Of a DNA stretch of 64,000 bases, positions 1-64,000 are shown one piece after another; positions within the stretch are counted from its first letter, which is position 1, and each line of letters opens with the position of its first letter. Position numbers and translations under genes: made by a program. The notes under the pieces are model-generated. The model ran no database searches. It was given only the letters and a program-made list of their open reading frames with translations, and was not told the origin of the DNA. This stretch comes from Flavobacteriales bacterium. Lineage in GTDB: Bacteria; Bacteroidota; Bacteroidia; Palsa-965. The stretch is from positions 108,807-172,806 of the forward strand of contig JBEIPA010000001.1 in the NCBI GenBank assembly GCA_040377305.1, given 5' to 3'.

Positions 1-1449
1 GATTTCCCACCAGCGCTTGTTGAATTCATTTGCGGGAAGTTCTTTAGCATACAATTCGTACTCGAACTCACTCATGGTACCGGCTTGCCAGTTGAGCGCC
101 ACGATGTACCGCAATGCTTCTTTCAGGAGTTGCTGTGTTGTGTCAATTTGTGTTGATGCATCGACAAGACCTAATCCCTCGAGGAAAGGTTTCTGCATTG
201 CGGCCATACCGAACATAGTTCCAAGTGCTTCGTGATAAGCGCGATTAGCACCTTCACGCAGTATGAACGGCACACTATCGCTGCTGTATTGCATGTAGTA
301 ATAAATGTGACCAAGTTCGTGGTGAGTCGTTTCGTACCAGCGTGAGTTTGGTAAAACGCTCATGAGTGAACGTACATCGTTATCAAGATCCATATGCCAT
401 GCAGATGCGTGGTTGTTCTTCTTAAAGCCGGCGTTCGGACCAACAGGATACAACGATGATTTATCGTAGAATGTTTGCGGCAACGGATCGAAGCCCATGC
501 TCACGTAGAAGCTCTCTGCTTGTTTGATGATCCAGAGTGAATCATATTTCTTCTCTTCAATAATTTTGTCGAGATCAAATCCTTCAACGCTAACCATTTC
601 ACTCCAATCCTGTCCCCACTGATTCGGAAGCCAGTGCGCAGGAATGTAATCAGGAACGTCTTTCACCATGTACTTCTTCGCGAGTTCATAACGCGCCCAT
701 GTGTGAAGCTCACGGTACAACGGATAAATCTCATCGTTAATGCCACGTAGTGTGGTCATCATTTCATCAGCAGTCATTCCGTAATCGGCAACCTGGTAGC
801 TGAAGTAATCATGAAAATCCAAACCTTGCACTGTACGGTTACGCAGCATCCGAAGATTCTCCAATGGCTCATGCAGATTCTGACCTACGCTCTTCGCGCA
901 AACCCATGCATCGAGACGCTTCTGTTCGTTGTTCTCTGTATTCAGAACTTGATCAATATCATTCTTAGTAACTTCCTTTCCATTGAGCATGTACTTGAAT
1001 CCGTACATTTTTTCACTCGCTTCCGTTTCTGCCTTGATCTTCTCCTTCACAATTTCCTCTTCCGTCATCGGATTTGCTCCTGCGAAATAAAGTATGTGCT
1101 CAAGTTGCTCGACTTGTAACGCCGAAAGCTGATCCTTCTTCGCAAGAAACTCTTTCGTCAGTTCAATATTCGCTTTGCTTCCTGTATAATCTGCAAGAGC
1201 TGTTGCAGCGACTTGCGCATTATAAGATGCCACCGTATCGCCTTCAACAATGTGAGTGAGCAATTGCCATTGCGCTTCATTGGTCGCGATGGAAAGCTCC
1301 TTATACTTTACGTTGTAATCCAACAAGAAGGAATCTACACGGGAGCCGATATTGGCATCTGAGTCTTTAACCTCAGTGGGCCCGCAATTGAACAGGAAAA
1401 ATGCAGAAGCAATCGTAAGCCCCGCGAGAATAATTGGTGTCTTCTTCAT
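1..1449 (-). CDS. M2-family zinc metallopeptidase (angiotensin-converting-enzyme-like peptidyl-dipeptidase), C-terminal end cut by window edge
   Basis: Minus-strand ORF starts at ATG 1449-1447 and has no stop before position 1. The N-terminus MKKTPIILAGLTIASAFFLFNC looks like a lipoprotein signal. The zinc site HHELGHIYYYMQY matches the ACE HHEMGHIQY context. The six-frame track missed it because it has no in-window stop. Confidence 0.6.
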   Translation of the reverse strand, partial: MKKTPIILAGLTIASAFFLFNCGPTEVKDSDANIGSRVDSFLLDYNVKYKELSIATNEAQWQLLTHIVEGDTVASYNAQVAATALADYTGSKANIELTKEFLAKKDQLSALQVEQLEHILYFAGANPMTEEEIVKEKIKAETEASEKMYGFKYMLNGKEVTKNDIDQVLNTENNEQKRLDAWVCAKSVGQNLHEPLENLRMLRNRTVQGLDFHDYFSYQVADYGMTADEMMTTLRGINDEIYPLYRELHTWARYELAKKYMVKDVPDYIPAHWLPNQWGQDWSEMVSVEGFDLDKIIEEKKYDSLWIIKQAESFYVSMGFDPLPQTFYDKSSLYPVGPNAGFKKNNHASAWHMDLDNDVRSLMSVLPNSRWYETTHHELGHIYYYMQYSSDSVPFILREGANRAYHEALGTMFGMAAMQKPFLEGLGLVDASTQIDTTQQLLKEALRYIVALNWQAGTMSEFEYELYAKELPANEFNKRWWEI

Positions 1450-1560
1450 AGCTAAAAAATGAAGGTCAAATGTATCGAAGAATCCTGAAGAAATGCACGA
1501 ATTCTGCACTTGAATGATGAGCTGAAAATGAGCAGGATGTGCGGTAAATACTAGGTGCGA

Positions 1561-3531
1561 CTACTGTCCGCCGCGCTTGTAGTACTCTTTTGCGGCATTA
1601 GCAGCGCCCACCGAATCGCCCATCGCCTGATAGTTCGTGTACAGCATTTTCCACGGAGTCAGATCACTAGGATTCAATCGTGCTAAATGCTCAAATGCCT
1701 CGTTCGACTTTGCATAATCACCACTCATTCCTGCGAGATTTCCGAGTTTGTTCCAGGCCTCTATTGATGTCGAATCAACTTGTCCGGCGAATTCATAAGC
1801 GCGGATAGCATCTGCTGTGTCCTTTGCCCCGAATCGCGAATTCCCAAACTTGATGAGAATAGGTGCTGTTGTATCCGTTGCTTTCATTAGCTCCCGGTAA
1901 TAAAAACCCGCACTGTCGTATTGTAAAGTCATCATGTACGCATCACCTATATTCTCATGTGATCCGGTGTATCCAGGGAATATCTGAATCGTGCGTAACG
2001 ACCATTTTACCGACTCCCTATAATTCTTGCGACGATACTCAACGACACCAAGATTCACACACGACTGAATATCCATGGAATCAATCGCAAACGCGGTTGT
2101 GAATTCCGCATACGCCATGTTCAGCAGTTGGTTCCTGTTTACCTCAACCGTTTCGCTTTGTGCATTACCCATAAGCAAAACACCATAATTATAATGGACA
2201 CGGGCACTATTGGGAGCATGGTCAACATCGATTGTGAACAGTACAGATTCATACGCCCATGCACGACTTCTGTTCAATGTTAATCCGGTCCAAATGAGAA
2301 TCAATATTGCCGAAGCAGAAATTGCCTTAAGGTGAAATCCGGAAACGTCAAGACCCTTTGTCAATTTTAGTATCAGCCATGCGACGAAAATTGCAAAGCC
2401 GAGTGAAGGAACGAATGCAAGCCGATCACCCATTGTTTCTCCGATGATGAAAAATATATTGGAGGTGAGTGCAAATGCAATGAGGTAAAACAAAATTCCG
2501 AATGACGGTACCGGATTCCTTCTGAAATTAAGAATCGCCCATGCCAATCCACCACCAAGCAATAGCAGTGCAACGATCGCCCACGCATCCGCAAAACCAT
2601 TCACCGGAATTTCGTTGAACGAATAATTATAGCTCAGCGGATAGCCGATGATCATCTTCGCTATGTAACGACCCTGAATTCCAATCGCCGTACCTACTTG
2701 AGTCAACCACCCATCTGCCGCCAGCAAGGCATTGTGATGATAATCATAAGTGACTTTACTTGAAGGTGCACTTAGAATTACGGCACGATGATATGCAAAC
2801 CAGATCAAGCTTACGCCGAGCAGAATCGCGCCGGGTTTGATCAATTCCTTCACCGTCATTCCGCGAAATTGCATCAGCATCAGAAGCGCAATCGGCAACA
2901 TTAGCGCAGCGCCTTCCTTCGATAACAAAGCGAGAAAGAAAAATAGTGCGGAAAAATAAAGTGACGATGTAGTGTTCTTATCCTTCCATTTCAACAAAGC
3001 CCGAAATCCTAACACCGAAAACAACAACGACAAAATCTCGTCGGCACTCTTCAGGTTCGCTCCTACTTCTGTATGAACTGGCATCACCATCCAAATTAAC
3101 GTTGCAAGGAAAGCCAGCGTAACAGAATAGTCCTTGAACAGTTCGCGCAGGAAACGATACAACTGAACACACAAAAGGGAAAGAAGCACAACATGTACAA
3201 AGTGATAGAATCCTGGACTGTCGGGCCTAATTTGCCACTCCGTTGCAAAGAGCAAAAGTGAAACCGGGCGAAACAATCCGGCATTGTCATCCCAGAATCC
3301 ATCCCAATAAAATGTGGTGAGGATTTTACCGAATCCGCTAAATCCTTCTTTCACAAATTCGTTTGCAAACAACACCGCTCGGTCATCCAACGCATAATCG
3401 AATCCAACAGTTTGGATGTACAATAGAAACGCAAAAGCCCCGAGCAGATAACCGATCTTGCGATCGTCAGCCCAGAAATTTTTCTTCAATGTCGTAATCG
3501 GTCTATCAGCCTTGGCTTTCGCTTTCGCCAT
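1561..3531 (-). CDS. GT-C-fold membrane glycosyltransferase-like protein (PMT/ArnT/DUF2723-like) with C-terminal TPR repeats
   Basis: 656-aa ORF with ATG start. The N-terminal ~450 aa are polytopic membrane with an FDYALDD loop motif. The C-terminal ~150 aa are TPR-like helices (AIRAYEFAGQV, AWNKLGNLAG). Confidence 0.45.
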   Translation of the reverse strand: MAKAKAKADRPITTLKKNFWADDRKIGYLLGAFAFLLYIQTVGFDYALDDRAVLFANEFVKEGFSGFGKILTTFYWDGFWDDNAGLFRPVSLLLFATEWQIRPDSPGFYHFVHVVLLSLLCVQLYRFLRELFKDYSVTLAFLATLIWMVMPVHTEVGANLKSADEILSLLFSVLGFRALLKWKDKNTTSSLYFSALFFFLALLSKEGAALMLPIALLMLMQFRGMTVKELIKPGAILLGVSLIWFAYHRAVILSAPSSKVTYDYHHNALLAADGWLTQVGTAIGIQGRYIAKMIIGYPLSYNYSFNEIPVNGFADAWAIVALLLLGGGLAWAILNFRRNPVPSFGILFYLIAFALTSNIFFIIGETMGDRLAFVPSLGFAIFVAWLILKLTKGLDVSGFHLKAISASAILILIWTGLTLNRSRAWAYESVLFTIDVDHAPNSARVHYNYGVLLMGNAQSETVEVNRNQLLNMAYAEFTTAFAIDSMDIQSCVNLGVVEYRRKNYRESVKWSLRTIQIFPGYTGSHENIGDAYMMTLQYDSAGFYYRELMKATDTTAPILIKFGNSRFGAKDTADAIRAYEFAGQVDSTSIEAWNKLGNLAGMSGDYAKSNEAFEHLARLNPSDLTPWKMLYTNYQAMGDSVGAANAAKEYYKRGGQ

Positions 3532-3950
3532 GCGTAAATATAGTCAGAATGCTGATTTTGGCATATATCGCAACAGCTCAGCTCCAAGTAGTGATCAACG
3601 CAAAAAATTCATGGCTTATTTATTAGATTCTGCGCTATTGCAACTCTTGAATTTCAAGTGCTAACCGTTTCGGAAACTAACTTTGGCGTGATGAAAAACT
3701 GCAACTCTATGAACACTTCGAATATAGTTCGTTGCCATTGCATTCGTAATACCATTTTCTGCATTACCACTTTCCCGCCGATTCAGTAGTCTGCGGATCG
3801 CATGGAAGCATCACGCTTCTAAATCTCCGAAAGAGTCCTTTGTACCAATTGATTAACGATTTCAACTAACTGATCCGTCTTGTACGAGCCTGTTCTTCCG
3901 CGTACACGTTATTGGAGGAACGATGTTCTACGGACACAAAACATATCCGC

Positions 3951-5159
3951 ATGCTAAACACAATTGTTCTCATCATACCCCTACTCCTGCTGATTGTATT
4001 CATCGAATGGTACAGCAGTTATCGCCATGATCGCAAAACATACACCCATGGAAATTTTGCAATGAACATCACCATTGGTGCTATGGATCAGGTCGCGTCC
4101 TTATTCTATTTTACTTCTCTCTACTTCACATTAGAATTCATCTACTCGCATTTCAGAATGTGGGAATTGAATGATGTTTGGTACATCTGGATAGTCGCGT
4201 ACATTGTAATTGACTTTCTCTCTTACTGGTATCACCGTCTTTCTCATCGCGTAAATATTCTTTGGGCCGGGCATGTTACACACCATTCGTCGGAGCATTT
4301 CAATTTCTCGAATGGATTCCGCACCTCCTTCTTTCAGGGAATCTATCGCATTCTGTTCTGGAGTGTTTTGCCGCTATTCGGATTTTCTCCTGTGATGTTG
4401 ATTATCATTCTGAAAGTTTCAGGGCTTTACGATTTTCTGTTACACACAGAGTACATACCAAAACTTGGCTTTCTTGAAAAGTTTTTGATCACACCATCTC
4501 AGCATCGCGTCCACCACGGACGAAATGAAATTTACATTGATAAAAACTACGGATCAACACTCAACATCTGGGACAAAATGTTCGGCACTTTTCAGGAAGA
4601 AACGGAGAAAGTCGAATACGGAATCACAGGCGAATACAAAGACAACAATCCTTTCATGGCAATTGGGTACTATTATAATTACTTGTGGAAAGCTATGAAG
4701 ACGCAAAATACACTCTGGAATAAGATTCGTCTATTGTTCATTCCGCCCGATCAAACTCCACAGCCGGATTTGAACGTGAAACGACTATGGCCGGTAACTC
4801 CAGACTTGATCACACGACGACTGAAGAACTACGCGTACACCCAAATTCTTCTCACGGTTCCCGCACTGATTGTGATGTTGCTCTACAAAGACTTCATACC
4901 AATCTGGGAATTTGTTTTGTACGCTGCAATAGGCATCAGCTCAGTATCTGTAAGCGCTATGATTCTAAACGATAACGTTGGAAGCATTTTCCACAAAGCA
5001 GAAATGTGGCGCTTGTGGATTTCACTTTTTTGTGTGATAATTCTCTTCGCGAAAAGCGAGCAATTCTATCTACTTGGCATTGCCTTTCTGTTAATGATGT
5101 CGCTGGTTCTATTCACAACGATCAAACTCAGGAAAGATCTCGTTGAGAATCGCGGCTAA
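3951..5159 (+). CDS. fatty-acid hydroxylase / sterol desaturase superfamily membrane protein with extra C-terminal TM domain
   Basis: His boxes HRLSH, HVTHH and HRVHHG are present. The ATG at 3951 (MLNTIVLII) is preferred over the TTG at 3912 in the ORF track. The C-terminal ~150 aa add further TM helices. Confidence 0.7.
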   Translation: MLNTIVLIIPLLLLIVFIEWYSSYRHDRKTYTHGNFAMNITIGAMDQVASLFYFTSLYFTLEFIYSHFRMWELNDVWYIWIVAYIVIDFLSYWYHRLSHRVNILWAGHVTHHSSEHFNFSNGFRTSFFQGIYRILFWSVLPLFGFSPVMLIIILKVSGLYDFLLHTEYIPKLGFLEKFLITPSQHRVHHGRNEIYIDKNYGSTLNIWDKMFGTFQEETEKVEYGITGEYKDNNPFMAIGYYYNYLWKAMKTQNTLWNKIRLLFIPPDQTPQPDLNVKRLWPVTPDLITRRLKNYAYTQILLTVPALIVMLLYKDFIPIWEFVLYAAIGISSVSVSAMILNDNVGSIFHKAEMWRLWISLFCVIILFAKSEQFYLLGIAFLLMMSLVLFTTIKLRKDLVENRG

Positions 5160-5200
5160 AAAAATAATCCCTCCTGTGGAATTCTTCGGACTAATAACAC

Positions 5201-5229
5201 GAAGACACCAAGAAGATTAACTCCTTGGT
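5201..5229. terminator. 9-bp stem hairpin between convergent genes (possible bidirectional terminator)
   Basis: GACACCAAG-n11-CTTGGTGTC. The flanks are only moderately T-rich. Confidence 0.4.
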
Positions 5230-5264
5230 GTCTTGATGAACTTAGTGGTAAAAATAATCTCAGA

Positions 5265-6239
5265 CTACCAGCCGAGTATCCACGCAAAAATCAACGGTGC
5301 GCATATCGTAGCATCACTCTCCACAATAAATTTCGGAGTGTTGATGTCAAGTTTACCCCATGTAATTTTTTCATTCGGAACAGCTCCCGAATAGGAACCG
5401 TATGAAGTTGTTGAATCAGAAATCTGACAGAAGTAAGACCAGAACGGAACATCATGCCATTCCAAATCCTGATACATCATTGGTACCACACAGATTGGAA
5501 AATCTCCAGCGATACCACCACCAATCTGGAAGAAGCCTACGCCTTTACCCGACGAATTCTTGCGGTACCAATCGCTCAGCCATACCATGTAGTCAATACC
5601 ACTTTTCATGGTGGTTGATTTCAAGTCATTCTTGATACAATATGATGCGAAGATGTTGCCCATTGTAGAATCTTCCCATCCCGGAACGATGATTGGCAGA
5701 TTTTTTTCAGCAGCTGCAATCATCCAAGAATTTTTAGGATCGATTTCGTAATACTGTTCAAGTACTCCGCTCTTAATCATCTTATACATGAACTCGTGCG
5801 GGAAATAACGCTCGCCCTTTGTATCAGCATCCTTCCACAATGCGTAAATGTGCTTCTGTAAACGGCGGAATGCTTCTTCTTCAGGAATGCATGTATCAGT
5901 AACACGATTCATTCCCTTCTCAAGAAGATCCCATTCGTCCTGCGGAGTGAGATCGCGATAATTCGGAATGCGACGATAATGCGAATGCGCAACAAGATTC
6001 ATCAAGTCTTCTTCAAGGTTTGCCCCTGTGCAGGAAATGATTGCAATTTTATCCTGGCGAATCATTTCTGCCAAGGAGACCCCGAGCTCTGCAGTACTCA
6101 TTGCACCGGCCAATGAAACCAACATTTTTCCTCCTTCGAGCAAATGTGTTTCATATCCTATCGCCGCATCTTTCAATGCCGCAGCATTAAAGTGACGATA
6201 ATGGTGATCGATAAACTGGGAGACTGGACCTTTATTCAT
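5265..6239 (-). CDS. deoxyhypusine synthase family protein (homospermidine-synthase-like)
   Basis: 324 aa. Contains IISCTGANLEEDL and GGIAGD-like NAD-binding segments typical of the DHS fold. ATG start confirmed. Confidence 0.7.
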   Translation of the reverse strand: MNKGPVSQFIDHHYRHFNAAALKDAAIGYETHLLEGGKMLVSLAGAMSTAELGVSLAEMIRQDKIAIISCTGANLEEDLMNLVAHSHYRRIPNYRDLTPQDEWDLLEKGMNRVTDTCIPEEEAFRRLQKHIYALWKDADTKGERYFPHEFMYKMIKSGVLEQYYEIDPKNSWMIAAAEKNLPIIVPGWEDSTMGNIFASYCIKNDLKSTTMKSGIDYMVWLSDWYRKNSSGKGVGFFQIGGGIAGDFPICVVPMMYQDLEWHDVPFWSYFCQISDSTTSYGSYSGAVPNEKITWGKLDINTPKFIVESDATICAPLIFAWILGW

Positions 6240-6401
6240 TGCTGTGATTGTTAAAATTCAGCGCAAATGTATGTAATAAGTAGACAAGGTTTTAAGTCAC
6301 TAACTATGCAAGTCAAATACCGTTCTGGCTTGCCCACTTAATTACTTCACTACTTAAGTACTTCTCACTAACTTCGCAATGCTTTATAAGTCCACCCCCA
6401 G

Positions 6402-6605
6402 ATGAAAAAAGGCGTAGTGAAATTTTACAACCGCAAGAGCAAATTCGGCTTTATCCGCGATTCAGAAACCGGGACGGAATATTATGTTCATGGGAAAGAC
6501 ATTGCTGGACAAGTGGAAGAAGGCGATGTGGTAACCTTCGAGCTCAAAGAAGAAAAAAGAGGCCCCGCTGCGTGTAACGTAAATCCGGAAAAAACCGAAG
6601 GATAA
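6402..6605 (+). CDS. cold-shock domain protein (CspA family)
   Basis: 67 aa, GVVKFYNRKSKFGFI...YYVHG. The RNP1/RNP2-like motifs of the cold-shock domain are present. Confidence 0.85.
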   Translation: MKKGVVKFYNRKSKFGFIRDSETGTEYYVHGKDIAGQVEEGDVVTFELKEEKRGPAACNVNPEKTEG

Positions 6606-6669
6606 TACAAAACGAAGCATTCCACTTTCCAGATTTTTTGTTGACAAAATATTCACCGTTCTGAACGCG

Positions 6670-6903
6670 TTACCCAAAACGCCGTTTCTGTAACGATTTG
6701 TTTTTCAGCCGATTATTTGAATCACCCCCAAAGTATTCCCTAAGTTCTTTAGCCAAATACACCGGACGTAACCTCGGTTTAACGATAACATAAAATTCCC
6801 ATTCCGCTCCGGTATATTTTTGCCATACATTTGCAACCTGTTCTGAAGTGAACACCCTCAGGAATTGCTTTCTGCAATTGTCCGCAACCGCTTCAGCACG
6901 CAT
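6670..6903 (-). CDS. hypothetical small protein
   Basis: 77-aa ORF with ATG start in an otherwise empty gap. No recognisable motif. Confidence 0.25.
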   Translation of the reverse strand: MRAEAVADNCRKQFLRVFTSEQVANVWQKYTGAEWEFYVIVKPRLRPVYLAKELREYFGGDSNNRLKNKSLQKRRFG

Positions 6904-6998
6904 AGTACCCTATAAGGTATATCGTGTTTTAAGTTTGGTTAATAAATACAAATTCATAATAAACCGCTAGCTGTAAAAGGCTGAATCAATTTTTCGTC

Positions 6999-7925
6999 AT
7001 GAAAAAAATTCTACTCACTATTGCTGTTGCTGCTTCTGCACTAACAATGAATGCACAAACTTTCTGTACAGAGCTTTTCTTCTCTGAATATGTTGAAGGT
7101 TCATCTCACAACAAAGCACTGGAAGTGTACAATCCAACCAATGCACCTGTGAATCTTGCGAACTACCGAGTGATACGTTACAGTAATGGATCCGCAGTTC
7201 CGGTTGACAGTTTCGATCTTACCGGTACAATTGCGGCTCATGATGTTTGGGTAGTAACTAACGGACAAGCTACTCCGGATGCGCAGGGCGCTTTCTGCGA
7301 TTCTACGTTGAGGTCAATGGCAGATCAGTTGGGACCTGCACCATATGTTGCCGGTACTGCAGTAATGTTTATGAATGGTGATGACGCTCTCGGGCTTGCA
7401 CGCATTTCTCCTTACGCGATTGTCGACATCTTCGGTAAAATCGGTGAAGATCCGGGCACGAGTTGGTCGGATGTGTTTCCATATACTGATGCACAAGGTG
7501 CATGGTGGACACGTGATCATGCATTACAACGCAAACCTTCTGTTACCGGTGGAGTAACTGTAAACCCAACGGCATTTAACGTTACAGCTGAATATGACTC
7601 ACTTCCGGAAGATACCTGGACGAATCTGGGGATTCACAACTGTGTTTGTAACAACGTTGGCATTACAGAAAATAATGCGGGCGATAAAATGTCTGTTTAT
7701 CCGAATCCATCAAACGGTGAATTCGTTATCAACACCACTGAAAATATTTCACACATTGAAGTGATCAATGCACTGGGTCAAGTTGTTGTTGTAGAAGAAT
7801 TTACTTCTGCCGATCAGCAAACAACCAAGCGTGTTGACCTTACTGGCATGCCGGGCGGCATATACATGGTTCAGGTACAACTTGAAAACGGAGTTGTGCT
7901 TACTTCTAAGATCACTAAACGCTGA
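6999..7925 (+). CDS. secreted lamin-tail-domain (LTD) protein with T9SS C-terminal sorting domain
   Basis: Signal peptide MKKILLTIAVAASALTMNAQ. The LTD signature is FSEYVEGSSHNKALEVYNPTNAPVNLANYRV. The C-terminal ~80 aa are a Por/T9SS tail (MSVYPNPSNGEF...GIYMVQV). Confidence 0.7.
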   Translation: MKKILLTIAVAASALTMNAQTFCTELFFSEYVEGSSHNKALEVYNPTNAPVNLANYRVIRYSNGSAVPVDSFDLTGTIAAHDVWVVTNGQATPDAQGAFCDSTLRSMADQLGPAPYVAGTAVMFMNGDDALGLARISPYAIVDIFGKIGEDPGTSWSDVFPYTDAQGAWWTRDHALQRKPSVTGGVTVNPTAFNVTAEYDSLPEDTWTNLGIHNCVCNNVGITENNAGDKMSVYPNPSNGEFVINTTENISHIEVINALGQVVVVEEFTSADQQTTKRVDLTGMPGGIYMVQVQLENGVVLTSKITKR

Positions 7926-7952
7926 TTTTTGTACCTGCAGATGTATATTCAA

Positions 7953-7982
7953 AATGCTGACTTTATCGTCAGCATTTTTTTC
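7953..7982 (+). terminator. rho-independent terminator
   Basis: AATGCTGAC-tttatc-GTCAGCATT followed by a T7 run, directly after the stop of 6999-7925. Confidence 0.55.
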
Positions 7983-7990
7983 TGATCACA

Positions 7991-10918
7991 ATGAAAAACA
8001 TCATATCATCCGCTTTATTTGTTCTGTTCGCATTCACACTGAATGCGCAGTCAACCGTTTCCGGAAAAGTAACTGACGAGAATACCGGCGAGGCACTTGT
8101 CGGCGCAATCGTGGTTGCAGATTCGAGCAATAACGTTTCTGTTACTGACATCGATGGCAACTACAAACTCAAACTGAACGACGGAGCACATGCTTTGCAG
8201 GTTCGATACACTGGTTATACGCATACGGCTGTAACCGTGAATGTGTCCAGCAAAGACATGAACGTTGATTTGCCTGTAAAAAGCAACACACTGAAGGAGG
8301 TTCAGATTGTTGCAGACATCGTTATCGACCGTAAAACGCCTGTAGCGGTGAGCAATATCGGGGAACAGAAAATCCGCGAAGAAGCAGCAGGTCGTGACGT
8401 AACCATGTTGCTTAACTCAACTCCTGGTGCGTATGCAACAGAGCAAGGTGGTGGCGCAGGTGATTCCCGTGTTAATGTTCGTGGAGCTGATCAACGTAAC
8501 GTGGGCGTTATGGTTGATGGTGTGCCAATGAACGACATGGAGAACGGACAAGTATATTGGAGCAACTGGTCGGGTTTGATGGACGTAACCCGCACAATGC
8601 AGGTGCAACGTGGACTTGGTGCATCAAAGCTTGCCATTCCATCTGTGGGTGGTACAATCAACATTCTCACTCGAGGAATAGATCAAAAGAGAAGTTTCGT
8701 TTTCAAATCTGAAATCGGAAACAACAGCCTGCAGAAATATTACGTAGGATTCAATTCCGGCGAATTCGGAAATGGCTGGGGAATTACATTCGCGGGTTCC
8801 CGCCGTACTGCACAAGGCTGGGTTGATCAAACCTGGGATGATCAGTGGGCATATTTCGCGAAAGTTGAAAAGAGAATGGGCAATCACCTCTTCTCTGTTG
8901 GAATGAATGGAGCGCCGCAGTCTCATGGTCAGCGTTTCGATAGAATGCCGGTTGCAGTAATTGATCGCAAATACGCGGAGAGTATTGGTGCCAACGTAGA
9001 TTCTGTTTACGCCCTGAATGGTTACACGACATTATATCAAGGTGATCGTGGCCGGCAGTTCAATCCAAACTGGGGTTACATCGATTATACAGATGGTCAA
9101 ACGGGTAGATTGAATCAGAGTTCCAACTTCTATAATAAACCACTTGCAAATCTTTCCTGGTTCTGGAACCCCAATGAAAAATTCTCTCTTTCAACAGTAT
9201 TGTATTTCTCGCGCGGATATGGCGGAGGAACCAATTTCAATTCCGCGCCGAACCGCGACACAGCAACCGGTCAGTTGAATCTGAATCAGGTGTACTCGCT
9301 GAATACAACAACCTTCGATGCGCTGTATAGCACAACGGAACACAAATCAACGCGCGCACTTCTCGCCTCGATGAACAATCATATTTGGTTCGGCGGAATT
9401 ACAACGGCTCGTCTAAGCGTGAGTGAGAATCTGTCGATGACATTTGGTCTTGATGCCCGCCATTACAAAGGATCGCACTACCGTATGGTTTACGATTTAG
9501 TCGGCGGAGATTATTTCATTGATAATGCAAATAAGAATCAGCCGAACGGAATAGGGAATCTTCAGTACTCGATGAAGCAACGTGGAGATACAATTGGATA
9601 CTTCAACGATTCCTATGTCGATTGGCAAGGCCTGTTTTATCAAGCCGAATATTCCGAAGGACCGTGGAGCACCTTCCTTACTCTGACAGGTTCGTTGTCA
9701 ACTTATCAGCGTGTTGACCATTTCAAAAAACGCGACATCACTTTGGAAGATGGATCGGTTGTGCCAATGGTTGTTGGATACAATGAAGTGTATTACACCA
9801 ATGGAACAGAATCGGCACTTGCAATGAATAATGCAGTTCTCACTTCTTACGGGGACACACTCGTAATTGATAATCCTTCCGGACCGAACGATACGATTGT
9901 TGGGGCAACCGCGTACGCCTGGAATTCTGACGCGGCATCAACAGCAAGAACAGTGAAGAAAACAATTCCGGGCTTCACGATCAAGACGGGTGCGAATTAC
10001 AACCTCACGGAACATTACAACGTATTTGTGAATGTTGGCTTCATGAGCCTTGCACCACGATTCAATCAGGTGTTTGACAACAACAACCGCGTTTATCCTG
10101 GTGAGGATGATACGTTAATGTCGATCGGTGATGTACATATTCGTTCTATGCCCAGCCGTCAGCAGAAAATTTACTCTGCAGAAATCGGTTTTGGTGCGCG
10201 CTATTCTTCATTTGCTGCGAACCTGAATTTGTACTATACCAATTGGATGAACAAAGCTCCATACAGCACACCTACCACAAGTATTGCAGGTGATCCGTAC
10301 ACATATGATCTTACCGGATTGAACACCATTCTGATGGGCGTTGAGTTTGACGCAACCTGGAAACCACTCAAGCAATTGCAGATTGAAGGTTTGTTTTCAA
10401 TCGGGAACTGGAAATACAATTCGGCAGGACGTGTGTATTTGTACGATGCAAACTACGTACTTGACGATTCTATCGATTATAGTGCGAAGGGCGTTCACCT
10501 TGGCGATGCTGCTCAAACACAGTTTGGTGGATCTGTTCGCTACGAGCCAATTGAAGGTCTTTACTTTCGTGCGCGATACACCTACTTCGCGAATTACTAT
10601 GCAAGCTTTGATCCGATCATCCTGATTCCATTGTACAACTCGCAAGGAAATCTCGTTGGCGATAATCGCGACCACGATTCATGGAAGCTGCCTTCATATG
10701 GCTTGATTGATCTTTTCGCAGGGTATGAATACAGAGACTTTGTTGTAGGAGAAAAAGACAAACAGATCAAAGTCGCATTCAACTTCGGAATTACAAATCT
10801 TCTTGACACCAAATACATTTCTGATGCTCAGAACGGTGGTCAATTCGACGTAAACAGCTCACTTGTTTACATGGGATTAGGCCGCAGATGGGTTGCAGGT
10901 CTCAGATTCAGTTTCTAA
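7991..10918 (+). CDS. TonB-dependent outer-membrane receptor with N-terminal carboxypeptidase-regulatory-like domain
   Basis: 975 aa. Signal peptide, then STVSGKVTDENTGEALVGAIVV (CarbopepD_reg-like), then a plug region (NVRGADQRNVGVMVDGVPMND). The long beta-barrel ends in the aromatic ...RFSF. Confidence 0.85.
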   Translation: MKNIISSALFVLFAFTLNAQSTVSGKVTDENTGEALVGAIVVADSSNNVSVTDIDGNYKLKLNDGAHALQVRYTGYTHTAVTVNVSSKDMNVDLPVKSNTLKEVQIVADIVIDRKTPVAVSNIGEQKIREEAAGRDVTMLLNSTPGAYATEQGGGAGDSRVNVRGADQRNVGVMVDGVPMNDMENGQVYWSNWSGLMDVTRTMQVQRGLGASKLAIPSVGGTINILTRGIDQKRSFVFKSEIGNNSLQKYYVGFNSGEFGNGWGITFAGSRRTAQGWVDQTWDDQWAYFAKVEKRMGNHLFSVGMNGAPQSHGQRFDRMPVAVIDRKYAESIGANVDSVYALNGYTTLYQGDRGRQFNPNWGYIDYTDGQTGRLNQSSNFYNKPLANLSWFWNPNEKFSLSTVLYFSRGYGGGTNFNSAPNRDTATGQLNLNQVYSLNTTTFDALYSTTEHKSTRALLASMNNHIWFGGITTARLSVSENLSMTFGLDARHYKGSHYRMVYDLVGGDYFIDNANKNQPNGIGNLQYSMKQRGDTIGYFNDSYVDWQGLFYQAEYSEGPWSTFLTLTGSLSTYQRVDHFKKRDITLEDGSVVPMVVGYNEVYYTNGTESALAMNNAVLTSYGDTLVIDNPSGPNDTIVGATAYAWNSDAASTARTVKKTIPGFTIKTGANYNLTEHYNVFVNVGFMSLAPRFNQVFDNNNRVYPGEDDTLMSIGDVHIRSMPSRQQKIYSAEIGFGARYSSFAANLNLYYTNWMNKAPYSTPTTSIAGDPYTYDLTGLNTILMGVEFDATWKPLKQLQIEGLFSIGNWKYNSAGRVYLYDANYVLDDSIDYSAKGVHLGDAAQTQFGGSVRYEPIEGLYFRARYTYFANYYASFDPIILIPLYNSQGNLVGDNRDHDSWKLPSYGLIDLFAGYEYRDFVVGEKDKQIKVAFNFGITNLLDTKYISDAQNGGQFDVNSSLVYMGLGRRWVAGLRFSF

Positions 10919-10976
10919 CTTAAACGTCTAATGAAACCGCTTGCGGTTCACGAATACAAAATCGAATACTAAAAAA

Positions 10977-13169
10977 ATGAGTAAAAAATTCATCACAGCA
11001 ATTTGCATGGCATTCACAGTTGCGGTTGCAGCTCAAACTACATTGCCAACATCGTGGAGTTTTGCCACCTCCGTTTATCCCAATGGTTGGACTGCAGTAG
11101 GAACAGGATTCTACACCGGGTCGGGTAATACGCCGCCAGCTTGTCGTTTCGACAACACGGCTGACTATCTTGAAATCTGGTTTGCATCTTCAGCAGGACC
11201 GGTAACGTATTACATCAGCGGGAACAGTTTCTCCGGCGGAACATTTGAAGTACAGGAATCGCCGAACGGAACTGCCTGGACTACGATGCGCACGTTCACT
11301 ACGAATATGCCCTCGGCCTACACACAGTTTACGGATAATCCACTTGCCACCACACGTTACGTGCGTTTCTTCTATACCGTAAAACAATCTGGCAACGTAG
11401 GAGTAGACGATGTTACGATTGCAGCGGCAGCGGCAACGCCGGCTCAGGAAATTGATGTGTTTTACAACACCACTGCACTCATCAGCGGAGGCACAATCTG
11501 GATGGGTTCCCCGGTTAGCACAACTACTCCATTCGTAGTTGATGTAGAGAATAACGGAACAGTGAACACATTAAATATTGCTTCAGCAGTTCTGTCTGGA
11601 ACTAACGCTGCTGATTTCAATGTCACTGCTTTCCCTTCGACCATCGCCGCAAACGGAAACGGACAAATCACTATTGACTTCACTCCATCATCAACGGGAA
11701 CTCGTGTTGCAACTTTAACGATCAACAGTGATGATGCTGATGAGCCTGCATTTGTTGTAAACCTCAATGGTGCGGGTGGAAACTTCGCAACAGAGCCAGC
11801 TTCACCGGCAACTAATATGACTTTCACGAACATCAAGTCGTATCGCTTTCAGATGAATTTTACTGCAGCCTCTGGTTCACCGGATGGATACGTTGTTCTT
11901 CGTCGGGATGATGCCGCAGTAACTGACATTCCTGTTGATGGACAATCATACTTGACTGGAGATATGGTCGGCAACAGTAAAGTTGCTTATGTAGGAACTG
12001 CAACTTCAATATGGGCAAATTACGTTGGCGCATCACAGGATTATTTCTTCGCTGTATTTCCTTACAATGGTCCCGGTGCATTCAGAAATTACCTCACAGC
12101 AAACGCTCTTAGTGGTAACGTAATGTCAGCTGGTTCAATGTTGCCTGGTGGTTACTACAGCAGCGTCAACACATCAGCATCAACTTTCGTAGCTGATCTA
12201 ACTGCAGTTACAAATCCACACACAGATAAATTCTACAGCAACTACGGCCCGTACATGATTTCATTGTTTTGGGCACGAGACACCACAGCAGGTCAGCGAG
12301 CAGTAACCTGCGTATACTCTGGTGAAAATCAAATCTACAGTGAGCCTTGGGCTTGGACTATTTTCAGCCGGGAACACACATTCTGTCACAGCTGGATGCC
12401 AACCTACCCTTCATCAACCGGTCCAGAATACAGCGACTACTTCAACCTGTACCCTGCCAACCAGAACGATGCAAACGCTGTCCGTAGTAACTATCCTTTG
12501 GGAGAAGTTGTAACGACAACATACACCTATCTCGGTTGCAAATACGGACAAGACGCAAATGGTCGCACCGTTTTCGAACCACGTGATGAACAGAAAGGTG
12601 ATGCTGCGAGATCCATGTTCTATATGGCTACCTGTTACAACACACAATCCACTAACTGGGGATTACCGAATCCGATTTCAACGAGTATCATGTACGGTCA
12701 GGATCAAAATCTTCTGAAAGCATGGCATTTTCAGGATTTACCGGACGCACGCGAAATTGCAAAGAACGATTTCCTCGATTCATTGCAAGGCAACAGAAAT
12801 CCGTTCATCGATAGCGTGAACTATGCATGTTATATCGACTTCAACGATATGTCGAAAATCAATGGTCCAATGGTTCCCTGTGCGAACTCTTCAATCGGAA
12901 TTCTTGAAAGCGGATCTTCAGCAGTTGCGATGAACCTCGCACCAAATCCAGGCAACGGTCTGTGTTCACTTACATATAAGACTGATCGCAACGAGCAGAT
13001 TCAGATCAACGTGACTGATGTGCTCGGGAAAGTGGTTTACACCCAAACGACACAAGTGACATTGGGATTGAATGCTGTAATGTTGGATTTAGCGTTCTTG
13101 CCTGCGGGGTCGTATTTGGTGCAGGTTAAGGGTGCGTCTGTTTTAACGGACAAACTGATAATTAAGTAA
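10977..13169 (+). CDS. extracellular endonuclease I family (EndA/Vvn-like) protein with T9SS C-terminal sorting domain
   Basis: The ATG at 10977 (MSKKFITAICMAFTVAVAAQ) is preferred over the TTG at 10941. Endonuclease I motifs: REHTFCHSW (EHVxP-like), FNLYPANQNDANAVRSN, GDAARSMFYMA and NRNPFID. The C-terminal Por tail is LAPNPGNG...GSYLVQV. Confidence 0.75.
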   Translation: MSKKFITAICMAFTVAVAAQTTLPTSWSFATSVYPNGWTAVGTGFYTGSGNTPPACRFDNTADYLEIWFASSAGPVTYYISGNSFSGGTFEVQESPNGTAWTTMRTFTTNMPSAYTQFTDNPLATTRYVRFFYTVKQSGNVGVDDVTIAAAAATPAQEIDVFYNTTALISGGTIWMGSPVSTTTPFVVDVENNGTVNTLNIASAVLSGTNAADFNVTAFPSTIAANGNGQITIDFTPSSTGTRVATLTINSDDADEPAFVVNLNGAGGNFATEPASPATNMTFTNIKSYRFQMNFTAASGSPDGYVVLRRDDAAVTDIPVDGQSYLTGDMVGNSKVAYVGTATSIWANYVGASQDYFFAVFPYNGPGAFRNYLTANALSGNVMSAGSMLPGGYYSSVNTSASTFVADLTAVTNPHTDKFYSNYGPYMISLFWARDTTAGQRAVTCVYSGENQIYSEPWAWTIFSREHTFCHSWMPTYPSSTGPEYSDYFNLYPANQNDANAVRSNYPLGEVVTTTYTYLGCKYGQDANGRTVFEPRDEQKGDAARSMFYMATCYNTQSTNWGLPNPISTSIMYGQDQNLLKAWHFQDLPDAREIAKNDFLDSLQGNRNPFIDSVNYACYIDFNDMSKINGPMVPCANSSIGILESGSSAVAMNLAPNPGNGLCSLTYKTDRNEQIQINVTDVLGKVVYTQTTQVTLGLNAVMLDLAFLPAGSYLVQVKGASVLTDKLIIK

Positions 13170-13182
13170 TTACGAGGTCATA

Positions 13183-13232
13183 AAGGGACCCTTTGGGGGC
13201 GATTAGCCTTCAGAGGGTCTTTTCTTTTTTGG
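13183..13232 (+). terminator. putative terminator hairpin
   Basis: GACCCT-n22-AGGGTC followed by TTTTCTTTTTT just after the stop at 13169. The stem is weak and the loop is long. Confidence 0.35.
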
Positions 13233-13634
13233 TCCGTTATGTTGTCAAAACGAACCTAAACAGAATCCGAAACGTGTAGATAATTTGCTCTACCTTGCTT
13301 CGGTAAATACTCTGATAATCAATATATTGAGTCATCCGATTTGGACCCTTTGGGGGTACATTCTGAATGCGATGGCCCACTTTTCACCGCCCCATTCCAT
13401 TCTTTTACCCCGTTCAAATTCCCCACTTCTGTTAAACTTTCCTTCTCATCCTTTGTCCATAACTAAAACCATTTCCGCTACAGCCCGTATGAATACAGGG
13501 TTTCAGCAATTAACACTTCTGTAACCAATTGTTATCAAGACGAATATGTGAACTCTTAAAATTTGCATTTCTAAAATAAGTAGTTATTTTAGCGCGACAT
13601 TAAATAAAAATGGACAGTAGTAGTTTACGACGAT

Positions 13635-14834
13635 TTGAAGCTGAACAGACATATCCTTCTGACCGCCCTGCTTTTTTTGGGCTTCACCCTTAGTGCATTC
13701 GCATTCACAGGCACTGCATCCGTAATCATTTTCGAGAGCGATACCGCAGATCCAAAACTTACCATCACTTCCGATACAACCGATCTGGTTGCATCTGTTT
13801 CTGTTACAAAGCGCGACTCCGGCGAAACTGATCCTCCGGCTAAAACCACGCCTCCTAGCGACTCTACTGCAGAAGATGATGAAGATGTTTTCGCCAGTGA
13901 ATTCTACGGCGATTTCGACACCACTGCAGTACATTCTGAGAAATTCGACGTGCTCAGCTTCAACGACTCGGTTCTTATCGTTCTGAATGGTGAAGGACTT
14001 GGAGAATATGTTCACCCGGTGCCGGGACCAAAAACTTCTGCATTCGCATTTAGAAAATACCGTTACCATCTTGGTGTCGACGTGAATCTCGAGACTGGCG
14101 ATTCAGTTGTTTCGTGTTTTGCTGGGAAAGTTCGCATTGCTCAATACAGCAAAACTTACGGCAACCTCGTTGTTGTTCGTCATCCGAATGGTATTGAAAC
14201 GTACTATGCACACTTGTCAAAGCTTTATGTGAATCCAGGACAAGAGGTGGCGGCTGGTGAATGTGTCGGACTCGGCGGTAACACAGGACACTCGCATGGA
14301 TCTCACTTGCATTTCGAAACGCGATTCAAAGGACAGCCGTTTGATCCATCAATGATCATTGACTTTGATAACCAGTGTTTGCGTGGCGATACTTACTATT
14401 TGTCGAAATCGAACTTCAAATACATGGCCGAAGTTCACAAGGTGAAGCATTACTCAAAGAAGAAAAAGAAGACGTGGTACACTTACTACAATGCAGGTGG
14501 ACCTGAATACGCAACTGCTGCTGCGAAAGAGAACATGAATAGTGTTCCTGATCCGATTCCTGCAAACGGTATTACCCCGCCTATTCCAACAAACGATCCG
14601 ATTGATCCCAACGCTCCTAAGCCGGAAGTGAAATCTCAAGAAGTGAAGGTTGAACCTAAACCGAAGACCGAGGTTAAACCGAAGTCAACGTCGAGCTACG
14701 TGACCGTGAAGAAGGGCGATACACTTGGTGCTATTGCCGCTCGTAACGGAACAACTGTTGCCAAGCTTTGCAAGCTGAACAACATCAAGTCAACATCTGT
14801 TCTGCAGATCGGACAGAAGATTAAGATCAAGTAA
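13635..14834 (+). CDS. M23 family metallo-endopeptidase with C-terminal LysM domain
   Basis: M23 core HLGVDVN...YGNLVVVRHPNGIETYYAHL...LGGNTGHSHGSHLHFE. The C-terminal LysM is YVTVKKGDTLGAIAARNGTTVAKLCKLNNI. The only in-frame start before the signal peptide is TTG at 13635. Confidence 0.8.
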   Translation: MKLNRHILLTALLFLGFTLSAFAFTGTASVIIFESDTADPKLTITSDTTDLVASVSVTKRDSGETDPPAKTTPPSDSTAEDDEDVFASEFYGDFDTTAVHSEKFDVLSFNDSVLIVLNGEGLGEYVHPVPGPKTSAFAFRKYRYHLGVDVNLETGDSVVSCFAGKVRIAQYSKTYGNLVVVRHPNGIETYYAHLSKLYVNPGQEVAAGECVGLGGNTGHSHGSHLHFETRFKGQPFDPSMIIDFDNQCLRGDTYYLSKSNFKYMAEVHKVKHYSKKKKKTWYTYYNAGGPEYATAAAKENMNSVPDPIPANGITPPIPTNDPIDPNAPKPEVKSQEVKVEPKPKTEVKPKSTSSYVTVKKGDTLGAIAARNGTTVAKLCKLNNIKSTSVLQIGQKIKIK

Positions 14835-14989
14835 TTTCCTCTCGTTTCTTTTAACTGTGCGATTGCAGGTACGCAGTGAGTGATCACGTGCTGGCTATGC
14901 GCATTCGTTTCGTTTGGATAGCAGGTCTATGAAGTACCTCTACGTCATCCTATCATCCTATTATCCCATCATTGCACCATCAACAAGCA

Positions 14990-17101
14990 TTACTCCAGTC
15001 CTGTTTCTTTCCAGATAAACTGACACTTCACGAGGTTATAGTAACCGAACTTATCATCCTTCTCCAGTCGTAATTCATGGGAGGAAATAAATTCAATCTT
15101 ATCGTACACGCACGGCAACAGTTGATTTCCTTTCGCATCAAGCAATCCCCAGCCTGTATCAGTTTTTACCTGCATGTATCCATCAATGCATTCTGATGCC
15201 TCCTCGTATCGCGGTGTAATAAATTCTTTTCCTTTCGCATCGATGTAACCAATGAGTCCGTCTTTACGCACGCGTGCCACGCCGTCTGAGAAGGACCAGG
15301 CATACTCGTATGTGTACGGAACTTTCAATTTCATTTTATCATCAACAAATCCCCACTTCTCTTTCTTTTTCGCCGGAAATAATCCATCGCGGAAAGCACC
15401 AAGATCCTCATACTCACGAGGAACAATAATTTTTCCCGTAGTGTCGATCATTCCGAATTTGTCTTTCAGCAAAACTTTCGCGCGACCATTAACGAACGGA
15501 CTTTCTCCCAACATCGTTCGGTTGTAGTCGTACTTCAATTCCACTGCGATCTTTCCGTTGCGACGAACGTAACCGCACATATTTCCTTGCACCACAAGTG
15601 CCATCCCTTCGCTGAACGGGCCGATGTAATTGTACTCGCATGGAATGAGAACTTGACCGGTGTATGAAATCAATCCGTACATACCATCTTTCTCTACACG
15701 CGCCGATCCCTGATCAAACGGTTCCGCCCATTCATACTGTGGCGCAATTACGAGTCTTCCTTCCCGATCAACATATCCGTACATGGATGAGTCTTTCACA
15801 TAAGCAAGTCCTTCCGAAAAATCACCGACCGCCTCATACTTACAGGACACGACCTCATTGCCCATCATATCAATAAATCCTTGCTTGTCGCCCCGAACAA
15901 CGCGCGCACGGGTTTGCCTGAATTCTCCGATTCCATCGTACACAGGCTTCACTACAAAGTTTCCGGCTTTGTCTGTGATTCCCGTTTTACCATTGGAAAC
16001 AACTTGTGCTAATCCGCGATGAAACTTTTCGCCTTCATCAAACTGAAAACCGATTGCAACACTTCCGTTCTTGTTGATGTATCCGCATTTGTCATCCATT
16101 CCGGCTGCAGCAACTCCTTCTGAAAATTGATCCACCCATTCATACTTGCATTCGATCAGAATTTTTCCGGTGCTATCTGCGAACCCCCATTTTCCGTTTT
16201 CTCGAACACGATAAAACTTAGTCATCGACAGTCTTAGATCTTCGCTGATCGTTTCGCGGAAGGGAAACTCAGGATACGTAATCCAGAATTGCGCAATAGT
16301 AGTCGAACTTCCATCGGCCGTGTAGAGTGCGTACAAACTTTTCCATGCATCCGGAACATTTCTGTTTTGTGGATACGTATTTATAAATGTGTGATACTCT
16401 TCCACAGAATAATTAGGCACCGACATTTTATACACCGCATCCTCTGCTGTTCCGTGATAAGGACTGTCCGGAAAATCTGCAATGAAGCTAACGTATGACT
16501 GGAGTGATGAGTCTGCAGTTTTTGTCTCAAACAAACGACGATCGTAAGCAACTTGTGCTGCGGGAATCTGTTCTGCTTCCGGATACAATGAAATGAATTC
16601 ACTGAATGCCTCGTACGAATTTGCTTTCTCTGCTGCTGCAAATGCCAATGTATTCCTGTTTTTCACCGCGAGTGAAATCATCGGTGAACCGCAGAATTCA
16701 TCAATATAAGTGTTGTATGCCGCAACGGTATTCTTTTGTTCCGCTTCGAAGTAGCCGAGTGTATCAATTCGTTTTTCCAGGCGTACAATTACCGAATCAT
16801 TCACACCCAATTTCTGCAATCGGATTTTCTCCTTTGCACTCGAAGTTGCATACGACCATCGCGAAGAAAGAACCTGTTGGTGTGCACGTGTCACATTGTA
16901 AAATGGATTCTTGTCATTCGCATAAATCGTCGCGAGTCCGAAATGCGCTCCGGCGGGATGTCGTTTTTCCGCTTTGATAAAAAGTTCCTGCGCTTTGAAG
17001 TAATCGTAAATGCGCAAAGCCCCAAATCCTTTCTCCAGTCGCTGTGCCGACAGGATAAAAGGAGACAAGAACAAGACAAGTATGAGCGCGCGCTTCAACA
17101 T
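14990..17101 (-). CDS. WG-repeat (KWG) containing protein
   Basis: 703 aa with about twelve repeats of the form GKWGFxDxxGKxVIxPxYE. Signal peptide present. Confidence 0.8.
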   Translation of the reverse strand: MLKRALILVLFLSPFILSAQRLEKGFGALRIYDYFKAQELFIKAEKRHPAGAHFGLATIYANDKNPFYNVTRAHQQVLSSRWSYATSSAKEKIRLQKLGVNDSVIVRLEKRIDTLGYFEAEQKNTVAAYNTYIDEFCGSPMISLAVKNRNTLAFAAAEKANSYEAFSEFISLYPEAEQIPAAQVAYDRRLFETKTADSSLQSYVSFIADFPDSPYHGTAEDAVYKMSVPNYSVEEYHTFINTYPQNRNVPDAWKSLYALYTADGSSTTIAQFWITYPEFPFRETISEDLRLSMTKFYRVRENGKWGFADSTGKILIECKYEWVDQFSEGVAAAGMDDKCGYINKNGSVAIGFQFDEGEKFHRGLAQVVSNGKTGITDKAGNFVVKPVYDGIGEFRQTRARVVRGDKQGFIDMMGNEVVSCKYEAVGDFSEGLAYVKDSSMYGYVDREGRLVIAPQYEWAEPFDQGSARVEKDGMYGLISYTGQVLIPCEYNYIGPFSEGMALVVQGNMCGYVRRNGKIAVELKYDYNRTMLGESPFVNGRAKVLLKDKFGMIDTTGKIIVPREYEDLGAFRDGLFPAKKKEKWGFVDDKMKLKVPYTYEYAWSFSDGVARVRKDGLIGYIDAKGKEFITPRYEEASECIDGYMQVKTDTGWGLLDAKGNQLLPCVYDKIEFISSHELRLEKDDKFGYYNLVKCQFIWKETGLE

Positions 17102-17156
17102 TTAATGTGGCTTAAAAATACGGATTCACTTGCCGTGACTTACCTTTGAAGCCGAT

Positions 17157-17351
17157 ATGAAATTCACAGGTGGACAAATCGCATTCTTGGTATTCTTCGT
17201 CGTCGTGTTTGTCGCCGCCCAGATTTACTCCTACCGAAAGGACAAGTCATCCAACAATAAGCACTATTCCGGGTCCTGGAAAGTCCTGATTGCCCTTGCC
17301 GCGTTCCTCGCAGCCCTCTATTTCATCATTAGTTACGTGCAAAAGCACTGA
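17157..17351 (+). CDS. hypothetical small two-TM membrane protein
   Basis: 64 aa with two hydrophobic helices and an ATG start. Confidence 0.35.
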   Translation: MKFTGGQIAFLVFFVVVFVAAQIYSYRKDKSSNNKHYSGSWKVLIALAAFLAALYFIISYVQKH

Positions 17352-17504
17352 TAATCAGGGCGCTGACTTTTCGTCGACTAATTCCTACTTTTTACCGACG
17401 AAACCATTTTTTAACCTGTTATTTCTTGACATAGGCATGGAATTAGAGTAAATTCGCAGTAGATAACACACACAGTTTCTACCCCTTTATAGAAACGTAT
17501 TAAG

Positions 17505-18296
17505 ATGAAGAAATTACTTTTTTTATTGTCATTCATTGTTCCGGTCCTGGCCATCGCAGAAAATGGTACGTTGGTACTGGAGGGCAAATACCAAAACAAG
17601 AATGTGTACGTGCAGAATTCTTTCGCTGACAACGGCGTTGGTTACTGCGCTTACGAAGTTCGTGTAAATGGGGCGCCCAGCACTGATGAGGTCAATTCTT
17701 CTGCATTTGAAATCGATCTACGTAATTACGATTTGCAGGAAGGTGACGCAGTGAACATTCAGATTTTTCACAAAGACGGATGCGCACCTAAAGTTCTGAA
17801 TCCGGAAGTTTTAAAACCACGTCCTACATTCAGCACTGTAAAAATTGAGTGTTCAAATGCCGGATTGCTTACATGGACAACCACTGGTGAAACTTCTTCT
17901 ATTGCTTACATTGTTGAGCAATTCCGTTGGAACAAGTGGGTGTACGTTGGAGAAGTTCAGGGAATCGGAACACCTTCTGAGCACACCTATAATTTTCAGA
18001 CTACTTTCCATTCGGGCGAAAATCGATTCCGTGTGAAACAAGTTGGTTTCGCAAAAGAAGTGAAGTACACACCGGAAGTGAAACACACGCCAACGAACAC
18101 ATCATCACTTACGTTCACACAATCAAACGATTCAAAGAAAATTACACTCTCAGGTCCATCCATGTATGAAATGTACGATGCTTACGGCAACGTAGTACTC
18201 AAAGGATTCGGATCAGAGCTCGACATTAGCGGATTTGAAAAGGGAGTTTATTTCCTGTGCTTCGACAACAAGATCGAACAAGTAAACCGCAAGTAA
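17505..18296 (+). CDS. secreted hypothetical protein, probable T9SS C-terminal sorting domain
   Basis: Signal peptide MKKLLFLLSFIVPVLAIA. The C-terminus YEMYDAYGNVVLKGFGSELDISGFEKGVYFLCF resembles a Por tail. Confidence 0.5.
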   Translation: MKKLLFLLSFIVPVLAIAENGTLVLEGKYQNKNVYVQNSFADNGVGYCAYEVRVNGAPSTDEVNSSAFEIDLRNYDLQEGDAVNIQIFHKDGCAPKVLNPEVLKPRPTFSTVKIECSNAGLLTWTTTGETSSIAYIVEQFRWNKWVYVGEVQGIGTPSEHTYNFQTTFHSGENRFRVKQVGFAKEVKYTPEVKHTPTNTSSLTFTQSNDSKKITLSGPSMYEMYDAYGNVVLKGFGSELDISGFEKGVYFLCFDNKIEQVNRK

Positions 18297-18318
18297 TTGC
18301 CCAGGTTTTTTAAGTGTT

Positions 18319-18351
18319 AATCCCGGAGAGTAATCTTCGGGATTTTTTTTA
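18319..18351 (+). terminator. rho-independent terminator
   Basis: ATCCCGG-agagtaatct-TCGGGAT followed by a T8 run. Confidence 0.6.
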
Positions 18352-18535
18352 CCACATAGTATCATAGGAGGACTGCCTGTTTGCTAAAGGTGAATCAACA
18401 AGTTGATTCAGAACATAGATCACAAGAGAAGATCGCATCGCGATCAATTCTATGCGAACTACTGCATTCTCTAGTCTTACCATAGCCCCTTATCGGCAAG
18501 CTTAGCAAACAATGATTAAGAAGCACACTATGACC

Positions 18536-19177
18536 CTATGTGGTTAAAATCGCTTCAATCTCAGCGAACATCATCGCAGTGGCGCCCCACAAAGTCTCCT
18601 CTCCCAGAACATAACACGGCGCATCTATGAACGTGTTCACACCGATGGGAATTCTTCTGCGAGTCTTCAGTTGTTCGTCAAGAAACGTACTAAGCGGTAC
18701 TTCCAGAATAATATCCACTTCACGATCATCAGGCACGTATTGCGGCTGCTCATTCATCCACGCCACAAATGGATGCACGAGAAAATTACTCGGCGGAATA
18801 TACAGCGGTGTCAATTCACCAATCACGTCCTGCACAGAAACACTCACGCCGACTTCTTCGATCGTCTCGCGAATTGCAGTGTGAACGGGTTTCTCATCCT
18901 GCTCCTTCTTTCCTCCAGGCAATGCAAGTTGTCCGCTATGAATGCCATCATACGAAGGTCGCTTGATGATCATGGTATGCACCATTCCATCAACCGGATA
19001 AAGCAACATCATCACTGCACTCGTTTTGTAATCGGGATGCTTGTCGAGATAAGCCTGCAATGGTAATCTCGCTCGCGAACTCATCGCATCCTGGGAAGTA
19101 CTTCCCGGCAACGGCAATTTCAATCGTGCTTGTAAGGCTTCACGAAATTCAATTGGTGACGTGAGTAGATTTTTCAC
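18536..19177 (-). CDS. NUDIX hydrolase (CoA pyrophosphatase-like)
   Basis: Nudix box LPGGKKEQDEKPVHTAIRETIEEVGV. GTG start at 19177. Confidence 0.75.
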   Translation of the reverse strand: MKNLLTSPIEFREALQARLKLPLPGSTSQDAMSSRARLPLQAYLDKHPDYKTSAVMMLLYPVDGMVHTMIIKRPSYDGIHSGQLALPGGKKEQDEKPVHTAIRETIEEVGVSVSVQDVIGELTPLYIPPSNFLVHPFVAWMNEQPQYVPDDREVDIILEVPLSTFLDEQLKTRRRIPIGVNTFIDAPCYVLGEETLWGATAMMFAEIEAILTT

Positions 19178-19254
19178 ACCACGAAGCTAAGGAGATCTGT
19201 ATAGACTTTTCCTGGCGTTTTGTCTCCCAATAGCTATCGGGATTGGCGGTAAAA

Positions 19255-20226
19255 TTATTGCTGTGGAATTACCCGCACTTTATCACCGGCTCGCAACCGC
19301 ATATAACCAGTCCAACCGTTATATGTTTGTATCTGTTTCGCAGAACGTCCATACTGTTGTGCAATCTTCGTGATGTTATCTCCACGTAAGCACGTATGAA
19401 ATTCCACTCCCTGCGGACGAACAGCAAATCCCTGACGCGTTCTCACCAAATCAATTTTCTCCGCAATCAATTTCCGCGTTTGCAGATCGATAATGTATGC
19501 CGGATTAATTGCCACACCCCTGAACCGCAACTCAAAATGCAGATGTGTTCCGGTAGAATGACCGGTATTGCCTCCAAGGCCAATGAGCTGACCCGAGTTC
19601 ACGATATCGCCCGGCTTCACTTTTATTTTCCAGAGATGTGCGTATACCGTTTCGAGACCATTGTAGTGACGAATGATCACAATGTTTCCGTATCCACCCG
19701 ATTTCCCGGCGAAACGAACCATGCCCATGAACGCAGAACAAACCGAATCGCCACGCACAAGATCCACATCAATGCCGCGATGAAAAGCTGAATCTCTCCA
19801 GCCAAATCCTGAAGTCAACACACCGTTGAACGGAAACACAAACGGACCGCTAATCGCCGAAGCAAGATCGAGCGTGACCACCGTATCCGCTTTGTACAGC
19901 GAATCCGAATAGGGAAATAACATGCGTGTGTTCCAGTTGCCGTAATATCTGTTCGCCGGATAAAATGCGAATCCGCTTTCAAACTGATTCTTCGGATAGC
20001 TTGCACGCAATGAATCAATTTGATTGTTGATCATCACAAACAGCAATGAATCGTGTACATCCGCATCGAACAAAGAATCGATCATGAGCACCAGTTCCGG
20101 CTCACTCATTTCCTCGATGGAAGCTGCAATGCGTTGTTGCGCGGGCGTCAATGAGTCGCCGTTGGAAGCGCAAAGTCGTCCAAAGCTTGCCAGCAGCAAC
20201 GCCACGAATGCAAAACGAAAATTCAT
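19255..20226 (-). CDS. M23 family metallo-endopeptidase with C-terminal LysM-like domain
   Basis: HRGIDVDL...YGNIVIIRHYNGLETVYAHL...LGGNTGHSTGTHLHFE. C-terminal GDNITKIAQQYGRSAKQIQTYNG. Signal peptide present. Confidence 0.8.
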   Translation of the reverse strand: MNFRFAFVALLLASFGRLCASNGDSLTPAQQRIAASIEEMSEPELVLMIDSLFDADVHDSLLFVMINNQIDSLRASYPKNQFESGFAFYPANRYYGNWNTRMLFPYSDSLYKADTVVTLDLASAISGPFVFPFNGVLTSGFGWRDSAFHRGIDVDLVRGDSVCSAFMGMVRFAGKSGGYGNIVIIRHYNGLETVYAHLWKIKVKPGDIVNSGQLIGLGGNTGHSTGTHLHFELRFRGVAINPAYIIDLQTRKLIAEKIDLVRTRQGFAVRPQGVEFHTCLRGDNITKIAQQYGRSAKQIQTYNGWTGYMRLRAGDKVRVIPQQ

Positions 20227-20282
20227 ATTCCTCAGCGTATTTTTTTTGACTGCCTACTGCCCGACCGCCTACTTCCCAACTG

Positions 20283-21509
20283 TTATTGACATCCCGCCAA
20301 CTTCTTCTCCTCTGCGACTCCCGGATAATTCATCGCCGCGGCCTTGTCAAAATCAGCACAGCACTCTTTTTTCTTGTTCAGCTTGTAGTTTGCTTTGGCA
20401 CGGAAGAAGTAATCTTCTCCGGTTGCTCCGTTAGCAATTGCAGTCGTAAAATTATCTGCAGCTTCCTGCCATTTCTCCTGATCAAAACGAATACGACCGA
20501 GTCCGCGGGATGCTACTGCATTCTTCGGTTCGAGCTCCAGCACTTTCTTGTAATCGAGTTCGGCAAGCATGAATTTAGATTTGCCCTGCACGTAGTAAGA
20601 ATTCGCTCGCGACAATAAAGTCGGAACATCATCTTTCTTCAAAGCGAGTGCCTTCGTGTAATCTTTCGTTGCTGACGGATAATTTTTCTGTTTCGTAAAA
20701 AGATCTCCGCGCATTCTGAAAATTTCGGAATCTTTCGTTTTGTAGACATCGACAATGACGGTGTAATCTGCAATTGCTTCGACCAGTTTATTCTGTTGCG
20801 AAAAACAACTGGCACGTGCACGATACACACTTTCATCCGCGGCTTTCAACGTAATTGCTTTCGACAAATCGGCCACTGCGGGATCCAATTTCTTCTGATC
20901 GAGTTCAAGCTTGCCTCGCTCAGCGTAAGCTTTCCCAAGATTAGCATCGAGAGTAATTGCTTTATTAAAATCCGCAAGCGCTTCAACATCCTTCTTCATC
21001 TTGCGATACAATACACCACGCTCGTAAAACGTGTTCGCATTCTTCGAATCGAGCGCAATTGCTTTTGAGTAGTCGTTAAGAGCCAGCTGATCCTGATTCG
21101 TCTTTCCATACAGCTTCGCACGATTCACGTAGCTATCAACGAAATTCGGATTCAAGGTAATCGCACTCGAATAATCGGTAATGGCGAGATTGTCGTTGCC
21201 CATTTTCTCGTGACACTTTGCGCGGTAATAAAATCCAGGTGCGAAATTCGCATTCAGTTTCACACCTTGATTGAGATCGGCAAGCGCGAGATCATTCTTG
21301 CCCAACTCCATCTGGCAACGACCCCGATCAACAAAAGCCTCGAAGTAAGTCGCATCGGTTTTGATCGCAATGTCAAACTGCGCAATCGCCTCCACGTACT
21401 TCTTCTCATTCATGAGCTTCACGCCTTTTTCGTGATAGACATAGGCAGGTTGAGCGAATACGATTGTTGAAATAAAAATCCCGAGAAGTAGAAGGCAAGT
21501 TCGACGCAT
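20283..21509 (-). CDS. TPR-repeat protein (secreted)
   Basis: 408 aa. Signal peptide followed by about eleven 34-aa TPR units (AxxDxxKAIxLxP pattern). Confidence 0.8.
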   Translation of the reverse strand: MRRTCLLLLGIFISTIVFAQPAYVYHEKGVKLMNEKKYVEAIAQFDIAIKTDATYFEAFVDRGRCQMELGKNDLALADLNQGVKLNANFAPGFYYRAKCHEKMGNDNLAITDYSSAITLNPNFVDSYVNRAKLYGKTNQDQLALNDYSKAIALDSKNANTFYERGVLYRKMKKDVEALADFNKAITLDANLGKAYAERGKLELDQKKLDPAVADLSKAITLKAADESVYRARASCFSQQNKLVEAIADYTVIVDVYKTKDSEIFRMRGDLFTKQKNYPSATKDYTKALALKKDDVPTLLSRANSYYVQGKSKFMLAELDYKKVLELEPKNAVASRGLGRIRFDQEKWQEAADNFTTAIANGATGEDYFFRAKANYKLNKKKECCADFDKAAAMNYPGVAEEKKLAGCQ

Positions 21510-21684
21510 TATGAATCCAATATTTGGCTGTGATTCTTAAAGATAATTAAGGATTTGCGATAATCTGCGAATCTGCGGCAGAAAAAGGGTGTTAAGCGAG
21601 AAAACCAAAATTTTTAGTTAGCCAAAAATATACTTGACACCGCTACTAACCCCGATTACCTTTGCCGCAACTAAAACGCTAACT

Positions 21685-22713
21685 ATGAGAATTCTTAAAG
21701 GACTAGGCATTGTAGTCGGATTACTACTTGCTATTTATCTCATCCTCGCCATTTTCGGCCCAGCGAAAATGCATGTTGAACGCTCGATCATGATTAATCA
21801 GAAGTCTGACGTCGTGTTCAATGAAATCAACACGCTCAAGCAGTGGCAAAACTGGTCGTATTGGGACAACATTGATCCGAATATGCAATCAACTTACGAA
21901 GGACCAGAATCGGGTGTTGGTGCAAAACACAGTTGGACAAGCACGAACGATAGCGTTGGAAATGGTTCACTCGTGATCAAAACTTCTATGCCAAACACAT
22001 TGGTAGAGTGCGATCTTTCATTCGAAGGAATGGGAACGAGCACTAGTGGCTGGGCTTTAAAAGACACTGCAGGCGGAACATGGGTAACAGCATACATGGA
22101 TGGTGAAACTCCGTTCCTGTTTCGTCCGATGATGTTGTTCATGGACATGGAAGAAATCCTTGGAAAAGATTTTGATGCTACACTCGCAGGTTTGAAAGCA
22201 CATACGGAAGGTTTGGAATCTCCAACGATGATGGCTGAATATGTAATGCAAGAAGCCACGACTCCGGCGATGAAACTGTTGACGATTGCCGATAGCGCAA
22301 TGTCTGTGGAAGCTCTTGGCGAGAAACTCGGTGGACTCTACGGAGAAATTATGGGTGAAATGGAAAAACAAAAATTGACGCAGGCAGGTCCGGTAATTGC
22401 GATCTATGACAAAGTAGAATACGGAGCAGATGGTTCCATGAAGTTTTGGTTCAAGGCAGGAATTCCAGTTGCGAAGTCAGGAAAGAATGCAGGACGAATT
22501 ATGTATTGGGAGAACACCGCAGGAAATGCTGTGAAGTGTGACTATTACGGCGACTACTCGAACACCGGTGCCTGTCACGATGCAATCAACAAATACATCA
22601 CCGATAAAGGAAAAACGATAAACGGATCAGTTTGGGAAGTATATGTAACTGACCCAGGTGCTGAGCCCGACACGGCGAAATGGCTTACGGAAATCTACTA
22701 TCCGGTGCAATAG
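21685..22713 (+). CDS. SRPBCC (polyketide-cyclase-like) domain fused to GyrI-like small-molecule-binding domain, N-terminal TM anchor
   Basis: The ATG at 21685 (MRILKGLGIVVGLLLAIYL) is preferred over the TTG at 21634. The N-terminal half is SRPBCC-like. The C-terminal ~150 aa (PVIAIYDKVEYG...WEVYVTDP) are GyrI/AraC-effector-like. Confidence 0.5.
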   Translation: MRILKGLGIVVGLLLAIYLILAIFGPAKMHVERSIMINQKSDVVFNEINTLKQWQNWSYWDNIDPNMQSTYEGPESGVGAKHSWTSTNDSVGNGSLVIKTSMPNTLVECDLSFEGMGTSTSGWALKDTAGGTWVTAYMDGETPFLFRPMMLFMDMEEILGKDFDATLAGLKAHTEGLESPTMMAEYVMQEATTPAMKLLTIADSAMSVEALGEKLGGLYGEIMGEMEKQKLTQAGPVIAIYDKVEYGADGSMKFWFKAGIPVAKSGKNAGRIMYWENTAGNAVKCDYYGDYSNTGACHDAINKYITDKGKTINGSVWEVYVTDPGAEPDTAKWLTEIYYPVQ

Positions 22714-22830
22714 TCAATGCGGAGCCGGTGCTCGGCACGACAATTTCACTGAAATACAGCCATTTACGGCATGAAATTTGGTTTTATATCGGTAATAAGT
22801 TAGATTTACCTAAGCAAAACTCACACACAC

Positions 22831-23202
22831 ATGACACGTATTTTCGTCCTCTTCGCATTTATCCTGACTGCAACATTTGCACAGGCACAATCATCACCAG
22901 TTGCTGAGAATCCAACTGAGCGCGCACATTCGCAAGCGCTTGGATTACAGAAACAAGTTGGTTTATCTGATGAGCAACTCGTGAAAGCGGAAGCAATCTT
23001 TCTTGCACGTCACACCGAGGTTGAAGCGATCAAGAACGACGCAAGCAAAACTCAGGAAGAAAAAGACAATGCAATAACACTTGTGCGCACCGAGAAAGAA
23101 AAGGAAATACAGGCATTGCTTACTCCTGATCAGTTGATCAAGTATAACGAAATTAAAACTACTCGTCAGAACCGCAAGAAAGCTGCGAGTGGCCAACAAT
23201 AG
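22831..23202 (+). CDS. periplasmic hypothetical protein (Spy/CpxP-like LTxxQ motifs)
   Basis: Signal peptide MTRIFVLFAFILTATFAQAQ. Charged helical body containing LSDEQL and LTPDQL motifs. Confidence 0.4.
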   Translation: MTRIFVLFAFILTATFAQAQSSPVAENPTERAHSQALGLQKQVGLSDEQLVKAEAIFLARHTEVEAIKNDASKTQEEKDNAITLVRTEKEKEIQALLTPDQLIKYNEIKTTRQNRKKAASGQQ

Positions 23203-23225
23203 AAATTTAGAAAAACACACATTGA

Positions 23226-23259
23226 AAATCCTTCAAAGAAATTTGAGGGATTTTTTCTT
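23226..23259. terminator. hairpin terminator between convergent genes
   Basis: ATCCTTCAAA-gaa-TTTGAGGGAT followed by TTTTTTCTTTT. Confidence 0.5.
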
Positions 23260-24006
23260 TTACTTCGATACGCCCTGCTGAAACTTTTCCGACTGCTCGA
23301 TTGCGTCCATCAGGTCTCCAAGTATTTCATCTGAATCCTTCGTGAGATCAATGTCCATCACGTCCTTGAAACGAATGGAAAGATTCACACCTTGCTTCTT
23401 CATTTTGAGGCCGCTCTTGTCGAACGCACGACGGAATCCATCAATGACTACGGGCACAACAATCGGATTGTATTTTTTCAGAATCAGAATCACACCACGT
23501 CGTCCTTTAGCGAAAGGTTTCGTTGTTCCTTGCGGAAAGTTGATTACCCAGCCATCGCTTAATGCAATACCGATGTTGGAAATATCGTCCATGCGAACTT
23601 TCCGTTTCACATCTTCTTTGCCTTGCTTCCACGTGCGTTGAATGCTAACCGATCCGACGTAAGCAAAAATACGCGGAAGAATTCCCTTCTTCATCGTCTC
23701 TTCTGCTGCAACAAAATAACTGTTGATGCGGGGATTCTTCAGGTAGCTTTTGTCATCAATCGTATTGTATTGCCCGTTCTTCGCGGCGCAAAACACGTGA
23801 AGAAATGCGATCACATCCGCGAAGTAGGTCTGGTGATTGGAAACGAACAGCACATTTCTGTCTGGCAGATTCTTCAGTACCTCCGCACCTTCGATCGTGA
23901 TTTTGTTCTGTTTCGCATATCTCTTCCACGTCACCCGTCCGATATTCCGGATCAGGGATCGCTTTATCCAATTCAAATGTCCAAACGGGTCACGACTTTC
24001 TGACAT
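23260..24006 (-). CDS. lysophospholipid (1-acyl-sn-glycerol-3-phosphate) acyltransferase, PlsC-like
   Basis: The start was moved to the ATG at 24006 (MSESRDPF). The track ORF reaching 24444 overlaps the divergent 24134 gene. Motifs: NHQTYFAD (H-x-D acyltransferase box), FPQGTTKP (FPEGTR-like) and VPVVIDG. Confidence 0.7.
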   Translation of the reverse strand: MSESRDPFGHLNWIKRSLIRNIGRVTWKRYAKQNKITIEGAEVLKNLPDRNVLFVSNHQTYFADVIAFLHVFCAAKNGQYNTIDDKSYLKNPRINSYFVAAEETMKKGILPRIFAYVGSVSIQRTWKQGKEDVKRKVRMDDISNIGIALSDGWVINFPQGTTKPFAKGRRGVILILKKYNPIVVPVVIDGFRRAFDKSGLKMKKQGVNLSIRFKDVMDIDLTKDSDEILGDLMDAIEQSEKFQQGVSK

Positions 24007-24133
24007 ATTCTCCAAAGATACGGAGAGATCGGAGTCGGGAGTTATTCCCAAGTGTAAACAGTCTTGACTACCTGGCGATCGAACACTTTTCCTGATACAT
24101 CCGGGTCTCTCATCTCCCGTCCCACCCTTATCT

Positions 24134-25624
24134 TTGAGCGTGCAGAAAATCATCCTTCGATCCGTCGCTATCCTTGCAATCCTCACAGGTGCAATTGCAT
24201 TACTCGTTTGGTATTGGACAATGAAGCGTGACATGCCTGCACAAGCTCGTGTGATTCCGGCTGATGCAATGGCTGTTCTTACATTCAACATTCGCGAAAT
24301 CGCTGCAGATCGTTCGGGAGATGAACATTTATTTCCCGACATAATGGATAAGGCGATGATCGGAAATGAGATTGAATCGTTCTCGCGCGCAATCGATGGC
24401 AACGGAGGACAAACGGGTGTTGCTACGATGTCGGACATTCTCATGTTTGTTTATCAAACGGGCAACGAAGGTTATTTCGGAGTGGCAGTTGAACTTGAAG
24501 ACAGCGCGATGTTTGGTAATCTGATGCGCATTCACTTTGCCAAAGAATACAACATCGTTCCATTATCGATGGGCGGAATTCCGTTGATGCAATTCGATAC
24601 AACTGCGGCCGTGTTCGGTTGGACAAACGATGTAGCGCTTTTGCTCTACCCGCTCGGAAATCATGGCATCCCGCAGGTCACCGCGCAGTGCACAAAGCTC
24701 CTCAAACAGCAAAAAGAAAATTCCGTTCTCGCGAATGAAAAATTCCAGGAGATGGAAAAGCAAACGTTTGCCTTAGGATTGTGGGTGCAAACAAAATCGC
24801 TGCTCACGTTCACGGACGGCGGTTCTTTAATCGAAGCAATTACGCATGACGTGGAAACGTATAATTACCTCGCGAATTTCGAAGACGGTGAGATTCTCAT
24901 TCGCTCCGAATGGCATCTTGCCGATGAGGCGAAACGTGATATGATCAGAGAATTCGAATTTCCGTGCGACACGTCTCTCATCACCTCATTTCTGCGGGGA
25001 CGTTTCGATGTGAAATCCGATTCACTTGCAGGAGGCTCATTCGCTGATGCGGCGTTCGATAAACTTCCGATTGCAGAAGAAGATTATCCTGAACTTTTTT
25101 CTTCGATGACCGGTGATTTTATTTCTGTTGGACACAGTAAGATTGCCGGCGACGAATTCGAAACACACTGTTTCCTGTTGTCTGATCCGGCCAAAGCAAA
25201 AGCATTCATCACTTCACGCATGCAACGCGATTCGATTCCGCTGACAACATCAGGTTGGAAATACAACGTTGCTCTTGTCCAGGAGTGGAGAATGATCATG
25301 GACAACAACATGCTCACGCTCACAAATCATCCGGGTGTTGACGGAAGACCACATGCTATGACTGCGAATCTTGCAGGCTATATGGCGTGGTTCAACTTTC
25401 AGAAAATGCTGGCAGAAGCCGACGGTGGTATCTATGCATTTATTCCGCTTATCAATACGGGTGCGCCATTGCTTTCAGAACATGTTACAACGTGTAGCAG
25501 CACATTACCGGTTCAGTTCGGCAATGTTCGTCACTCAGAAATTGTTTTCCGTTTCAGGAACAGAGAAGTGAACGGACTTGTGCAGACCGAGGAGTTGGTG
25601 AGGAAGATTTACTTCGGGAAATAG
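24134..25624 (+). CDS. hypothetical signal-anchored protein
   Basis: 496 aa. The N-terminal TM segment ILRSVAILAILTGAIALLVWYW is encoded only if a TTG (24134) or GTG (24140) start is used. No recognisable catalytic motif. Confidence 0.5.
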   Translation: MSVQKIILRSVAILAILTGAIALLVWYWTMKRDMPAQARVIPADAMAVLTFNIREIAADRSGDEHLFPDIMDKAMIGNEIESFSRAIDGNGGQTGVATMSDILMFVYQTGNEGYFGVAVELEDSAMFGNLMRIHFAKEYNIVPLSMGGIPLMQFDTTAAVFGWTNDVALLLYPLGNHGIPQVTAQCTKLLKQQKENSVLANEKFQEMEKQTFALGLWVQTKSLLTFTDGGSLIEAITHDVETYNYLANFEDGEILIRSEWHLADEAKRDMIREFEFPCDTSLITSFLRGRFDVKSDSLAGGSFADAAFDKLPIAEEDYPELFSSMTGDFISVGHSKIAGDEFETHCFLLSDPAKAKAFITSRMQRDSIPLTTSGWKYNVALVQEWRMIMDNNMLTLTNHPGVDGRPHAMTANLAGYMAWFNFQKMLAEADGGIYAFIPLINTGAPLLSEHVTTCSSTLPVQFGNVRHSEIVFRFRNREVNGLVQTEELVRKIYFGK

Positions 25625-25686
25625 CGGATGCTCACATGTCAACCCTCGGTACGCCTATATTTTTTCTCAAGTTGCTCCGCAATAAT

Positions 25687-25721
25687 TTTAGGCTACTCGG
25701 TCTGACAAGGTGAATAGTTGT
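25687..25721. terminator. perfect 13-bp stem hairpin between convergent genes (bidirectional terminator candidate)
   Basis: CTCGGTCTGACAA-ggtgaatag-TTGTCAGACCGAG. Confidence 0.6.
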
Positions 25722-25790
25722 CAGACCGAGTAAACCTGAAAAACTGCAGAGCAGCGTGAACGATTTTACCGTTGTACCGAGAGATGAAAA

Positions 25791-26234
25791 CTATTCTCCA
25801 AGCGATTCCAAATTCGCCACAAACTTATGCGGCTTCCCAGCCAGCTTCGCGAAAAAAGTAGCTTCTGCTTTTTTGATTGCTGTTGAAGCACTTGTCAGTT
25901 TCTTCTTGCCGGTAATGGTAATCTGAAGAATCACCGCGCGACCATCGTTGCGATTTTCTTTTCTCGCAATGAGTTTTGCTTCCTCGAGTGTGCGAATAAC
26001 TTTCGAAGTCATCATTACATCCGTGCCGGCAGTTCTTGCGAGCAAAGTTTGTGATGGTTGTTTACCACTCGCTTCAAGCTGCTTCACCGCGTCGAGCAAG
26101 AGAAACTGGACGTGCGTTATTCCAGTTGTTTTAAGATGGTCGCGAACATGTCGCTGCCATGCATTACCGGCTTTCCACAGGAGAAATCCTGCACCGGAAA
26201 AGGAGCGCTTGGTTTTTTTGGGGCTAGAGGACAT
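25791..26234 (-). CDS. MarR-family winged-helix transcriptional regulator
   Basis: 147 aa. The wHTH-like segment is VQFLLLDAVKQL...TLLARTAGTDVMMTSKVIRTLEEAKLIARKEN...DGRAV. Confidence 0.55.
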   Translation of the reverse strand: MSSSPKKTKRSFSGAGFLLWKAGNAWQRHVRDHLKTTGITHVQFLLLDAVKQLEASGKQPSQTLLARTAGTDVMMTSKVIRTLEEAKLIARKENRNDGRAVILQITITGKKKLTSASTAIKKAEATFFAKLAGKPHKFVANLESLGE

Positions 26235-26264
26235 CTGTTGGGGGTTGGGGGTTGCTTGTCCATA

Positions 26265-26888
26265 TTAATTTCGGTCTTCGTTACTAAATCCAATTGTAAC
26301 ACCGGCACGAAAACCAATTCTCTCCAGTGTACCATCTTCAGGCAAACGGTAAATAAAACTTGCGCCAATTTGAGGTGCAATATAAATCGGAAATTTCAGA
26401 TTCGACATGAGTCGGCAACGAATCATCATTGTGCCAACCATGCGACCGTGTTCAAATCCTGTTGCACGATCTCTCCAATAATCAAAGCCAAGTGGATTCA
26501 GTGAAACGTGCATTCGCATCTTTCCATCGGTGGCATAATAACCAACACCTTCCGGAATTGCACACAAGAGCACCCCCAGATTGTTTGCCCATGGAATTGC
26601 GTTAAATACCGGGCGAGATTGTTGTTCCTGAAGTAGTTTGTAACCACCAACTAAACCTGCAGTTCCGTGAAAATAAAATCCTCCGTCTAATGCAGGTCCG
26701 ATACCGATCTGATAATTCAATGTGAAGCGTTCACCCAATCCAATGTGAAAGATGCCGCCGAATTGTTGTTGAGCACGGGAGCCAAGCTGGTAGTGTTCAG
26801 CATAGATACCACCTTCAAACCACTCCTGGGCTGAAGCACGATAACTGAGAAAAGACAAAAGCAGGAATAGGGTTAAACGCGCTTTCAT
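26265..26888 (-). CDS. hypothetical outer-membrane beta-barrel protein (PagL/acyloxyacyl-hydrolase-like size)
   Basis: ATG at 26888 (MKARLTLFLLLSFLSYRASAQ). Alternating hydrophobic beta-strand pattern with a C-terminal aromatic residue. Confidence 0.4.
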   Translation of the reverse strand: MKARLTLFLLLSFLSYRASAQEWFEGGIYAEHYQLGSRAQQQFGGIFHIGLGERFTLNYQIGIGPALDGGFYFHGTAGLVGGYKLLQEQQSRPVFNAIPWANNLGVLLCAIPEGVGYYATDGKMRMHVSLNPLGFDYWRDRATGFEHGRMVGTMMIRCRLMSNLKFPIYIAPQIGASFIYRLPEDGTLERIGFRAGVTIGFSNEDRN

Positions 26889-26920
26889 TGTTGGGTGCAA
26901 GTTAGTGAGACTTAGGACAA

Positions 26921-27556
26921 TTACGCGCCTAAAACTTCAGAAAGCGTGCCAGTATGGAGCTCATGTCCACCCTCGAACCGTACGTGTTTGTAAGTGGTGA
27001 AAAGCGTTTCAATAGTGGTAAGATTCCTTTTCTCACTAGCCTCGTCAACGTACTTATCGTGAGATGCAGTAACCACCGTCAAGGCTTTGCATCGGGCCTT
27101 GCTTTCTGCTGGTAAGTCGGGCGGAAAGAAGCCACACCAGAGAATCAGATGGTCGATTTGAGTCATCCCGAATGCAGCCCATCGCGAAACAGTTGCAGCG
27201 CCCTGCGAAAAACCAAGCACCGTAATTTTGACATCTGGCGGACAACGTAACAGTACGTCTGCAGCACATTGATCAAGCCATTGAATGTAATCCGATATAT
27301 CATCAAGGCGATCTTCTTTCGTCATCCACGAGGCAACAACTTTGTCGTAACCACCGCGGTGATAGAAACGATGCAAACCTTCGGGAGCAACAAACAATCT
27401 GGAGGCACTACTCAGGGAAGAGAATCCTTCGAGAAATTCATTTGCAAGTTGTGCATAACCGTGACACACAAAAACGACTTCGCGCACGTGTGTGCCAGGA
27501 TCTGCCGAGAGAAAATATCGTGCTGTTTTGGGAACGGTGAGTTTCTGTACAATCAT
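26921..27556 (-). CDS. alpha/beta hydrolase (phospholipase/carboxylesterase family)
   Basis: GFSQG nucleophile elbow. Acid and His residues sit in the C-terminal part (ASHDKYVD...GGHELH). Confidence 0.7.
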   Translation of the reverse strand: MIVQKLTVPKTARYFLSADPGTHVREVVFVCHGYAQLANEFLEGFSSLSSASRLFVAPEGLHRFYHRGGYDKVVASWMTKEDRLDDISDYIQWLDQCAADVLLRCPPDVKITVLGFSQGAATVSRWAAFGMTQIDHLILWCGFFPPDLPAESKARCKALTVVTASHDKYVDEASEKRNLTTIETLFTTYKHVRFEGGHELHTGTLSEVLGA

Positions 27557-27669
27557 CTACTTTCCTTTTGATCCGGCTGGAAGCTCCGAATATGTTTCGA
27601 TCAATTTAGGAATATTTCAATGAAGTATTCTCCAGGACGAATTTGCTATAAAGGTTGCCTCTCCGATTT

Positions 27670-29571
27670 CTAATTACCTGAAAAATTCATCGGCAGTTCA
27701 ATTATAAATTCGGCACCACCATTCTTCTCACTCTTAATACTGATGCATCCGCCCAAACTTTCGACCTGTGTCTTGACCATAAATAGCCCAATTCCCTTTC
27801 CTTCAATTGTCGGGTGAAATCTTTTATAAAGTCCAAAAACATCCTTGCCGTACTTGTTCAGGTCAATCCCTATTCCACTGTCCTTGAATGTAATTTTCAA
27901 TTTGCCCGATTCCATTTCACTTTTTATCCGAATAACGGGCGTATCATTTGGCTTTCTGAATTTAATACTATTCAATATAATATTATAGAAAATACTGTGC
28001 ATATAACTTTTGATACTTATCGTTCTATCAATAAGAGAAAAGTCTGTCTCGATTTGCACTTGTTCCTTTTGTATAAGATTCTGAATACTCGATCTGATTC
28101 CGTTAACAAGCTCCTCCAGATTAACCTCTGAGCGGCTTTCCGTGACGTCAAATCTTAAGTGCAGAATATCATTGATGTCCTTCACAACTTCGTCCAGTTG
28201 TTGAACTGCTGCGAAAAGGTATTCCTGAATTTCTATCCGATCCTGACCGGAAACATTCCCTTTCAAAACATTATTAATGCCCAGGATACTGGCAATCGGC
28301 GCTCGCAGGCTGTGTGAAACGATGTGCGCGAACTGTTCAAGGTTTTTGCTATGCTGAATTAAGTCGCTGGTAAGCTTAAAGCGCTCCTGTTCTGCCTGTT
28401 TGCGTAGCGTAACATCACGAATCATCATCGATGTTCTTTCCTGCCCATAGGCATCTGTAAACACTGCAGAAGTTACTTCACCCGGAAATTTACTGCCGTC
28501 TTTGCGGATAAAATTCAGTTCCCCCTTTGAACTACCCGTACGTCTTCTTTCTTCAATGAACATTTCCAGATGTGGATCAGAAGCGTCCACCAACCCCGCT
28601 CGCCCGGCCGCACAAATTTCCTGTTCCGACATTTGAAAAATGTAACACGCAGCAGGATTGGCTGAAATTATTTCCCCATTGGGAGAAGTAAGAAGGATGC
28701 CATCCATACTATTCTCGAAGAATGCACGATACTTTACTTCACTTTCACGGATTAGCTGTTCAGATACTTGCTGTTCAGTAATGTCAATATGCATGACAAC
28801 AATTCCGGAATCGCGGCTTTCATCTTCTCGTGTGACAATCACCTTAAACCATTTCGTACTATTCTGCAGGTAGTACTGATGAATGCCAGAGTAACTCTCT
28901 AATTCTCCCGATAGTATTTTCGACAACGCAGTTTCCAGTTTTTGCCCATCACCTGAAATGTTGCTGTAGCACAGTTTTATAATATCATGATAAGTACACC
29001 CAATGCCGTAGTTCAGTCGTTCAAATGAATTTGTATTGAAAAAATCCTTCCACAACTTATTTACATCACAAATGACTCCTCCTTTATCCAGCAAGACAAT
29101 ATGTGCCGGTAGATGTTGAAGTAGATCGGCATATTTTCTTTCGGAGTTCTTTAGTGTCACCGCCGCTTCCTTCCGCTCATTCTCAAGTTTGGCATATCTG
29201 AGAGCACTGAGAAAAGCCAAAGGCAAACGCTGGGGTCTGTCTTTCAGAATATAATCACTCGCTCCGTTCTTCATAACCTCTGCTGCAAATTCTTCTGTAA
29301 CAGTACCGGTTACAAGGATGAAAGGAATTTCCAACTCCGATTCCTTCAGAATATCTAATGCCTGCAGGGAATTAAATGAAGGGCAGAGATGATCACTGAT
29401 AATTATTTCCGGGGCAAATTCCTTCAAAGCATCAATATATGCAGTACGCGAATTCACAACTTTAATGTCCAGGTTAACCTTCGCTTCTTCCAATAGCTGG
29501 TCAATTAATTTAGCATCTGCCGGTAGTCCTTCCAGGTGCAGCACTCTTACAGGGTTGTTACTTGGTATCAT
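27670..29571 (-). CDS. hybrid sensor histidine kinase: N-terminal receiver domain + PAS domains + HisKA/HATPase
   Basis: The ATG at 29571 is preferred over the TTG at 29613. REC domain with VLHLEGLPADAKL...ISDHLCP. PAS repeats. H-box HSLRAPIASILG. C-terminal G1/G2 ATP-binding boxes. Confidence 0.8.
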   Translation of the reverse strand: MIPSNNPVRVLHLEGLPADAKLIDQLLEEAKVNLDIKVVNSRTAYIDALKEFAPEIIISDHLCPSFNSLQALDILKESELEIPFILVTGTVTEEFAAEVMKNGASDYILKDRPQRLPLAFLSALRYAKLENERKEAAVTLKNSERKYADLLQHLPAHIVLLDKGGVICDVNKLWKDFFNTNSFERLNYGIGCTYHDIIKLCYSNISGDGQKLETALSKILSGELESYSGIHQYYLQNSTKWFKVIVTREDESRDSGIVVMHIDITEQQVSEQLIRESEVKYRAFFENSMDGILLTSPNGEIISANPAACYIFQMSEQEICAAGRAGLVDASDPHLEMFIEERRRTGSSKGELNFIRKDGSKFPGEVTSAVFTDAYGQERTSMMIRDVTLRKQAEQERFKLTSDLIQHSKNLEQFAHIVSHSLRAPIASILGINNVLKGNVSGQDRIEIQEYLFAAVQQLDEVVKDINDILHLRFDVTESRSEVNLEELVNGIRSSIQNLIQKEQVQIETDFSLIDRTISIKSYMHSIFYNIILNSIKFRKPNDTPVIRIKSEMESGKLKITFKDSGIGIDLNKYGKDVFGLYKRFHPTIEGKGIGLFMVKTQVESLGGCISIKSEKNGGAEFIIELPMNFSGN

Positions 29572-29653
29572 GATTGGGGGTGATAATACTATTGTGTGGT
29601 ATGAGCACAGCAATCTGGGTTGATTGAGAAATTAGAAAGCGAATTTGTGATAA

Positions 29654-30079
29654 TCATAGTGAATCGGACTTGGATAGATTGGATTGAGACTGTATGATCT
29701 TCAATGTGTCAATTACCTTTTCAAGATCATGTGACTTATCGAAAAAGAAATCTGCCCCAAAACCAATACACGACTTACGGTAATGCTCGTTGGCAAAATT
29801 TGTAAATACGATCAATATGATTTCAGGATATTGCTTCCGAAGTTGGATAAGAAAACTAATGCCATTAGATTTTGGTGAATCACCCTCAAGATGAATGTCC
29901 AGAATAACAATCCTTGGCTTGGTTTCAGCTATCACAACATTGGCCGAGGAAACGTTTGGAGCGCACGCCACACATTCCACACCGACCAAAACACCCAAAA
30001 CGCTCTTCAACCGCTCAGTAATGAGTGCCGAATCATCAACAAGCACAATTTTTATTGGGCATATCCCTTCCTTCTCCAT
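29654..30079 (-). CDS. single-domain response regulator (CheY-like receiver)
   Basis: 141 aa. The motifs IKIVLVDD...ILDIHLEG...IILIVFT place the acidic pocket and a conserved Lys equivalent. Confidence 0.7.
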   Translation of the reverse strand: MEKEGICPIKIVLVDDSALITERLKSVLGVLVGVECVACAPNVSSANVVIAETKPRIVILDIHLEGDSPKSNGISFLIQLRKQYPEIILIVFTNFANEHYRKSCIGFGADFFFDKSHDLEKVIDTLKIIQSQSNLSKSDSL

Positions 30080-30174
30080 ATCCTCTGTTTCGGGTGCAAA
30101 GGACTGAATGAAGGCATCCGTTTCAGATAGGTTGGATCATGAAACTCTTGTAGTGGTTTGTACTACAAAACGGA

Positions 30175-30792
30175 TCAAACTAACTTGTTGTCCAGGGCAT
30201 ATCGCGTAATTTCGGCGTTATTGCCGAGGTTTAGTTTCTCCAGTATTCGGGCGCGGTAGGTGCTAATGGTGTTTACACTCAACACGATTTCGTCGGCAAT
30301 CTCCGACACCGTTTTACCTGAAGCGATAAGCTGGAGTACCTGCAACTCTCGATCTGACAGGGCGTCATAGTCCTGCTTTTCTCCATAAGTATCAGCTAAT
30401 TGTTCGGCTACTGAATCTGAAATATACTTACGTCCGGATAAAACTTTGTGTATAGCCGCAAGGAGTTCCTTTGTGGCGCTTTGTTTACTAAGAAAGCCAG
30501 AGGCTCCAGCCTTGAGTGTCCTGATCGCATATTGTTCTTCAGGGTGCATGCTCAACATGAGTATGGGCGCTTTTATCCCATTCGCCCTTATTTGTTTGAG
30601 CGCTTCCATTCCATTTATTCCTGGCATGGAAATATCAAGCAAAATGATATCCCAAATCTGCCTTCGGACTTCAACAAGCGCCTCATTGCCATTGGTGACT
30701 TCCGTAATGTCTGCCACAGAAAATTCTTCGCGCAATATTTGCACCAAACCTTTTCTGACTATTGCATGATCGTCTGCAATTAGAATTTTCAT
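30175..30792 (-). CDS. NarL/FixJ-family response regulator (REC + LuxR HTH)
   Basis: MKILIADDH...ILLDISMPG, then LSDRELQVLQLIASGKTVSEIADEIVLSVNTISTYRARILEKL. Overlaps the upstream kinase gene by 4 bp (ATGA). Confidence 0.85.
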   Translation of the reverse strand: MKILIADDHAIVRKGLVQILREEFSVADITEVTNGNEALVEVRRQIWDIILLDISMPGINGMEALKQIRANGIKAPILMLSMHPEEQYAIRTLKAGASGFLSKQSATKELLAAIHKVLSGRKYISDSVAEQLADTYGEKQDYDALSDRELQVLQLIASGKTVSEIADEIVLSVNTISTYRARILEKLNLGNNAEITRYALDNKLV

Positions 30793-33107
30793 AAGTGCTG
30801 ATTGTCTTTTCCTTGTAATGGTATTTCCAACGCAATCGTAACTCCACGTTGTTCTTCATTCTTGATAATTAAATTCCCGTGCAACATTAACGCGCGTTCT
30901 TTCATACCAACCAACCCCAGGGATTTTTTGTTCTTAGCTTCTTCAAGATTCAAACCAACACCGTTGTCCTTTACAATCAGTGATAAGACTCCGTTTTTTT
31001 CTTCAAGAGCAGTTTCAACAAGTGTTGCCTGACTATGCCTTGCGACGTTGGTAAGTGCTTCCTGATAAACCCTGAATATGTTAGTGACAATATTTATATC
31101 GAAGTCGCTGTCTTCTACTTCAGTCTTGAATCGCGATCTGATACCCGTTCGCTTTTCGAATTCCTGAGTTTGCCATTCGAGGGCGGCAATCAATCCCAGA
31201 TCGTCCAATATCCCGGGACGAAGTTCGGATGCAATTCGTCGTACACTTTGTATTGTGTCATCTATTAGCAAAATCATGTTTGATAGTCTTTCCTGAACCA
31301 TAACCTCACTTTGATTCTTGCTTTTTAGAATCCAGGATGTGTCCATCTTTAAGCCTGTCAATTGCTGACCCAATTCGTCATGGATTTCACGTGCAATGCG
31401 GGTTCTCTCCTCTTCTCGAACACGCTGCAAATGTCCAGTGAGTTCCTTCAACTGATCATACGATGCTTTCAACTCCTCTTCTGCCTTCAGTTTTTCGGTA
31501 ATATCATTTAGCATCACCAAAGAAGCACGTGTTCCATTATAATCTATCAAGTGACCCGTAATATCGAGAAACATCACTTCGCCACTCTTCTTCTTATGCC
31601 GCCATACTTTTTTGTGAACTCTACCGTACTGCTCCTCTGTCGTGATCACTTCCTCAAGTGCTGCGACATCCTCCAGGGGGCGGATGTCCTTAATCGTTAA
31701 GTTCAAAAATTCATCTCTTGTATAACCATACTTTAACAAAACTTCTTCATTGCAATCAATTATCTGCGTCGTTTTAAAATTCCAAATAAACATCGGTGAC
31801 GGATTATTCTCGAAGAGATTTTTATAATCCTTTTCACTTTGAATAATCTTGAGTTGCGCCTGTTTGCGTTCAGTTAGATCCTGACAAGTACCCAATGCTC
31901 GTACGGGATTTCCAAGCGGATCATAAAAAATCTTCCACCGCTCCTCTACATACTTTATAGCGCCAGACGGACTCACAGCCCGATGTTCGACAACATGCAA
32001 GAAATGTGATCCGATTGATTCCTTAAACGCATGATCAACCATCTCACGATCCAACGGGTGAACATAGTCGAGAAAATTAGGATGTGAATGCTTAAAGTCC
32101 ACGGGATCGATCTCAAAAATTTTGTAGGTCTCCAACGACCACGTCACTTCCATGGTTGAAAGGTTAGTTTCCCAACTACCAACCTTCGCTAAAGCTTGCG
32201 CTTCAATCAGTCTCGCTTCACTGACTTGCAACATCCTGGTTTTTTCTTCAACCAGTTTGTTCAGCTTCAAAGGCTGCCTTGCAAGATACCAGGCAAAGAT
32301 GCCGCCCACCAGTGAGAGAAGAAACCCAAGAATAGAAATGGCTAAGACTCCTAAAAATGCTTTTTTGTTTTTCGACATTACATGCAACTTCCACTCACCA
32401 TCTGGGATTTCAATTACAACTGACTGACCAGATTCAAACGATCTCGATTCAGGTAAAAAGTATTCTTCCTTTAATGTGGTTGGATTAACTTTTGACAATT
32501 GATACACGAATTCATTGCCCGGGAGCGTATCAATACCTGCGGCCTTCAAAAGTGTGGATATCTTAATAAGAACCGCAGCGAAGCCCTGAAACTCATTGTT
32601 AATGAAAATAGGGAGTCGACCAACGACCGCAACTCCTCCCTGCTTCAATTCGAATGGACCTGCAAAATAAAGCGACTTCATATCTATCGCCTTGTACGCC
32701 TCCTGGTTACGCAAGGAATCTTCAAGGATATTATAACCAATAGCTGCTTCATTTCCCTGTAACGGATAGACATTGGTTATTTCCCCTCCCTGGGTTAATT
32801 CAAGTGCATCGATAAATTTGTTCGATTGCAAAATGCGCTTCGCAATGGAGTCGAAATTTTTGGGAACTCCATATTCCTCCACAACAAACTTCAATGTTTG
32901 CACTGCAGCAAGATCGTAGCTCAATGCAGTTTGCAACCTATCCTTTACCGAATTTATCTCCCGAAGAATCTGATTGTGCTTTTCCTCTTTGACGATCAAG
33001 TACCGCTGATAGGATAGAAACTGAGTTAAGCCCGCGATTAATAAAAAAACGATCAGTCCCGTTAAGCGAGGAGTTTTGCTGCTTGAAGTAGTAGTGTTCG
33101 CTTTCAT
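30789..33107 (-). CDS. sensor histidine kinase (HisKA_3/NarX-type) with periplasmic sensing domain, TM segments and PAS domains
   Basis: 772 aa. H-box REIHDELGQQLTGLKMD, then an HATPase_c segment. Two TM helices flank a ~250-aa extracytoplasmic domain. Confidence 0.8.
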   Translation of the reverse strand: MKANTTTSSSKTPRLTGLIVFLLIAGLTQFLSYQRYLIVKEEKHNQILREINSVKDRLQTALSYDLAAVQTLKFVVEEYGVPKNFDSIAKRILQSNKFIDALELTQGGEITNVYPLQGNEAAIGYNILEDSLRNQEAYKAIDMKSLYFAGPFELKQGGVAVVGRLPIFINNEFQGFAAVLIKISTLLKAAGIDTLPGNEFVYQLSKVNPTTLKEEYFLPESRSFESGQSVVIEIPDGEWKLHVMSKNKKAFLGVLAISILGFLLSLVGGIFAWYLARQPLKLNKLVEEKTRMLQVSEARLIEAQALAKVGSWETNLSTMEVTWSLETYKIFEIDPVDFKHSHPNFLDYVHPLDREMVDHAFKESIGSHFLHVVEHRAVSPSGAIKYVEERWKIFYDPLGNPVRALGTCQDLTERKQAQLKIIQSEKDYKNLFENNPSPMFIWNFKTTQIIDCNEEVLLKYGYTRDEFLNLTIKDIRPLEDVAALEEVITTEEQYGRVHKKVWRHKKKSGEVMFLDITGHLIDYNGTRASLVMLNDITEKLKAEEELKASYDQLKELTGHLQRVREEERTRIAREIHDELGQQLTGLKMDTSWILKSKNQSEVMVQERLSNMILLIDDTIQSVRRIASELRPGILDDLGLIAALEWQTQEFEKRTGIRSRFKTEVEDSDFDINIVTNIFRVYQEALTNVARHSQATLVETALEEKNGVLSLIVKDNGVGLNLEEAKNKKSLGLVGMKERALMLHGNLIIKNEEQRGVTIALEIPLQGKDNQHL

Positions 33108-33296
33108 TTTGTATGAATAACGTTTACCGTGCTATCAGCGGCGTACTGACTAAGCTGCGAACCTCTGCTCCAATGCCAACATGTAACTTAAGAAAGGTAT
33201 GCGTTTTATGCCCTATTTCCTAAGCTAAACAATTAATATGCCTCTGATGGACCCGATCTGCATGCTATATCGATACCACATTACCTCGCATAAATA

Positions 33297-34508
33297 CTAC
33301 TTCTTTTCTCCTTTTGATTTCGCGCTACTATCGGCCGACTCCTCCTCATCTGTTTCAATGAAGTGCGCGCCGAGTATTTCCAATACAGGCTTCACATTAT
33401 AAATGCCGCGATTGAATTTGTTGCACAACATGACGATCGTAACATCTTCTGTAACGCCGCGATAAAATGCACTCGTGTAACCATGCCACCAACCATTGTG
33501 GAAGACGGCGCGGGCTTTATCGGGGAAATCAACGGTGCGCCAACCGTAACCGTAGTTCCAGGATTTCTTTCCAACGAGCTCTTCACTGTAGCCAGTGTAC
33601 GCAAGGTTCTGCATTTCCAGGCTCAGAACAATTCCGCGTCGTAATGCGCGATCCCACTTGAACATATCGCCGACGCTTGCATAAACTCCTTTGTCGCCCG
33701 CAACACCATCGAGAAAATCATGATCCCAGCGATTCCAGCTTTTGTAGTAGCCTCGCGCCATGTGGGGATGCGAAGAAGTATCGCCTGCTACCCAGGTATG
33801 ATTCATTTCGAGCGGATCGAAATAATTTACTTTCATGAATTCGTGGAAAGACATTTCAGAAACTTTCTCCACGATAGCTGCGAGAAGAATATACCCTGTG
33901 TTGCTGTAATCGTATTTTTCGTCGGGCTTGTGAATGGATTTTACCTTTAGACGAGTGAAGAGTGCAACCACGCTGTCGTTGGTGTAATAGTCGGGCGGAT
34001 CAACTCCTCTGTCTCGATAATACTTGTCGCAGATATTCGTGTACTTGTCCATTCCGCCCCGGTGACACAGTAATTCGTGCACGGTCAGGTTTGAATACGG
34101 AAGCTCCGGAAAAAATTTGCGAACGGAATCCTGGAGGCTCAACTCGCCACGTTGTACAAGCAACAAAACCGCGGCAGCAGTAAATTGTTTTGAAACCGAA
34201 GCAAGCTGGAAAGACGACTCAAGTGTGAGCGAATCTCTGTTCTCGTGATTTTCCCAGCCGAATGCTTTTTCGTAGAGCACGACGCCGTTCTGTGCAACAA
34301 GAACACAGCCAGAGAAGGTTCCCTCCACAAACTTCTTCGCGAAAAATGTGTCGAGGCTCGCTTGTTTCGCGTCAGCTCCTATTTTCTTCCAATAGTATTC
34401 AGTGGAATCCGGTAATGGCGTATCGATTTTCACAACCGCGGTCGATTCACCACATCCTGAAGCCAGCAGAACAAGAAATAGAAATATGGAAATTGCAAAA
34501 GCGCGCAT
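33297..34508 (-). CDS. serine hydrolase of the beta-lactamase/transpeptidase superfamily (class-C-like), lipoprotein
   Basis: SVSK (SxxK), YSN motif (DYSNTGY) and HNGW (KTG-equivalent region). Lipobox LLASGC. Confidence 0.75.
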   Translation of the reverse strand: MRAFAISIFLFLVLLASGCGESTAVVKIDTPLPDSTEYYWKKIGADAKQASLDTFFAKKFVEGTFSGCVLVAQNGVVLYEKAFGWENHENRDSLTLESSFQLASVSKQFTAAAVLLLVQRGELSLQDSVRKFFPELPYSNLTVHELLCHRGGMDKYTNICDKYYRDRGVDPPDYYTNDSVVALFTRLKVKSIHKPDEKYDYSNTGYILLAAIVEKVSEMSFHEFMKVNYFDPLEMNHTWVAGDTSSHPHMARGYYKSWNRWDHDFLDGVAGDKGVYASVGDMFKWDRALRRGIVLSLEMQNLAYTGYSEELVGKKSWNYGYGWRTVDFPDKARAVFHNGWWHGYTSAFYRGVTEDVTIVMLCNKFNRGIYNVKPVLEILGAHFIETDEEESADSSAKSKGEKK

Positions 34509-34569
34509 AAATAAAAATCCCCCGAAAGTTCCGGAGGATTTTTGACTTGTGGTGTTGATAAACCAACCT

Positions 34570-35415
34570 TTATTTCACAACCACGACTAAATATTTTGAA
34601 ACGCTCCAGAATTTCTTCTGGTCAGTGATAACCAATTTCTCTGCACGACCATCTGCACCGTCGATTCTGTATGAACCTGCAGGATGTGTAGTCACAACTT
34701 CTGCTTCTTTCGAGCTAAGTGGCACTTCCGTAATCTTGGTGATATCAACCTGCGTGAAGTAATCGACGTTCGGCTTCTCGTTCATCTTGATGGTTTTGCC
34801 CATTCCGATTACACCACCTTCAAGGCTGATGATTCCTTGTGCTTCGAGCTCTTTCTTCGTTCCGTATGCGTAGTAAGCTGTGTTCAGCTCAATTGTCTTC
34901 GCATCAGACTCTTGTTGCAACTCCTGGTAATTCATGCTCAGGTTGCTCAGCTCAAGATTTTTCTTCTCGAGATCGTCTTTCAGTTCTGTGATTTCGGCCT
35001 CACGAGTTACCAATGTGTTGTTGAGGTTGTCGATTGTAGTCTGCATAGACGCGATCTGAAGATTTGCGTTACTCAGATTCTTTTTTGCAGATGCAAGACG
35101 CTGTTTGTTCTCAACCATCATCGCATAAATTGCTTCGATGTCGGCAGTGATTTTGTCTTTACGTGAGTTAACGTCCCCTTTTGAAGTATCAGTAGCAATC
35201 ATCTTTTCCTTCTCACGGATCTCATCAAGATTAGCCTGGATGTCGTTCATCGCTCTGAAGAATGAGTCGAGTGAAGCTGCTTGTTCACTGGTAATGCCAC
35301 TGAGGCGATTAGTTTCAGCAGTCAAACTGTCCTTAACTGGATCAGTCACTGGTTTATCGTCTCCGCATGCAAACCAAAATGGTGCGATGAAGAGAATCAG
35401 AAATAGCTTTTTCAT
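34570..35415 (-). CDS. coiled-coil lipoprotein, hypothetical
   Basis: ATG at 35415 (MKKLFLILFIAPFWFACGDD). Long heptad-rich central region. Confidence 0.5.
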   Translation of the reverse strand: MKKLFLILFIAPFWFACGDDKPVTDPVKDSLTAETNRLSGITSEQAASLDSFFRAMNDIQANLDEIREKEKMIATDTSKGDVNSRKDKITADIEAIYAMMVENKQRLASAKKNLSNANLQIASMQTTIDNLNNTLVTREAEITELKDDLEKKNLELSNLSMNYQELQQESDAKTIELNTAYYAYGTKKELEAQGIISLEGGVIGMGKTIKMNEKPNVDYFTQVDITKITEVPLSSKEAEVVTTHPAGSYRIDGADGRAEKLVITDQKKFWSVSKYLVVVVK

Positions 35416-35613
35416 GGTAGATTGTTTTTTCAGTTTGGAATTCATGTAGCGCGGGGCGGTATCATGAAAGTTGTTGTTAGGTATATCTGTTGCCAAATTT
35501 ACGCGGGGGCGTTTGGCAATCGGGGCAAAATTAGATGTTTGGGGTGGATTACAGGATATGTGGCGGTTATTTCAGGACATTTAACTGCATCGTTGCTCAC
35601 CCTGGACTAAAGT

Positions 35614-35720
35614 CCATGGTTATCACGGCTTTTGCTGGTTTATAGGGCATTTTGCGTTGGCGAAATTCCCGCCAACACAAAATGCCCTGCATCCACAAAG
35701 TAAGGACGTGATAACCGTGG
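35614..35720. repeat. nested inverted repeat (~107 bp structured element)
   Basis: Inner arms GGGCATTTTGCGTTGGCG (35645-35662) and CGCCAACACAAAATGCCC (35670-35687) pair at 17 of 18 positions. Outer arms CCATGGTTATCACGG (35614-35628) and CGTGATAACCGTGG (35707-35720). Confidence 0.5.
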
Positions 35721-35745
35721 GCTTCAGCCCGCGGTTCGACGAGAC

Positions 35746-37323
35746 CTACGGCAACTCCGCCATCAAAACGAACAGTTTCTCGAATTTATCTCTGATTTCG
35801 GAGAGTTCCCATTGCGTATTGTTCCCAATCATCGCAAATGCCAACCGCTTGCCGCTTTTGGTGTCTACATATCCTGAATAAGCCCGCACGCGAGACATGG
35901 TTCCGCTTTTTGCGCGAAGATTTCCTTCTGCAGCAGTGCTATCTGCAAGTTTTCTGATTGTACCCGATTCTCCCGCAACCGGAAGTGATCGATAGAACGA
36001 CTCGAAAATGATGGTGTCTTTTGCAAACGCACGTAACATGCTTACAAGTTGTTTAGTGGTGATGGAGTTGTTTCGCGACAAGCCACTTCCATCGACCATA
36101 TACAAACCTTGTATGTCGACGTTGTGTTTTCTCCAGAACTCATAAACACAAGCTGCGCCACCAAATGTGCTGCCGTATCCTTTTTGTTTGTGCGAGATTG
36201 CGCGCAGAATAGTTTCTGCATAAAAGTTTTGTGATATCTGATTCGTGTGATAAACGAGATCACGCAGTGTTGCCGACGAAGTTGAAGTGATTGTTTTTCT
36301 TCCACCTTCCGCTTCGAGTTTCAATCCGTTGAGACGAATCAAACGGATGGTCGTTGCGGAATCACCAACCTTTATTCCGCGCTCTGCGAGTTCGTTCTTC
36401 AACAGTTGCGCACACAACAAAGCCGGATCGGGAATAGAACCTCGCGCATCGAGGTGTCCGTTCACTTCTCCTTGCACAACGCGCTCGAATTGGTAAGGAC
36501 CACCGGTTACATACGCATAAGACTTCGCGACAGAATTGTTTACGCATTGATTGTACAATTTCATCCCCGGAATTTTCGGAGAGTAACTCATGCTCACATG
36601 TCCGCCGGAACCATTCAATGAAATACTGAATTGATTTTCGTGAATGGACAATCCGCTTGGACCTGCGCCGTAATCGCTTTGCACATCTTCCCAGCACCAG
36701 CCACCCGGAGTCATATCGCGTTCGAATGCCTCTGCATCTCCGATGATGCAACCCGAAATAGAGTCAACCCCCAAATTCTGAATGGCAGTTGCCCAGTTGT
36801 TCACCACTTTCTCTACGCTGCTGCCGTATGTTTCCGAACCAAGTGTCGGATCTCCGTTTCCGCGTATGTAAATATTTCCTTTGAGCGTGTTTCCGTCTTT
36901 CGATCCGTCGTGCTGCAATGAAGTAGTGAAACGATAACCCGGTCCAAGAATGGAAAGTGCGGTTCCGGTTGTCACAATTTTCATGACCGAGGCAGGAACT
37001 AATCCTGTTGTAGAATTCCATTCGTACATCGCCGTGTCTGCATCAACGGGTCCGAGGTAATAACTCCACGTTCCTCCACGAAGCTGTGCTGCGGCATTGA
37101 TTGAGTCTTCGATGAATGCGAGTAGTCTTCCCATTGCCGAAGTGTCTTTTTCAACGGACTCCTCTTCTTGCGTAGAGTCAGCGTTCTGAGTCACTTTATC
37201 CTTGAGCGGAACTTTTTCTCCTCCCGTCATAAAAACAAAAATTGTCGCGAGGATTGCCAGAGATAAAATGGCAATGGCACCTACTTGTTTAACGGTGAGG
37301 GTTTTGTTGAGGATATGCTTCAC
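35746..37323 (-). CDS. dacB: D-alanyl-D-alanine carboxypeptidase/endopeptidase (PBP4, peptidase S13)
   Basis: SVMK (SxxK), SQN and KSG motifs in S13 order. The N-terminal TM anchor requires the GTG at 37323; the alternative ATG is at 37401. Confidence 0.7.
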   Translation of the reverse strand: MKHILNKTLTVKQVGAIAILSLAILATIFVFMTGGEKVPLKDKVTQNADSTQEEESVEKDTSAMGRLLAFIEDSINAAAQLRGGTWSYYLGPVDADTAMYEWNSTTGLVPASVMKIVTTGTALSILGPGYRFTTSLQHDGSKDGNTLKGNIYIRGNGDPTLGSETYGSSVEKVVNNWATAIQNLGVDSISGCIIGDAEAFERDMTPGGWCWEDVQSDYGAGPSGLSIHENQFSISLNGSGGHVSMSYSPKIPGMKLYNQCVNNSVAKSYAYVTGGPYQFERVVQGEVNGHLDARGSIPDPALLCAQLLKNELAERGIKVGDSATTIRLIRLNGLKLEAEGGRKTITSTSSATLRDLVYHTNQISQNFYAETILRAISHKQKGYGSTFGGAACVYEFWRKHNVDIQGLYMVDGSGLSRNNSITTKQLVSMLRAFAKDTIIFESFYRSLPVAGESGTIRKLADSTAAEGNLRAKSGTMSRVRAYSGYVDTKSGKRLAFAMIGNNTQWELSEIRDKFEKLFVLMAELP

Positions 37324-37336
37324 GATGCAAAGATAG

Positions 37337-37468
37337 ACGGCAGGCGACAGACGACAGACGGGAGTACCGTAGATTTGCCAACGAAACCCGGTTAGAAACA
37401 TCGTTCTTTTACTCGGAAAACGTTGATTTTCACCCTTTACTCCCGTCTCCCGCCTGTCGTCTGGAGAC
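37337..37468. promoter_or_regulatory. imperfect inverted repeat pair carrying the 12-mer GGAGACGGGAGT in the divergent dacB / ECF-sigma intergenic region
   Basis: Left arm ...GACGACAGACGGGAGTACC. Right arm CTTTACTCCCGTCTCCCGCCTGTCGTCTGG. The same 12-mer occurs as an inverted pair at 46141-46281. Confidence 0.35.
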
Positions 37469-37525
37469 TTTTTCGTCCCTTTGTAAAATAAACACCCACC
37501 CCACCACGACCTTCCTACCGTAGTA

Positions 37526-38116
37526 ATGAAGGACATGGTACCCATAGCAACGACAATGGCCGCAGAGCAAAACAGGCTGCTTGAAGAAACAGTACAGCGC
37601 GAAAGACGCCGTTTGCTCGAGTTCATACGAAAAAGAATTCCGCAGGAGGAAGATCCGGAAGACGTGCTTCAGGATGTATTCACTGAATTAACGGAAGCTT
37701 TCAGAATGGAACGGGTCATCGACCGTGTGTCGGGCTGGGTATATCGTGTTGCCAGAAACAAAATCGCAGATCTTTTCAGGAGACGGAGAACAGAGTCGTT
37801 GGAAGCACGATACGAAAAAGAATTTGGCGATGGAGAAGAAGGCTTAGGCTTAAACGACTTGTTGCCTGACCCGTCGGCAGGTCCGGAAGCTGAATATGCA
37901 CGCCGTGTTATTATGAGTGAGTTGATGCTTGCACTTGATGAATTACCGGAAGAACAGCGTTGGGTTTTCTGGGAAAATGAAATCGAAGAACGTCCTTTCC
38001 GTGAGCTCGCGGAAGAGGCTGGAGTGTCGCTCAACACATTACTTTCAAGAAAACGATATGCTGTTTTGTTTCTACGAGAACGTTTGCGCGGTCTGTATGA
38101 AGAGCTCGGCAACTAA
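37526..38116 (+). CDS. ECF (sigma-70 group IV) RNA polymerase sigma factor
   Basis: Region 2 is DVLQDVFTELTEAF...WVYRVARNKIADLFRRR. Region 4 is RELAEEAGVSLNTLLSRKRYAVLFLRERL. Confidence 0.85.
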   Translation: MKDMVPIATTMAAEQNRLLEETVQRERRRLLEFIRKRIPQEEDPEDVLQDVFTELTEAFRMERVIDRVSGWVYRVARNKIADLFRRRRTESLEARYEKEFGDGEEGLGLNDLLPDPSAGPEAEYARRVIMSELMLALDELPEEQRWVFWENEIEERPFRELAEEAGVSLNTLLSRKRYAVLFLRERLRGLYEELGN

Positions 38117-38273
38117 TAGTAAAGAGTACAGAGAAAAGAGGCGAGAGAAAAGAATGGTGCGGATGCGAAAAAGAAAACAACAGCCTCTCGCCGCTTTACT
38201 CTTCACTCTTTACCCGACCGAAAACGAGGTCGACAAACTAAAAGAAGTATAAACGAACTAAAATATACAACAC

Positions 38274-38666
38274 ATGAAATGGTTTTTGAGATGTATAGCA
38301 GCCGTAGTGGGATTCGCTGCACTCGCATTCGCGCTCGCGTGGATAACGATGTTGCTCTGGAACTGGTTGGTTCCTGGACTGTTCGGCGGTCCTGAAATCA
38401 GGTACCTCGAAGCTGCAGGATTAATGATTCTCGGTAGACTGCTCGTGGGTGGATTCAAAAGTGGAGGTGGGCATTGCGGTCACGGTGGTAAATGGGGACA
38501 TGGCGGACACGGTTACTGGAAACGTCGCTGGGAAGACAAGATGGCGAACATGACTCCGGAAGAAAAGGAGAAGTTCAAAATGGGAATGAACAAGTGCGGT
38601 GGTTGGGGACGTTGGAATGATTGTGAAACTGAGACGCCGAAGGCGGAGACGAACAATACGCAATAG
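38274..38666 (+). CDS. small membrane protein with His/Gly/Cys-rich tail (putative metal-binding; possible ECF partner)
   Basis: Two N-terminal TM helices, then GGGHCGHGGKWGHGGHGYW...NKCGGWGRWNDCE. Confidence 0.5.
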   Translation: MKWFLRCIAAVVGFAALAFALAWITMLLWNWLVPGLFGGPEIRYLEAAGLMILGRLLVGGFKSGGGHCGHGGKWGHGGHGYWKRRWEDKMANMTPEEKEKFKMGMNKCGGWGRWNDCETETPKAETNNTQ

Positions 38667-38710
38667 TCAATACGCAATGCGCAGTCACTAATCTGAGACT
38701 GGAATTAAAA

Positions 38711-38750
38711 GAAAAAGGTTCGAGAGTCAAATCTTCGAACCTTTTTCTTT
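38711..38750. terminator. bidirectional rho-independent terminator
   Basis: AAAAAGGTTCGAG-n9-TTCGAACCTTTTT flanked by A-rich and T-rich runs, between convergent genes. Confidence 0.7.
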
Positions 38751-38761
38751 TTGCGCTTTGG

Positions 38762-40270
38762 CTATTGCGTATTGCTCATTGGATCGCGCTTGCGCGAAAG
38801 TGCAAACATCACAAAAGCCAACGTTATCAACGATACAAAAAACGTAAGCATGCTGCTGTTTGCTTCCGATGTTTGTTCAGGTTCAAAATCCCCGAACGGA
38901 ATGATGCTTCCCTGTTTCGAGCTCTGGTGTTTTTTGTCGAGATACTGATCGAACTCTTTCGGATAATCGTAATGCGTGGTGATATCGCGACCAGTGAGCC
39001 ACTGATACGTGTATAATTCATTCCAACGACGCTTACCCAGTTCCACCAGATACTCTTGTCCTTTTTCGCAGGTGTAATCCGTACTGTACGGCGGGTTCGT
39101 GAGAATATATCGTCCCTGGAATCGCACCTTATTTGCAGTTTCCTGAAATAACAAATCCTGTGGAAAATGTTCGCGATCATACGTGAGGTGCAGACGTGTG
39201 AAGTACACGAAGCCTTCGTACGTTTTAGCTTGCGTGTGATAGTCCGTGCTTTTTAGTTCAAGCCAATCTACACCCGCATCTTTCAGATCAGTTACAACAG
39301 GTGGATCACCAACGCACGGATCACAGAATTGATTTTGCGTTGGAGAAACATCCCAACCGTATTCGAGGAAAACGGTATTCTTTCCCTCGCGACTCCATGC
39401 TTTGTTGTAGAGATCACGATAAAATTCACCGAACTCGTTGCGAACAAACAGCGGCACTTTAAAGTCGGTTGGAATAAGCGAAGTGCGATAGTTTGTTGTT
39501 TCGATGCGTCCAACTTTGGAGTACATGTACACAACAAGATCCTGTACGCCGTTTGCGTTTGCCATTCCCAGGCGAATCGGCAACATGAATTTTGGTGAGG
39601 TGTATGTAATCTGTAGTGGCTTCAATGGCACAGCTCCAGCCGCGGTGTAATTTTCGAGATTCACTTTCGCCACGAAAAACTTCATGTTCGTTTTGATGTA
39701 CGGATCGAGAACTTCTTTTGCACCGACCGGCATTTTATAACCGTTGTCAATGAGCCATTCTTCTAATCCACCAGATTCAAGTGCAGAAAGAATAAGAATA
39801 TCATATTCACCAACGGTGTATTTCGCTTCCACGGTTACGCCGTAGGATTTTTCCTCCATCGGTGCCGCATTTCCATCGCTGTAACCATAAGCTGCAGATC
39901 TGGTTTTCTTAGCCCCGTAGTGTGGTTTGTATTTCGGAGGAGTGTAACATGGATTCTGATCGTAGTACTCCACCAGACGTGGTGAAGAATACAAATCAAG
40001 TTTATCGAACAACGCGCGCTCTGCAACTTTGATATCGCCTTCCTGCAATACCACCGGAACCGGAACGACCATTGCAAAATCCTTCACGTCGCCTTCAAAA
40101 TCACTCGACATGGTTACGGTTTGCTTATCACCATTCTTCGCAATGATAACCTGCGATGTTTTGTTGAATAGTTTGATGTCTGCTTTTGCAACATAAAATC
40201 CGCAGAAGCTGTAGCCGATGTTGCTTGTGAACACTATAGCTGCGAGAGTGAGGATGAGCGTCTTTTTCAT
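38762..40270 (-). CDS. tandem paralogue 1 of 4: secreted protein with C-terminal TM anchor, unknown function (tentatively DUF2330-like)
   Basis: 502 aa. Signal peptide, SFCGFYVAKAD, VVPVPVVL, KFMLPIRLGMANANGVQDL and QFCDPCVGDPP conserved with the other three copies. The C-terminal segment FFVSLITLAFVMFALSRKR is a TM helix with a basic tail. Confidence 0.85.
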   Translation of the reverse strand: MKKTLILTLAAIVFTSNIGYSFCGFYVAKADIKLFNKTSQVIIAKNGDKQTVTMSSDFEGDVKDFAMVVPVPVVLQEGDIKVAERALFDKLDLYSSPRLVEYYDQNPCYTPPKYKPHYGAKKTRSAAYGYSDGNAAPMEEKSYGVTVEAKYTVGEYDILILSALESGGLEEWLIDNGYKMPVGAKEVLDPYIKTNMKFFVAKVNLENYTAAGAVPLKPLQITYTSPKFMLPIRLGMANANGVQDLVVYMYSKVGRIETTNYRTSLIPTDFKVPLFVRNEFGEFYRDLYNKAWSREGKNTVFLEYGWDVSPTQNQFCDPCVGDPPVVTDLKDAGVDWLELKSTDYHTQAKTYEGFVYFTRLHLTYDREHFPQDLLFQETANKVRFQGRYILTNPPYSTDYTCEKGQEYLVELGKRRWNELYTYQWLTGRDITTHYDYPKEFDQYLDKKHQSSKQGSIIPFGDFEPEQTSEANSSMLTFFVSLITLAFVMFALSRKRDPMSNTQ

Positions 40271-40372
40271 TCGGCGGTCGGGTTTATGATATGATGATAG
40301 AATGATCGGATGATAGGATAGGTCGAGTCAAATATTCACTACACTCTATCATTCAATCATCCCACAATCTTA
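40271..40372 (-). promoter_or_regulatory. conserved inter-paralogue element: upstream arm GATGATTGAATGATAG plus about four tandem ATCATNNN octamers ending ~10 nt before the start codon
   Basis: Gene-sense reading: ...GGGATGATTGAATGATAGAG...CCTATCCTATCATCCGATCATTCTATCATCATATCATAAACC-ATG. Confidence 0.5.
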
Positions 40373-41875
40373 TCACTGATTCGGTACTGTTTCTTTTAGC
40401 TTGCGCTTACGCGAAAGAGCAAACATCACTCCTGCAAATGCAAGTACTGAAGTGAAAAATGTAATCATATTGCTTTCCGATTTCGTGGCATGCTCGGGTG
40501 TGAAGTTCTCCAAATCAACCAAGGCTCCCTGTTTCTTCGGAGCGCCGCCGGTTAGAAACTGATCGTATTCTTTCGGATAATCTGCATGCGATGTGATATC
40601 GCGACCCGTGAGCCACTGATAGGTGTACAATTCATTCCAGCGACGTTTCCCGAGATCCTTGATGTAAGTCTGTCCTTCTGCACACGACAAATCTCCGCTG
40701 GCCGGATGCGTGATGATGTAGCGGCCCTGAAACTTTTCTTTGTTCGCCGTTTCCTGAAACAACAAATCCTGCGGAAAGTGCGCACGATCATATTTCAAAT
40801 GCATGCGCGTGAAGAAAACATTACCTGCATACGTTCTTGCTTGTGTGTGGTAGTCCTGAGTTGCCAGTGTAAGCCAATCTACTCCTGCTTCTTTCAGATC
40901 AGTTACCATTGGAGGATCGCCCACACACGGATCACAAAACTGGGTTTGATTCGGAGAAACTTCCCACGCGTATTCGAGGAACACGGTGTTCTTTCCTTCG
41001 CGTGTCCAGGCTTTGTCGTAGAGATCCCGATAAAATTCGCCGAATTCATTCTGCACAAACAGTGGTACTTTGAAATCGGTTGGAATGAGTGAAGTGCGAT
41101 AATTGGTTGTTTCGATTCTTCCGATTTTCGAATACATGTAAATCACGAGATCCTGTACACCATTTGCGTTTGCCATCCCCAGTCGGATTGGCAACATAAA
41201 TTTTGGCGATGTGTAAGTAATTTGAAGCGGATCGAGATCAACCGAACCTTTATTGGCGAACTTCTCGAGATTCACTTTACACACAAAAAACTTCATGTTC
41301 GTTTTGATGTACGGATCCAAAACTTCTTTTGCACCAACAGGCATTTTGTAACCGTTGGCGTTGAGCCACGTTTCAAGTCCTCCCGATTCTTTCGCCGACA
41401 AAATCAAAATGTCATACGTTCCGATCTGGTACTGCGCTTCAACCGTAACTCCGAGCGTATCTGCAGCATAACCAAAGTTCATCATCGGTGCTGCATCGAA
41501 AGAAACTTCACTCAGAAGTACTCCTTCATTGTAATACTCAGGTTCCACGTAACAGGGAGTCTGATCGTAATAAGAAACCAATCGTGGAGATGAATAATCT
41601 TCCAGTTTTCCGAAGATGCTTTGATTCACCGTTCGGATATCTTTCTCCTCCAGCACAACCGGAACTGGAACGACCATGGCAAAGTCTTTCACCTCTCCTT
41701 CAAAATCACTCGACATCGTAACGGTTTGCTTGTCGCCATTCTTTGCTATAATTACCTGTGAAGTCTTGTTGAACAATTTCACATCAGCTTTCGCCACGTA
41801 AAATCCGCAGAAACTGTAGCCTATGTTGCTGGTGAACACTATGGCAGCTAGAGTAAGTATGAGTACTTTCTTCAT
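40373..41875 (-). CDS. tandem paralogue 2 of 4 (same family)
   Basis: 500 aa. Near-identical scaffold to 41975-43477 except for the cassette segments. Confidence 0.85.
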   Translation of the reverse strand: MKKVLILTLAAIVFTSNIGYSFCGFYVAKADVKLFNKTSQVIIAKNGDKQTVTMSSDFEGEVKDFAMVVPVPVVLEEKDIRTVNQSIFGKLEDYSSPRLVSYYDQTPCYVEPEYYNEGVLLSEVSFDAAPMMNFGYAADTLGVTVEAQYQIGTYDILILSAKESGGLETWLNANGYKMPVGAKEVLDPYIKTNMKFFVCKVNLEKFANKGSVDLDPLQITYTSPKFMLPIRLGMANANGVQDLVIYMYSKIGRIETTNYRTSLIPTDFKVPLFVQNEFGEFYRDLYDKAWTREGKNTVFLEYAWEVSPNQTQFCDPCVGDPPMVTDLKEAGVDWLTLATQDYHTQARTYAGNVFFTRMHLKYDRAHFPQDLLFQETANKEKFQGRYIITHPASGDLSCAEGQTYIKDLGKRRWNELYTYQWLTGRDITSHADYPKEYDQFLTGGAPKKQGALVDLENFTPEHATKSESNMITFFTSVLAFAGVMFALSRKRKLKETVPNQ

Positions 41876-41974
41876 GACGTAAGTTTATGATAGGATGATA
41901 GAATGATCGGATGATTGGATAGGTCGGGTGATCGTACTAACTCCATCCTATCATTCAATCATCTGATAATCCCA
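41876..41974 (-). promoter_or_regulatory. conserved inter-paralogue element (copy 2)
   Basis: ...CCTATCCAATCATCCGATCATTCTATCATCCTATCATAAACTTACGTC-ATG, with the upstream inverted partner GATGATTGAATGATAGG. Confidence 0.5.
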
Positions 41975-43477
41975 TCATGAATTCGGCACTGTTTGTTCCT
42001 TTGATTTCCGCTTACGCGATAAAGCAAACATTACTCCGGCAAACGCAAGAACAGAAGTAAAGAAACTAATCATGTTGCTTTCCGATTTCGTTGCATGTTC
42101 CGGTATGAATTCCTCAGGTGTCAAGAATGAACCTTGTTTCTTCGCCGCACCACCCGTTAAATACCGATCGAACTCCTTCGGATAATCGTAATGCGCAGTA
42201 ATATCGCGACCAGTTAGCCACTGATAGGTATAGAGTTCATTCCAACGGCGCTTTCCAAGATCCTTGATATACGTTTGCCCTTCTGCACAAGAAAGATCTC
42301 CGCTTGCCGGATAGGTGATAATGTAACGACCCTGAAACTTTTCCTTGTTCGCTGTTTCCTGGAATAACAAATCCTGCGGGAAGTGTGCGCGATCATACGT
42401 GAGGTGCAAACGCGTGAAGAACACATTACCTGCGTATGTTCTCGCTTGCGTGTGGTAATCCTGAGTCGCCAGTGTAAGCCAATCTACTCCGGCTTCTTTC
42501 AGATCAGTTACCATCGGTGGATCACCAACGCACGGATCGCAGAACTGTGTTTGATTCGGAGAAACTTCCCATGCGTATTCGAGAAACACGGTGTTCTTTC
42601 CTTCCCGTCCCCAAGCTTTATTGTAGAGATCGCGATAGAACACACCGAACTCATCTTTCGCAAACAGAGGCACTTTGAAATCGGTTGGGATTAACGAGGT
42701 GCGATAATTAGTCGTCTCGATGCGACCGATCTTTGAATACATGTAGATGATCAAATCCTGAACCCCATTGGCATTCGCCATTCCAAGTCGGATCGGCAAC
42801 ATGAATTTCGGCGACGTGTAAGTAATTTGAAGTGGATCGAGATCAACAGAACCTTTGTTCGCAAATTTTTCAAGATTCACTTTGCAAACAAAGAACTTCA
42901 TATTGGTCTTGATGTACGGATCGAGAACTTCCTTAGCACCAACCGGCATTTTGTATCCGTTGTCGTTGAGCCACGTTTCGAGTCCGCCCGATTCCTTTGC
43001 TGACAAGATGAGAATATCGTACGTGCCGATTTGGTATTGAGCTTCAATAGTTACACCTAAACTTTGAGTTGTAGTCACATTCGCGACACTCATTCTCATC
43101 ATTTCCGGAGCTGCAGCAACCATATCGTAATCGTAATCGTCCCGCTCAACGTAACAAGGTGTTTGATCGTAATACGATACCAATCGTGGAGCGGAATAAT
43201 CTTCCAGTTTTCCGAAGATGCTTTGATTCACTGTGCGAATATCTTTCTCTTCAAGAACTACAGGCACGGGAACAACCATCGCGAAATCTTTTACTTCGCC
43301 TTCGAAGTCGCTCGACATGGTTACTGTTTGCTTATCGCCATTCTTCGCGATAATCACCTGAGACGTTTTGTTGAAGAGCTTTACATCCGATTTCGCAACG
43401 TAGAAACCACAGAAGCTGTAGCCCATATTGCTGGTGAATAGGATAGCGGCGAGGGTGACGATAAGTATTTTTTTCAT
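41975..43477 (-). CDS. tandem paralogue 3 of 4 (same family)
   Basis: 500 aa. Confidence 0.85.
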   Translation of the reverse strand: MKKILIVTLAAILFTSNMGYSFCGFYVAKSDVKLFNKTSQVIIAKNGDKQTVTMSSDFEGEVKDFAMVVPVPVVLEEKDIRTVNQSIFGKLEDYSAPRLVSYYDQTPCYVERDDYDYDMVAAAPEMMRMSVANVTTTQSLGVTIEAQYQIGTYDILILSAKESGGLETWLNDNGYKMPVGAKEVLDPYIKTNMKFFVCKVNLEKFANKGSVDLDPLQITYTSPKFMLPIRLGMANANGVQDLIIYMYSKIGRIETTNYRTSLIPTDFKVPLFAKDEFGVFYRDLYNKAWGREGKNTVFLEYAWEVSPNQTQFCDPCVGDPPMVTDLKEAGVDWLTLATQDYHTQARTYAGNVFFTRLHLTYDRAHFPQDLLFQETANKEKFQGRYIITYPASGDLSCAEGQTYIKDLGKRRWNELYTYQWLTGRDITAHYDYPKEFDRYLTGGAAKKQGSFLTPEEFIPEHATKSESNMISFFTSVLAFAGVMFALSRKRKSKEQTVPNS

Positions 43478-43579
43478 GACACTGTAAGTTGATGATGGAA
43501 TGATAGAATTATTGGATGATAGGATGGAACGAAGAACAACATAAACTACATCCTATCATTTAATCATCTGAGCATCCTA
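43478..43579 (-). promoter_or_regulatory. conserved inter-paralogue element (copy 3)
   Basis: Same architecture (…ATCCTATCATTTAATCATC… / …GATGATGGAATGATAGAATTATTGGATGATAGGATGG…). Confidence 0.5.
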
Positions 43580-45088
43580 TCATGTTTGTGAGGTAGTTTG
43601 AGACTTTGCCTTCCGTTTTCGCGATAACGCAAACATCACTCCTGCAAATGCAAGTACAGAAGTGAAGAACGTGATCATATTGCCTTCAGACTTTGTTGCG
43701 TGTTCCGGCACGAAAGACTCGATTGACATGAACGAACCTTGTTTGGTTTTTCCACCGGTTGATTTGATGTGCTGATCATATTCCTTCGGATAGTCGTAGT
43801 GCGCAGTAATGTCGCGACCGGTAAGCCACTGATACGTGTAAAGCTCGTTCCAACGGCGCTTACCAAGCTCCTTCACATAAGTCTGTCCCTTTTCGCACGA
43901 GAAATCTCCGCTTGCCGGATGAGTAATGATGTAACGACCCTGAAATTTTTCTTTGTTCGCTGTTTCCTGGAACAACAAATCCTGCGGGAAGTGCGCGCGA
44001 TCATACGTAAGATGCATACGTGTAAAGAACACATTGCCTGCGTACGTTCTCGCTTGTGTATGATAATCCTGGCTCGCAAGTTCAAGCCAATCAACGCCAG
44101 CTTCTTTCAGGTCAGTTACCATTGGAGGATCGCCAACGCACGGATCACAAAACTGCGTTTGATTCGGAGAAACTTCCCACGCATACTCGAGGAATACGGT
44201 ATTCTTTCCTTCGCGGCCCCAAGCTTTGTTGTACAGGTCGCGGTAGAATTCGCCAAACTCATTCTGAACAAACAACGGAACTTTAAAATCGGTTGGAATC
44301 AAAGACGTGCGATAGTTTGTTGTTTCGATACGACCGATCTTCGAATACATGTAAATGATCAAATCCTGAACTCCATTCGCATTTGCCATTCCGAGTCGAA
44401 TCGGCAACATGAACTTCGGTGATGCATACGTAATCTGAAGTGGATCGAGATCAACGGAACCTTTGTTTGCGAATTTTTCCAGATTCACTTTACACACGAA
44501 GAATTTCATGTTCGTTTTGATGTACGGATCGAGCACTTCTTTAGCGCCCACCGGCATTTTGTATCCGTTGTCGTTGAGCCACATCTCTAATCCGCCCGAT
44601 TCTTTCGCTGATAAAATCAGGATGTCATAAGTTCCAATTTGGTATTGCGCTTCTACAGTTACCTGGTAGTCGTCAGCCAACTCCTTGCTTACGCTTTTCA
44701 TTTCCATTCTGTCGATAGACGCTCCCGCAGCCATAGGATAGTTGTAATACTCCGGTTCTACGTAACAGGGGTTCTCATCGTAATAAGAAACGAGTCGCGG
44801 GGCTGAGTAGTCATCAAGTTTGGCGAAGATGCTCGCTTGCACAGTTCGTATGTCTTTCTCTTCGAGAACTACCGGAACAGGAACGACCATTGCAAAATCC
44901 TTCACGTCGCCCTCGAAGTCGCTCGACATGGTAACGGTTTGCTTCTCGCCATTCTTCGCGATAATAACCTGCGATGATTTATTGAAAAGTTTCACGTCTG
45001 CTTTTGCAACATAAAATCCGCAGAAGCTATAGCCCATGTTGCTGGTGAACACAATGGCTGCGAGAGTGAGTATCAGTACTTTTTTCAT
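43580..45088 (-). CDS. tandem paralogue 4 of 4 (same family)
   Basis: 502 aa. Confidence 0.85.
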   Translation of the reverse strand: MKKVLILTLAAIVFTSNMGYSFCGFYVAKADVKLFNKSSQVIIAKNGEKQTVTMSSDFEGDVKDFAMVVPVPVVLEEKDIRTVQASIFAKLDDYSAPRLVSYYDENPCYVEPEYYNYPMAAGASIDRMEMKSVSKELADDYQVTVEAQYQIGTYDILILSAKESGGLEMWLNDNGYKMPVGAKEVLDPYIKTNMKFFVCKVNLEKFANKGSVDLDPLQITYASPKFMLPIRLGMANANGVQDLIIYMYSKIGRIETTNYRTSLIPTDFKVPLFVQNEFGEFYRDLYNKAWGREGKNTVFLEYAWEVSPNQTQFCDPCVGDPPMVTDLKEAGVDWLELASQDYHTQARTYAGNVFFTRMHLTYDRAHFPQDLLFQETANKEKFQGRYIITHPASGDFSCEKGQTYVKELGKRRWNELYTYQWLTGRDITAHYDYPKEYDQHIKSTGGKTKQGSFMSIESFVPEHATKSEGNMITFFTSVLAFAGVMFALSRKRKAKSQTTSQT

Positions 45089-45209
45089 GACCCTTTAGTT
45101 TTATGATCGAATGATTCAATGATTTGATGATCGGATTGGATACGGTACAACAGAAACTCCATCCTATCAATCTATAATCATATCATGCTAATTATTCGTG
45201 GTATTGAGT
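45089..45209 (-). promoter_or_regulatory. conserved element upstream of first paralogue (copy 4)
   Basis: Gene-sense: ...ATCCAATCCGATCATCAAATCATTGAATCATTCGATCATAAAACTAAAGGGTC-ATG. Confidence 0.5.
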
Positions 45210-46073
45210 TTATTTAGACCAGGAGAATTTATCTCCTTTGAAAATTTTATCGAGCACAGGAACGAGTGGTGACAAGAAGAACAATGCCCACACTGGAGGC
45301 GCAGAATACACCCACCATTTCGTTGCCATGTAGTATGCCAGAATGCCAACTCCAACAGCCCATATCAATCGTGCTTTTTGTGAAGCAGGAGTCTGAACCG
45401 GATCAGTGATCATGAAGAAGGTGAAGAGCAGCAACGAACCGTTCGTTAATTGATGCGTAAAGAAATCCATCGGCCAACCGAGGTAAAGAATGTTGCGCGC
45501 AAACATTAACCCGAGGAACGTAAGCAAGAATGCAAACGCTGTATCGAGACGTTTAACGCGCAACAGCACAACCAAACCTGTAAGGCCTACAACAAACAAC
45601 AACAAACCGTCACTTCCCCACTGTCCAGGAGAAATCCATGAGTCACCTGTAAGCAGGACTGTTACACAGATTCCAAAGTTTGTTGGATTGAAAATATGTT
45701 TGCCATTATATTTTAAAAAGAACTTGCTTCCGATGGAGAGCACTGCACACAACACGAATGTCCACACACTGTTTGCCTGCATCATCAAACAGATACTCAT
45801 TGCACTTACGAGTGCACTCTTGAGTCCTGTCCAATCTTTCGTCTTGAACTGTATCCAAAGTGCCTGCACTGCGAGACAAGAAAGAATCACGATGTTCACC
45901 CGCATGATTGGGATCGTCCAATCCAACACGAAAATCCCGTACAACAGGAAAGACAGTTGGAACAGAATCTGATAATGGCGGGCATCACTTCGAAACCATT
46001 CGAGAACGTTAGTTACGGGCTTAATCGCCGTTTTTAGGGCGTTTTGGGCGACGGGTAGAGATTGAGTTTCCAT
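45210..46073 (-). CDS. polytopic membrane protein, possibly NqrB/RnfD-like
   Basis: The ATG at 46073 (METQSLPVAQ) is preferred over the longer track ORF. About eight TM helices. The FFMITDPVQTP motif is reminiscent of the Rnf/Nqr D/B subunit signature, but the protein is shorter than canonical members. Confidence 0.35.
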   Translation of the reverse strand: METQSLPVAQNALKTAIKPVTNVLEWFRSDARHYQILFQLSFLLYGIFVLDWTIPIMRVNIVILSCLAVQALWIQFKTKDWTGLKSALVSAMSICLMMQANSVWTFVLCAVLSIGSKFFLKYNGKHIFNPTNFGICVTVLLTGDSWISPGQWGSDGLLLFVVGLTGLVVLLRVKRLDTAFAFLLTFLGLMFARNILYLGWPMDFFTHQLTNGSLLLFTFFMITDPVQTPASQKARLIWAVGVGILAYYMATKWWVYSAPPVWALFFLSPLVPVLDKIFKGDKFSWSK

Positions 46074-46140
46074 TGGATTAGTATTAATTCCGCAAGTAGG
46101 ATGCGGGGCTTTAGCTGATTCCATAAAAGGTACAAAAAAA

Positions 46141-46281
46141 GATGGGAGTCGGGAGATGGGAGACGGGAGTGAAAAGCTGCAGGGCCAACGCGATTGCATT
46201 GGAATCATTGATTTCCAAATTCATGGCGAATAATTAGATGCCGGATATGCGTCTTCCTACTCCCGTCTCCGATCTCCTAAC
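46141..46281. repeat. second inverted pair of the GGAGACGGGAGT 12-mer, in the 5' region of the membrane-protein gene
   Basis: Left arm GATGGGAGTCGGGAGATGGGAGACGGGAGTG. Right arm CTACTCCCGTCTCCGATCTCC. About 85 bp apart. Confidence 0.4.
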
Positions 46282-46749
46282 TCAATACTCGTCTGCTTTC
46301 AACACTTTCTTCACCCGTGAGCCTTCTTCATTGAAGCACTGCACATAATACACGCCGACCGGAAACCCGCGGAAGTCAACCTGGAAAAGCTGATGCGTGT
46401 TTACGAAAAATCCATAGCTGTAGTATTCTTTTCCGAAGCGATCAAACACTTTTACGTAAACCACTCCCGGAACCTTTACCCAGATGTCCATTGTAATTAA
46501 ATCGACTGGGGGATTCGGTGTGTACCAGAAATCTATCGGATCGCAAATGGTGTTGGAGTTCCAGTATGTTAATCCTGCATTGTTCGAAAAGCAATCATTC
46601 TGATAGGTGAATCCATCGCAACCACAAACCGGTTCGTAGCGCGGATCACAATAACCCCCGTATACAACTTGTGTAGAGTCGTAACACCCTTGCGCTTTCG
46701 CAAAATGACATACGACAATCAACAATACCGCAAAAGTCCAACGGATCAT
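46282..46749 (-). CDS. Kazal-type serine-protease-inhibitor domain protein with T9SS C-terminal sorting domain
   Basis: Kazal core CDPRYEPVCGCDGFTYQNDCFSNNAGL...C. The C-terminal Por-tail-like segment is DIWVKVPGVVYVKVFD...GVYYVQC. Signal peptide present. Confidence 0.6.
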   Translation of the reverse strand: MIRWTFAVLLIVVCHFAKAQGCYDSTQVVYGGYCDPRYEPVCGCDGFTYQNDCFSNNAGLTYWNSNTICDPIDFWYTPNPPVDLITMDIWVKVPGVVYVKVFDRFGKEYYSYGFFVNTHQLFQVDFRGFPVGVYYVQCFNEEGSRVKKVLKADEY

Positions 46750-46870
46750 GGTTTAAAGATACGAAGTCATTGAGTCAGGACGAACACTTACTCAATGAAA
46801 GTGCACACAAAAACAAACTGTACAATGTTAAAATGCATCCGATCGTTATTTGTAGTAAACCCACTGCCCT

Positions 46871-47602
46871 ATGAACCGCTACCTGTTTGTGCTGTGCGCA
46901 CTCCTCTCCTGCTCTGCTGCTAAAGAAAGCCCTGCGAGAACTTTTCAGAAGAAACTCGATAAAATGTCGGTTACCGAAGTGAATGAAACCTACACTTCTA
47001 TCTGTGACCGGCTCGAAGTGAGCAGAAAATCAATGGCCGCCGAATTAAAAAAAGCGACGACTAAAGATGCCAGAACAAAAATCTACGAGCGTGCGCGACA
47101 ATTGCTTATCACGACTTTATCGGATAGTATGTTCGTGTGTTGGTATGGAACGGAGTGGGACTTTAACGGAATAACAACTCAACCACGAACAGGAGAAATT
47201 GCCTGTGGATATTTCGTAACGACATTAGTCGAAGATGCGGGATTCAAAATCGGTCGTGTGGAACTTGCACAATGCGCCTCGCAATCCATGATTAACACAC
47301 TATGTCCTGCAGCCGACAGAAAAGTGATCACCGGAGGAAAAGTCGATAAAGTGAAAGAACACCTGCTCGCCAAAGATGACGGCATCTTCATTATCGGTCT
47401 TGATTCACATACAGGTTTTGTTGTGAAGAAAGGCACGGAACTGCGCGTAGTGCATTCCAATTACACCATGGCATCGGATGGAGTGATGAGTGAACCATTC
47501 GACAACTCCTCTGTTATTCAGAATAACGGCTATTTCGTTATCGGGGATTTTATGAACAGCGATAGCACCATGATCAAATGGCTGAATGGAACGGACTACT
47601 AA
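46871..47602 (+). CDS. hypothetical lipoprotein with Cys...His dyad (possible papain/NlpC-like fold)
   Basis: Lipobox LLSCSAA. EIACGYFVTT ... GLDSHTGFVV ... HSNY has the Cys-then-His order of permuted-papain hydrolases. Confidence 0.35.
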   Translation: MNRYLFVLCALLSCSAAKESPARTFQKKLDKMSVTEVNETYTSICDRLEVSRKSMAAELKKATTKDARTKIYERARQLLITTLSDSMFVCWYGTEWDFNGITTQPRTGEIACGYFVTTLVEDAGFKIGRVELAQCASQSMINTLCPAADRKVITGGKVDKVKEHLLAKDDGIFIIGLDSHTGFVVKKGTELRVVHSNYTMASDGVMSEPFDNSSVIQNNGYFVIGDFMNSDSTMIKWLNGTDY

Positions 47603-47712
47603 ACGAATTGAATACGTAAGCCAGTGCAGTGATTAACTTTTCACGTGCAACCGGCTAGCGTAATAATAAATCCGTTGCGAATTCGGTGCGAAGAATTCTG
47701 TAATTTTAGCAG

Positions 47713-48417
47713 ATGAGAAAAGTTGTTGCTCTTGCATTCTGTCTGATTGTTTTGTGGAGCTGTCGCAAAGAAGACACGACAAACGAGCGCTATCCCGTGA
47801 CGCAACATTACTATCTCTATTACAATTCTTTCACGGATAGTACCACATTCAAAGCAACATTTTATCATCGCGACACTAAAACAATGCTGCCTTCCGGATA
47901 TTCAATAACGGTGAATGATTCGGTGATGCCTATGTTACAGAATCCGGCTCAGCCAGTGAATCCTTCCACCGGACCGAATTATTATTACGAACGTCGTGAA
48001 GCCGGATCAAGCGGCGCCATTTTCAAATTCAGACGGCCCGACGGCTCTGTAGTACCGAATACAATTCCGGCAAACTATGTGCAGTCGATTACGTTTGATT
48101 CTATATTCACCGCAATATCAAGATCTGATACTTTATTCATTCTGGTTGTTACAGACACATTGAACACAGATGAATCAATTACAGTTTCAATTTATCAGGA
48201 CGATAACCACTTTACATATGAGACGATTGCGTGGCAGCCCGGTGATTCGGTAATTACGATATTCCCATCACAAATGTCAACCCTGTTTACAGGCCCGGCC
48301 GATATTACCATAAGTCGCAACAGTCCGGTATTGCCGCTTCAACTCTCAGACGGACTTGCCTCCGGAGATATGCGCGCCGTTGTATTTGCAACGCAAGAAG
48401 TCAGCATTGTTCAGTAG
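47713..48417 (+). CDS. hypothetical lipoprotein
   Basis: Lipobox LWSCRKED. No recognisable domain. Confidence 0.45.
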   Translation: MRKVVALAFCLIVLWSCRKEDTTNERYPVTQHYYLYYNSFTDSTTFKATFYHRDTKTMLPSGYSITVNDSVMPMLQNPAQPVNPSTGPNYYYERREAGSSGAIFKFRRPDGSVVPNTIPANYVQSITFDSIFTAISRSDTLFILVVTDTLNTDESITVSIYQDDNHFTYETIAWQPGDSVITIFPSQMSTLFTGPADITISRNSPVLPLQLSDGLASGDMRAVVFATQEVSIVQ

Positions 48418-48422
48418 ATCAA

Positions 48423-49439
48423 TTAAACCCGCACCCCTAACAACAGGATGTCGTCGGTTTGCTGATGACCTTTCATCCAGTCATCCATGCGGCTTTTGAC
48501 AGTACGTAATTGATCAGACGGCGAAGTGCGAGAAATTTCCTCCAGCATCTTTTTCATTCTTTCCTTCTGAAATTTCTTTCCGTCGGGACCACCAAACTGA
48601 TCGGGAATTCCATCGCTACTCATGTAGAACATATCGCCTGCTCCAAGTGCAATACGATGAGTTGGCGGCGGAGACTTTACGTGATCCTGCATGGAACCGA
48701 CAGAACATTTCATTCCCTTTGTTTCCTGTAATGCGCCATTCGAAACGATAAGCAACGATGTCCCGGCACCAGCATAAGTCAACTCACGTGACATGCGATC
48801 GTAAATGCACAGCCCTACTTCCATTCCATCATTCAGCTCATTGTGTGCACGCTGCTGCCCGAGCGAATCTTTCACTTCCGCATTCATTGCATCTATAATC
48901 TGTGAAGGATCGAGGCTCCCTGTTTTCTCCAATGCATTGCGTAAAGCGTTATGTCCGATGAACGTGAGAAACGCTCCGGGAACTCCATGGCCCGTACAGT
49001 CGATTGCCGCAATCACAACTTTTCCTTTGTGCTCCTGCACGAAGTAAAAATCTCCGCCAACTATATCGCGTGGACGCAGGTAGAAAAAACTTTCAGGTAG
49101 AATTTTTTGTAAGTCATCTGCTTCCGGTTCCAGTGCCTTTTGCAATCGGCTTGCATACCGAATGCTATCGAGAATATCCTTATTCTGTTCCTCGATTACT
49201 TTGTTCTTTTCCTGCAATTGCTTAGCAGTTTTGCTCTTCAATCGGAAGCGGCTCCATGCAAATAATCCGGCGACAATTACACCGCCGAAAATTGCGAGGA
49301 AAAAATTCCGGTGTACGGAAGGATAACACACGAACTCATGCTCTTCACCGGAGAACGCGCCGAAAACTCCGCCTTCAGCAAAAAGCGTTACAGGTAAGAC
49401 AGAAAACAGAACCAGGAAATATTTGAATGATCGCAGCAT
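48423..49439 (-). CDS. membrane-anchored PP2C/SpoIIE-family serine phosphatase
   Basis: Two N-terminal TM helices and a coiled coil. The PP2C core is DIVGGDFYFV...AAIDCTGHGVPGAF...SDGIPDQFG...TDDILLLGV. ATG 49439 chosen. Confidence 0.75.
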   Translation of the reverse strand: MLRSFKYFLVLFSVLPVTLFAEGGVFGAFSGEEHEFVCYPSVHRNFFLAIFGGVIVAGLFAWSRFRLKSKTAKQLQEKNKVIEEQNKDILDSIRYASRLQKALEPEADDLQKILPESFFYLRPRDIVGGDFYFVQEHKGKVVIAAIDCTGHGVPGAFLTFIGHNALRNALEKTGSLDPSQIIDAMNAEVKDSLGQQRAHNELNDGMEVGLCIYDRMSRELTYAGAGTSLLIVSNGALQETKGMKCSVGSMQDHVKSPPPTHRIALGAGDMFYMSSDGIPDQFGGPDGKKFQKERMKKMLEEISRTSPSDQLRTVKSRMDDWMKGHQQTDDILLLGVRV

Positions 49440-49473
49440 TTGCACGTATTTTTGAAAGCCTCAAGTTAAGTGT

Positions 49474-50631
49474 ATGCAACGGATTTCAAAAGAACAAGCA
49501 CAATCAATTCTCCTTTCGGCACAAGGTTTCTCCAAACCCAATGCATTCGGAAAAGGCATTGCAGGTGCACACGAAACTGTTCAGCATCTCGGTTATGTTC
49601 AACTTGACACACTTGCAGTAGTAGCCCGTGCACACCACCATACGCTCTGGTCACGAAACAACTTGTACAACGAAGAAAATCTGCATCAACTTCTCCGCGA
49701 AGGAAAAGTATTCGAATACTGGAGCCATGCAGCTTCTTATTTGCCCATGGACGATTTCAGGTTTTCATTGCCGCGAAAAGCACTATACCTCTCCGGACAT
49801 TCACACTGGTTTTCGAAGAATAAGAAACTGATGAAGTATGTGCTGGATCGGATTCGTGCAGAAGGTCCGTTGCAGTCGAAAGATTTTGCAAGCGACCGGA
49901 AGCGTGGAAGTTGGTGGGACTGGAAACCAGCAAAGATTGCACTTGAGCAGTTGTTCATGGAAGGTTCTCTCATGGTCAAATGGCGGAATGGATTCCAGAA
50001 AGTGTACGATCTCACCGAACGCGTTGTTCCTTCCCATGTTGAATGCACCAAACCTTCGAACAATGAATACGCAGAATATCTTGTGCGTTTCAACCTGCGC
50101 GCCCTGGGAGTCGCTACTCTGAAAGATTTCACACATCTGCGTCGCGGAATGCAAAGCACGGTTGCACTAGCTGTGAAGCGCATGATCGCAAGCGGCGAAA
50201 TTACTGAGCTGCAAATCGAAGGCTTAAAAGAATCATGGTTCGCTTTTCCGGCAACACTGAAGGTGAAACAGAAATCACCGAAAGGAACTTTTATCCTGAG
50301 TCCGTTCGACAACCTTGTGATACGACGCGAACGCCTGCAAAAGCTGTTCGGCTGGGAATTCAATCTTGAATGCTATTTGCCCGAACACAAGCGAAAATTC
50401 GGCTACTTCTGTCTACCGGTTTTGCACAACGGAGAATTTGCAGGCATGTTCGATCCGAAAGCAGATCGTGCAACAAACATATTTCACGTAAAGAAGCTGC
50501 ATTTGAATATTAAGCCTTCTGCTGAATTCAGATCGTCCTTCCTGAAATCGCTGGAAGATTTCTCCGCATTCAACAACTGCGACCGGATTGTATTTGACAG
50601 ACGTAGCGACAAGAAGTTGATTACTCCATAA
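49474..50631 (+). CDS. winged-helix DNA-binding protein of the YcaQ/AlkZ (DUF1006) interstrand-crosslink DNA glycosylase family
   Basis: The N-terminus AQSILLSAQGF...VQHLGYVQLDTLAVVARAHHHTLWSRN is typical of the family. Confidence 0.55.
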   Translation: MQRISKEQAQSILLSAQGFSKPNAFGKGIAGAHETVQHLGYVQLDTLAVVARAHHHTLWSRNNLYNEENLHQLLREGKVFEYWSHAASYLPMDDFRFSLPRKALYLSGHSHWFSKNKKLMKYVLDRIRAEGPLQSKDFASDRKRGSWWDWKPAKIALEQLFMEGSLMVKWRNGFQKVYDLTERVVPSHVECTKPSNNEYAEYLVRFNLRALGVATLKDFTHLRRGMQSTVALAVKRMIASGEITELQIEGLKESWFAFPATLKVKQKSPKGTFILSPFDNLVIRRERLQKLFGWEFNLECYLPEHKRKFGYFCLPVLHNGEFAGMFDPKADRATNIFHVKKLHLNIKPSAEFRSSFLKSLEDFSAFNNCDRIVFDRRSDKKLITP

Positions 50632-50636
50632 AACAA

Positions 50637-50667
50637 AACGCCGCGAATTTCTTCACGGCGTTTTTCA
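50637..50667. terminator. rho-independent terminator between convergent genes
   Basis: AACGCCG-cgaatttcttca-CGGCGTT followed by TTTTT. Confidence 0.6.
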
Positions 50668-50722
50668 TTATACGATTATTAGTTATCGCCAGTCGCAGAT
50701 TGAAACCGCGCGGCAGTCCAAA

Positions 50723-53700
50723 CTATTTCTGAAGAATCACTTTCTCGTGCTGCTTCAAATCTCCTGCAGTAATTACGATTGTATATGCACCGTCTGCGAG
50801 TCCTGAAAGATCCAGTTGCGTAACCTGACTTCCGTTCGATCCGCTGTTTTCTTTCTTCGCCATTACAATACGTCCGGTTGCGTCCATCACTTCGTATGTG
50901 ATTCCTTCCGAAGAAGAAGGCGTTACGATCGTGATCAGACTTGTCGTCGGATTCGGGTAAAGCTGAACAGGGAATGACGCATTGTGATCATTCACTCCAT
51001 TCACGATAAGATCTTCGAGGTTCGACTCAGACGTATTGATGTTGCGCGTTGGTGTACAACTCACTTGCCAAACCGTTTGGATACGGTAGCGACATTGCGT
51101 TACGGTAACTGGCGGTGTCCAATCCGTATACACGAAGTTGGTTCCCGGTACAGAGTCAATCACTTCCCAGTTACCCGCGAGTGTTGAATCACGCAGGATG
51201 CGGTAGTAGTCAACAGTCTGCCCTTCATACATCGTCCAGTTGAGGTTTGCTTCTCCACCTACGCCAATACTTGCCTGCATAAACAGTGTGCGGTGGTGGT
51301 TGCTAAGCGGACTTTCATTTCCGCAGCTGTCGATTGCTGAGATCTTGTAACGCTGGAATGTCGTGTTTGGGTTCGCAATCGGAACATAAATGCTGTCAAC
51401 GAACAATGACAGTGAATCGTAATCGACTGTTCCAACAACCTGATATGTGTTTGACGTGATCTCGCGATAGATGCGGAATGAATCAATATCAGTTGCGGTT
51501 GGTTTCTCCCACATGATATTGTTCCAGTTCGAGGGACCATCAACAGTAACCATACAAATGTCAACAGGCGTTACTGCATCCACTGCAAAGTTGAGGAAAG
51601 CTGAATCACCGGATCCGCAACCATTTACACCATATACAACAACAGCACCAGATGAAGCCGATGAAACAAAGTCAACCGTAATGGTATTTGTTCCACTTCC
51701 TGATACAATTGTTGAACCTGCAGGTAAGTTCCAGGTATAAGTAGTCGCGTTCGTGATTGCAGGAACGGTGAATGTTACTCCTGTTGCTGCCGGACATATT
51801 GCAATATTCCCGGGACCGGAAACAGTTCCAGCTCCAACTGGCAATGGATTGACGGTCACTTGCAACGTATCAGCTGCAACTCCAGTTCCGCAGGCATTGT
51901 TTCCGTTCACATATACTGCTCCGCTTTGTGAATTGAGATTAAACGTAACAGTAATTGAATTCGTATTAGCACCTGCTGTTACAATTGCACCCACCGGCAA
52001 GGACCAGATGTAGTCTGTAGCATTTGCTGCAGCAGGGACAGTGAATACAACTGCGGTGTCGCCTTCACATACTGTAGCCGGACCAGAGATTGTCGTCGTT
52101 GTATCAGGCAGTGGATTTACAGTGAGTGTAATTCCAGGCCCCATTGCGCCGTTACCGCAAACGTTCGTACCATAAACCGTAACCGGTCCTGAAGACGCAG
52201 TTGGCGAGAAATCCACAGTGATCGAATTTCCGTTGTCAACTACAATAGTTGCACCAACTGGTAATGTCCAATTGTAGTTCGAAGCGCCTGTGATTGAAGT
52301 AACGCTATACTGCACTCCCGTAGCACCCGCACAAACCGTAGTTGGTCCGGTGATGGCTGTAGAAGAATCAGGGAGTAATCCAACCGTGATTGCAAGGTTA
52401 GCTGAAGTTCCGGTTCCGCATGAATTCACTCCAGAAACCGTAATGTTACCCGAACCTGTTGCGTTTGTAAAATCAGTGGTAATGGAGTTCGTACCCGCAC
52501 CGTTTGTAATCACAACGCCCGGAGGCAATGTCCAGTTGTACGTTGTTGCGTTGAGGATAGACGGAACAGAATAAACCACACCGGTTGTGCCTTCACACAC
52601 GGTTGTGTTTCCGCTGATTGTTCCTGCAACGTCCGGAAGTGGATTCATTGAAATTGTTAATCCTACAGACGAAGATCCTGTTCCGCATGAGTTCGTTCCG
52701 ACAACATCTACCGTTCCACCGGATGCATTTGCAGAGAAATCAACAGTAATGGTTGATGCATTCGGGTTACCAACAATCGTTGCTCCCGGAGGTAATGTCC
52801 AGGTGTACGAAGTTGCATTCGCAATTCCGGATGTGCTGTAAACCACACCTGATTGACCCTGACAAACACTCAATGGTCCACTGATGCTGGATGTTGTACC
52901 TGGAAGCGGAAGCACAGTCACGTTGAACGGAGCTGAAGAAGCACCAACACCACACGTATTTGATCCCTGCACTTGTACAAACCCCGAAGTAGCAACGTTG
53001 CTAAAGTCAACAAGAATATTGTTTGTACCCGAACCGCTGGCAATTGTTGCACCAGAAGGCAACGTCCAATTGTAGCTGGTCGCATTTGCAATTGCAGCCA
53101 CAGAGAACGGAACCAAAGTTTGTCCCTGACACACGGTTGAAGTTCCGGATACAGCACCAGCAGAAGCCGGGTAAGGAGCAATTGTAATGGTGTGAGTCAC
53201 TTGGCTGTTACCTGCAGCGTTATCGGTGATTGCAAGCGTAACTGTAAACGAGCCCGGACCTGTGAACTGAATGTTCGACGGGTTCTGCTGTGTCGATGAA
53301 GATGGATTTGGTGTTGTTGGTCCACTGAACGTCCAAGTCCACGAGGTAATAGTTGTGCTTGGTGCAAACGATTGATCCGTGAACGAGATGTTGTTTATCT
53401 GTGAAGGTGTTGCACAGATTGTTGAAGGTGCCCATGTGAATTGCGCAGTAAGCGGACATGAACCCATGGTGATTATCACGTTATCTGTACTTGGCGCACA
53501 CGTTCCGTTTGTAATTGTCCAACGGAGCGTTACAATATCTCCGGTTGTCAGACCATTCAGTGTTGTGTTCGCTGCGTTGACGTTAGTGATGTTACCATTT
53601 GTGATCGAAGGATCATTGGTTGCAAATACCGACCATTGTCCCGTACCTACAGTAGGCACATTCGCTGCTAGAGTTGCGGTTCCGATACAAATATTCTGAT

Positions 53701-56700
53701 CGGGTCCTGCGTTAGAAGTAGACGGCAATTGGGATACAGTTACTGTAAATGTGGTGGTTGTGATGTTGTTATTCGTTGCACCATCGTTTACTGTTACCGT
53801 AATAACTGCGGTTCCGTATTGACCAACAACTGGCGTATATGTCATCGATCCATTTGCATTCGGACTTGTGTATGAAACGGTAGGGTTAGGAATCAAACCC
53901 GGATTGCTTGAAGCAGCTGTAACAGTAAGCGTTTGCGTTTCACCAGCAGAACCGGTGCCCACACCACCAAAGTTTACAACCTGTACACCCGAGTTCTGGC
54001 ATATTGCTGAAGGGTTTGAAATTGCGCCGATTGTTGGAGGTGTGTTCAGTGTAGCACCGCTTGTAGTTGCTGACGTCAATAGATAATTGTTCGTACATCC
54101 TGAACCATTCGAGTTGTATTCATACACCGCGAAGTAATAATTGGTGTTTGAAGTCAGTCCGGTTATAGTCACGGAATTCCCTGTGCCGTTGTAAACGCAA
54201 TAGGTTGCTCCTCCAAGGTTAGTTCCGCTGCCGAAAACTGTGTTTGCTGCATACCCCATTCCATCGAACGGTGTATTTACAATCGGACTACCCTCACGTG
54301 CAACAACCACACGACTAAATCCATTACCTGCGGTAAAGTTCAGTGTCATGGCGGTTTGCGTCTGTCCGGTAAGGGTCAATGCACTCGCCGGAGTAGTTGG
54401 TTCGGAAGCAAGCGGATCAAGGTCGTTCGTGAGCACATAAGTACTGCCCGCGGTTGAAGAAGCAACAATATCCTGCTTGCCATCCATATTGAAATCTCCG
54501 GAATTCAACTGGAATGATGCACCCGGCAGAGTATAGTCAATACGTGCCGCGAATGTATAATTGCCCGTTGCTTCAAAAACAGAAACAGTAGTTCCGCTAG
54601 AATATCCAACGGCGATATCGTGACGCCCGTCTCCATCAAAGTCGTTACATGTTAAGCCATAACAGTTCGCATTTGCGACCGCCAGCGAACCAGAAAAAGT
54701 GAAACTGATAGCAGCAGTAGAATTGTTCTGGTAAATGCGAACCGAAGTATTGTTACATCCTACTGCAAGATCAGGTTTGCCATCGTTGTTAAAGTCGCCT
54801 GCTGCGATTGACATTACATTAGCACCACCTGTTGTTGTAAATGTTTGTGCTGCTCCGAAAGAAATGTTGCCAACAGTACTGTTGTTCTCCATGGCAACAA
54901 AGCTGTTCGTATTCATGTTGCCATAAACGATATCCGCTTTGCCATCAAGATCCATGTCGCGTGCAATAATGGAATACGGTGTACCTGCTGTTGCAAAATC
55001 CTGACGCGCAGCAAAAGTCAGATTGAAATTTGTACTTGTATTACGGTACACGCTAATGAGGTTCCACGATCCGTCGTAGCCAACGAGAATGTCAAGCTTG
55101 CCGTCACCATCGAAGTCTGCAGCTCTCACCTGTCCTGGTGTAGCCGAGAGAGGAAGATCAACTCTACCGCCCGTAAATGAGAAACCTGATCCGCGATAAA
55201 CCGAGATTGTATTATTCGAAAGCTGACTCACAATCTGGTCATTCTTTCCGTCTCCGTCCATGTCAGCAACTTCAACATAATACGAATTGTTCGGAACGTA
55301 ATTCGTGTAGTTCACGAAAGTTGGAGGATTGATTCCATTCGCTGACTGCCCGATGAAGCCATTGACGTAACTTGATCCATACCCAGCGATGTACATATCC
55401 GTTTTACCGTCGCCGCTTCCATCTTTTAACGCAATTCCATATGTGTTTCCGTATGACGAAATTGTACTTGTGGTAAACGAACTGACGTTAATCGGGTTCG
55501 AACAAGACGACGTGATGTTGAACTCACGCGTATATGTTGCGGTTAGTCCATTCACTTGTACTGACACCGGATTATTATTTGCACCATAAGGTGCTATAAC
55601 CTGAAGCTGAGTTGCGGTTGCAGAAGAAACAGCTGCTCGTGTTGCGCCGAAGTAAACGAAATTATCGTTTGCATTTGTACTGAAGTTTGTTCCCGTTATT
55701 GTAACCAAAGTACCAGCGGAACCGGATGTAGGCGACATGAGCGTTATAGTAGGAACAGACTGCGCACCGGTTTGTGTTTCCACTACATACATTCTAGGTG
55801 TATCGTAGTTGTAGTTGTTGCCGGATCCGTAATCGTACTCCGTAATAGTAAAGGTATAGTAGCTGTTAGGCGACAATCCGTTAACCGATGCAGTATTGTT
55901 AAAGCCGTTATAAATCGTGTACGTATTGTTTCCAATCCGTGTTCCGCTTCCAAATATGGAACTTGCGTTGTACGAATAAAAATCACTTGGTTGTGACACT
56001 GGAGAACTTGACCAAACCCAACCGCTGCTACCCGTATAGGAAGATGCGACCGCAGTCGTCATGTTCATCATAGTGCCCGTAAGATTGGCCAGAGTCTGCG
56101 ACGTATTAGCAACAGAACTACCACCACTCATACCTTCATCCATTCTCCAGTAACCAATAAGATTACTCTCATATCCATACAACGAAATCCAGCGATCATA
56201 ATCAATATTGCCGCCTGACCGTGCAGTATTCCACACGCGTACCTCGTCGATCAAACCACTCCAGTAAGTACTTGCTGTTGGTGTACTTGCGGTGCCAACA
56301 TCCGCACCAATCATAAAGGAGTTGTTGTATGCGTAAGTAATAGATGCGTTTAATCCTGCGTCATTAATACCATATTGGGCCCCATCGATGAACGAACGTA
56401 AGTATCGACCATCGTATGTCATTGAGAAATGGTGCCATCCCGGGGTCAGGTTTGTTACGCTGGTATATAATTGTCCCCATCCGCCATTTCGGTAAGCTGA
56501 GAAATACATATTACTTCCGATCTGCGCCATGTAATATCCACCGTTCTCTCCGTTACCAGCGAGGTATTGTGATGTTACTGATGTATTCCAGTTCGTACGA
56601 TATGCCCAGGCTTCAAGAGTTACATTACTCGGCTGAAGTGTTGTACTCCACGGTACGTTTATGTAATCGTTCGATCCGTCGAACATTAATGCTGTTGGTC

Positions 56701-57985
56701 TGCGACCTGGCTTACAAGTTACCGTGCGCGCCATTCCTGTTCCAGCAGTCCAGTTCATATTCATACCAGTTGGAGTAACAGAACTGAATGAGATACCTGA
56801 CGATGCAACGATCGGATGTGTGGCATTTGTTGTACGGTAATTGTAGCCGTAACCTGAATAATAATTCGTAGTTGGATTATACGTACCTGTAGATCCGTTG
56901 TAGTCAAATACACGAATGGTGTAACTTGTTTCCTGCGAGAGGTTATTTACACGAACGGAATTTCCTGATCCGTTGTAGACAACATAACTGTTACCAATCA
57001 TTTGACCGGAACCGTAGTTGGAATTCGCCGTGTAAATTGTTGCGTCAACAGGAACGTCAAACGATGAAGTACTATTCATCAATACAAGATGATTCGCACC
57101 ACCGCCGGTTAAAGCGTTACACCAACTCAGTGTAAATGCATCGTCTTCTGCGTCGCGGGTTTCCACATTCGTCACAGCAGCAGTTGGTTCACTGGCCAGC
57201 GTTGTGAATCCTTCGGTAGGATAACTTGTAAGGAGATAGTTGTTCTGGCCCGATGTTCCGTCGAACGTAAAGGCATTCGCAGTATAATTCGTTTGAGGGG
57301 ATAGCCCGGTTACGTTTACGCTGGTCAATGTTCCGTCATAAACAACGTAAGAATAATAAAACGGCGACCCGAGCGCATCCCCTGATCCATAAATCGAAGA
57401 AGCATAATAATCAATACCATCGGTTGGGCTGTATGTATTTGTAGTTCCATAACGTACGCCAACTAATTCACGAGAACCACTTCCTGCAGTCCAGCTTAAC
57501 GTAGCACCGCTGCTCGTAAAGTTGGATGATGTAAGAGCAGTACACTGAGTCACCGGTTGCGCAACCAGTGCGTACTGTCCATCACTTCCATAAGGTGAAG
57601 TCGTGAAATTCGGTGATGTTGAAGTTCCTGTGTACTCCCAGACAGCAACCGTGTAATAGCTTCCCGACGTTAAACCATAAATCGTAAGTGAACTAGCCGT
57701 CCCTTTATAAACTGCATAGTTATTGTTTCCGATGTTTTGTCCAGAACCAAAAGTTGTGCTTGTTGGTGTGTAGTTGGTGAAATCTACCGGATAGGAAACA
57801 CTATTCGGAGAGGCTCTAACAGTGACTAAACGTCCGGTTCCTGAACCGTTGGTCCAACTAACCGTAAATTGGGTTGTCTGAATATTAGTGAAAACGAAGT
57901 TCGAGGCTGCAGTCAGCTGCGCTGAAACTTCAACACTAATGAACAAGAAAATAAAGAGCGCGAGGAGGGTACGAATTTGTTTCAT
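50723..57985 (-). CDS. giant (2420 aa) T9SS-secreted adhesin-like surface protein: FN3-like repeats, LamG domain, IPT/TIG, seven FG-GAP repeats, PKD domain, seven PKD-like ~77-aa repeats, FN3, T9SS C-terminal sorting domain
   Basis: Signal peptide. FG-GAP motifs DMDGDGKNDQIV, DFDGDGKLDILVG, DFNNDGKPDLAVG, DFDGDGRHDIAVG, DFNMDGKQDIVAS. LamG region LMFDGSNDYINVPW...GLIDEVRVWNTARS. PKD motif WTWTFSG. Repeats with the Cys pattern TVCxGxTGVxYSV...NWTLPxGATI...G.N.CG.G. The C-terminus is YPNPTTSLITIV...GAYTIVITAGD. Confidence 0.85.
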   Translation of the reverse strand: MKQIRTLLALFIFLFISVEVSAQLTAASNFVFTNIQTTQFTVSWTNGSGTGRLVTVRASPNSVSYPVDFTNYTPTSTTFGSGQNIGNNNYAVYKGTASSLTIYGLTSGSYYTVAVWEYTGTSTSPNFTTSPYGSDGQYALVAQPVTQCTALTSSNFTSSGATLSWTAGSGSRELVGVRYGTTNTYSPTDGIDYYASSIYGSGDALGSPFYYSYVVYDGTLTSVNVTGLSPQTNYTANAFTFDGTSGQNNYLLTSYPTEGFTTLASEPTAAVTNVETRDAEDDAFTLSWCNALTGGGANHLVLMNSTSSFDVPVDATIYTANSNYGSGQMIGNSYVVYNGSGNSVRVNNLSQETSYTIRVFDYNGSTGTYNPTTNYYSGYGYNYRTTNATHPIVASSGISFSSVTPTGMNMNWTAGTGMARTVTCKPGRRPTALMFDGSNDYINVPWSTTLQPSNVTLEAWAYRTNWNTSVTSQYLAGNGENGGYYMAQIGSNMYFSAYRNGGWGQLYTSVTNLTPGWHHFSMTYDGRYLRSFIDGAQYGINDAGLNASITYAYNNSFMIGADVGTASTPTASTYWSGLIDEVRVWNTARSGGNIDYDRWISLYGYESNLIGYWRMDEGMSGGSSVANTSQTLANLTGTMMNMTTAVASSYTGSSGWVWSSSPVSQPSDFYSYNASSIFGSGTRIGNNTYTIYNGFNNTASVNGLSPNSYYTFTITEYDYGSGNNYNYDTPRMYVVETQTGAQSVPTITLMSPTSGSAGTLVTITGTNFSTNANDNFVYFGATRAAVSSATATQLQVIAPYGANNNPVSVQVNGLTATYTREFNITSSCSNPINVSSFTTSTISSYGNTYGIALKDGSGDGKTDMYIAGYGSSYVNGFIGQSANGINPPTFVNYTNYVPNNSYYVEVADMDGDGKNDQIVSQLSNNTISVYRGSGFSFTGGRVDLPLSATPGQVRAADFDGDGKLDILVGYDGSWNLISVYRNTSTNFNLTFAARQDFATAGTPYSIIARDMDLDGKADIVYGNMNTNSFVAMENNSTVGNISFGAAQTFTTTGGANVMSIAAGDFNNDGKPDLAVGCNNTSVRIYQNNSTAAISFTFSGSLAVANANCYGLTCNDFDGDGRHDIAVGYSSGTTVSVFEATGNYTFAARIDYTLPGASFQLNSGDFNMDGKQDIVASSTAGSTYVLTNDLDPLASEPTTPASALTLTGQTQTAMTLNFTAGNGFSRVVVAREGSPIVNTPFDGMGYAANTVFGSGTNLGGATYCVYNGTGNSVTITGLTSNTNYYFAVYEYNSNGSGCTNNYLLTSATTSGATLNTPPTIGAISNPSAICQNSGVQVVNFGGVGTGSAGETQTLTVTAASSNPGLIPNPTVSYTSPNANGSMTYTPVVGQYGTAVITVTVNDGATNNNITTTTFTVTVSQLPSTSNAGPDQNICIGTATLAANVPTVGTGQWSVFATNDPSITNGNITNVNAANTTLNGLTTGDIVTLRWTITNGTCAPSTDNVIITMGSCPLTAQFTWAPSTICATPSQINNISFTDQSFAPSTTITSWTWTFSGPTTPNPSSSTQQNPSNIQFTGPGSFTVTLAITDNAAGNSQVTHTITIAPYPASAGAVSGTSTVCQGQTLVPFSVAAIANATSYNWTLPSGATIASGSGTNNILVDFSNVATSGFVQVQGSNTCGVGASSAPFNVTVLPLPGTTSSISGPLSVCQGQSGVVYSTSGIANATSYTWTLPPGATIVGNPNASTITVDFSANASGGTVDVVGTNSCGTGSSSVGLTISMNPLPDVAGTISGNTTVCEGTTGVVYSVPSILNATTYNWTLPPGVVITNGAGTNSITTDFTNATGSGNITVSGVNSCGTGTSANLAITVGLLPDSSTAITGPTTVCAGATGVQYSVTSITGASNYNWTLPVGATIVVDNGNSITVDFSPTASSGPVTVYGTNVCGNGAMGPGITLTVNPLPDTTTTISGPATVCEGDTAVVFTVPAAANATDYIWSLPVGAIVTAGANTNSITVTFNLNSQSGAVYVNGNNACGTGVAADTLQVTVNPLPVGAGTVSGPGNIAICPAATGVTFTVPAITNATTYTWNLPAGSTIVSGSGTNTITVDFVSSASSGAVVVYGVNGCGSGDSAFLNFAVDAVTPVDICMVTVDGPSNWNNIMWEKPTATDIDSFRIYREITSNTYQVVGTVDYDSLSLFVDSIYVPIANPNTTFQRYKISAIDSCGNESPLSNHHRTLFMQASIGVGGEANLNWTMYEGQTVDYYRILRDSTLAGNWEVIDSVPGTNFVYTDWTPPVTVTQCRYRIQTVWQVSCTPTRNINTSESNLEDLIVNGVNDHNASFPVQLYPNPTTSLITIVTPSSSEGITYEVMDATGRIVMAKKENSGSNGSQVTQLDLSGLADGAYTIVITAGDLKQHEKVILQK
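51560..53175 (-). repeat. seven tandem ~230-bp coding repeats (PKD-like Ig units) inside the giant gene; boundaries approximate
   Basis: Repeated protein units each ending ...NWTLPxGATIxxGxGTNxITVDF...G.NxCG.G. They explain the cluster of antisense ORFs in the six-frame track. Confidence 0.5.
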
Positions 57986-58182
57986 GTATTAGGCCAGGTT
58001 GAATGGGGCTTAAGTGTATTAGGTTTTAACAAAGGAAAGGTACTAATTTGTCTGTTTTGTGTCACCCATTCACCGTTAAAACGAAACAATTCATCGAAGG
58101 TTTCAGTGAACTTATGAGCAATTGCTGAAAACACCGCATCTCTTTATTTTTACCTTTGTTTCAGCGCAAAATTCCGCCAAAA

Positions 58183-61100
58183 ATGCCCATCCGTCGGTTG
58201 TTAATTTTATTGTCTTTTTTGTTGTCGGCGGCGTGGCTTCAGGCGCAACAATACAATCTCAAAGTTTATGGAACCCGTGACGGTCTGGCTAATTCCATCG
58301 TTAAGGCCATCTACATGGATTCCAAAGGGTATCTATGGTTTGGCACGCAAGGTGGATTGAGCCGTTTCGACGGACAAACGTTCGTAAACTACAGTGACAA
58401 AGATGGGTTGCCAGGGAATGACATTACCTGTGTTACTGAAGACAAGAAAGGTAATATCTGGATTGGCACTTATGGTTTCGGTATTGCGAAATTTGACGGA
58501 CAGAAGTTCACCGTTTACAATGACACGTCGGGATTAAGCGACAATACCGTTTACAATATTCTGTGTGACGATCAAGGAATTCTGTGGATCACCACCTTTA
58601 ATGGCGGCATCAACAAGTACGACGGATCGACTTTTACTACATTCGGAACAAAAACCGGATTACTAACGGACCAGTTTCTGAAGTGCGGTCAGGGTCGCGG
58701 GGGAAACATCTGGTTCGGTACCAAAGGGAAGGGCGTTTATCGCTACGATGGAACCAACTTCGTTAACTACGGAACATCTGACAGTCTAAGTTCGCCATCC
58801 TACTACTGCGCTTACACAGATACAAAAGGCCAAACATGGTTTGGGTCTTTGAAGAGCGGAATCGATGTTGTGAATTCCGACTACAAATTCTCCCACATGG
58901 ATTTGCCGGAAGTTGAAGGCGGACTCATTTCTGCGATTGTAGAAGATCGTCGTGGTAATATGTGGATCGCAGGTAAGAAAGGTTTGCTCAAATACAATTC
59001 ACGTGAGCGGATGCTTTTCACAGAAAATCATGGTCTGCCTTCGAATTCAATATATGCAATCTGCGAAGATTACGAAGGCAATATTTGGGTTGGAACGTCA
59101 GGTGGTGTTTGTCTTTTCCGCAATGAAGCATTCGTTACCTATACCGAGCACGAAGGACTAACAAAAAGTAAAGTCACGGCATACTTCAACGACAGTAAAG
59201 GCAATTGCTTTGTTGGAATGTATGGCGGTGGTGTTGGAATCCTTAAGGACAATACAATTACACCGCTTCCGATTAAGGAACTTGATGGACAACTCGTGAT
59301 GGCATTTTCAGAAGATGCCTCAGGACAAATCTGGGTTGGTTCCGAAGGTAATGTGAACGGCGTTGTAGTCATTGCACAGAAAGGTGACACATGGGGATTG
59401 GTCAGGACAATTCCGATTATAGAAGGAAGAGGACTGAAAACAATTCCTAGAATAATACGCGATCGAAATAACAATATGTGGGTTGCGTCTTATGGTGCCG
59501 GTGCAGTTTGCTTTAAGCAGGACGGATCCTACTCTTTGTATCGCGACAGTATGAATCTTCCGAGCGGAAATGTTTTAACCGTATACGAAGATCAGATCGG
59601 TAACATCTGGCTCGGAATGTATCAGGCAGGGATTGCTAAGATTGATATGAGCGGGAAAGTTACGCTCATGGATGAAGATGACGGACTTGGAGATAATTCG
59701 ATCTGGTGTATCTCAGAAAGTCCATCCGGAGAGATTTTATTCGGCACGAACGATAATGGAATCAGTATTTACAACGGATCGACATTCACAACCATCAACT
59801 CCTCGAATGGCTTGTGTTCCAATTTGATCTACGCCTTGGTAATCGACAAAGAAAACAGAATCTGGGCCGGAACGAATAAGGGCGTGAACAGAATTTCTCT
59901 TGGAAAAGATTTCGCTGTAACCGCTGTGAAATATTTTGGTGAGAAAGAAGGTTTACGCGGAACCGAAGTTTCACAACACTGTCTTTACATTGACCCGAAC
60001 AATTTACTCTGGATCGGAACAGAAAACGGTTTGATTCGTTACAATCCGATTTTTGATTATGTCAATGACAATCCACCGAAATTACAACTCAACAACATTC
60101 GCCTCAATTATAACGTGGTTGACTGGACGAAGTATGTTGATTCCGTTGACACGCGTACATTATTGCCAGTAAATCCTATTCTTAGTTATCGCGACAATCA
60201 CTTAACGTTCGACTTCCAGGCATTGACCACTGACTTTGTGCAGTATCAGTTCATGCTCGAAGGACTCGACACTGAGTGGTCTCCATGGACATCGAATACG
60301 AGTGCTTCGTATCCGAACATTCCATCCGGCCGAACATACACCTTCCGTTTGAAAGCGGTGAACAGTGATGGCTTTGAGAGCAAAGATGTAATATCGTATA
60401 CGTTCACGATTGAACCGCCGTTCTGGGAAACGTGGTGGTTTTATACTTTATGTGTGATTGTAGTACTCCTCGGTGTTGTGTCCTTCATTCGCTGGAGAAC
60501 TTCACGACTTGAGTTGGAGAAAAAGGTTCTCGAAGAAAAAGTAGAAGAGCGAACTCACGAGTTGAGTCTTGCAAACACGCAGCTTTCTGCAGCATATAAT
60601 GACATTACTGACAGTATCAACTACGCGAAACGTATACAGCAGGCCATGTTACCGCCTGCATCTGAAATCAGAAAAGTTCTTCCTGAGCATTTCATCTTTT
60701 TCAAGCCACGTGACATTGTGAGTGGTGACTTTTATTGGTTCTTCCAGAAAGAAAACAGAACATATATCGCTGCAATTGACTGCACAGGTCACGGTGTACC
60801 GGGTGCGTTCATGAGTATCATAGGCAATTCATTGCTGAATGAAATCATGAATGAAGAAGAGCTAGTTGATCCGGCTTCGATTATGAATTTGTTGCGCGAG
60901 AAACTGATTGTTTCACTTCGCCAGCAAGGAACTGATGCGGAAAGTAAAGACGGAATGGACATGGTGATGGCGTGCATTGATCGCAACAGCAACGTGGTAA
61001 CTTTTGCTGGTGCGAATAACCCGTTGTACCATTTCTCCGGAACCACATTTACAGAGTACAAAGGAGACAAGATGCCGATTGGTGTTTACACGGGAACCGA

Positions 61101-61353
61101 CCGCTCATTTACAAACAAGGAAATTCCACTGGTAAAAGGTGATGTAATCTATCTGATCACAGATGGTTATCCGGATCAGTTCGGCGGCCCTGCAGGAAAG
61201 AAATTCCTTTACACGCGCTTCAAGCAATTCCTGGCAGAGATTACCAATGCGCAGATGTCATCGCAGAAAGACACAATCGGCAGTCGCTTTGATGAATGGA
61301 AGGGTATGAATGATCAGGTCGATGATGTGCTTGTAATTGGCATCAGATTATAG
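58183..61353 (+). CDS. sensor protein: periplasmic two-component-regulator-propeller (Reg_prop/Y_Y_Y) repeats – TM helix – coiled coil – SpoIIE/PP2C phosphatase domain
   Basis: The ATG at 58183 (MPIRRLLILLSFLLSAAWLQAQ) is preferred over the TTG at 58156. About 13 repeats of the form GxxWxGTxxGGLxxYDG. TM helix WWFYTLCVIVVLLGVV. PP2C core DIVSGDFYWF...AAIDCTGHGVPGAFMS...TDGYPDQFG...VDDVLVIGI. Confidence 0.8.
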   Translation: MPIRRLLILLSFLLSAAWLQAQQYNLKVYGTRDGLANSIVKAIYMDSKGYLWFGTQGGLSRFDGQTFVNYSDKDGLPGNDITCVTEDKKGNIWIGTYGFGIAKFDGQKFTVYNDTSGLSDNTVYNILCDDQGILWITTFNGGINKYDGSTFTTFGTKTGLLTDQFLKCGQGRGGNIWFGTKGKGVYRYDGTNFVNYGTSDSLSSPSYYCAYTDTKGQTWFGSLKSGIDVVNSDYKFSHMDLPEVEGGLISAIVEDRRGNMWIAGKKGLLKYNSRERMLFTENHGLPSNSIYAICEDYEGNIWVGTSGGVCLFRNEAFVTYTEHEGLTKSKVTAYFNDSKGNCFVGMYGGGVGILKDNTITPLPIKELDGQLVMAFSEDASGQIWVGSEGNVNGVVVIAQKGDTWGLVRTIPIIEGRGLKTIPRIIRDRNNNMWVASYGAGAVCFKQDGSYSLYRDSMNLPSGNVLTVYEDQIGNIWLGMYQAGIAKIDMSGKVTLMDEDDGLGDNSIWCISESPSGEILFGTNDNGISIYNGSTFTTINSSNGLCSNLIYALVIDKENRIWAGTNKGVNRISLGKDFAVTAVKYFGEKEGLRGTEVSQHCLYIDPNNLLWIGTENGLIRYNPIFDYVNDNPPKLQLNNIRLNYNVVDWTKYVDSVDTRTLLPVNPILSYRDNHLTFDFQALTTDFVQYQFMLEGLDTEWSPWTSNTSASYPNIPSGRTYTFRLKAVNSDGFESKDVISYTFTIEPPFWETWWFYTLCVIVVLLGVVSFIRWRTSRLELEKKVLEEKVEERTHELSLANTQLSAAYNDITDSINYAKRIQQAMLPPASEIRKVLPEHFIFFKPRDIVSGDFYWFFQKENRTYIAAIDCTGHGVPGAFMSIIGNSLLNEIMNEEELVDPASIMNLLREKLIVSLRQQGTDAESKDGMDMVMACIDRNSNVVTFAGANNPLYHFSGTTFTEYKGDKMPIGVYTGTDRSFTNKEIPLVKGDVIYLITDGYPDQFGGPAGKKFLYTRFKQFLAEITNAQMSSQKDTIGSRFDEWKGMNDQVDDVLVIGIRL

Positions 61354-61430
61354 AACGCGGATTTTTGACGTACGCAGTGTGCTATTCTTTTAAAGCGATT
61401 TCCCGGGTAAATTGAAAGTGTCTGAATTGG

Positions 61431-61468
61431 ATCGACGCGGTTTTTTTTTTGCGCGCAAAAAAATCGCC
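61431..61468. terminator. T10-GCGCGC-A7 palindrome between convergent genes (weak, A/T-stem hairpin)
   Basis: ggTTTTTTTTTTGCGCGCAAAAAAAtcgcc. Confidence 0.3.
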
Positions 61469-61571
61469 AACTAACCAGCTTCTCTCATAAAATCTAACAA
61501 CTGAACGGAGTATTTATCGGACTGATCCAACTAGAAACGCTAACAAGTAACGTACATAAAAATCCGCGTTC

Positions 61572-62126
61572 CTATTTCCGCCATGAGTAAACATTCTTCA
61601 CCGCTACCCACTTCCCATTCTTCCACTGAAAAAGTGTTGCGCCACCGTTCCCGCACATTGCACCACACTGGAATGCAGTATACACTATTGCAGACATTCC
61701 GTCTTTCGACATAAGCGGTTTGCTAACCTCGAAGAAACCATGATTCTGTTTTTTGAAATATGCTGTCCATGCTTTCTTCGCTTTCTTGGCGCTCAGCGCA
61801 CTGTTGGGCAAAATAGCTGATGCCAGAACAACAGCACCTGCAATTGAATCTTTACTCCACAACGCGTGCTCATTCTTGTTCAGTTGCTGACGCATGTATG
61901 CCATATCACCTGAAGTGATAAAGTTTCCGCGCACAAGATCATTCAGGAATGAAGAATCACCATCCGCATCACCCGACAAGTAGCACATCACTGAATCGCG
62001 CAGCAGGAATGTGTCCGGTGCTGTTGCGTTTTGCAGTGCGGTTTTTAGGAGTGTAGTGCGGGATTGGGAGTATCCCTGGATTGCGAAAGCTGCAATGATG
62101 GTAATGAGAATAGAAATTTTCTTCAT
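61572..62126 (-). CDS. hypothetical secreted protein
   Basis: 184 aa. Signal peptide MKKISILITIIAAFAIQGYSQ. No recognisable domain. Confidence 0.45.
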   Translation of the reverse strand: MKKISILITIIAAFAIQGYSQSRTTLLKTALQNATAPDTFLLRDSVMCYLSGDADGDSSFLNDLVRGNFITSGDMAYMRQQLNKNEHALWSKDSIAGAVVLASAILPNSALSAKKAKKAWTAYFKKQNHGFFEVSKPLMSKDGMSAIVYTAFQCGAMCGNGGATLFQWKNGKWVAVKNVYSWRK

Positions 62127-62163
62127 GCAGCAAAATTAGCAATTATCAAGTGTGTTAACCTTT

Positions 62164-63606
62164 TCAGAATCTGCACTTGTACAACTTCAGACTCAACTGA
62201 GTCGAGTTTTCAGGAATTGTTAATGCGTACAGGTAAAAGTATCCGGCATATGCATACTGCAAGTGAAATGTAGAGCCGATATCTGCTCGTCTTTGCCTTA
62301 ACATTAACTCTTGGTCCCTACTAACCGGTCTACCGTAGAGCGAAGTCATTCCAGACTTCATGTGGAGTGTGGTGGATAAATTATATTTTTCCACAACTCG
62401 ATTATCCGATAGTAGCTCGTAACAGTACAACCTTTGCCAACTGGAAACGACGAACTGCAATTTGCTTTTTTCATTAGGGTTTATCATAATATAATCTGGC
62501 AAAGGCTCAGCCCTTACCTCCTTAGGCTTGAATGGAGAAATAATGGTATCAAAAGCGATTCCCTTATCACCAAACCTTTGGATGTGGACCGAATGGTCTG
62601 TAACCCACCCCAGAGAATCCAATTCATGGAAATAAACAGAATACCGTATGTCTGGTTGGCAGTCAGCACCCGAAACATCAAGAGCACCCGCATAAAAATT
62701 GCTGCCACTTAAGTAAGAGTATCGAAGACCCGAAGGCTGTCCCGGCGTGTTATACTCGAAAAAATTAATTCTCCCGCAACTCAATACATAAGGGTTCCTG
62801 AAAATAAATTTAGGTGGATCGATAATGGCACTCATGGTCACTTTGCCATCTTGAAAAACAGCCACCTTGCTGACATCAGTCGCTAGGTTTCTTTTGCTCT
62901 TCTTCGGAATATAGACCAGGTGAACATAAACATGATCAGAAAGATTACTGGTATGGATGAGATCAACACTACTAAGATAATGGCCATCCACGTCTTCCAG
63001 AACAACGTCCTTTCCAAACACTTTCGCTAAACTCAAATCAAAGACCTTCATGATAGGCCAATAGCTCGAACCTGTAACATCACCTGTGGCGGGACTTCTA
63101 TTTAGATCTCCTTCCCTAAAAGTCAGATACAGAAAATTGTTAGCTACGATAAATCTCAGATTCTGTCGCAACATCCATCGGTCGTAAATTATCCTAGTAG
63201 TGGCAGATTTACGACTAACATCGTATGTAATGAGTGCAGCTTCTCTGGTTTTAGCCATCTGAGGCATAACTAAAAAGTACACGATATTTCCATTTACGTA
63301 CTTATATACATCCAACACACGGAATGGTAGATTTACAACAGTGGTAGTTTGTCTGAATGCAGTATCGAAATGGCAAAGCAGAAAATTTTTAGAGGTAAAG
63401 AACATCCCCATTCCAGAAGAACCGGTATTCTGCTCTGCACCATAAAGAATGAACCCACTCTCACCACAGGTCACCATATCAGCTGCGCCATCAACACTTC
63501 CCCACGCAAACATTGTAGTGTCCCAACTAAGGGAGTCAACGATTTGAGATTTAACATTGACTCCTAGAGTCAACATCAGTACAAGAACAAGGAGATATTT
63601 TTTCAC
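62164..63606 (-). CDS. hypothetical secreted protein
   Basis: The GTG at 63606 gives MKKYLLVLVLMLTLGVNVKSQ as a signal peptide. The ATG at 63660 would add 18 non-signal residues. No recognisable domain. Confidence 0.4.
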   Translation of the reverse strand: MKKYLLVLVLMLTLGVNVKSQIVDSLSWDTTMFAWGSVDGAADMVTCGESGFILYGAEQNTGSSGMGMFFTSKNFLLCHFDTAFRQTTTVVNLPFRVLDVYKYVNGNIVYFLVMPQMAKTREAALITYDVSRKSATTRIIYDRWMLRQNLRFIVANNFLYLTFREGDLNRSPATGDVTGSSYWPIMKVFDLSLAKVFGKDVVLEDVDGHYLSSVDLIHTSNLSDHVYVHLVYIPKKSKRNLATDVSKVAVFQDGKVTMSAIIDPPKFIFRNPYVLSCGRINFFEYNTPGQPSGLRYSYLSGSNFYAGALDVSGADCQPDIRYSVYFHELDSLGWVTDHSVHIQRFGDKGIAFDTIISPFKPKEVRAEPLPDYIMINPNEKSKLQFVVSSWQRLYCYELLSDNRVVEKYNLSTTLHMKSGMTSLYGRPVSRDQELMLRQRRADIGSTFHLQYAYAGYFYLYALTIPENSTQLSLKLYKCRF

Positions 63607-63785
63607 TGTAAGCAAGTTAGTAAGGCTACATATTCCTTCTATACTGCCCACCAACTTCAAACATCGGTTCCATAATCAGTGCAAGCGAACAATACTTCAC
63701 CGCTTGAATTAACTTACCAATACCATTCTGGACAATACAGCGAGAAACAAAGCGAATTTCCTTTTGATGCTAAATTAGCAATTAT

Positions 63786-64000
63786 CAAGCCGCTTTGCGC
63801 TGATCTGCCGTCCACAGATGTGGCCATAATTCGGATGATTTGCAGAAGCCATGTTCAACCGGATTCTGGCGAATGTAATTTAATACACGCGACACATCTT
63901 GTTCCCCTGCCAGATGAATGCGGCAAACTGAACTCTGAAACAATCTGCCCTTTCGGAAATGCCGTTTGTTAATTGCTTTGGCGTAACCGTTTTGAAAATT
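63786..64000 (-). CDS. IS200/IS605-like (Y1/RAYT-type) transposase, C-terminal fragment; start lies beyond window edge
   Basis: Minus-strand frame open from the window edge to the TGA at 63786-63788. Translation is ...YAKAINKRHFRKGRLFQSSVCRIHLAGEQDVSRVLNYIRQNPVEHGFCKSSELWPHLW. The LNYIRQNPVEHGF segment resembles the conserved YIxxNPVKAGLV C-terminal region of IS200-like transposases. Confidence 0.4.

Follow-up and report, generated by a model that had tools for sequence, protein, structure and literature searches.

What would a Flavobacteriales bacterium gain from encoding, side by side, a secreted lamin-tail-domain (LTD) protein, a TonB-dependent transporter, and a predicted nuclease, when both secreted proteins are cargo of the T9SS? 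The locus was examined within a stretch of 64,000 nucleotides (the 64 kb window), and the answer favoured here is that it is probably a module with which environmental Bacteroidota scavenge nucleic acids, complete in itself, and a T9SS-based variant of DNA-utilization loci that were described only recently. ORF calling places three genes between positions 6999 and 13169, all on the plus strand, as proposed in an earlier account made from the sequence alone (the sequence-only reading): the LTD protein gene (6999-7925; 308 aa), the transporter gene (7991-10918; 975 aa), and the nuclease gene, which can be read from an ATG (10977-13169; 730 aa) or from an alternative TTG start at 10941 (10941-13169; 742 aa). 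A database protein identical to the window nuclease (P0121) has 730 aa, so that the 731 aa first reported was off by one. The gap between the first two genes is 65 nt (7926-7990), and that between transporter and nuclease is 22 nt or 58 nt for the TTG and ATG starts, respectively. All three translations open with Sec-type signal peptides ending in A-Q, and the unit ends in a strong terminator-like hairpin of the intrinsic type (13183-13223, plus strand; 18 pairs and a T-run). The flanking genes, for deoxyhypusine synthase, a cold-shock protein, and an M23/LysM peptidase, are unrelated to the locus, and the 64 kb window holds no periplasmic or inner-membrane follow-up genes and no tRNA genes.

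Chance cannot account for the clustering of these genes, as nearly all of the related loci examined share it. The transporter search returned at least 557 matches among species-representative genomes, and synteny was compared in 80 species-level Bacteroidota genomes whose transporters are 40-72% identical. In all 73 assessable loci the gene immediately upstream of the transporter encodes an LTD protein, and an Endonuclease_1 gene lies downstream in 55 of 61 (adjacent in 52), so the three-gene synteny implied by the sequence-only reading is strongly conserved. Only the LTD, transporter, and nuclease families recur across the 80 loci; the flanks vary. Five of the six loci without Endonuclease_1 have the nuclease slot filled by a T9SS protein with DUF5689, fn3, and PLD domains; both HKD motifs are intact in the PLD domain, the closest solved relatives of which are Zucchini/MitoPLD and the nucleases Nuc and NucT. 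An S1/P1 nuclease gene then follows in two of these DUF5689-PLD loci. A gene with a 5'-nucleotidase C-terminal domain comes after the nuclease on the same strand in 14 loci, with a calcineurin-like phosphoesterase gene next in 12 of them. The presence of unrelated nuclease families in one slot and the appended 5'-nucleotidase genes strengthen the suggestion, made before any relatives were compared, that the locus serves nucleic-acid scavenging and uptake.

The product of the first gene (6999-7925, plus strand) consists of a signal peptide, an LTD beta-sandwich of about 180 aa, a linker, and a T9SS type A C-terminal domain. In Pfam, LTD (PF00932) scores 46.1 bits against a cut-off of 34.3 and Por_Secre_tail (PF18962) scores 49.8 bits against 27; TIGR04183 is also above its cut-off at 47.7 bits, and NCBIfam assignments agree with Pfam for the locus proteins. 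The AlphaFold2 model (pLDDT 75.9) matches the Ig folds of lamin A/C and B1 in Foldseek with a probability of 1.00 and a target-normalised TM-score of about 0.5-0.6. It also matches T9SS C-terminal domain structures, with the modelled tail reaching a target-length-normalised TM-score of 0.80 on the RemA C-terminal domain (8GL6). Kinship between LTD and DUF5689 was considered and rejected, as profiles of the LTD family and of the DUF5689-PLD proteins align at the C-terminal sorting domains only. The N-terminal LTD module of Shewanella ExeM matches residues 5-214 with an E-value of 1.6e-20 (NCBIfam), but ExeM / NucH includes a nuclease domain and is anchored by another kind of signal, whereas the window protein has the LTD and the T9SS tail only. 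By analogy with fusions such as ExeM, the LTD protein may serve the transporter by catching nucleic acid at the cell surface, although stand-alone bacterial LTD proteins are not known to bind DNA.

The transporter (7991-10918, plus strand) has an N-terminal carboxypeptidase-regulatory-like extension followed by a plug, with Pfam scores of 58.5 bits for CarbopepD_reg_2 and 49.7 bits for Plug, both above cut-off. Matches to PDB profiles of TonB-linked receptors span only the extension and plug, and the beta-barrel has no match among Pfam barrel models; the length of 975 aa and the C-terminal phenylalanine (...RFSF) are compatible with a barrel. Source annotations (JGI) call homologues of the transporter iron-complex or cobalamin receptors, names that are automatic and below any curated cut-off. 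The SusC/RagA model (TIGR04056, NCBIfam) gives 81.1 bits against a cut-off of 368.25 and covers only its first 165 profile positions, and no SusD-like gene is found in the locus flanks. The transporter is not a member of the SusC family and has no SusD partner. The locus resembles SusC/SusD PULs in grouping the genes for a transporter, a surface binding protein (putative here), and hydrolases that act at the surface; unlike them, it has a transporter far under the SusC/RagA cut-off, no SusD-like gene, and no glycoside hydrolases. The substrate is assigned purely from the neighbouring genes, which suggest nucleic-acid fragments.

The nuclease (10977-13169, plus strand) has the domain order signal peptide, jelly-roll, choice-of-anchor-D Ig, FN3-like, Endonuclease_1, and T9SS type A C-terminal domain. 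Endonuclease_1 (PF04231) scores 110.4 bits against a cut-off of 25 (E 1.5e-31; profile positions 74-233 of 235), and the tail scores 37.6 bits with Por_Secre_tail (PF18962) and 38.1 bits with TIGR04183, both above cut-off. The domain content given in the sequence-only reading therefore holds for all three proteins: LTD and Endonuclease_1 both exceed their curated Pfam cut-offs, both secreted proteins have T9SS tails, and the transporter has its N-terminal carboxypeptidase-regulatory-like domain. In a fold search, the N-terminal part resembles MAM, Ig, and FN3 domains and appears to be a generic stalk. An AlphaFold2 model built from 25 sequences was set aside for the catalytic domain, where pLDDT is below 50 over residues 386-648.

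Whether the nuclease motif is conserved was a point on which the original proposal could have failed. Across 25 homologues of 53-83% identity, S464-R465-E466-H467, N500, and R503 are invariant. N500, the Mg-binding Asn, aligns with the Asn in the 'EVNGDRSN' stretch of Vibrio vulnificus Vvn, and E466-H467 are taken here to correspond to the catalytic E79-H80 of Vvn, from profile coordinates rather than a residue-by-residue alignment. Both elements of the predicted catalytic motif, the beta-beta-alpha-metal Glu-His pair and the Asn that would bind Mg, are thus conserved. Vvn and E. coli EndA (PDB 1OUO, 1OUP) belong to the same Pfam family and align over the C-terminal half, including the Mg-binding Asn; however, they are single-domain periplasmic proteins of about 210 aa exported by Sec only, while the window catalytic domain is shorter between the catalytic His and Asn and is set within a 730-aa surface protein.

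Export of an endonuclease I by the T9SS had been described as unusual, but there are precedents: Riemerella anatipestifer EndoI, Flavobacterium johnsoniae EndA1 and EndA2, and PDB 8GLK, in which a chain bearing the name 'Endonuclease I' aligns with the window nuclease at its T9SS tail. EndoI (AS87_RS02625) is T9SS cargo with divalent-metal-dependent DNase and RNase activity; it is a virulence factor with no linked transporter or LTD protein reported, and the window enzyme has three extra N-terminal beta-sandwich domains. EndA1 and EndA2 (Fjoh_4721, Fjoh_4723) are exoproteins of an organism with a T9SS, are induced by phosphate depletion, and have fn3, LTD, and Endonuclease_1 domains. There a single protein, listed as 'orphan', combines LTD and nuclease, whereas in the window the LTD protein is separate and both flank a dedicated transporter.

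If these parts act together, then the LTD protein and the Endonuclease_1 enzyme would cross the inner membrane by Sec and reach the surface or medium by the T9SS, where the nuclease would cut extracellular DNA, and probably RNA as well, into oligonucleotides. The LTD protein would capture substrate or products at the surface, the job of DdbD or SusD in lipoprotein-based systems, and the TonB-dependent transporter would bring the fragments into the periplasm. Nucleotidases and phosphatases, encoded in the operon in some lineages and presumably elsewhere in the genome here, would then free nucleosides and phosphate. A purely nutritional purpose may be too simple, because DNA does poorly as the only source of carbon, nitrogen, or phosphorus for Bacteroides thetaiotaomicron.

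The closest published comparison is with ddb-type loci, in which a TonB-dependent transporter is encoded with secreted nucleases in B. thetaiotaomicron and its relatives among the gut Bacteroidales (PMC12478041); ddbABCDEF is needed by B. thetaiotaomicron to deplete DNA (PMC12478041, PNAS 2025). The claim that the window locus is not a described PUL type is therefore overstated: loci pairing a transporter with nucleases were published in 2025, but the architecture of LTD protein, transporter, and T9SS nuclease is absent there and was found in no other paper, and neither lamin-tail domains nor the T9SS are mentioned in the ddb paper (PMC12478041). By description, the two have in common a PUL-like logic with nucleic acid as the polymer, and in both, secreted nucleases are encoded with the transporter (as seen here from Pfam and synteny). 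They differ in that the surface proteins are T9SS type A cargo here and SPII lipoproteins in ddb, that the partner here is an LTD beta-sandwich rather than DUF5689, the domain of DdbD and a predicted DNA-binding partner (PMC12478041), that the partner gene here precedes the transporter gene, that the nuclease here is Endonuclease_1, that there are three genes instead of six, and that the carriers are free-living environmental Bacteroidota. None of the window proteins has a DUF5689 match in Pfam; the domain turns up in sister loci of the window family, fused to the PLD nuclease.

Upstream of the operon is a structured RNA leader (6843-6896, plus strand) made up of stem P1 (ctgaagtG / Cgcttcag), a conserved junction AACACCCUCAGG, hairpin P2, which is variable and bulged on the 3' side, and another conserved junction, UCCGCAAC. 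Covariance model R1 matches the leader with 54.1 bits (E 8.9e-11), the sole match in the 64 kb window. In the seed alignment (A6), 84.2% of cells are paired and 12 of 17 pairs show compensatory changes. In an alignment of 46 copies (A7), itself fitted to the covariance model, 83.7% of cells are paired, as against 37-49% with the partners slid, and 16 of 17 pairs show compensatory changes; a Crocinitomicaceae variant is 95.2% paired against 28-49% slid. All 46 model matches are on the gene strand, and some loci have copies in tandem. Some candidates from regex and P1-pairing scans, for example on the minus strand of locus L004 and in locus L063, were false positives by inspection and by the covariance model. 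Rfam 15 has nothing covering the motif at E-values up to 10, and across the whole 64 kb window every family stays below its gathering score.

The -7 promoter element of Bacteroidota has the consensus TAnnTTTG. About 10 nt before the leader, TACATTTG (6826-6833, plus strand) matches this consensus, and 25 of 69 related loci have the same octamer upstream of their leader; it is a candidate -7 element from which expression would begin. As an alternative -7 box, TAAGTTTG at 6931-6938 was rejected: these letters form the U tract of the hairpin that follows the leader, and TACATTTG is the better fit. A scan for sigma-70-type promoters, a model unsuited to Bacteroidota, gave sites no more numerous than in shuffled sequence. 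The terminator-like hairpin that follows the leader (6897-6941, plus strand; CACGCATAGTACC / GGTATATCGTG then UUUUAAGUUUGG) is possibly an expression platform. Only the closest relative (L002) retains it, with compensatory changes, and most leader copies are 20-50 nt before a start codon without a terminator. A terminator-based ON-switch, prompted by CCGAA/UUCGG pairing in a few loci, is not general and was not retained.

A second terminator-like hairpin (7951-7985, plus strand), with an 11-bp stem and a U tract, ends 6 nt before the transporter start codon. In 49 of 73 loci, the gap that separates the LTD gene from the transporter gene holds a stable hairpin with a T-run, the sequences being unrelated. 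The conservation of such a hairpin argues for unequal expression of the genes. The window hairpin may be a leaky internal attenuator that would yield more binding protein than transporter and nuclease; with an internal terminator, therefore, the three genes need not be expressed together.

The leader is a candidate for regulation in cis, whether as a riboswitch or as an RNA to which a protein binds. It is not specific to nuclease operons, an idea that was rejected when most metagenome copies proved to precede other T9SS cargo genes, among them genes for adhesin-like proteins with SprB repeats and PKD domains. We tentatively suggest, as a possibility that falls short of being probable, that the 54-nt leader is either an aptamer that defines a new class of riboswitch or the site recognised by an RNA-binding regulator dedicated to it, whichever signal it would sense, and that it coordinates T9SS cargo including a scavenging operon that is itself an undescribed transporter architecture, with a T9SS LTD protein replacing the lipoprotein partner (SusD/DdbD).

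The adhesin-like genes behind other leader copies tie the operon to cell-surface biology, and so bear on another explanation: that the nuclease and LTD protein are non-nutritional, acting in remodelling of a biofilm matrix that contains DNA, in dispersal, or in attack on or defence against other cells, while the transporter imports something unrelated. The Riemerella nucleases are virulence factors, a ddbF homologue was first tied to biofilm formation, and the transporter annotations mention iron and cobalamin. An unrelated transporter is, however, hard to square with the invariant LTD adjacency, with nucleases of three families in the slot, and with the appended nucleotidases; the iron and cobalamin names carry little weight for the reason given above, and neighbouring genes and the Rfam scan of the window reveal no siderophore or cobalamin genes or riboswitches near the locus. 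This explanation is unlikely.

A DNA-uptake apparatus for natural transformation, with long DNA entering through the transporter to be recombined and the nuclease doing no more than trimming, is quite improbable. In R. anatipestifer, the barrel protein RA0C_RS04915 has been proposed to move DNA across the outer membrane (PMC8459023); in the RA0C_RS04915/RA0C_RS04920 system this outer-membrane barrel, which transformation requires, has a carboxypeptidase-regulatory-like domain and lies beside a DUF5689 protein and a nuclease gene, and the authors of the 2025 study linked ddb loci to this transformation locus and see both system types as related (PMC12478041). For the window transporter, its carboxypeptidase-regulatory-like domain is a resemblance only, to ddb and Riemerella alike. 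The Riemerella system serves transformation and has a stand-alone DUF5689 partner, which the window lacks; the window operon instead includes a member of a secreted non-specific endonuclease family, which would destroy rather than preserve DNA, and its sister loci have PLD or S1/P1 nucleases and then 5'-nucleotidase genes, likewise DNA-destroying. Genes for com, dprA, and recA recur nowhere near the 80 loci. Least probable is that the locus targets RNA specifically or other phosphodiesters, such as teichoic-acid-like polymers or phospholipid head groups, with phosphate as the sole gain and DNA as a minor substrate: Endonuclease_1 enzymes of the same branch cut both RNA and DNA, PLD-family and calcineurin-like phosphoesterases act on many phosphodiesters, and the F. 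johnsoniae homologues are in the phosphate-starvation response, but the PLD domain is closest to nucleases and not to lipid hydrolases, proteins that act on DNA are the ones with which DUF5689 and LTD modules are associated, and the idea overlaps the main explanation without excluding it.

Nucleic-acid scavenging remains the favoured reading, and its setting is a broad one. Extracellular DNA and RNA are large organic phosphorus and nitrogen pools in soils, sediments, and fresh water, where Bacteroidota are major polymer degraders. A compact and widely conserved module would carry the concept of DNA utilization from gut Bacteroidales to free-living lineages and would give a simple marker of nucleic-acid turnover in metagenome surveys. 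If the proposed role of the LTD protein is true, then a T9SS cargo protein can capture substrate on behalf of a TonB-dependent transporter. Should the leader prove regulatory, no earlier cis-acting RNA would have been tied to the expression of T9SS cargo, and it would offer a handle on when these bacteria display adhesins and scavenging enzymes.

Three co-directional genes, as placed by the sequence-only reading, are borne out by ORF positions and by Pfam domains, every call being over the curated cut-off. The lamin-tail domain (LTD) protein (6999-7925, + strand, 308 aa) has an LTD and a type IX secretion system (T9SS) sorting tail, and is similar to the LTD module at the N-terminus of ExeM, an extracellular nuclease (NCBIfam, E 1.6e-20). 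The transporter (7991-10918, + strand, 975 aa) has a carboxypeptidase-regulatory-like extension and a Plug domain, and scores far under the SusC/RagA cut-off of NCBIfam. The nuclease (10941-13169, + strand) has two possible starts, a TTG, which gives 742 aa, and the ATG at 10977, which gives a 730-aa form identical to a public protein (P0121); it has an Endonuclease_1 domain (110 bits), a T9SS sorting tail, and a choice-of-anchor-D Ig domain (NCBIfam), and a strong terminator-like hairpin lies 3' of its gene. Neighbouring genes are of other function (deoxyhypusine synthase, cold-shock protein, and M23/LysM peptidase), with the divergent deoxyhypusine synthase gene on one side of the small cold-shock-domain gene (6402-6605, + strand) and the operon's leader and promoter region on the other. 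A deoxyhypusine synthase neighbour is common to 25 related loci, so this flank is kept only at the level of the lineage.

The nuclease motif is conserved rather than lost, because S464-R465-E466-H467, N500, and R503 (730-aa numbering) are invariant across 25 aligned full-length homologues (53-83% identity). At N500, the aligned residue in Vvn (solved structures 1OUO and 1OUP) is the Asn of EVNGDRSN, the Mg-binding Asn127. The Pfam match to Endonuclease_1 begins at profile position 74, just ahead of the Glu-His pair, and these profile coordinates, rather than an alignment, are consistent with E466-H467 corresponding to E79-H80 of Vvn. In the AlphaFold2 model, three N-terminal beta-sandwich domains (approximately residues 25-150, 155-268, and 275-385) and the tail are predicted with confidence, and the catalytic domain is not; in predicted structure, the N-terminal part resembles generic stalks built from MAM, Ig, and FN3 domains.

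One genome per GTDB species was searched with a transporter profile, which confirmed at least 557 relatives. We retrieved the best 80 (transporter identity 40-72%; Bacteroidia, Flavobacteriales, Crocinitomicaceae, Fluviicola, and other Bacteroidota MAGs), and the ORFs of these loci were searched with the proteins of the window. Among these best 80, the LTD gene is directly upstream of the transporter and on the same strand in all 73 loci where the contig permits judgement, while a multidomain Endonuclease_1 gene is downstream of the transporter in 55 of 61 assessable loci and adjacent to it in 52. Co-conservation of the three genes, which the sequence-only reading had proposed to check, is thus found in relatives, with the order kept. 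Clustering of all ORFs in the best 80 loci showed that these three families alone recur and that the flanks vary by lineage; the three genes therefore behave as a mobile, self-contained unit. One Crocinitomicaceae-type locus, with T9SS sorting tails and a variant of the RNA leader described below, is in a complete genome labelled Glaciecola amylolytica, a gammaproteobacterium (L042; CP034120.1, 2705849-2722575). The T9SS is a Bacteroidota trait, so the label of this organism looks doubtful.

The strongest functional evidence comes from the exceptions to the synteny. Six loci have no Endonuclease_1 gene, and in five of them its place behind the transporter is taken by another T9SS cargo protein of approximately 750 aa, with the domain order DUF5689, fn3-like domain, two PLD repeats, and sorting tail; one further locus has a PLD-type gene inserted besides its Endonuclease_1 gene. 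These proteins, replacing or accompanying Endonuclease_1, are encoded at L026:9751-12033, L048:9830-12064, L077:9860-12046, L080:7729-9990, L071:4939-7215, and L070:6644-8890 (L numbers denote related loci). Both HKD motifs are conserved in them, and among solved structures the PLD domain is closest to Zucchini/MitoPLD and to the nucleases Nuc and NucT. An S1/P1 nuclease gene comes next after the DUF5689-PLD gene in two loci (L026 and L048). In 14 loci of the Crocinitomicaceae/Fluviicola type, forming one clade, the nuclease is followed on the same strand by a gene with a 5'-nucleotidase C-terminal domain, and in 12 of the 14 by a calcineurin-like phosphoesterase gene after that; the 5'-nucleotidase extension lies directly after the nuclease gene in L036, L040-L042, L046, L050-L056, L061, L068, and L078. 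To judge from gene content, three unrelated nuclease families are apparently interchangeable at one position, with putative nucleotide-dephosphorylating enzymes added in some lineages. Such interchange and addition would be expected if the LTD protein and transporter handle nucleic-acid fragments; non-nutritional roles for the nuclease, with the transporter unrelated to it, are unlikely.

The observed parts list and its conservation make nucleic-acid scavenging, as a whole, probable, and from them we infer substrate, binding, and transport. The LTD protein and nuclease would reach the cell surface or the medium via Sec and then the T9SS, where the nuclease would cut DNA, and probably RNA too, into fragments. 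The LTD protein may capture substrate or products beside the transporter, which would take up oligonucleotides in a TonB-energised manner, and nucleotidases would then free nucleosides and phosphate.

The pairing of a transporter with a nuclease had been thought not to be a described type of locus; however, ddbABCDEF of Bacteroides thetaiotaomicron already pairs a TonB-dependent transporter with nucleases. It resembles a polysaccharide-utilization locus and is needed to deplete exogenous DNA (PMC12478041). DdbD, the predicted partner of the transporter, is a DUF5689 protein (PMC12478041), and since this domain recurs fused to a PLD nuclease in the sister loci of the window's family, the two kinds of system are tied together. 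The ddb genes also have relatives that Riemerella anatipestifer requires for natural transformation (PMC12478041, PMC8459023); a DNA uptake apparatus for transformation, in place of scavenging, is nevertheless quite improbable for the window. Unlike ddb, the window has a stand-alone LTD protein, encoded ahead of the transporter, and an enzyme that is an Endonuclease_1 on a long stalk; its surface components are delivered by the T9SS, whereas those of ddb are lipoproteins, and window-type loci occur in free-living Bacteroidota. No DUF5689 match was found by Pfam in any of the three window proteins, and the LTD family has no detectable relationship to DUF5689, so, on domain content, the locus is classed as working like a DNA-utilization locus and not as a member of ddb. 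Lamin-tail domains and the T9SS are absent from the text of the ddb paper (PMC12478041), and full-text literature searches did not find the architecture of the window.

Export of endonuclease I by the T9SS, which the sequence-only reading called unusual, has precedents. In R. anatipestifer, the T9SS exports EndoI, which has DNase and RNase activity. In Flavobacterium johnsoniae, Fjoh_4721 and Fjoh_4723 (EndA1 and EndA2), each with fn3, LTD, and Endonuclease_1 domains, are induced by phosphate depletion and are in the exoproteome. The PDB 8GLK chain named "Endonuclease I" can be aligned to the T9SS tail of the nuclease in the window. That the module acts chiefly on other phosphodiesters, or on RNA specifically, with DNA a minor substrate, is very unlikely. 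The scavenging interpretation appears well supported by the comparative evidence, and the locus is a very widespread T9SS/LTD form of a recently described kind of system.

Expression of the three genes is probably not uniform. A stable hairpin with a U tract (7951-7985, + strand) lies between the LTD and transporter genes and ends 6 nt before the start codon, and in 49 of 73 loci this short gap between the two genes holds an equivalent hairpin of unrelated sequence. As there is no room for a promoter between this hairpin and the transporter start, expression of the transporter and nuclease most likely depends on read-through and stays below that of the LTD protein, which qualifies the simple co-expression assumed earlier. 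The hairpin suggests a leaky terminator that would keep the LTD protein well in excess of the transporter.

Comparison of regions upstream of LTD genes identified an RNA leader (6843-6896, + strand), approximately 10 nt after a TACATTTG promoter-like box. Its stem P1 varies in a compensatory way (gaagtG/Cgcttc, gaggtG/Cgcctc, aaagcG/Cgcttt, and ttcatG/Catgaa) and is accompanied by a conserved junction with YCCU(A/U)(C/G)A, a variable hairpin P2 that is bulged on its 3' side, and a conserved junction YYGAAAC. In the seed alignment (n=19), 84% of cells are paired, compared to 35-50% on sliding partners, and 12 of 17 pairs have double changes. A covariance model from the seed, run on both strands of 1.07 Mb, found 46 copies, all on the gene strand and all in leaders, including one in the window (54 bits); these 46 have compensatory changes in 16 of 17 pairs, in an alignment fitted to the model, which favours structure. 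The divergent Crocinitomicaceae variant shares this architecture and has 95% of its cells paired. The script scan for the leader had no matches in shuffled sequence, and literature searches found no description of it. A terminator-like hairpin follows the leader in the window (6897-6941) and in the closest relative; most copies are without one and are 20-50 nt ahead of the start codon. The leader may be a riboswitch, a protein-binding site, or a stabilising 5' structure.

The leader is single before the LTD gene, with extra copies, several of them arranged in tandem, in front of other T9SS cargo genes that lie just 5' of the operon (L021:3433-3548, L030:2074-2208, L014:3429-3547, L103:2397-2528, and L084:4345-4479). 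Some genomes encode, behind the leader in this position, large proteins (1100-1550 aa) in which the T9SS tail is the sole recognisable domain (L019:1489-5718, L029:1056-5702, L030:2238-5639, L103:2549-7009, and L084:4506-9158); that of L019 had no matches among PDB sequences. In a metagenome scan, the motif pattern picked out 35 stretches, and the covariance model located 32 copies in them. Seven precede LTD-protein genes of the operon type, and every other downstream protein that was scanned as far as its C-terminus proved to be T9SS cargo as well, with type A or type B tails and SprB repeats, PKD or Ig domains, or, in one, an N-terminal LTD. Because other cargo genes follow it, the leader is a signature of a T9SS-cargo regulon and not of nuclease operons alone. 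Lying just outside the region first singled out, it is the most surprising feature of the locus: it has strong covariation and no match in Rfam 15, and it connects the operon with other T9SS cargo.

Follow-up and report, generated by a model that had tools for sequence, protein, structure and literature searches.

Inverted pairs of heptamer arrays in the intergenic regions of an uncultured Bacteroidota genome: a probable class of dispersed hairpin-forming repeats

Why should a single 12-mer recur as inverted pairs at two unrelated intergenic loci? In the window, a stretch of 64,000 nucleotides from a Flavobacteriales bacterium, GGAGACGGGAGT had been noted facing its reverse complement both in the spacer between a dacB-like gene and an ECF sigma factor gene (locus A) and upstream of a gene for an RnfD-like membrane protein (locus B). 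A transcription-factor or ECF-dependent regulatory site, a long-range leader RNA stem and a miniature inverted-repeat element were offered as explanations in the original prediction. How are the sequences around the 12-mer organized? Are they confined to these two loci? Do they persist in related genomes, and at which level, DNA or RNA, are they maintained? Here we describe the arms in which the 12-mer is embedded, their counterparts in neighbouring spacers and in syntenic relatives, and their dispersal in metagenomic collections. With some reserve, we regard the two loci as members of a class of repeat that is dispersed at the DNA level, has arms built as heptamer arrays of the STRR / G-rich-heptamer kind, and gives rise to long hairpins in its transcripts.

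The 12-mer and the arms that contain it

The first observation holds and is not a product of chance, although a few details are wrong and leave it slightly misdescribed. Four copies of the 12-mer had been counted. Three of them are exact, one on the right side of locus A (37439-37450, minus strand) and two at locus B (46159-46170, plus strand, on the left side; 46259-46270, minus strand, on the right side), but the left copy of locus A is a variant, CAGACGGGAGT (37355-37365), that matches the 12-mer at only 10 of 12 positions. The 10-mer AGACGGGAGT occurs exactly four times in the 64 kb, and these occurrences constitute the two inverted pairs. That such a recurrence is unlikely by chance has been confirmed: allowing up to one mismatch, the 12-mer has five matches against 0.21 expected, and none of 100 shuffles reaches five. 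The spacing of 65-85 bp given for the copies needs correction, the inner distances being 73 nt at locus A and 88 nt at locus B. The longer imperfect arms said to surround the 12-mer are present at both loci. At locus A, the inverted repeat has arms of 26 nt (37341-37366 and 37438-37463; 85% complementary, 71 nt between them) and a score of 16 against a shuffle maximum of 10.5, and at locus B it has arms of 36 nt (46146-46181 and 46248-46283; 78% complementary, 66 nt between them) and a score of 17.5 against a shuffle maximum of 9.5.

The 12-mer is the innermost 1.7 units of an arm of about 28-35 nt, the consensus of which is about (A)AGTAGATCGGAGTTGGGAGATCGGAGACGGGAGT, that is, four degenerate GGGAGNN heptamers; TRF reports a period of 7 at loci A and B. 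Repeats of GACGACAG had been noted at locus A. They do exist, but they are heptamer units themselves, namely GACAGAC in two copies. The heptamer-array nature of the arms, as well as other unit families of like architecture in adjacent intergenic regions, was overlooked in the first reading.

Locus A lies, as originally described, in the divergent spacer that separates the dacB-like gene (35746-37323, minus strand; GTG start at 37323) from the ECF sigma gene (ATG at 37526), where there is no upstream gene to terminate. On the plus strand, its left (G-strand) arm (37332..37366) reads GATAGAC GGCAGGC GACAGAC GACAGAC GGGAGTA, and it is followed by an interior of 71 nt (37367..37437) and by the right (C-strand) arm (37438..37468), TACTCCC GTCTCCC GCCTGTC GTCTGGA GAC, which holds the exact 12-mer on the minus strand. 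The outer end of the left arm is only 8 nt from the dacB-like GTG, which is kept in all orthologues. Upstream of the sigma gene, outside the right arm and not part of the element, are two blocks resembling an ECF-type promoter, TTTGTAAAATAA and then CGACCTTCCT (37480..37516, plus strand). As the element is situated between the sigma promoter and the dacB-like start, the dacB leader must include at least the C-rich arm; the element would necessarily form part of that leader, or at the least of the promoter-proximal DNA of dacB. The dacB-like protein is called with 626 amino acids in the window and with 546-569 in the relatives: the arrays are free of stop codons in some frames, so that gene callers run dacB on through the element.

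At locus B, whose position upstream of the RnfD-like gene also agrees with the original description, the left arm (46144..46171, plus strand) is GGGAGTC GGGAGAT GGGAGAC GGGAGTG, the sole canonical G3x4 quadruplex motif in the window. It is separated from the right arm (46258..46284, plus strand), TACTCCC GTCTCCG ATCTCCT AACTCA, by an interior of 86 nt (46172..46257) with small hairpins of its own. The last three bases of the right arm (46282-46284) are the TGA stop codon of a gene with a Kazal/T9SS-tail product (46282-46749, minus strand), and the RnfD-like gene (45210-46073, minus strand; start at 46073) is located downstream. Leaving aside the left arm of locus A and the right arm of locus B, the arms of the two loci are 55-70 nt from a start codon. 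An A7 run at 46134..46140 is read as U7 on the sense (minus) strand directly 3′ of the stem, like the tail of a terminator. Since the stem begins at the upstream stop codon and U7 comes next on the sense strand, it is probably a terminator or 3′-end stabilizer of the Kazal/T9SS-tail gene; its "loop" is 86 nt long, and the scanner makes no call there.

Neighbouring spacers and their syntenic counterparts

Are such arms restricted to loci A and B? When all intergenic regions of the window with a length of 50 nt or more are surveyed, eight consecutive ones, from 37.3 to 46.3 kb, prove to contain long inverted repeats with arms of 7- or 8-nt periodicity. Seven of these eight spacers reach inverted-repeat scores of 12.5-19, where shuffles attain maxima of 9-10.5. 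The units along the run are GGGAGNN, GTAAAGA, CAATACG and ATGATNGN. Outside this run, the window contains ordinary short terminator hairpins only. A self-similarity scan of the window found five arrays at lag 7 and six at lag 8, with about 0.5 each in shuffles. Besides loci A and B, the window contains at least six inverted array pairs with 7- or 8-nt units of other sequences, and the pairs usually abut or overlap stop or start codons. The variety of units in adjacent spacers means that a single sequence-specific binding protein cannot account for the arrays.

Locus D (38117..38215), an inverted pair with the unit GTAAAGA/GNNNAGA, begins at the first base after the stop codon of the sigma gene. 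At locus E (38651..38782), (CAATACG)n arms flank a bidirectional intrinsic terminator (38708-38752). Each of the two convergent genes has its stop codon within the arms, and consequently both proteins end in NTQ*. Further along, an inverted pair of 8-nt arrays of ATGATNGN (40286..40375) fills the spacer between two DUF2330 paralogues; similar 8-nt array pairs follow in the DUF2330 run at 41887-41963 and 43492-43583, and a weaker one in the fourth DUF2330 spacer (45103-45186) has an inverted-repeat score of 8.0 (at 45119-45186), within the range of shuffles. A weaker third GGGAG member, locus C (24023..24127; GAGAGAT CGGAGTC GGGAGTT ... GTCTCTC ATCTCCC GTCCCAC), is found in the divergent spacer between an acyltransferase gene and a gene of 496 amino acids.

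The same spacers have been compared in eleven syntenic metagenomic contigs, found via the dacB-like and RnfD-like proteins (amino-acid identity to the window 74-94% for dacB and 80-89% for RnfD). An inverted pair of heptamer arrays occupies the sigma/dacB spacer in eight of nine lineages, L035 being the one with no array. The unit is GGGAGNN in the window, L031/L032, L036 and L037, TCAGACC in L033 and L039, ATAGGCG in L034 and GGTAGTT in L038, and it always changes in both arms together. Just beyond the right arm, every lineage compared has TTTGTAAAATAA and, at a distance of about 18 nt, CGCGACC[T/A]TCCT, without variation. The blocks at 37480-37516 look like the sigma gene's own, autoregulated ECF-type promoter.

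Turnover is equally apparent elsewhere, with elements both gained and lost among the relatives. In spacer D, the unit of the pair is GTTTCNG in L031 and GTTCACN in L037 as well as L038, and L036, L033 and L035 have no element there. In spacer B, L037 has a GGGAG pair with another interior and L078 has the remnant of a G-arm, and no element can be recognized in L033 or L035. At the site of locus C, L033 and L038 have no copy, and L034 has a CAGTNCG pair instead. In the spacer after the dacB stop codon, most relatives carry a different array pair that begins at the stop codon, and a hairpin-type element of some kind is present in eight of nine lineages; the window itself has a REP-like palindrome and a plain hairpin there in place of an array pair. 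A REP-like 20-mer at 35715-35734 is identical to one nested within the element of L055. In spacer E, the window, L036, L037 and L078 have orthologous central terminators, GGTTCGA..TCGAACC, and the arms around them consist of GTAAGTA in L078 but of CA(A/G)TNCG in the window, L036 and L037.

The interior of locus A is homologous to its L031 and L036 orthologues, with an identity of 68-71% that is near the neutral rate. In comparisons of the window with these two relatives, identity is 64-68% in the arms, 56-62% at 4-fold sites and 0.77-0.79 on the promoter side; the relatives are deeply diverged, their 4-fold-site identity remaining at 0.56-0.62 even where amino-acid identity is 92-94%. Arms and interior seem to evolve close to neutrally, the promoter side being more conserved. 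That array pairs are kept at given spacers despite saturated synonymous sites could equally reflect selection for a hairpin at those positions.

Dispersal of the GGGAG family and rival explanations

Bases 46258-46283 of locus B are identical at 26 of 26 positions to an arm in L011, an unrelated contig whose proteins have no homology to those of the window and which belongs to a GTDB MAG labelled 'uncultured Chryseobacterium sp. SRP136066_co1_95'. Two collections have been scanned for the family, and as both scans were seeded with the GGGAG motif, the resulting statistics are conditioned on that motif and are silent on other unit families. Of the 35 loci returned by a single-arm scan of JGI metagenomes, 12 come from sample Ga0255338 (GC 0.45-0.48). 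A pair scan of GTDB genomes for the geometry AGACGGGAGT...ACTCCCGTCT led to several MAGs of Gemmatimonadaceae, Planctomycetota, Pirellulales, Acidobacteriota and deltaproteobacteria, in which (GGGAGAC)n or (GGGGGAC)n arrays surround one or two GC-rich hairpins at more than one locus in a genome. Over 33 pairs, the order of the variant units is conserved (...GGAGTT / GGAGAT / (C/G)GGAGAC / GGGAGT, often with (A)AGTAG before). The modal number of units is four, as in most arms of the 23 low-GC sequences (22 loci and the window). Polarity is strict: 16 pairs are G-first and none is C-first, so that the G-rich arm is always 5′, on either strand. Interiors in the scanned loci may be as short as loops of 5-17 nt, so that the element is a plain long hairpin, or as long as about 200 nt, with REPIN-like doublets or intrinsic terminators. 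Those of loci A and B are unrelated to each other; L041 and L055 have an interior in common, as do L003 and L011, and the homology of the interiors in these composite subfamilies indicates that they were copied as whole units. An all-against-all BLAST of the fetched low-GC loci for orthologous filled and empty sites gave no matches, nor did tblastx of scan loci L001-L030 against the window. A link to phages has also been considered and rejected: two scans of viral contigs yielded chance hairpins only, none of them with arrays.

Could the elements be primarily selected RNA structures, whose stems terminate transcription, protect mRNA 3′ ends or serve as RNase III sites between cistrons, with the sequence drifting and the pairing kept? 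RNA folding speaks for such a role. The arms of loci A and B are paired in very stable predicted stems (-59.5 and -61.1 kcal/mol; z = -5.0 and -5.8), which makes the long-range leader stem of the original prediction physically plausible. Arms start at stop codons or run into them. Of 34 arm exits, 8 lead into a T-run, the background being 7% (four of the eight are locus A orthologues), and the U7 of locus B points in the same direction. The two arms still belong to one unit family even after complete turnover, and a hairpin-type element is present past the dacB stop codon in nearly all lineages. The marks that selection on a transcript would be expected to leave are nevertheless missing from the elements compared. 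Among 16 elements in unidirectionally transcribed spacers, 7/16 favour the sense strand in folding energy (p = 0.78) and G-U pairs number 55 vs 60, giving no sense/antisense asymmetry, and in the GGGAG family the arms of one element are no more complementary to each other than to those of different elements (0.588 vs 0.586, permutation p = 0.40), both tests being of low power with 16 and 15 elements. In the high-GC set there is a weak co-variation signal (p = 0.014), in a set that mixes orthologous loci. In addition, the arms change at roughly the neutral rate, loci A and C lie in divergent spacers with nothing to terminate, some close relatives lack the element at a given spacer, and a canonical terminator is already enclosed by the arms of locus E. 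A terminator and promoter scan flags neither locus A nor locus B, its overall total not exceeding that of shuffles, and Rfam gives no match at the gathering threshold and, at E <= 1, only miRNA-precursor-like noise (21-26 bits vs cut-offs of 53-180). A stable fold with paired arms stands from this part of the original prediction, and a primary origin of the elements as selected RNA structures seems unlikely to us. The other two explanations concern DNA. The elements could be cut-and-paste MITEs, the arms of about 30 bp being the terminal inverted repeats recognized by the transposase of a full-length IS elsewhere in the genome. Of the three original readings, the miniature inverted-repeat element comes closest. 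The family is dispersed with conserved terminal arms and strict polarity, its presence varies among relatives, composite subfamilies are copied as whole units, and the size (arms of 26-36 nt, elements of about 135-145 nt) fits the limit for MITEs (<~300 bp).

However, the outer flanks of 17 pairs contain no consistent target-site duplication, with TA at only about half of the ends; nor does a comparison of the locus D boundaries with the empty sites in relatives uncover one. Clean filled and empty sites were not found because the relatives are too diverged. Most copies have unrelated interiors of 5 to about 200 nt, arm families are replaced around a kept orthologous terminator, and the many arm families within 9 kb would each need a transposase of its own. 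Neither the part of the window that was examined nor any of the fetched loci encodes a transposase, and the fetched loci contain no long-range arm pair. We consider it improbable that the elements are MITEs in this strict sense. A regulatory array at the DNA level, with operators for the ECF sigma factor, for the partner of this factor or for some other transcription factor, or with a promoter switch formed by a G-quadruplex or a cruciform, would suit the position of locus A in a divergent promoter region beside the sigma gene, the canonical G3x4 motif in the left arm of locus B, and the formation of G4 structures in vitro by related repeats of Xanthomonas (PMC4692102). Conservation tells otherwise: neither the 12-mer nor its unit family is conserved at the orthologous sigma/dacB promoters of the nine relatives, and the promoter-like blocks outside the arm are. 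The idea of an ECF regulon that includes both genes fails likewise, since the single occurrence of GTAAAA-N14-20-CGACC in the window is the one in front of the sigma gene. The G4 motif is kept in 1/26 arms of the low-GC clade, vs 21/36 in high-GC MAGs, which rules out the quadruplex as a unifying property of that clade; the neighbouring units GTAAAGA, CAATACG and ATGATAGG are incapable of forming G4, and many copies lie at gene 3′ ends. A regulatory array is thus very hard to reconcile with these observations.

We therefore return to the DNA-level repeat, the reading that we think probable. The architecture, family structure, distribution and comparative turnover of the elements have been observed, and from them we infer as follows how the arms are copied and what they do in RNA. 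Two convergent arms, with the G-rich arm 5′, would together constitute a dispersed non-coding hairpin repeat that arises and is maintained at the level of DNA. Its units may be reshuffled via replication slippage, and its arms may be copied from locus to locus and from one side of an intergenic hairpin to the other, through gene conversion, hairpin-templated strand switching or an insertion that resembles transposition. Elements that persist only in unconstrained sequence would be expected to expand right up to stop and start codons. Any effect on neighbouring genes would come from the stem of 25-30 bp that forms once the element is transcribed, and such functional consequences are probably secondary and dependent on the locus. 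Several facts count against this DNA-level repeat: no copying machinery has been identified, the wholly different interiors of most copies are atypical for a mobile unit, and the elements are clustered in one 9-kb gene cluster.

Locus E deserves particular attention in this respect, because an orthologous terminator is kept there while both arms are replaced, which simple whole-element insertion cannot explain; copying across the central hairpin would explain how both arms switch family around it. Rather than ordinary transposon ends or products of slippage, the arms might even be the footprint of an unrecognized copying process, common to Bacteroidota, Gemmatimonadota, Planctomycetota, Xanthomonas and cyanobacteria, that renews arms beside pre-existing intergenic hairpins and installs them up to stop and start codons, whether hairpin-templated or driven by an enzyme. 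The strongest hint of it is the contrast at locus E between CAATACG in the window and GTAAGTA in L078, and we offer it as a speculation with rather long odds.

These results have some practical bearing. The tempting regulatory reading of the 12-mer is removed, and the real candidate for an ECF promoter is the conserved block next to the element. Annotators should be aware that such arrays can lengthen called genes, as for dacB, or supply the stop codons of neighbouring genes. The syntenic series, moreover, provides comparative material on what heptanucleotide arrays (STRRs) are and how they spread.

Relation to known repeat systems

The class to which these elements would belong is known but poorly understood, and the residual novelty lies in the replacement of arms around conserved hairpins and in the spread of the architecture across phyla. 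Cyanobacterial STRR heptamers, a description attributed to Mazel et al. in 1990, reportedly comprise several intergenic tandem families that are dispersed and common to related species. STRRs have mainly been described as direct arrays. The likeness is that intergenic regions are variable in sequence yet structured.

Heptamers of the sequence TAACTGA are found in Beggiatoaceae, cyanobacteria and five Bacteroidetes, where they abut start codons or overlap stop codons (PMC4679880). They form 169 direct sets and one inverted set, oriented towards the downstream start codon, and the Bacteroidetes that carry them also have other heptamer repeats, the same spacer being empty in close relatives (PMC4679880). 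The elements of the window resemble the repeats of MacGregor (2015) as intergenic heptamers at start and stop codons that are missing from the same spacer in close relatives, but differ from them in being inverted pairs, whereas the TAACTGA arrays are almost always direct.

With REP, BIME and REPIN sequences the elements have in common that they are extragenic inverted doublets, tens of bases apart, at gene 3′ ends or between cistrons, and that their transcripts fold into stable hairpins; the arms here are tandem arrays without palindromic symmetry, in contrast to the short imperfect palindrome of those systems. The elements are accompanied by a true REP-like palindrome, CCGCGGGCTGAAGCCCACGG, which in some cases lies inside them. 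MITEs such as Correia and Nezha are likewise short, non-coding and dispersed, have terminal inverted repeats, vary in presence between relatives and can fold as RNA, but here no target-site duplication has been found and most copies are without a conserved interior.

The closest counterparts are the G-rich heptamer repeats GGGAATC of Xanthomonas and GGGGA[C/T]T of Nostoc, which are intergenic and have a mode of four units (PMC4692102). In Xanthomonas, GGGAATC repeats form 70-75 convergent inverted pairs per genome and lie within 50 bp of ORF ends, where they can overlap stop codons (PMC4692102). For the G-rich heptamers in general, arrays that follow a stop codon have the G-strand as sense and those that precede a start codon have it as antisense, no functional theme unites the flanking genes, and arrays differ among close relatives (PMC4692102). 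The repeats of Rehm et al. (2015) and those of the window are thus alike in their tandem GGGANNN units, four-unit mode, convergent pairs, intergenic bias and strand rule at ORF ends, as well as in the lack of a common function of the flanking genes and in the variation among close relatives. They differ in the unit, which is GGGAG(A/T)N here and not GGGAATC, and in the host, an uncultured Bacteroidota lineage. They also differ in that the order of the variant units is fixed here, as in a terminal repeat, and that several non-G-rich families have one architecture. Four G3 tracts being rare in the arms of the present clade, quadruplex formation is not a property in common with Xanthomonas. The inverted-pair form is in this way extended from Xanthomonas to uncultured Bacteroidota and to high-GC phyla of soil and water.

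Clustering of array-armed inverted repeats

Inverted pairs of arms built from 7- or 8-nt tandem repeats (array-armed elements) are found in all eight of the eight consecutive intergenic regions between 37324 and 46281, among genes for the sigma factor, a 130-aa protein, four DUF2330 proteins, an RnfD-like protein and a Kazal-T9SS protein; in the approximately 25 remaining intergenic regions of the window, they are nearly absent. The DUF2330 genes (38762-45088) are tandem paralogues of about 500 aa each, four in the window versus three in relatives, and the near-duplicate spacers between them hold (ATGATNGN)n inverted pairs. In one syntenic relative, L035, the DUF2330 paralogues are nearly contiguous, separated by gaps of only 4-59 nt, and therefore the spacer elements are dispensable.

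Some arrays extend into coding sequence. Two convergent genes, 38274-38666 on the plus strand and 38762-40270 on the minus strand, have identical C-terminal residues, NTQ*, and in both cases the coding sequence for them lies in the inverted pair of (CAATACG)n arms at 38651-38782. Thus, the arrays provide the last codons as well as the stop codon of both genes.

The dacB reading frame and a probable sigma factor promoter

The minus-strand frame of the dacB-like gene is open for 101 codons upstream of its conserved GTG (total span 35746-37626), crossing locus A, the inverted pair of GGGAGNN heptamer arrays at 37332-37468, and reaching into the sigma gene. In several relatives, gene callers have lengthened the dacB orthologues to 546-569 aa. 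These long gene models are an annotation artefact, which arises because the heptamer arrays are stop-free.

Upstream of the ECF sigma gene lie two blocks, TTTGTAAAATAA and CGACCTTCCT, spaced by about 18 nt (37480-37516). Both are unchanged in nine of nine syntenic relatives, in which the surrounding sequence has diverged throughout, and the combined motif occurs only once in the whole window. The two blocks probably constitute an autoregulated ECF-type promoter.

On the other side of dacB, a REP-like palindrome, CCGCGGGCTGAAGCCCACGG, follows the stop codon (35715-35734, minus strand), and a plain 17-bp hairpin comes after it (35644-35688). The same 20-mer is also nested within a GGGAG-armed element of a metagenome contig (L055), and related copies are present in L041 and L045.

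Unpaired arrays and other features of the window

Two further short tandem arrays lack an obvious inverted partner. One, (TCATCCTA)x4, lies in a convergent spacer (14945-14980) and corresponds to the ATGATAGG unit family in reverse complement; the other, (GTTGGGG)x2.6, adjoins a MarR-like gene (26237-26254). Between a beta-lactamase-family gene and 211-aa genes is a two-component signalling block (27670-33107). Its kinases are a hybrid PAS histidine kinase and a CHASE/PAS kinase, and it also holds two response regulators, one of them LuxR-type; the block is absent from the equivalent position in the syntenic relatives.

Expanded arrays and Gemmatimonadota elements

Very large array expansions occur in some relatives. 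In L078, a convergent spacer of about 400 nt (14208-14604) consists of (GTAAGTA)n arms, with a higher-order repeat of about 60 nt around the conserved terminator; in L038, one arm (9044-9283) repeats the (GTTCACC/GTTCTTC) unit about 20 times, and L061 has at least 16 GGGAGNN units in a run on one strand (5846-6578).

In high-GC Gemmatimonadota MAGs (L001, L009, L012, L018-L021, L028 and L030), (GGGAGAC/GGGGGAC)n inverted arms regularly surround two separate GC-rich hairpins, the second of which (GCGAGCGGC...GCCGCTCGC) is found again across different MAGs. These two-hairpin elements with array arms resemble a BIME-like mosaic.

Follow-up and report, generated by a model that had tools for sequence, protein, structure and literature searches.

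We analysed a 64,000-nucleotide stretch of DNA from a Flavobacteriales bacterium, referred to here as the window. It contains four minus-strand open reading frames in succession (38762-45088) that encode proteins of 502, 500, 500 and 502 aa, as the original prediction had described (Table 1). All four proteins match DUF2330 (PF10092) end to end, with E-values of 1e-67 to 1e-70 and scores of 228-237 bits (cutoff 24.7), and the family assignment, at first only tentative, is thus correct. Every copy begins with a signal peptide and carries near its C-terminus a hydrophobic helix (residues ~470-490; 470-488 in the structure model, which was made for g2) followed by a basic tail, RKRK or RKRD. The conserved sequence blocks quoted in the original prediction are all found in the four proteins.

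Table 1. Coordinates of the DUF2330 array, its sub-features and its neighbours in the window
Feature	Position	Strand	Remarks
ECF sigma factor	37526-38116	+	convergent neighbour, context only
Membrane protein, 130 aa	38274-38666	+	Gly/His/Cys-rich segment GGGHCGHGGKWGHGGHGYW; convergent, context only
Intrinsic terminator, strong	38707-38752	-	17-bp stem, then T-run; end of putative operon
g1 (W_4), DUF2330 paralogue 4, 502 aa	38762-40270	-	divergent 'last-copy' lineage
g1 TM	38795-38851	-	
g1 VR2	38852-38950	-	
g1 VR1	39839-39943	-	basic, net charge +3
Intercistronic element copy 4	40271-40372	-	-25.6 kcal/mol, z -2.4
g2 (W_3), DUF2330 paralogue 3, 500 aa	40373-41875	-	'middle' lineage
g2 TM	40412-40468	-	
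g2 VR2	40469-40564	-	
g2 VR1	41450-41548	-	net charge -6
Intercistronic element copy 3	41876-41974	-	best hairpin, -28.7 kcal/mol, z -2.4
g3 (W_2), DUF2330 paralogue 2, 500 aa	41975-43477	-	'middle' lineage
g3 TM	42017-42073	-	
g3 VR2	42074-42169	-	
g3 VR1	43055-43150	-	net charge -4, four Met
Intercistronic element copy 2	43478-43579	-	alignment, fold
g4 (W_1), DUF2330 paralogue 1, 502 aa	43580-45088	-	'first-copy' lineage
g4 TM	43622-43678	-	
g4 VR2	43679-43777	-	
g4 VR1	44663-44761	-	net charge -4
g4 mature N-terminus (probable)	45002-45025	-	FCGFYVAK
Intercistronic element copy 1, upstream of g4	45089-45209	-	GATGAT/ATCAT-rich imperfect hairpin; alignment, fold
RnfD/NqrB-like polytopic inner-membrane protein	45210-46208	-	conserved DUF2330 partner; PF03116 E 3.8e-14
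Kazal-like secreted protein, 155 aa	46282-46749	-	Kazal-like Cys motif; opens putative operon

We read the minus-strand locus as one putative operon of a Kazal-like gene, an RnfD/NqrB-like gene and the four DUF2330 genes, presumably co-transcribed up to the one strong terminator located 3' of g1 (fold -35.2 kcal/mol, z -5.95, equalled by 0 of 200 shuffles). The 155-aa protein encoded by the first gene scores 23.6 bits for Kazal_1 (PF00050, cutoff 21) and weakly, at 18-21 bits and under the cutoff, for the T9SS C-terminal sorting domain Por_Secre_tail; a Kazal-like gene holds the operon-start position in 6 of 80 related loci, all in the closest clade. The true start of the RnfD-like gene is probably downstream of 46208, since its homologues are 270-307 aa long. 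As originally proposed, each DUF2330 copy has its own conserved upstream element of ~100 nt, with pairwise identities of 62-78% compared to ~33% expected at neutral sites (62-72% between copy 1 and the remaining copies). The hairpins between the genes probably work at the mRNA level.

The absence of DGR or shufflon machinery is likewise borne out: a scan of the ORFs from ~19 kb to 64 kb, save the 2420-aa ORF at 50723-57985, turned up no reverse transcriptase, invertase or recombinase. Copper, flavin-transferase or thiol-oxidoreductase genes were not found near the array. On the opposite strand, the pair formed by the ECF sigma factor and the 130-aa membrane protein also adjoins the array in L003-L006 and L009-L012, and an ECF sigma factor is a convergent neighbour in 15 of the 80 loci; we list the pair as context only.

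Membrane topology and the RnfD-like partner

In Bacteroidota, a Sec signal peptide combined with a C-terminal stop-transfer helix and a cytoplasmic RKRK tail points to a protein that resides in the periplasm and is held at the inner membrane, and we predict this topology for the DUF2330 proteins. The signal peptide is probably cleaved after AxA/GYS and directly before F-C-G. This places a Cys at +2 of the mature N-terminus, as in ~117 of 132 cluster representatives, all 10 fusions included; CxxC and the N-terminal Cys are missing from some distant members. The hallmarks of PF10092 are kept here, namely AxA followed by F-C-G-F-Y-V, a loop after a conserved Pro-Cys and a late conserved Cys. Proteins of the Bacteroidota subfamily have a TM helix at the C-terminus, where distant members carry a Trp-rich WWxxxW tail. 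DUF2330 is an uncharacterised bacterial family on which the literature offers no functional or experimental information.

The proteins had been described as surface proteins. Their signal peptide and stop-transfer anchor, the lack of a T9SS C-terminal domain in a Pfam search and of a lipobox on sequence inspection, and a polytopic inner-membrane partner all speak against this description. With such a topology and partner, phage-receptor avoidance and antigenic variation, both suggested earlier, are implausible.

The partner matches A. vinelandii RnfD (8ahx_D, E 3.8e-13) over the C-terminal 130 aa, and has ~14 residues where RnfD has ~83. We take the RnfD stretch shortened here to hold the FMN-threonyl site, and thus take this site to be absent from the RnfD-like protein. 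A Pfam search gave no evident extra or electron-input domain, and no ApbE gene recurs among the neighbours of the loci. In 60 of 80 loci DUF2330 directly follows the RnfD-like gene, and in 15 further loci the two make up one fused polypeptide; fusions counted, they are partners in 75 of 77 evaluable loci. The best 120 homologues of one fusion are all PF03116+PF10092 proteins, and the pairing still holds at 36-42% identity, in one case with the genes overlapping by 4 bp. Tandem DUF2330-DUF2330 fusions also occur, which suggests that copies act together, not exclusively. A model of the RnfD-like/DUF2330 fusion reached a pTM of 0.52, with inter-domain docking modelled without confidence. The RnfD-like protein and DUF2330 are a conserved and widespread two-gene module of uncharacterised chemistry, predicted to sit at the inner membrane.

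A published two-subunit Nqr/Rnf-like complex combines an RnfD-like subunit lacking the flavinylation Thr and carrying a PF00175 cytosolic NAD-binding domain with a membrane-anchored extracytosolic partner that is FMN-binding and NqrC/RnfG-like (bioRxiv 10.1101/2024.03.13.584918). That complex and the module described here are both minimal Rnf/Nqr derivatives that retain a D/B-type subunit as sole polytopic subunit, have lost the flavinylated Thr (presumably so in our module) and have a neighbouring gene for a membrane-anchored extracytosolic partner. Unlike the published case, the RnfD-like protein here has no added domain and its partner is DUF2330, with no FMN_bind match.

Age of the copies and inheritance of the variable loops

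Recurrence of the tandem array in relatives is the exception. DUF2330 is single-copy in 75 of the 80 related loci and multi-copy in 5, with 3, 4 or 7 copies in syntenic relatives; the four-copy array is a lineage-specific amplification of the two-gene module. Overall nucleotide identity among the four copies is 69-80%, with g1 a clear outlier, and the 85-95% originally given for the flanks is reached only in some 20-codon windows. Outside the variable regions, the scaffold shows dN of 0.03-0.14, dS of 1.6-2.6 and omega of 0.02-0.08 at an amino-acid identity of 81-96% among the paralogues. With dS near saturation, the close agreement of the proteins is due to very strong purifying selection, and not to a duplication of recent date. 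Judged by this divergence, with dS at ~1.7, the four copies are old, without significant recent conversion tracts in the window.

In the phylogeny the last copy, g1, forms a clade with L005_3, L003_4 and L004_3 (bootstrap 89-91), and one of these three is its nearest neighbour in all scaffold segments from N to C and in VR1, the exceptions being the signal peptide, VR2 and the TM helix with the tail. g3 groups with g2 and L005_2 (bootstrap 87), and the N-segment, VR1 and VR2 of g4 are nearest to L005_1 and L004_1. At least three DUF2330 lineages, the first, the middle (duplicated again) and the last, predate the split from the sampled relatives.

The predicted blockwise divergence with two variable segments is real. 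VR1 is a loop of 32-35 aa (residues 110-144; 110-141 or 110-144 by copy) with 16-50% amino-acid identity between paralogues, compared to the 81-96% of the scaffold, and VR2 (residues 437-473) lies ahead of the C-terminal membrane helix. By prediction VR1 is exposed and disordered, with pLDDT <50 in two independent models, in line with the exposed loop proposed. The two regions do not share one face, VR2 being no more than the stalk that leads to the membrane anchor. Nor are the cassettes beyond alignment: for every VR1, homology with that of the positional orthologue in related genomes can be recognised, as between VEPEYYNYPMAAGASIDRMEMKSVSKELADDYQ of g4 and VPPVYNNYPMAAGASMDRVEMMSLSKEVSDDYQ of P0393, and the VR1 of g2 has 'DAAPMM' in common with its orthologues P0391, P0392 and L005_2. 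Within the subfamily VR1 is 30-37 aa long, with an entropy of ~3.3 bits and a biased composition, and runs from a Tyr/acidic start through small residues, MxM and an acidic stretch to Y/L-G. We counted 44 MxM motifs in 84 sequences compared to 14.3 +/- 3.4 expected, a statistic inflated by kinship; His is depleted and Met averages 2.6 per loop. Distant DUF2330 members have a VR1 of 17-45 aa with low complexity and widely varying sequence, and a variable loop is a family-wide trait, single-copy genomes included.

The ratio of VR1 dN to scaffold dS is 1.6-1.9 between tandem paralogues (three pairs) and 0.17-0.20 between orthologues (the two pairs with unsaturated dS). Diversifying selection had been proposed, together with swapped or mosaic cassettes. 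Orthologues have instead this low ratio and matching array cassettes, and VR1 types follow array position across genomes (last-copy clade, bootstrap 89-91), diverge gradually at short range and are inherited vertically by position. Gene conversion between copies, also suggested, is present in the relatives L001, L038 and L004, with only a hint of it in the window (p ~0.03-0.07). In L001 the converted tracts lie on either side of VR1, in L038 in the middle of the gene. In relatives conversion homogenises the scaffold and spares VR1, which makes VR1 look like a paralogue-specific specificity loop; from its pattern we read it as a lineage-specific, specificity-determining loop.

Possible functions of the array

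The original prediction was of a surface diversification array, with exposed cassettes shuffled under diversifying or balancing selection by phage or predator avoidance, cell-cell recognition or antigenic variation. Blockwise divergence, an exposed and disordered loop by prediction, and multiple tandem copies would all fit, as would conversion in relatives and a VR1 dN above scaffold dS in tandem paralogues, but the loop is also variable in single-copy genomes, VR1 types are vertical by array position with an orthologue omega of ~0.2, and the old copies of the window have no significant recent conversion tracts. Tandem-domain fusions favour simultaneous use, the array gave zero matches to known defence systems, and topology and partner place it at the inner membrane and periplasm. 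Orthologous arrays of identical cassette content at a ratio well below 1 were what the original prediction itself had named as contrary evidence, and by its own terms the model is largely refuted; we regard it as highly improbable. A neutral reading, in which VR1 and VR2 are unconstrained linkers and the four genes redundant dosage copies without paralogue-specific role, is unlikely. Lineage VR1 types, the charge-reversed last copy among them, are kept in several genomes despite saturated dS, and redundant copies are unlikely to persist intact so long at a scaffold omega of ~0.02. The predicted disorder of both regions, the loose VR1 of distant members and the sufficiency of one copy for most genomes agree with neutrality, while the 30-37 aa length, positional residue pattern and MxM enrichment of VR1, its orthologue ratio and its escape from conversion tracts that homogenise adjacent codons do not.

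DUF2330 could also be a bacterial family structurally related to the baculovirus caspase inhibitor P35, a suicide substrate. It would then form a periplasmic protease trap at the inner membrane, with VR1 as the protease-cleaved bait loop, the Cys near the mature N-terminus helping to hold the acyl-enzyme, and paralogues with unlike loops trapping unlike proteases. We find this improbable. Comparison by hhalign gave a probability of 0.05 both for one P35 sequence and for a P35 profile of 7 members, Pfam returned no P35 match, P35 is absent from the top 50 Foldseek PDB matches, and Foldseek/BFVD returned an E-value of only 0.014 (TM 0.28/0.43). With the Cys at +2, not at a free N-terminus, P35-type native chemical ligation would not apply, and the N-terminal segment is modelled at low confidence. 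P35/P49 proteins (PF02331, MEROPS I50) are cytosolic, viral and 299 aa long, in only 7 sequence clusters, all baculoviral; DUF2330 is by prediction periplasmic, ~450 aa long, tethered to the membrane and paired with an RnfD-like protein, with no detectable sequence or profile similarity. A protease trap would also leave the obligate, often fused partner unexplained, the VR1 of orthologues is under constraint and not in a race, and the Kazal gene occurs in only 6 of 80 loci.

We favour, as a reasonably probable explanation, an inner-membrane module in which an RnfD-like protein is combined with four amplified periplasmic DUF2330 subunits whose VR1 loops confer specificity. The polytopic RnfD-fold subunit, without flavin-attachment loop, would be the membrane component, and DUF2330, exported to the periplasm by its signal peptide and anchored at the membrane by its C-terminal helix, would physically dock on it, with VR2 as a flexible stalk. 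As for the chemistry, the motifs suggest a possible but doubtful scheme in which the invariant mature N-terminus F-C-G-F-Y-V would bind to the RnfD-like protein together with the C-D-P-C loop for thiol redox or soft-metal (Cu(I)-type) chemistry in the periplasm, and the Met-patterned VR1 would pick the ligand or client. Against this scheme stand the depleted His and few Met of VR1, the distant members without CxxC or N-terminal Cys, and the lack of copper, flavin-transferase or thiol-oxidoreductase genes nearby and of an evident electron-input domain on the RnfD-like protein.

ABC importers may have multiple or fused substrate-binding domains. The module resembles them in having one membrane component with several paralogous tethered periplasmic subunits whose differences are concentrated in one region, and in its natural fusions of periplasmic with membrane component and tandem periplasmic domains. 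Without homology to ABC or TRAP systems or transport evidence, the analogy is architectural only. Old tandem duplications have amplified DUF2330 here; in most Bacteroidota it is single-copy or RnfD-fused. The hairpins probably tune how much of each copy is made relative to the others through mRNA processing, stability or attenuation, and the four copies, presumably expressed together, would serve one membrane partner as alternative periplasmic subunits with loop charges of -6, -4, -4 and +3.

The DUF2330 array and its RnfD-like partner

All four consecutive ORFs match the Pfam model DUF2330 (PF10092) with 227.7-236.5 bits against a cutoff of 24.7 (E 1e-67 to 1e-70), so the family guess made tentatively in the original prediction was correct. 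Each protein starts with a Sec-type signal peptide that ends in GYS; the chain continues with F-C-G-F-Y-V-A-K and a domain of ~415 aa, and after a variable stalk come a hydrophobic helix of 19 residues and an RKRK/RKRD tail. We number the copies W_1 to W_4 in the order of transcription and call their two variable segments VR1 and VR2 (the stalk), the rest being the scaffold. Related loci in other genomes are designated L, with a suffix for the DUF2330 copy, and database homologues P.

Features of the array, its surroundings and related loci (window coordinates unless a locus is named)
Feature	Position	Strand	Remarks
Two hybrid PAS/CHASE histidine kinases and a LuxR-type response regulator	27670-33107	minus	~6-11 kb downstream of the array
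ECF sigma factor	37526-38116	plus	convergent neighbour of the array
130-aa membrane protein	38274-38666	plus	Gly/His/Cys-rich segment GGGHCGHGGKWGHGGHGYW; directly after the ECF sigma factor
DUF2330 array	38762-45088	minus	four consecutive ORFs, 502, 500, 500 and 502 aa
W_4 (g1)	38762-40270	minus	last by transcription order
W_1 (g4)	43580-45088	minus	first by transcription order; W_2 is g3 and W_3 is g2
Intercistronic elements	45089-45209, 43478-43579, 41876-41974, 40271-40372	minus	~100 nt, one ahead of each copy
RnfD/NqrB-like membrane protein (PF03116)	45210-46208	minus	332 aa; directly upstream of g4
Kazal-like secreted protein	46282-46749	minus	155 aa; PF00050 23.6 bits, just above cutoff
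Giant ORF	50723-57985	minus	2420 aa; in this position syntenic relatives have a giant protein with FG-GAP, PKD and Laminin_G domains and a T9SS sorting domain
L004_1	L004 8461-9966		orthologue of W_1
L001 spacers	L001 9955-10000, 11468-11513, 12966-13011		46 nt each
L005 spacers	L005 9856-10024, 11483-11605		with stem-loop
DUF2330-DUF2330 fusion	L080 6492-9437

The membrane protein encoded ahead of the array is a divergent but genuine relative of A. vinelandii RnfD (8ahx_D, E 3.8e-13) and retains the FNP, PGxxG and FFMxTDPxT motifs. Its ORF is probably too long at the 5' end, since homologues measure 270-307 aa and similarity to fused forms starts at about residue 71-75. Query positions 178 to 193 (~14 residues) stand opposite 126 to 210 of A. 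vinelandii RnfD (~83 residues), and this spacing indicates that a periplasmic loop of RnfD is absent. We take the missing region to be the Thr-bearing periplasmic loop, the site of the FMN-threonyl in RnfD/NqrB. Whereas canonical Rnf (RnfABCDGE) and Na+-NQR (NqrA-F) comprise a full subunit set with a covalent FMN loop, the window has one D/B-like subunit alone in which that loop is missing; the genes nearby (Kazal-like, DUF2330, ECF sigma and others) include no further Rnf/Nqr subunits.

A scan of species-representative genomes returned at least 587 related stretches across Bacteroidota, and the best 80 loci were analysed. DUF2330 is a single gene in 75 of these 80. The RnfD-like gene lies directly upstream in 60/80, and in 15/80 the two form a single polypeptide of ~764-792 aa joined by a signal-peptide-like helix ending AxA↓FCGFYV. 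Adjacent or fused, the partner is present in 75 of the 77 evaluable loci, and no universally conserved third gene was found in the 80 neighbourhoods. The best 120 database homologues of one fusion are without exception PF03116+PF10092 proteins (120/120). The pairing extends to members 36-42 % identical, in one of which the stop and start codons overlap; around three other distant members no RnfD-like neighbour was found. When five distant members are compared (L090, L092 and L093 versus L089 and L091; n = 5, short contigs), an RnfD-like neighbour occurs only with an F-C-G or M-C-G N-terminus and is missing from those with another residue in place of the Cys (ASGFY, FSGFY) or with two Cys (CCGLY).

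The gene order Kazal-like, RnfD-like, DUF2330 is conserved in syntenic metagenomic relatives with three (L004, L005, L006), four (L003) or seven (L001) copies, and the array is an amplification of the RnfD-like/DUF2330 two-gene module. Tandem DUF2330-DUF2330 fusions, found in L080 and as the proteins P0241 (963 aa) and P0243 (987 aa), suggest joint action of paralogous domains within a single assembly. A model of a natural RnfD-like::DUF2330 fusion reached a pTM of 0.52, with low confidence at the junction.

The closest comparison is a two-subunit Nqr/Rnf-like complex described in 2024, which likewise is minimal and combines an RnfD-like subunit without a flavinylated Thr with a membrane-anchored extracytosolic partner (Meheust/Light; bioRxiv 10.1101/2024.03.13.584918). 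In that complex, however, the RnfD-like subunit bears a C-terminal cytosolic NAD-binding domain (PF00175) and the partner is an NqrC/RnfG-like FMN_bind protein, whereas the window proteins show only PF03116 (membrane protein) and only PF10092 (partners). Having neither an NAD-binding domain nor an FMN-binding partner, the RnfD-like/DUF2330 module is a distinct derivative of the RnfD fold, separate from the 2024 complex.

Family hallmarks and predicted topology

DUF2330 is a family of 4,715 clusters at 50 % identity (E <= 1e-3). About 99 of 132 evaluable cluster representatives carry AxA↓F-C-G-F-[YF] and most others AxA↓M-C-G/T, so that a Cys at +2 of the predicted mature chain is near-universal; it is present in 10/10 RnfD-like::DUF2330 fusions. 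Equally widespread are the Cys preceding VR1 and a late Cys (C398), which may form a structural disulfide with each other. The hallmarks GYS↓FCGFYVAK, PCY with VR1, and C398 are found in all four window proteins and recur in representatives 34-57 % identical; the CxxC motif and the N-terminal Cys are lacking in some distant members. The models give low confidence to the two invariant segments (N-terminus and CDPC loop), which would fit segments that take up their fold only on a partner. Nine distant members (P0382, P0353, P0342, P0320, P0308, P0264, P0367, P0334 and P0316) have no C-terminal TM helix and share a conserved Trp-rich end, for example RPWWEKMW, GRWWDNLW or EKWWGRIW, that may be an interfacial membrane anchor.

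The signal peptide, the C-terminal stop-transfer helix and the basic tail point to a periplasmic DUF2330 domain tethered to the inner membrane, a topology that the architecture of the fusions fits. A search of the DUF2330 proteins for PF18962 and TIGR04183 (Por_Secre_tail) gave no match, and with no C-terminal sorting domain a T9SS cargo was rejected. There is no lipobox Cys at +1 on DUF2330; the residue preceding the Cys is Phe, for which a lipoprotein was rejected, and in relatives the AxA ahead of F-C is a signal peptidase I-type site. The predicted inner-membrane topology, with neither T9SS domain nor lipobox, removes the basis on which the array had been read as surface proteins, phage receptors or a system of antigenic variation. 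On sequence inspection, an A2M-/TED-type internal thioester protein (no CGEQ or Cys-Gln motif) and an RnfG/NqrC-like flavoprotein (no SGAT-type motif, no FMN_bind match) were likewise rejected. The family is not modelled in NCBIfam, solved structures yielded no match in a profile search (best E 0.89), and PADLOC found none for the DUF2330, RnfD-like, Kazal-like or Gly/His-rich proteins.

Age of the copies and inheritance of the variable loop

At the protein level W_4 is 72-75 % identical to the other copies, and W_1 to W_3 are 85-89 % identical among themselves. The divergence is blockwise, as originally described, with identity troughs confined to VR1 (residues 110-141/144) and VR2 (437-473). 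The earlier figure of 85-95 % identity for the DNA flanks was too high, overall nucleotide identity being 69-80 %. Across the scaffold of the window copies dN is 0.03-0.14 and omega 0.02-0.08, estimates limited by synonymous saturation as dS is 1.6-2.6. The window copies are therefore old, and their similarity is kept by very strong purifying selection.

Unsaturated data are provided by related loci. The ratio of VR1 dN to scaffold dS is 0.20 and 0.17 in the orthologue pairs L045/L048 and L039/L058, which speaks against the diversifying selection proposed for VR1. In the tandem-paralogue pairs L001_5/6, L038_1/2 and L004_1/2 the ratio is 1.6-1.9, with the dS of VR1 itself raised too. Sliding windows along L001_5/6 give a dS of 0-0.2 in the first 100 codons, where a 113-nt identical tract lies (reached by 0/300 shuffles), and 0.6-1.0 elsewhere; in L038 the block of low dS spans codons 182-360. 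VR1 remains divergent in both. In these relatives, then, gene conversion occasionally homogenises scaffold segments and spares VR1. The conversion between copies originally thought likely is thus borne out in L001 and L038 and not in the window, where no identical DNA tract between copies survives multiple-testing correction (p 0.03-0.66). Such tests are partly confounded by nucleotide-level constraint, as W_1 and L004_1, orthologues of different genomes, share a 50-nt identical tract at the 5' end (p 0.003), suggesting constraint at the gene 5' end on mRNA structure or translation initiation. The first ~60 codons of this pair have a dS of 0.6-0.9.

Two independent AlphaFold models leave VR1 without secondary structure at a pLDDT below 50 and show VR2 as a stalk of low confidence. 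VR1 is variable throughout the family, single-copy genomes included (entropy ~3.3 bits). Its length is 30-37 aa (median 34) in the Bacteroidota subfamily and 17-45 aa, of low complexity, in distant members. The subfamily loops are enriched in Met (2.7x), Ala (2.1x) and Tyr (2.0x), depleted in Phe, Ile, Leu, Trp and Cys, and laid out in the order Tyr/acidic, small residues, Met, acidic, Y/L-G. The pattern MxM occurs 44 times against 14.3 +/- 3.4 expected from composition (~3x, among related sequences).

The loops follow the position of the copy in the array. The scaffold tree groups W_4, L005_3, L003_4 and L004_3 in a last-copy clade (bootstrap 89-91) that has a basic VR1 in common (TPPKY...GGAKK.RS...KDYG), while first copies share EPEY..YP.A...DYQ and middle copies AAPMM. 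Segment by segment, the nearest neighbours of W_4 are last-copy orthologues in VR1 and in every scaffold segment, and those of W_1 in the N-segment, VR1 and VR2 are L005_1 and L004_1. Between window copies and their closest orthologues VR1 changes by gradual substitution (W_1 and P0393, ~75 % identity). VR1 is thus inherited vertically by array position, and not swapped as a mosaic cassette. On the evidence as a whole VR1 acts like a functional determinant specific to each paralogue; it is not an epitope in a rapid race, nor a linker free to vary.

The absence of a DGR or shufflon, already noted from the sequence, holds across the scanned ORFs (~19-64 kb, except the 2420-aa ORF), which have no RT or recombinase domains. 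No silent donor cassettes were found, all four copies being full-length genes in one probable operon. With no RT or recombinase in the scanned ORFs, no significant tracts and a vertically inherited VR1, programmed diversification by DGR, shufflon or invertible or silent cassettes was rejected, and the claim of a diversification system as a whole is not supported.

Transcript context and possible function

A conserved element upstream of each copy had also been noticed, and the intercistronic elements are indeed 62-78 % mutually identical against ~33 % expected at neutral sites. They fold as long imperfect hairpins of GATGAT/ATCAT units, a type shared with L006. Every spacer between tandem DUF2330 genes contains a stem-loop of lineage-specific sequence; that of L001 is a perfect GC hairpin of 14 bp, near-identical across three spacers whose flanking genes have a dS of 0.4-0.9. 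Rfam gave no match for the elements or elsewhere in the window, which also has no tRNAs, and the stem-loops have no T-run, so they probably act in the processing, stability or attenuation of the mRNA. A strong intrinsic terminator follows the last DUF2330 gene only (z -5.95), suggesting that the array is read as one transcript. A sigma-70 promoter scan, not built for Bacteroidota promoters, found fewer sites than in shuffles.

The Kazal-like gene, whose product has a protease-inhibitor motif of Kazal type and a weak, sub-threshold T9SS sorting domain, precedes the RnfD-like gene and heads the operon in the closest clade only (6/80 loci). An ECF sigma factor is the convergent neighbour in 15 of the 80 loci. 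Together with the Gly/His/Cys-rich membrane protein, which could be a metal-sensing anti-sigma factor, it adjoins the array in L003-L006 and L009-L012; the Chitinophagaceae equivalent consists of an ECF sigma factor, a small membrane protein and a weak LTXXQ/Metal_resist-like protein.

We consider it reasonably probable that the array encodes several old paralogues of one periplasmic subunit, transcribed together and belonging to an RnfD-like/DUF2330 module of the inner membrane, and that each carries its own specificity loop. For the chemistry of the module we tentatively propose thiol-based redox reactions or the handling of soft metals, in conjunction with the RnfD-like subunit. The grounds are all indirect: the partner family has a redox pedigree, the Cys and the CxxC are conserved, the loop is patterned with MxM, and an ECF sigma factor with metal-type small proteins lies nearby. 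That the copies are redundant and their disordered loops junk linkers is unlikely given the behaviour of VR1, and a surface diversification array, for all the blockwise divergence that inspired it, is very improbable in view of the predicted topology and the vertical inheritance of the loops.

Another reading, which we judge improbable, makes DUF2330 a putative bacterial structural and mechanistic relative of baculovirus P35 (PF02331, MEROPS I50). P35 is cleaved at D87 in an exposed reactive-site loop, after which its N-terminal Cys2 protects the caspase thioester (PMC7863939; PMC3252740). DUF2330 would accordingly be a membrane-tethered periplasmic suicide-substrate protease trap with VR1 as a putative bait loop; the near-universal Cys would stabilise the trapped acyl-enzyme, the task of the RnfD-like subunit would be to anchor the trap or recycle it, and tandem arrays would offer baits of different specificities. 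Two parallels are suggestive, namely the Cys where the mature chain begins and the disordered loop ~90-120 residues in. However, the Cys of DUF2330 is at +2, not +1, and the RnfD-like partner is left unexplained. P35 shows no sequence or profile similarity to DUF2330: there is no Pfam P35 match, and hhalign gives a probability of 0.05 against both AcP35 and a 7-sequence P35 profile. Foldseek against the PDB returned weak matches alone, to the N-terminal domain of M1 aminopeptidases, with P35 not among the top 50. Only seven P35 sequence clusters exist, all baculoviral, and no cellular homologues had been described as of 2011 (PMC3252740). A bacterial counterpart to the orphan P35 fold is a possibility raised here, and a P35-like fold of DUF2330 appears undescribed in the searchable literature.

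Returning to the paralogue reading, the DUF2330 family is catalogued and unstudied: searches under DUF2330, PF10092, COG4402 and IPR019283 found no mention in the searchable literature of this large family, whose scaffold is among the most conserved measured here (omega ~0.02). The amplified array, the RnfD-like partner, the hallmark mature N-terminus and the conversion-resistant loop likewise appear undescribed in the searchable literature. They provide a working frame: an obligate RnfD/NqrB-like partner that is often fused and has lost the flavin site, a DUF2330 domain probably in the periplasm, a hallmark Cys where the mature chain begins, and a patterned loop as paralogue-specific determinant. 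This frame makes the function of DUF2330 experimentally approachable in cultured single-copy carriers such as Flavitalea sp. BT771, Ferruginibacter sp. SUN106 and Crocinitomix algicola. Beside the 2024 complex, the RnfD-like/DUF2330 pair is a second minimal two-subunit module based on RnfD, and one of a different kind. More generally, divergent blocks set in the conserved scaffold of tandem paralogues can mean that a disordered loop sub-functionalised long ago, and not that diversification is active, and the locus is a good entry point to a large and very conserved family.
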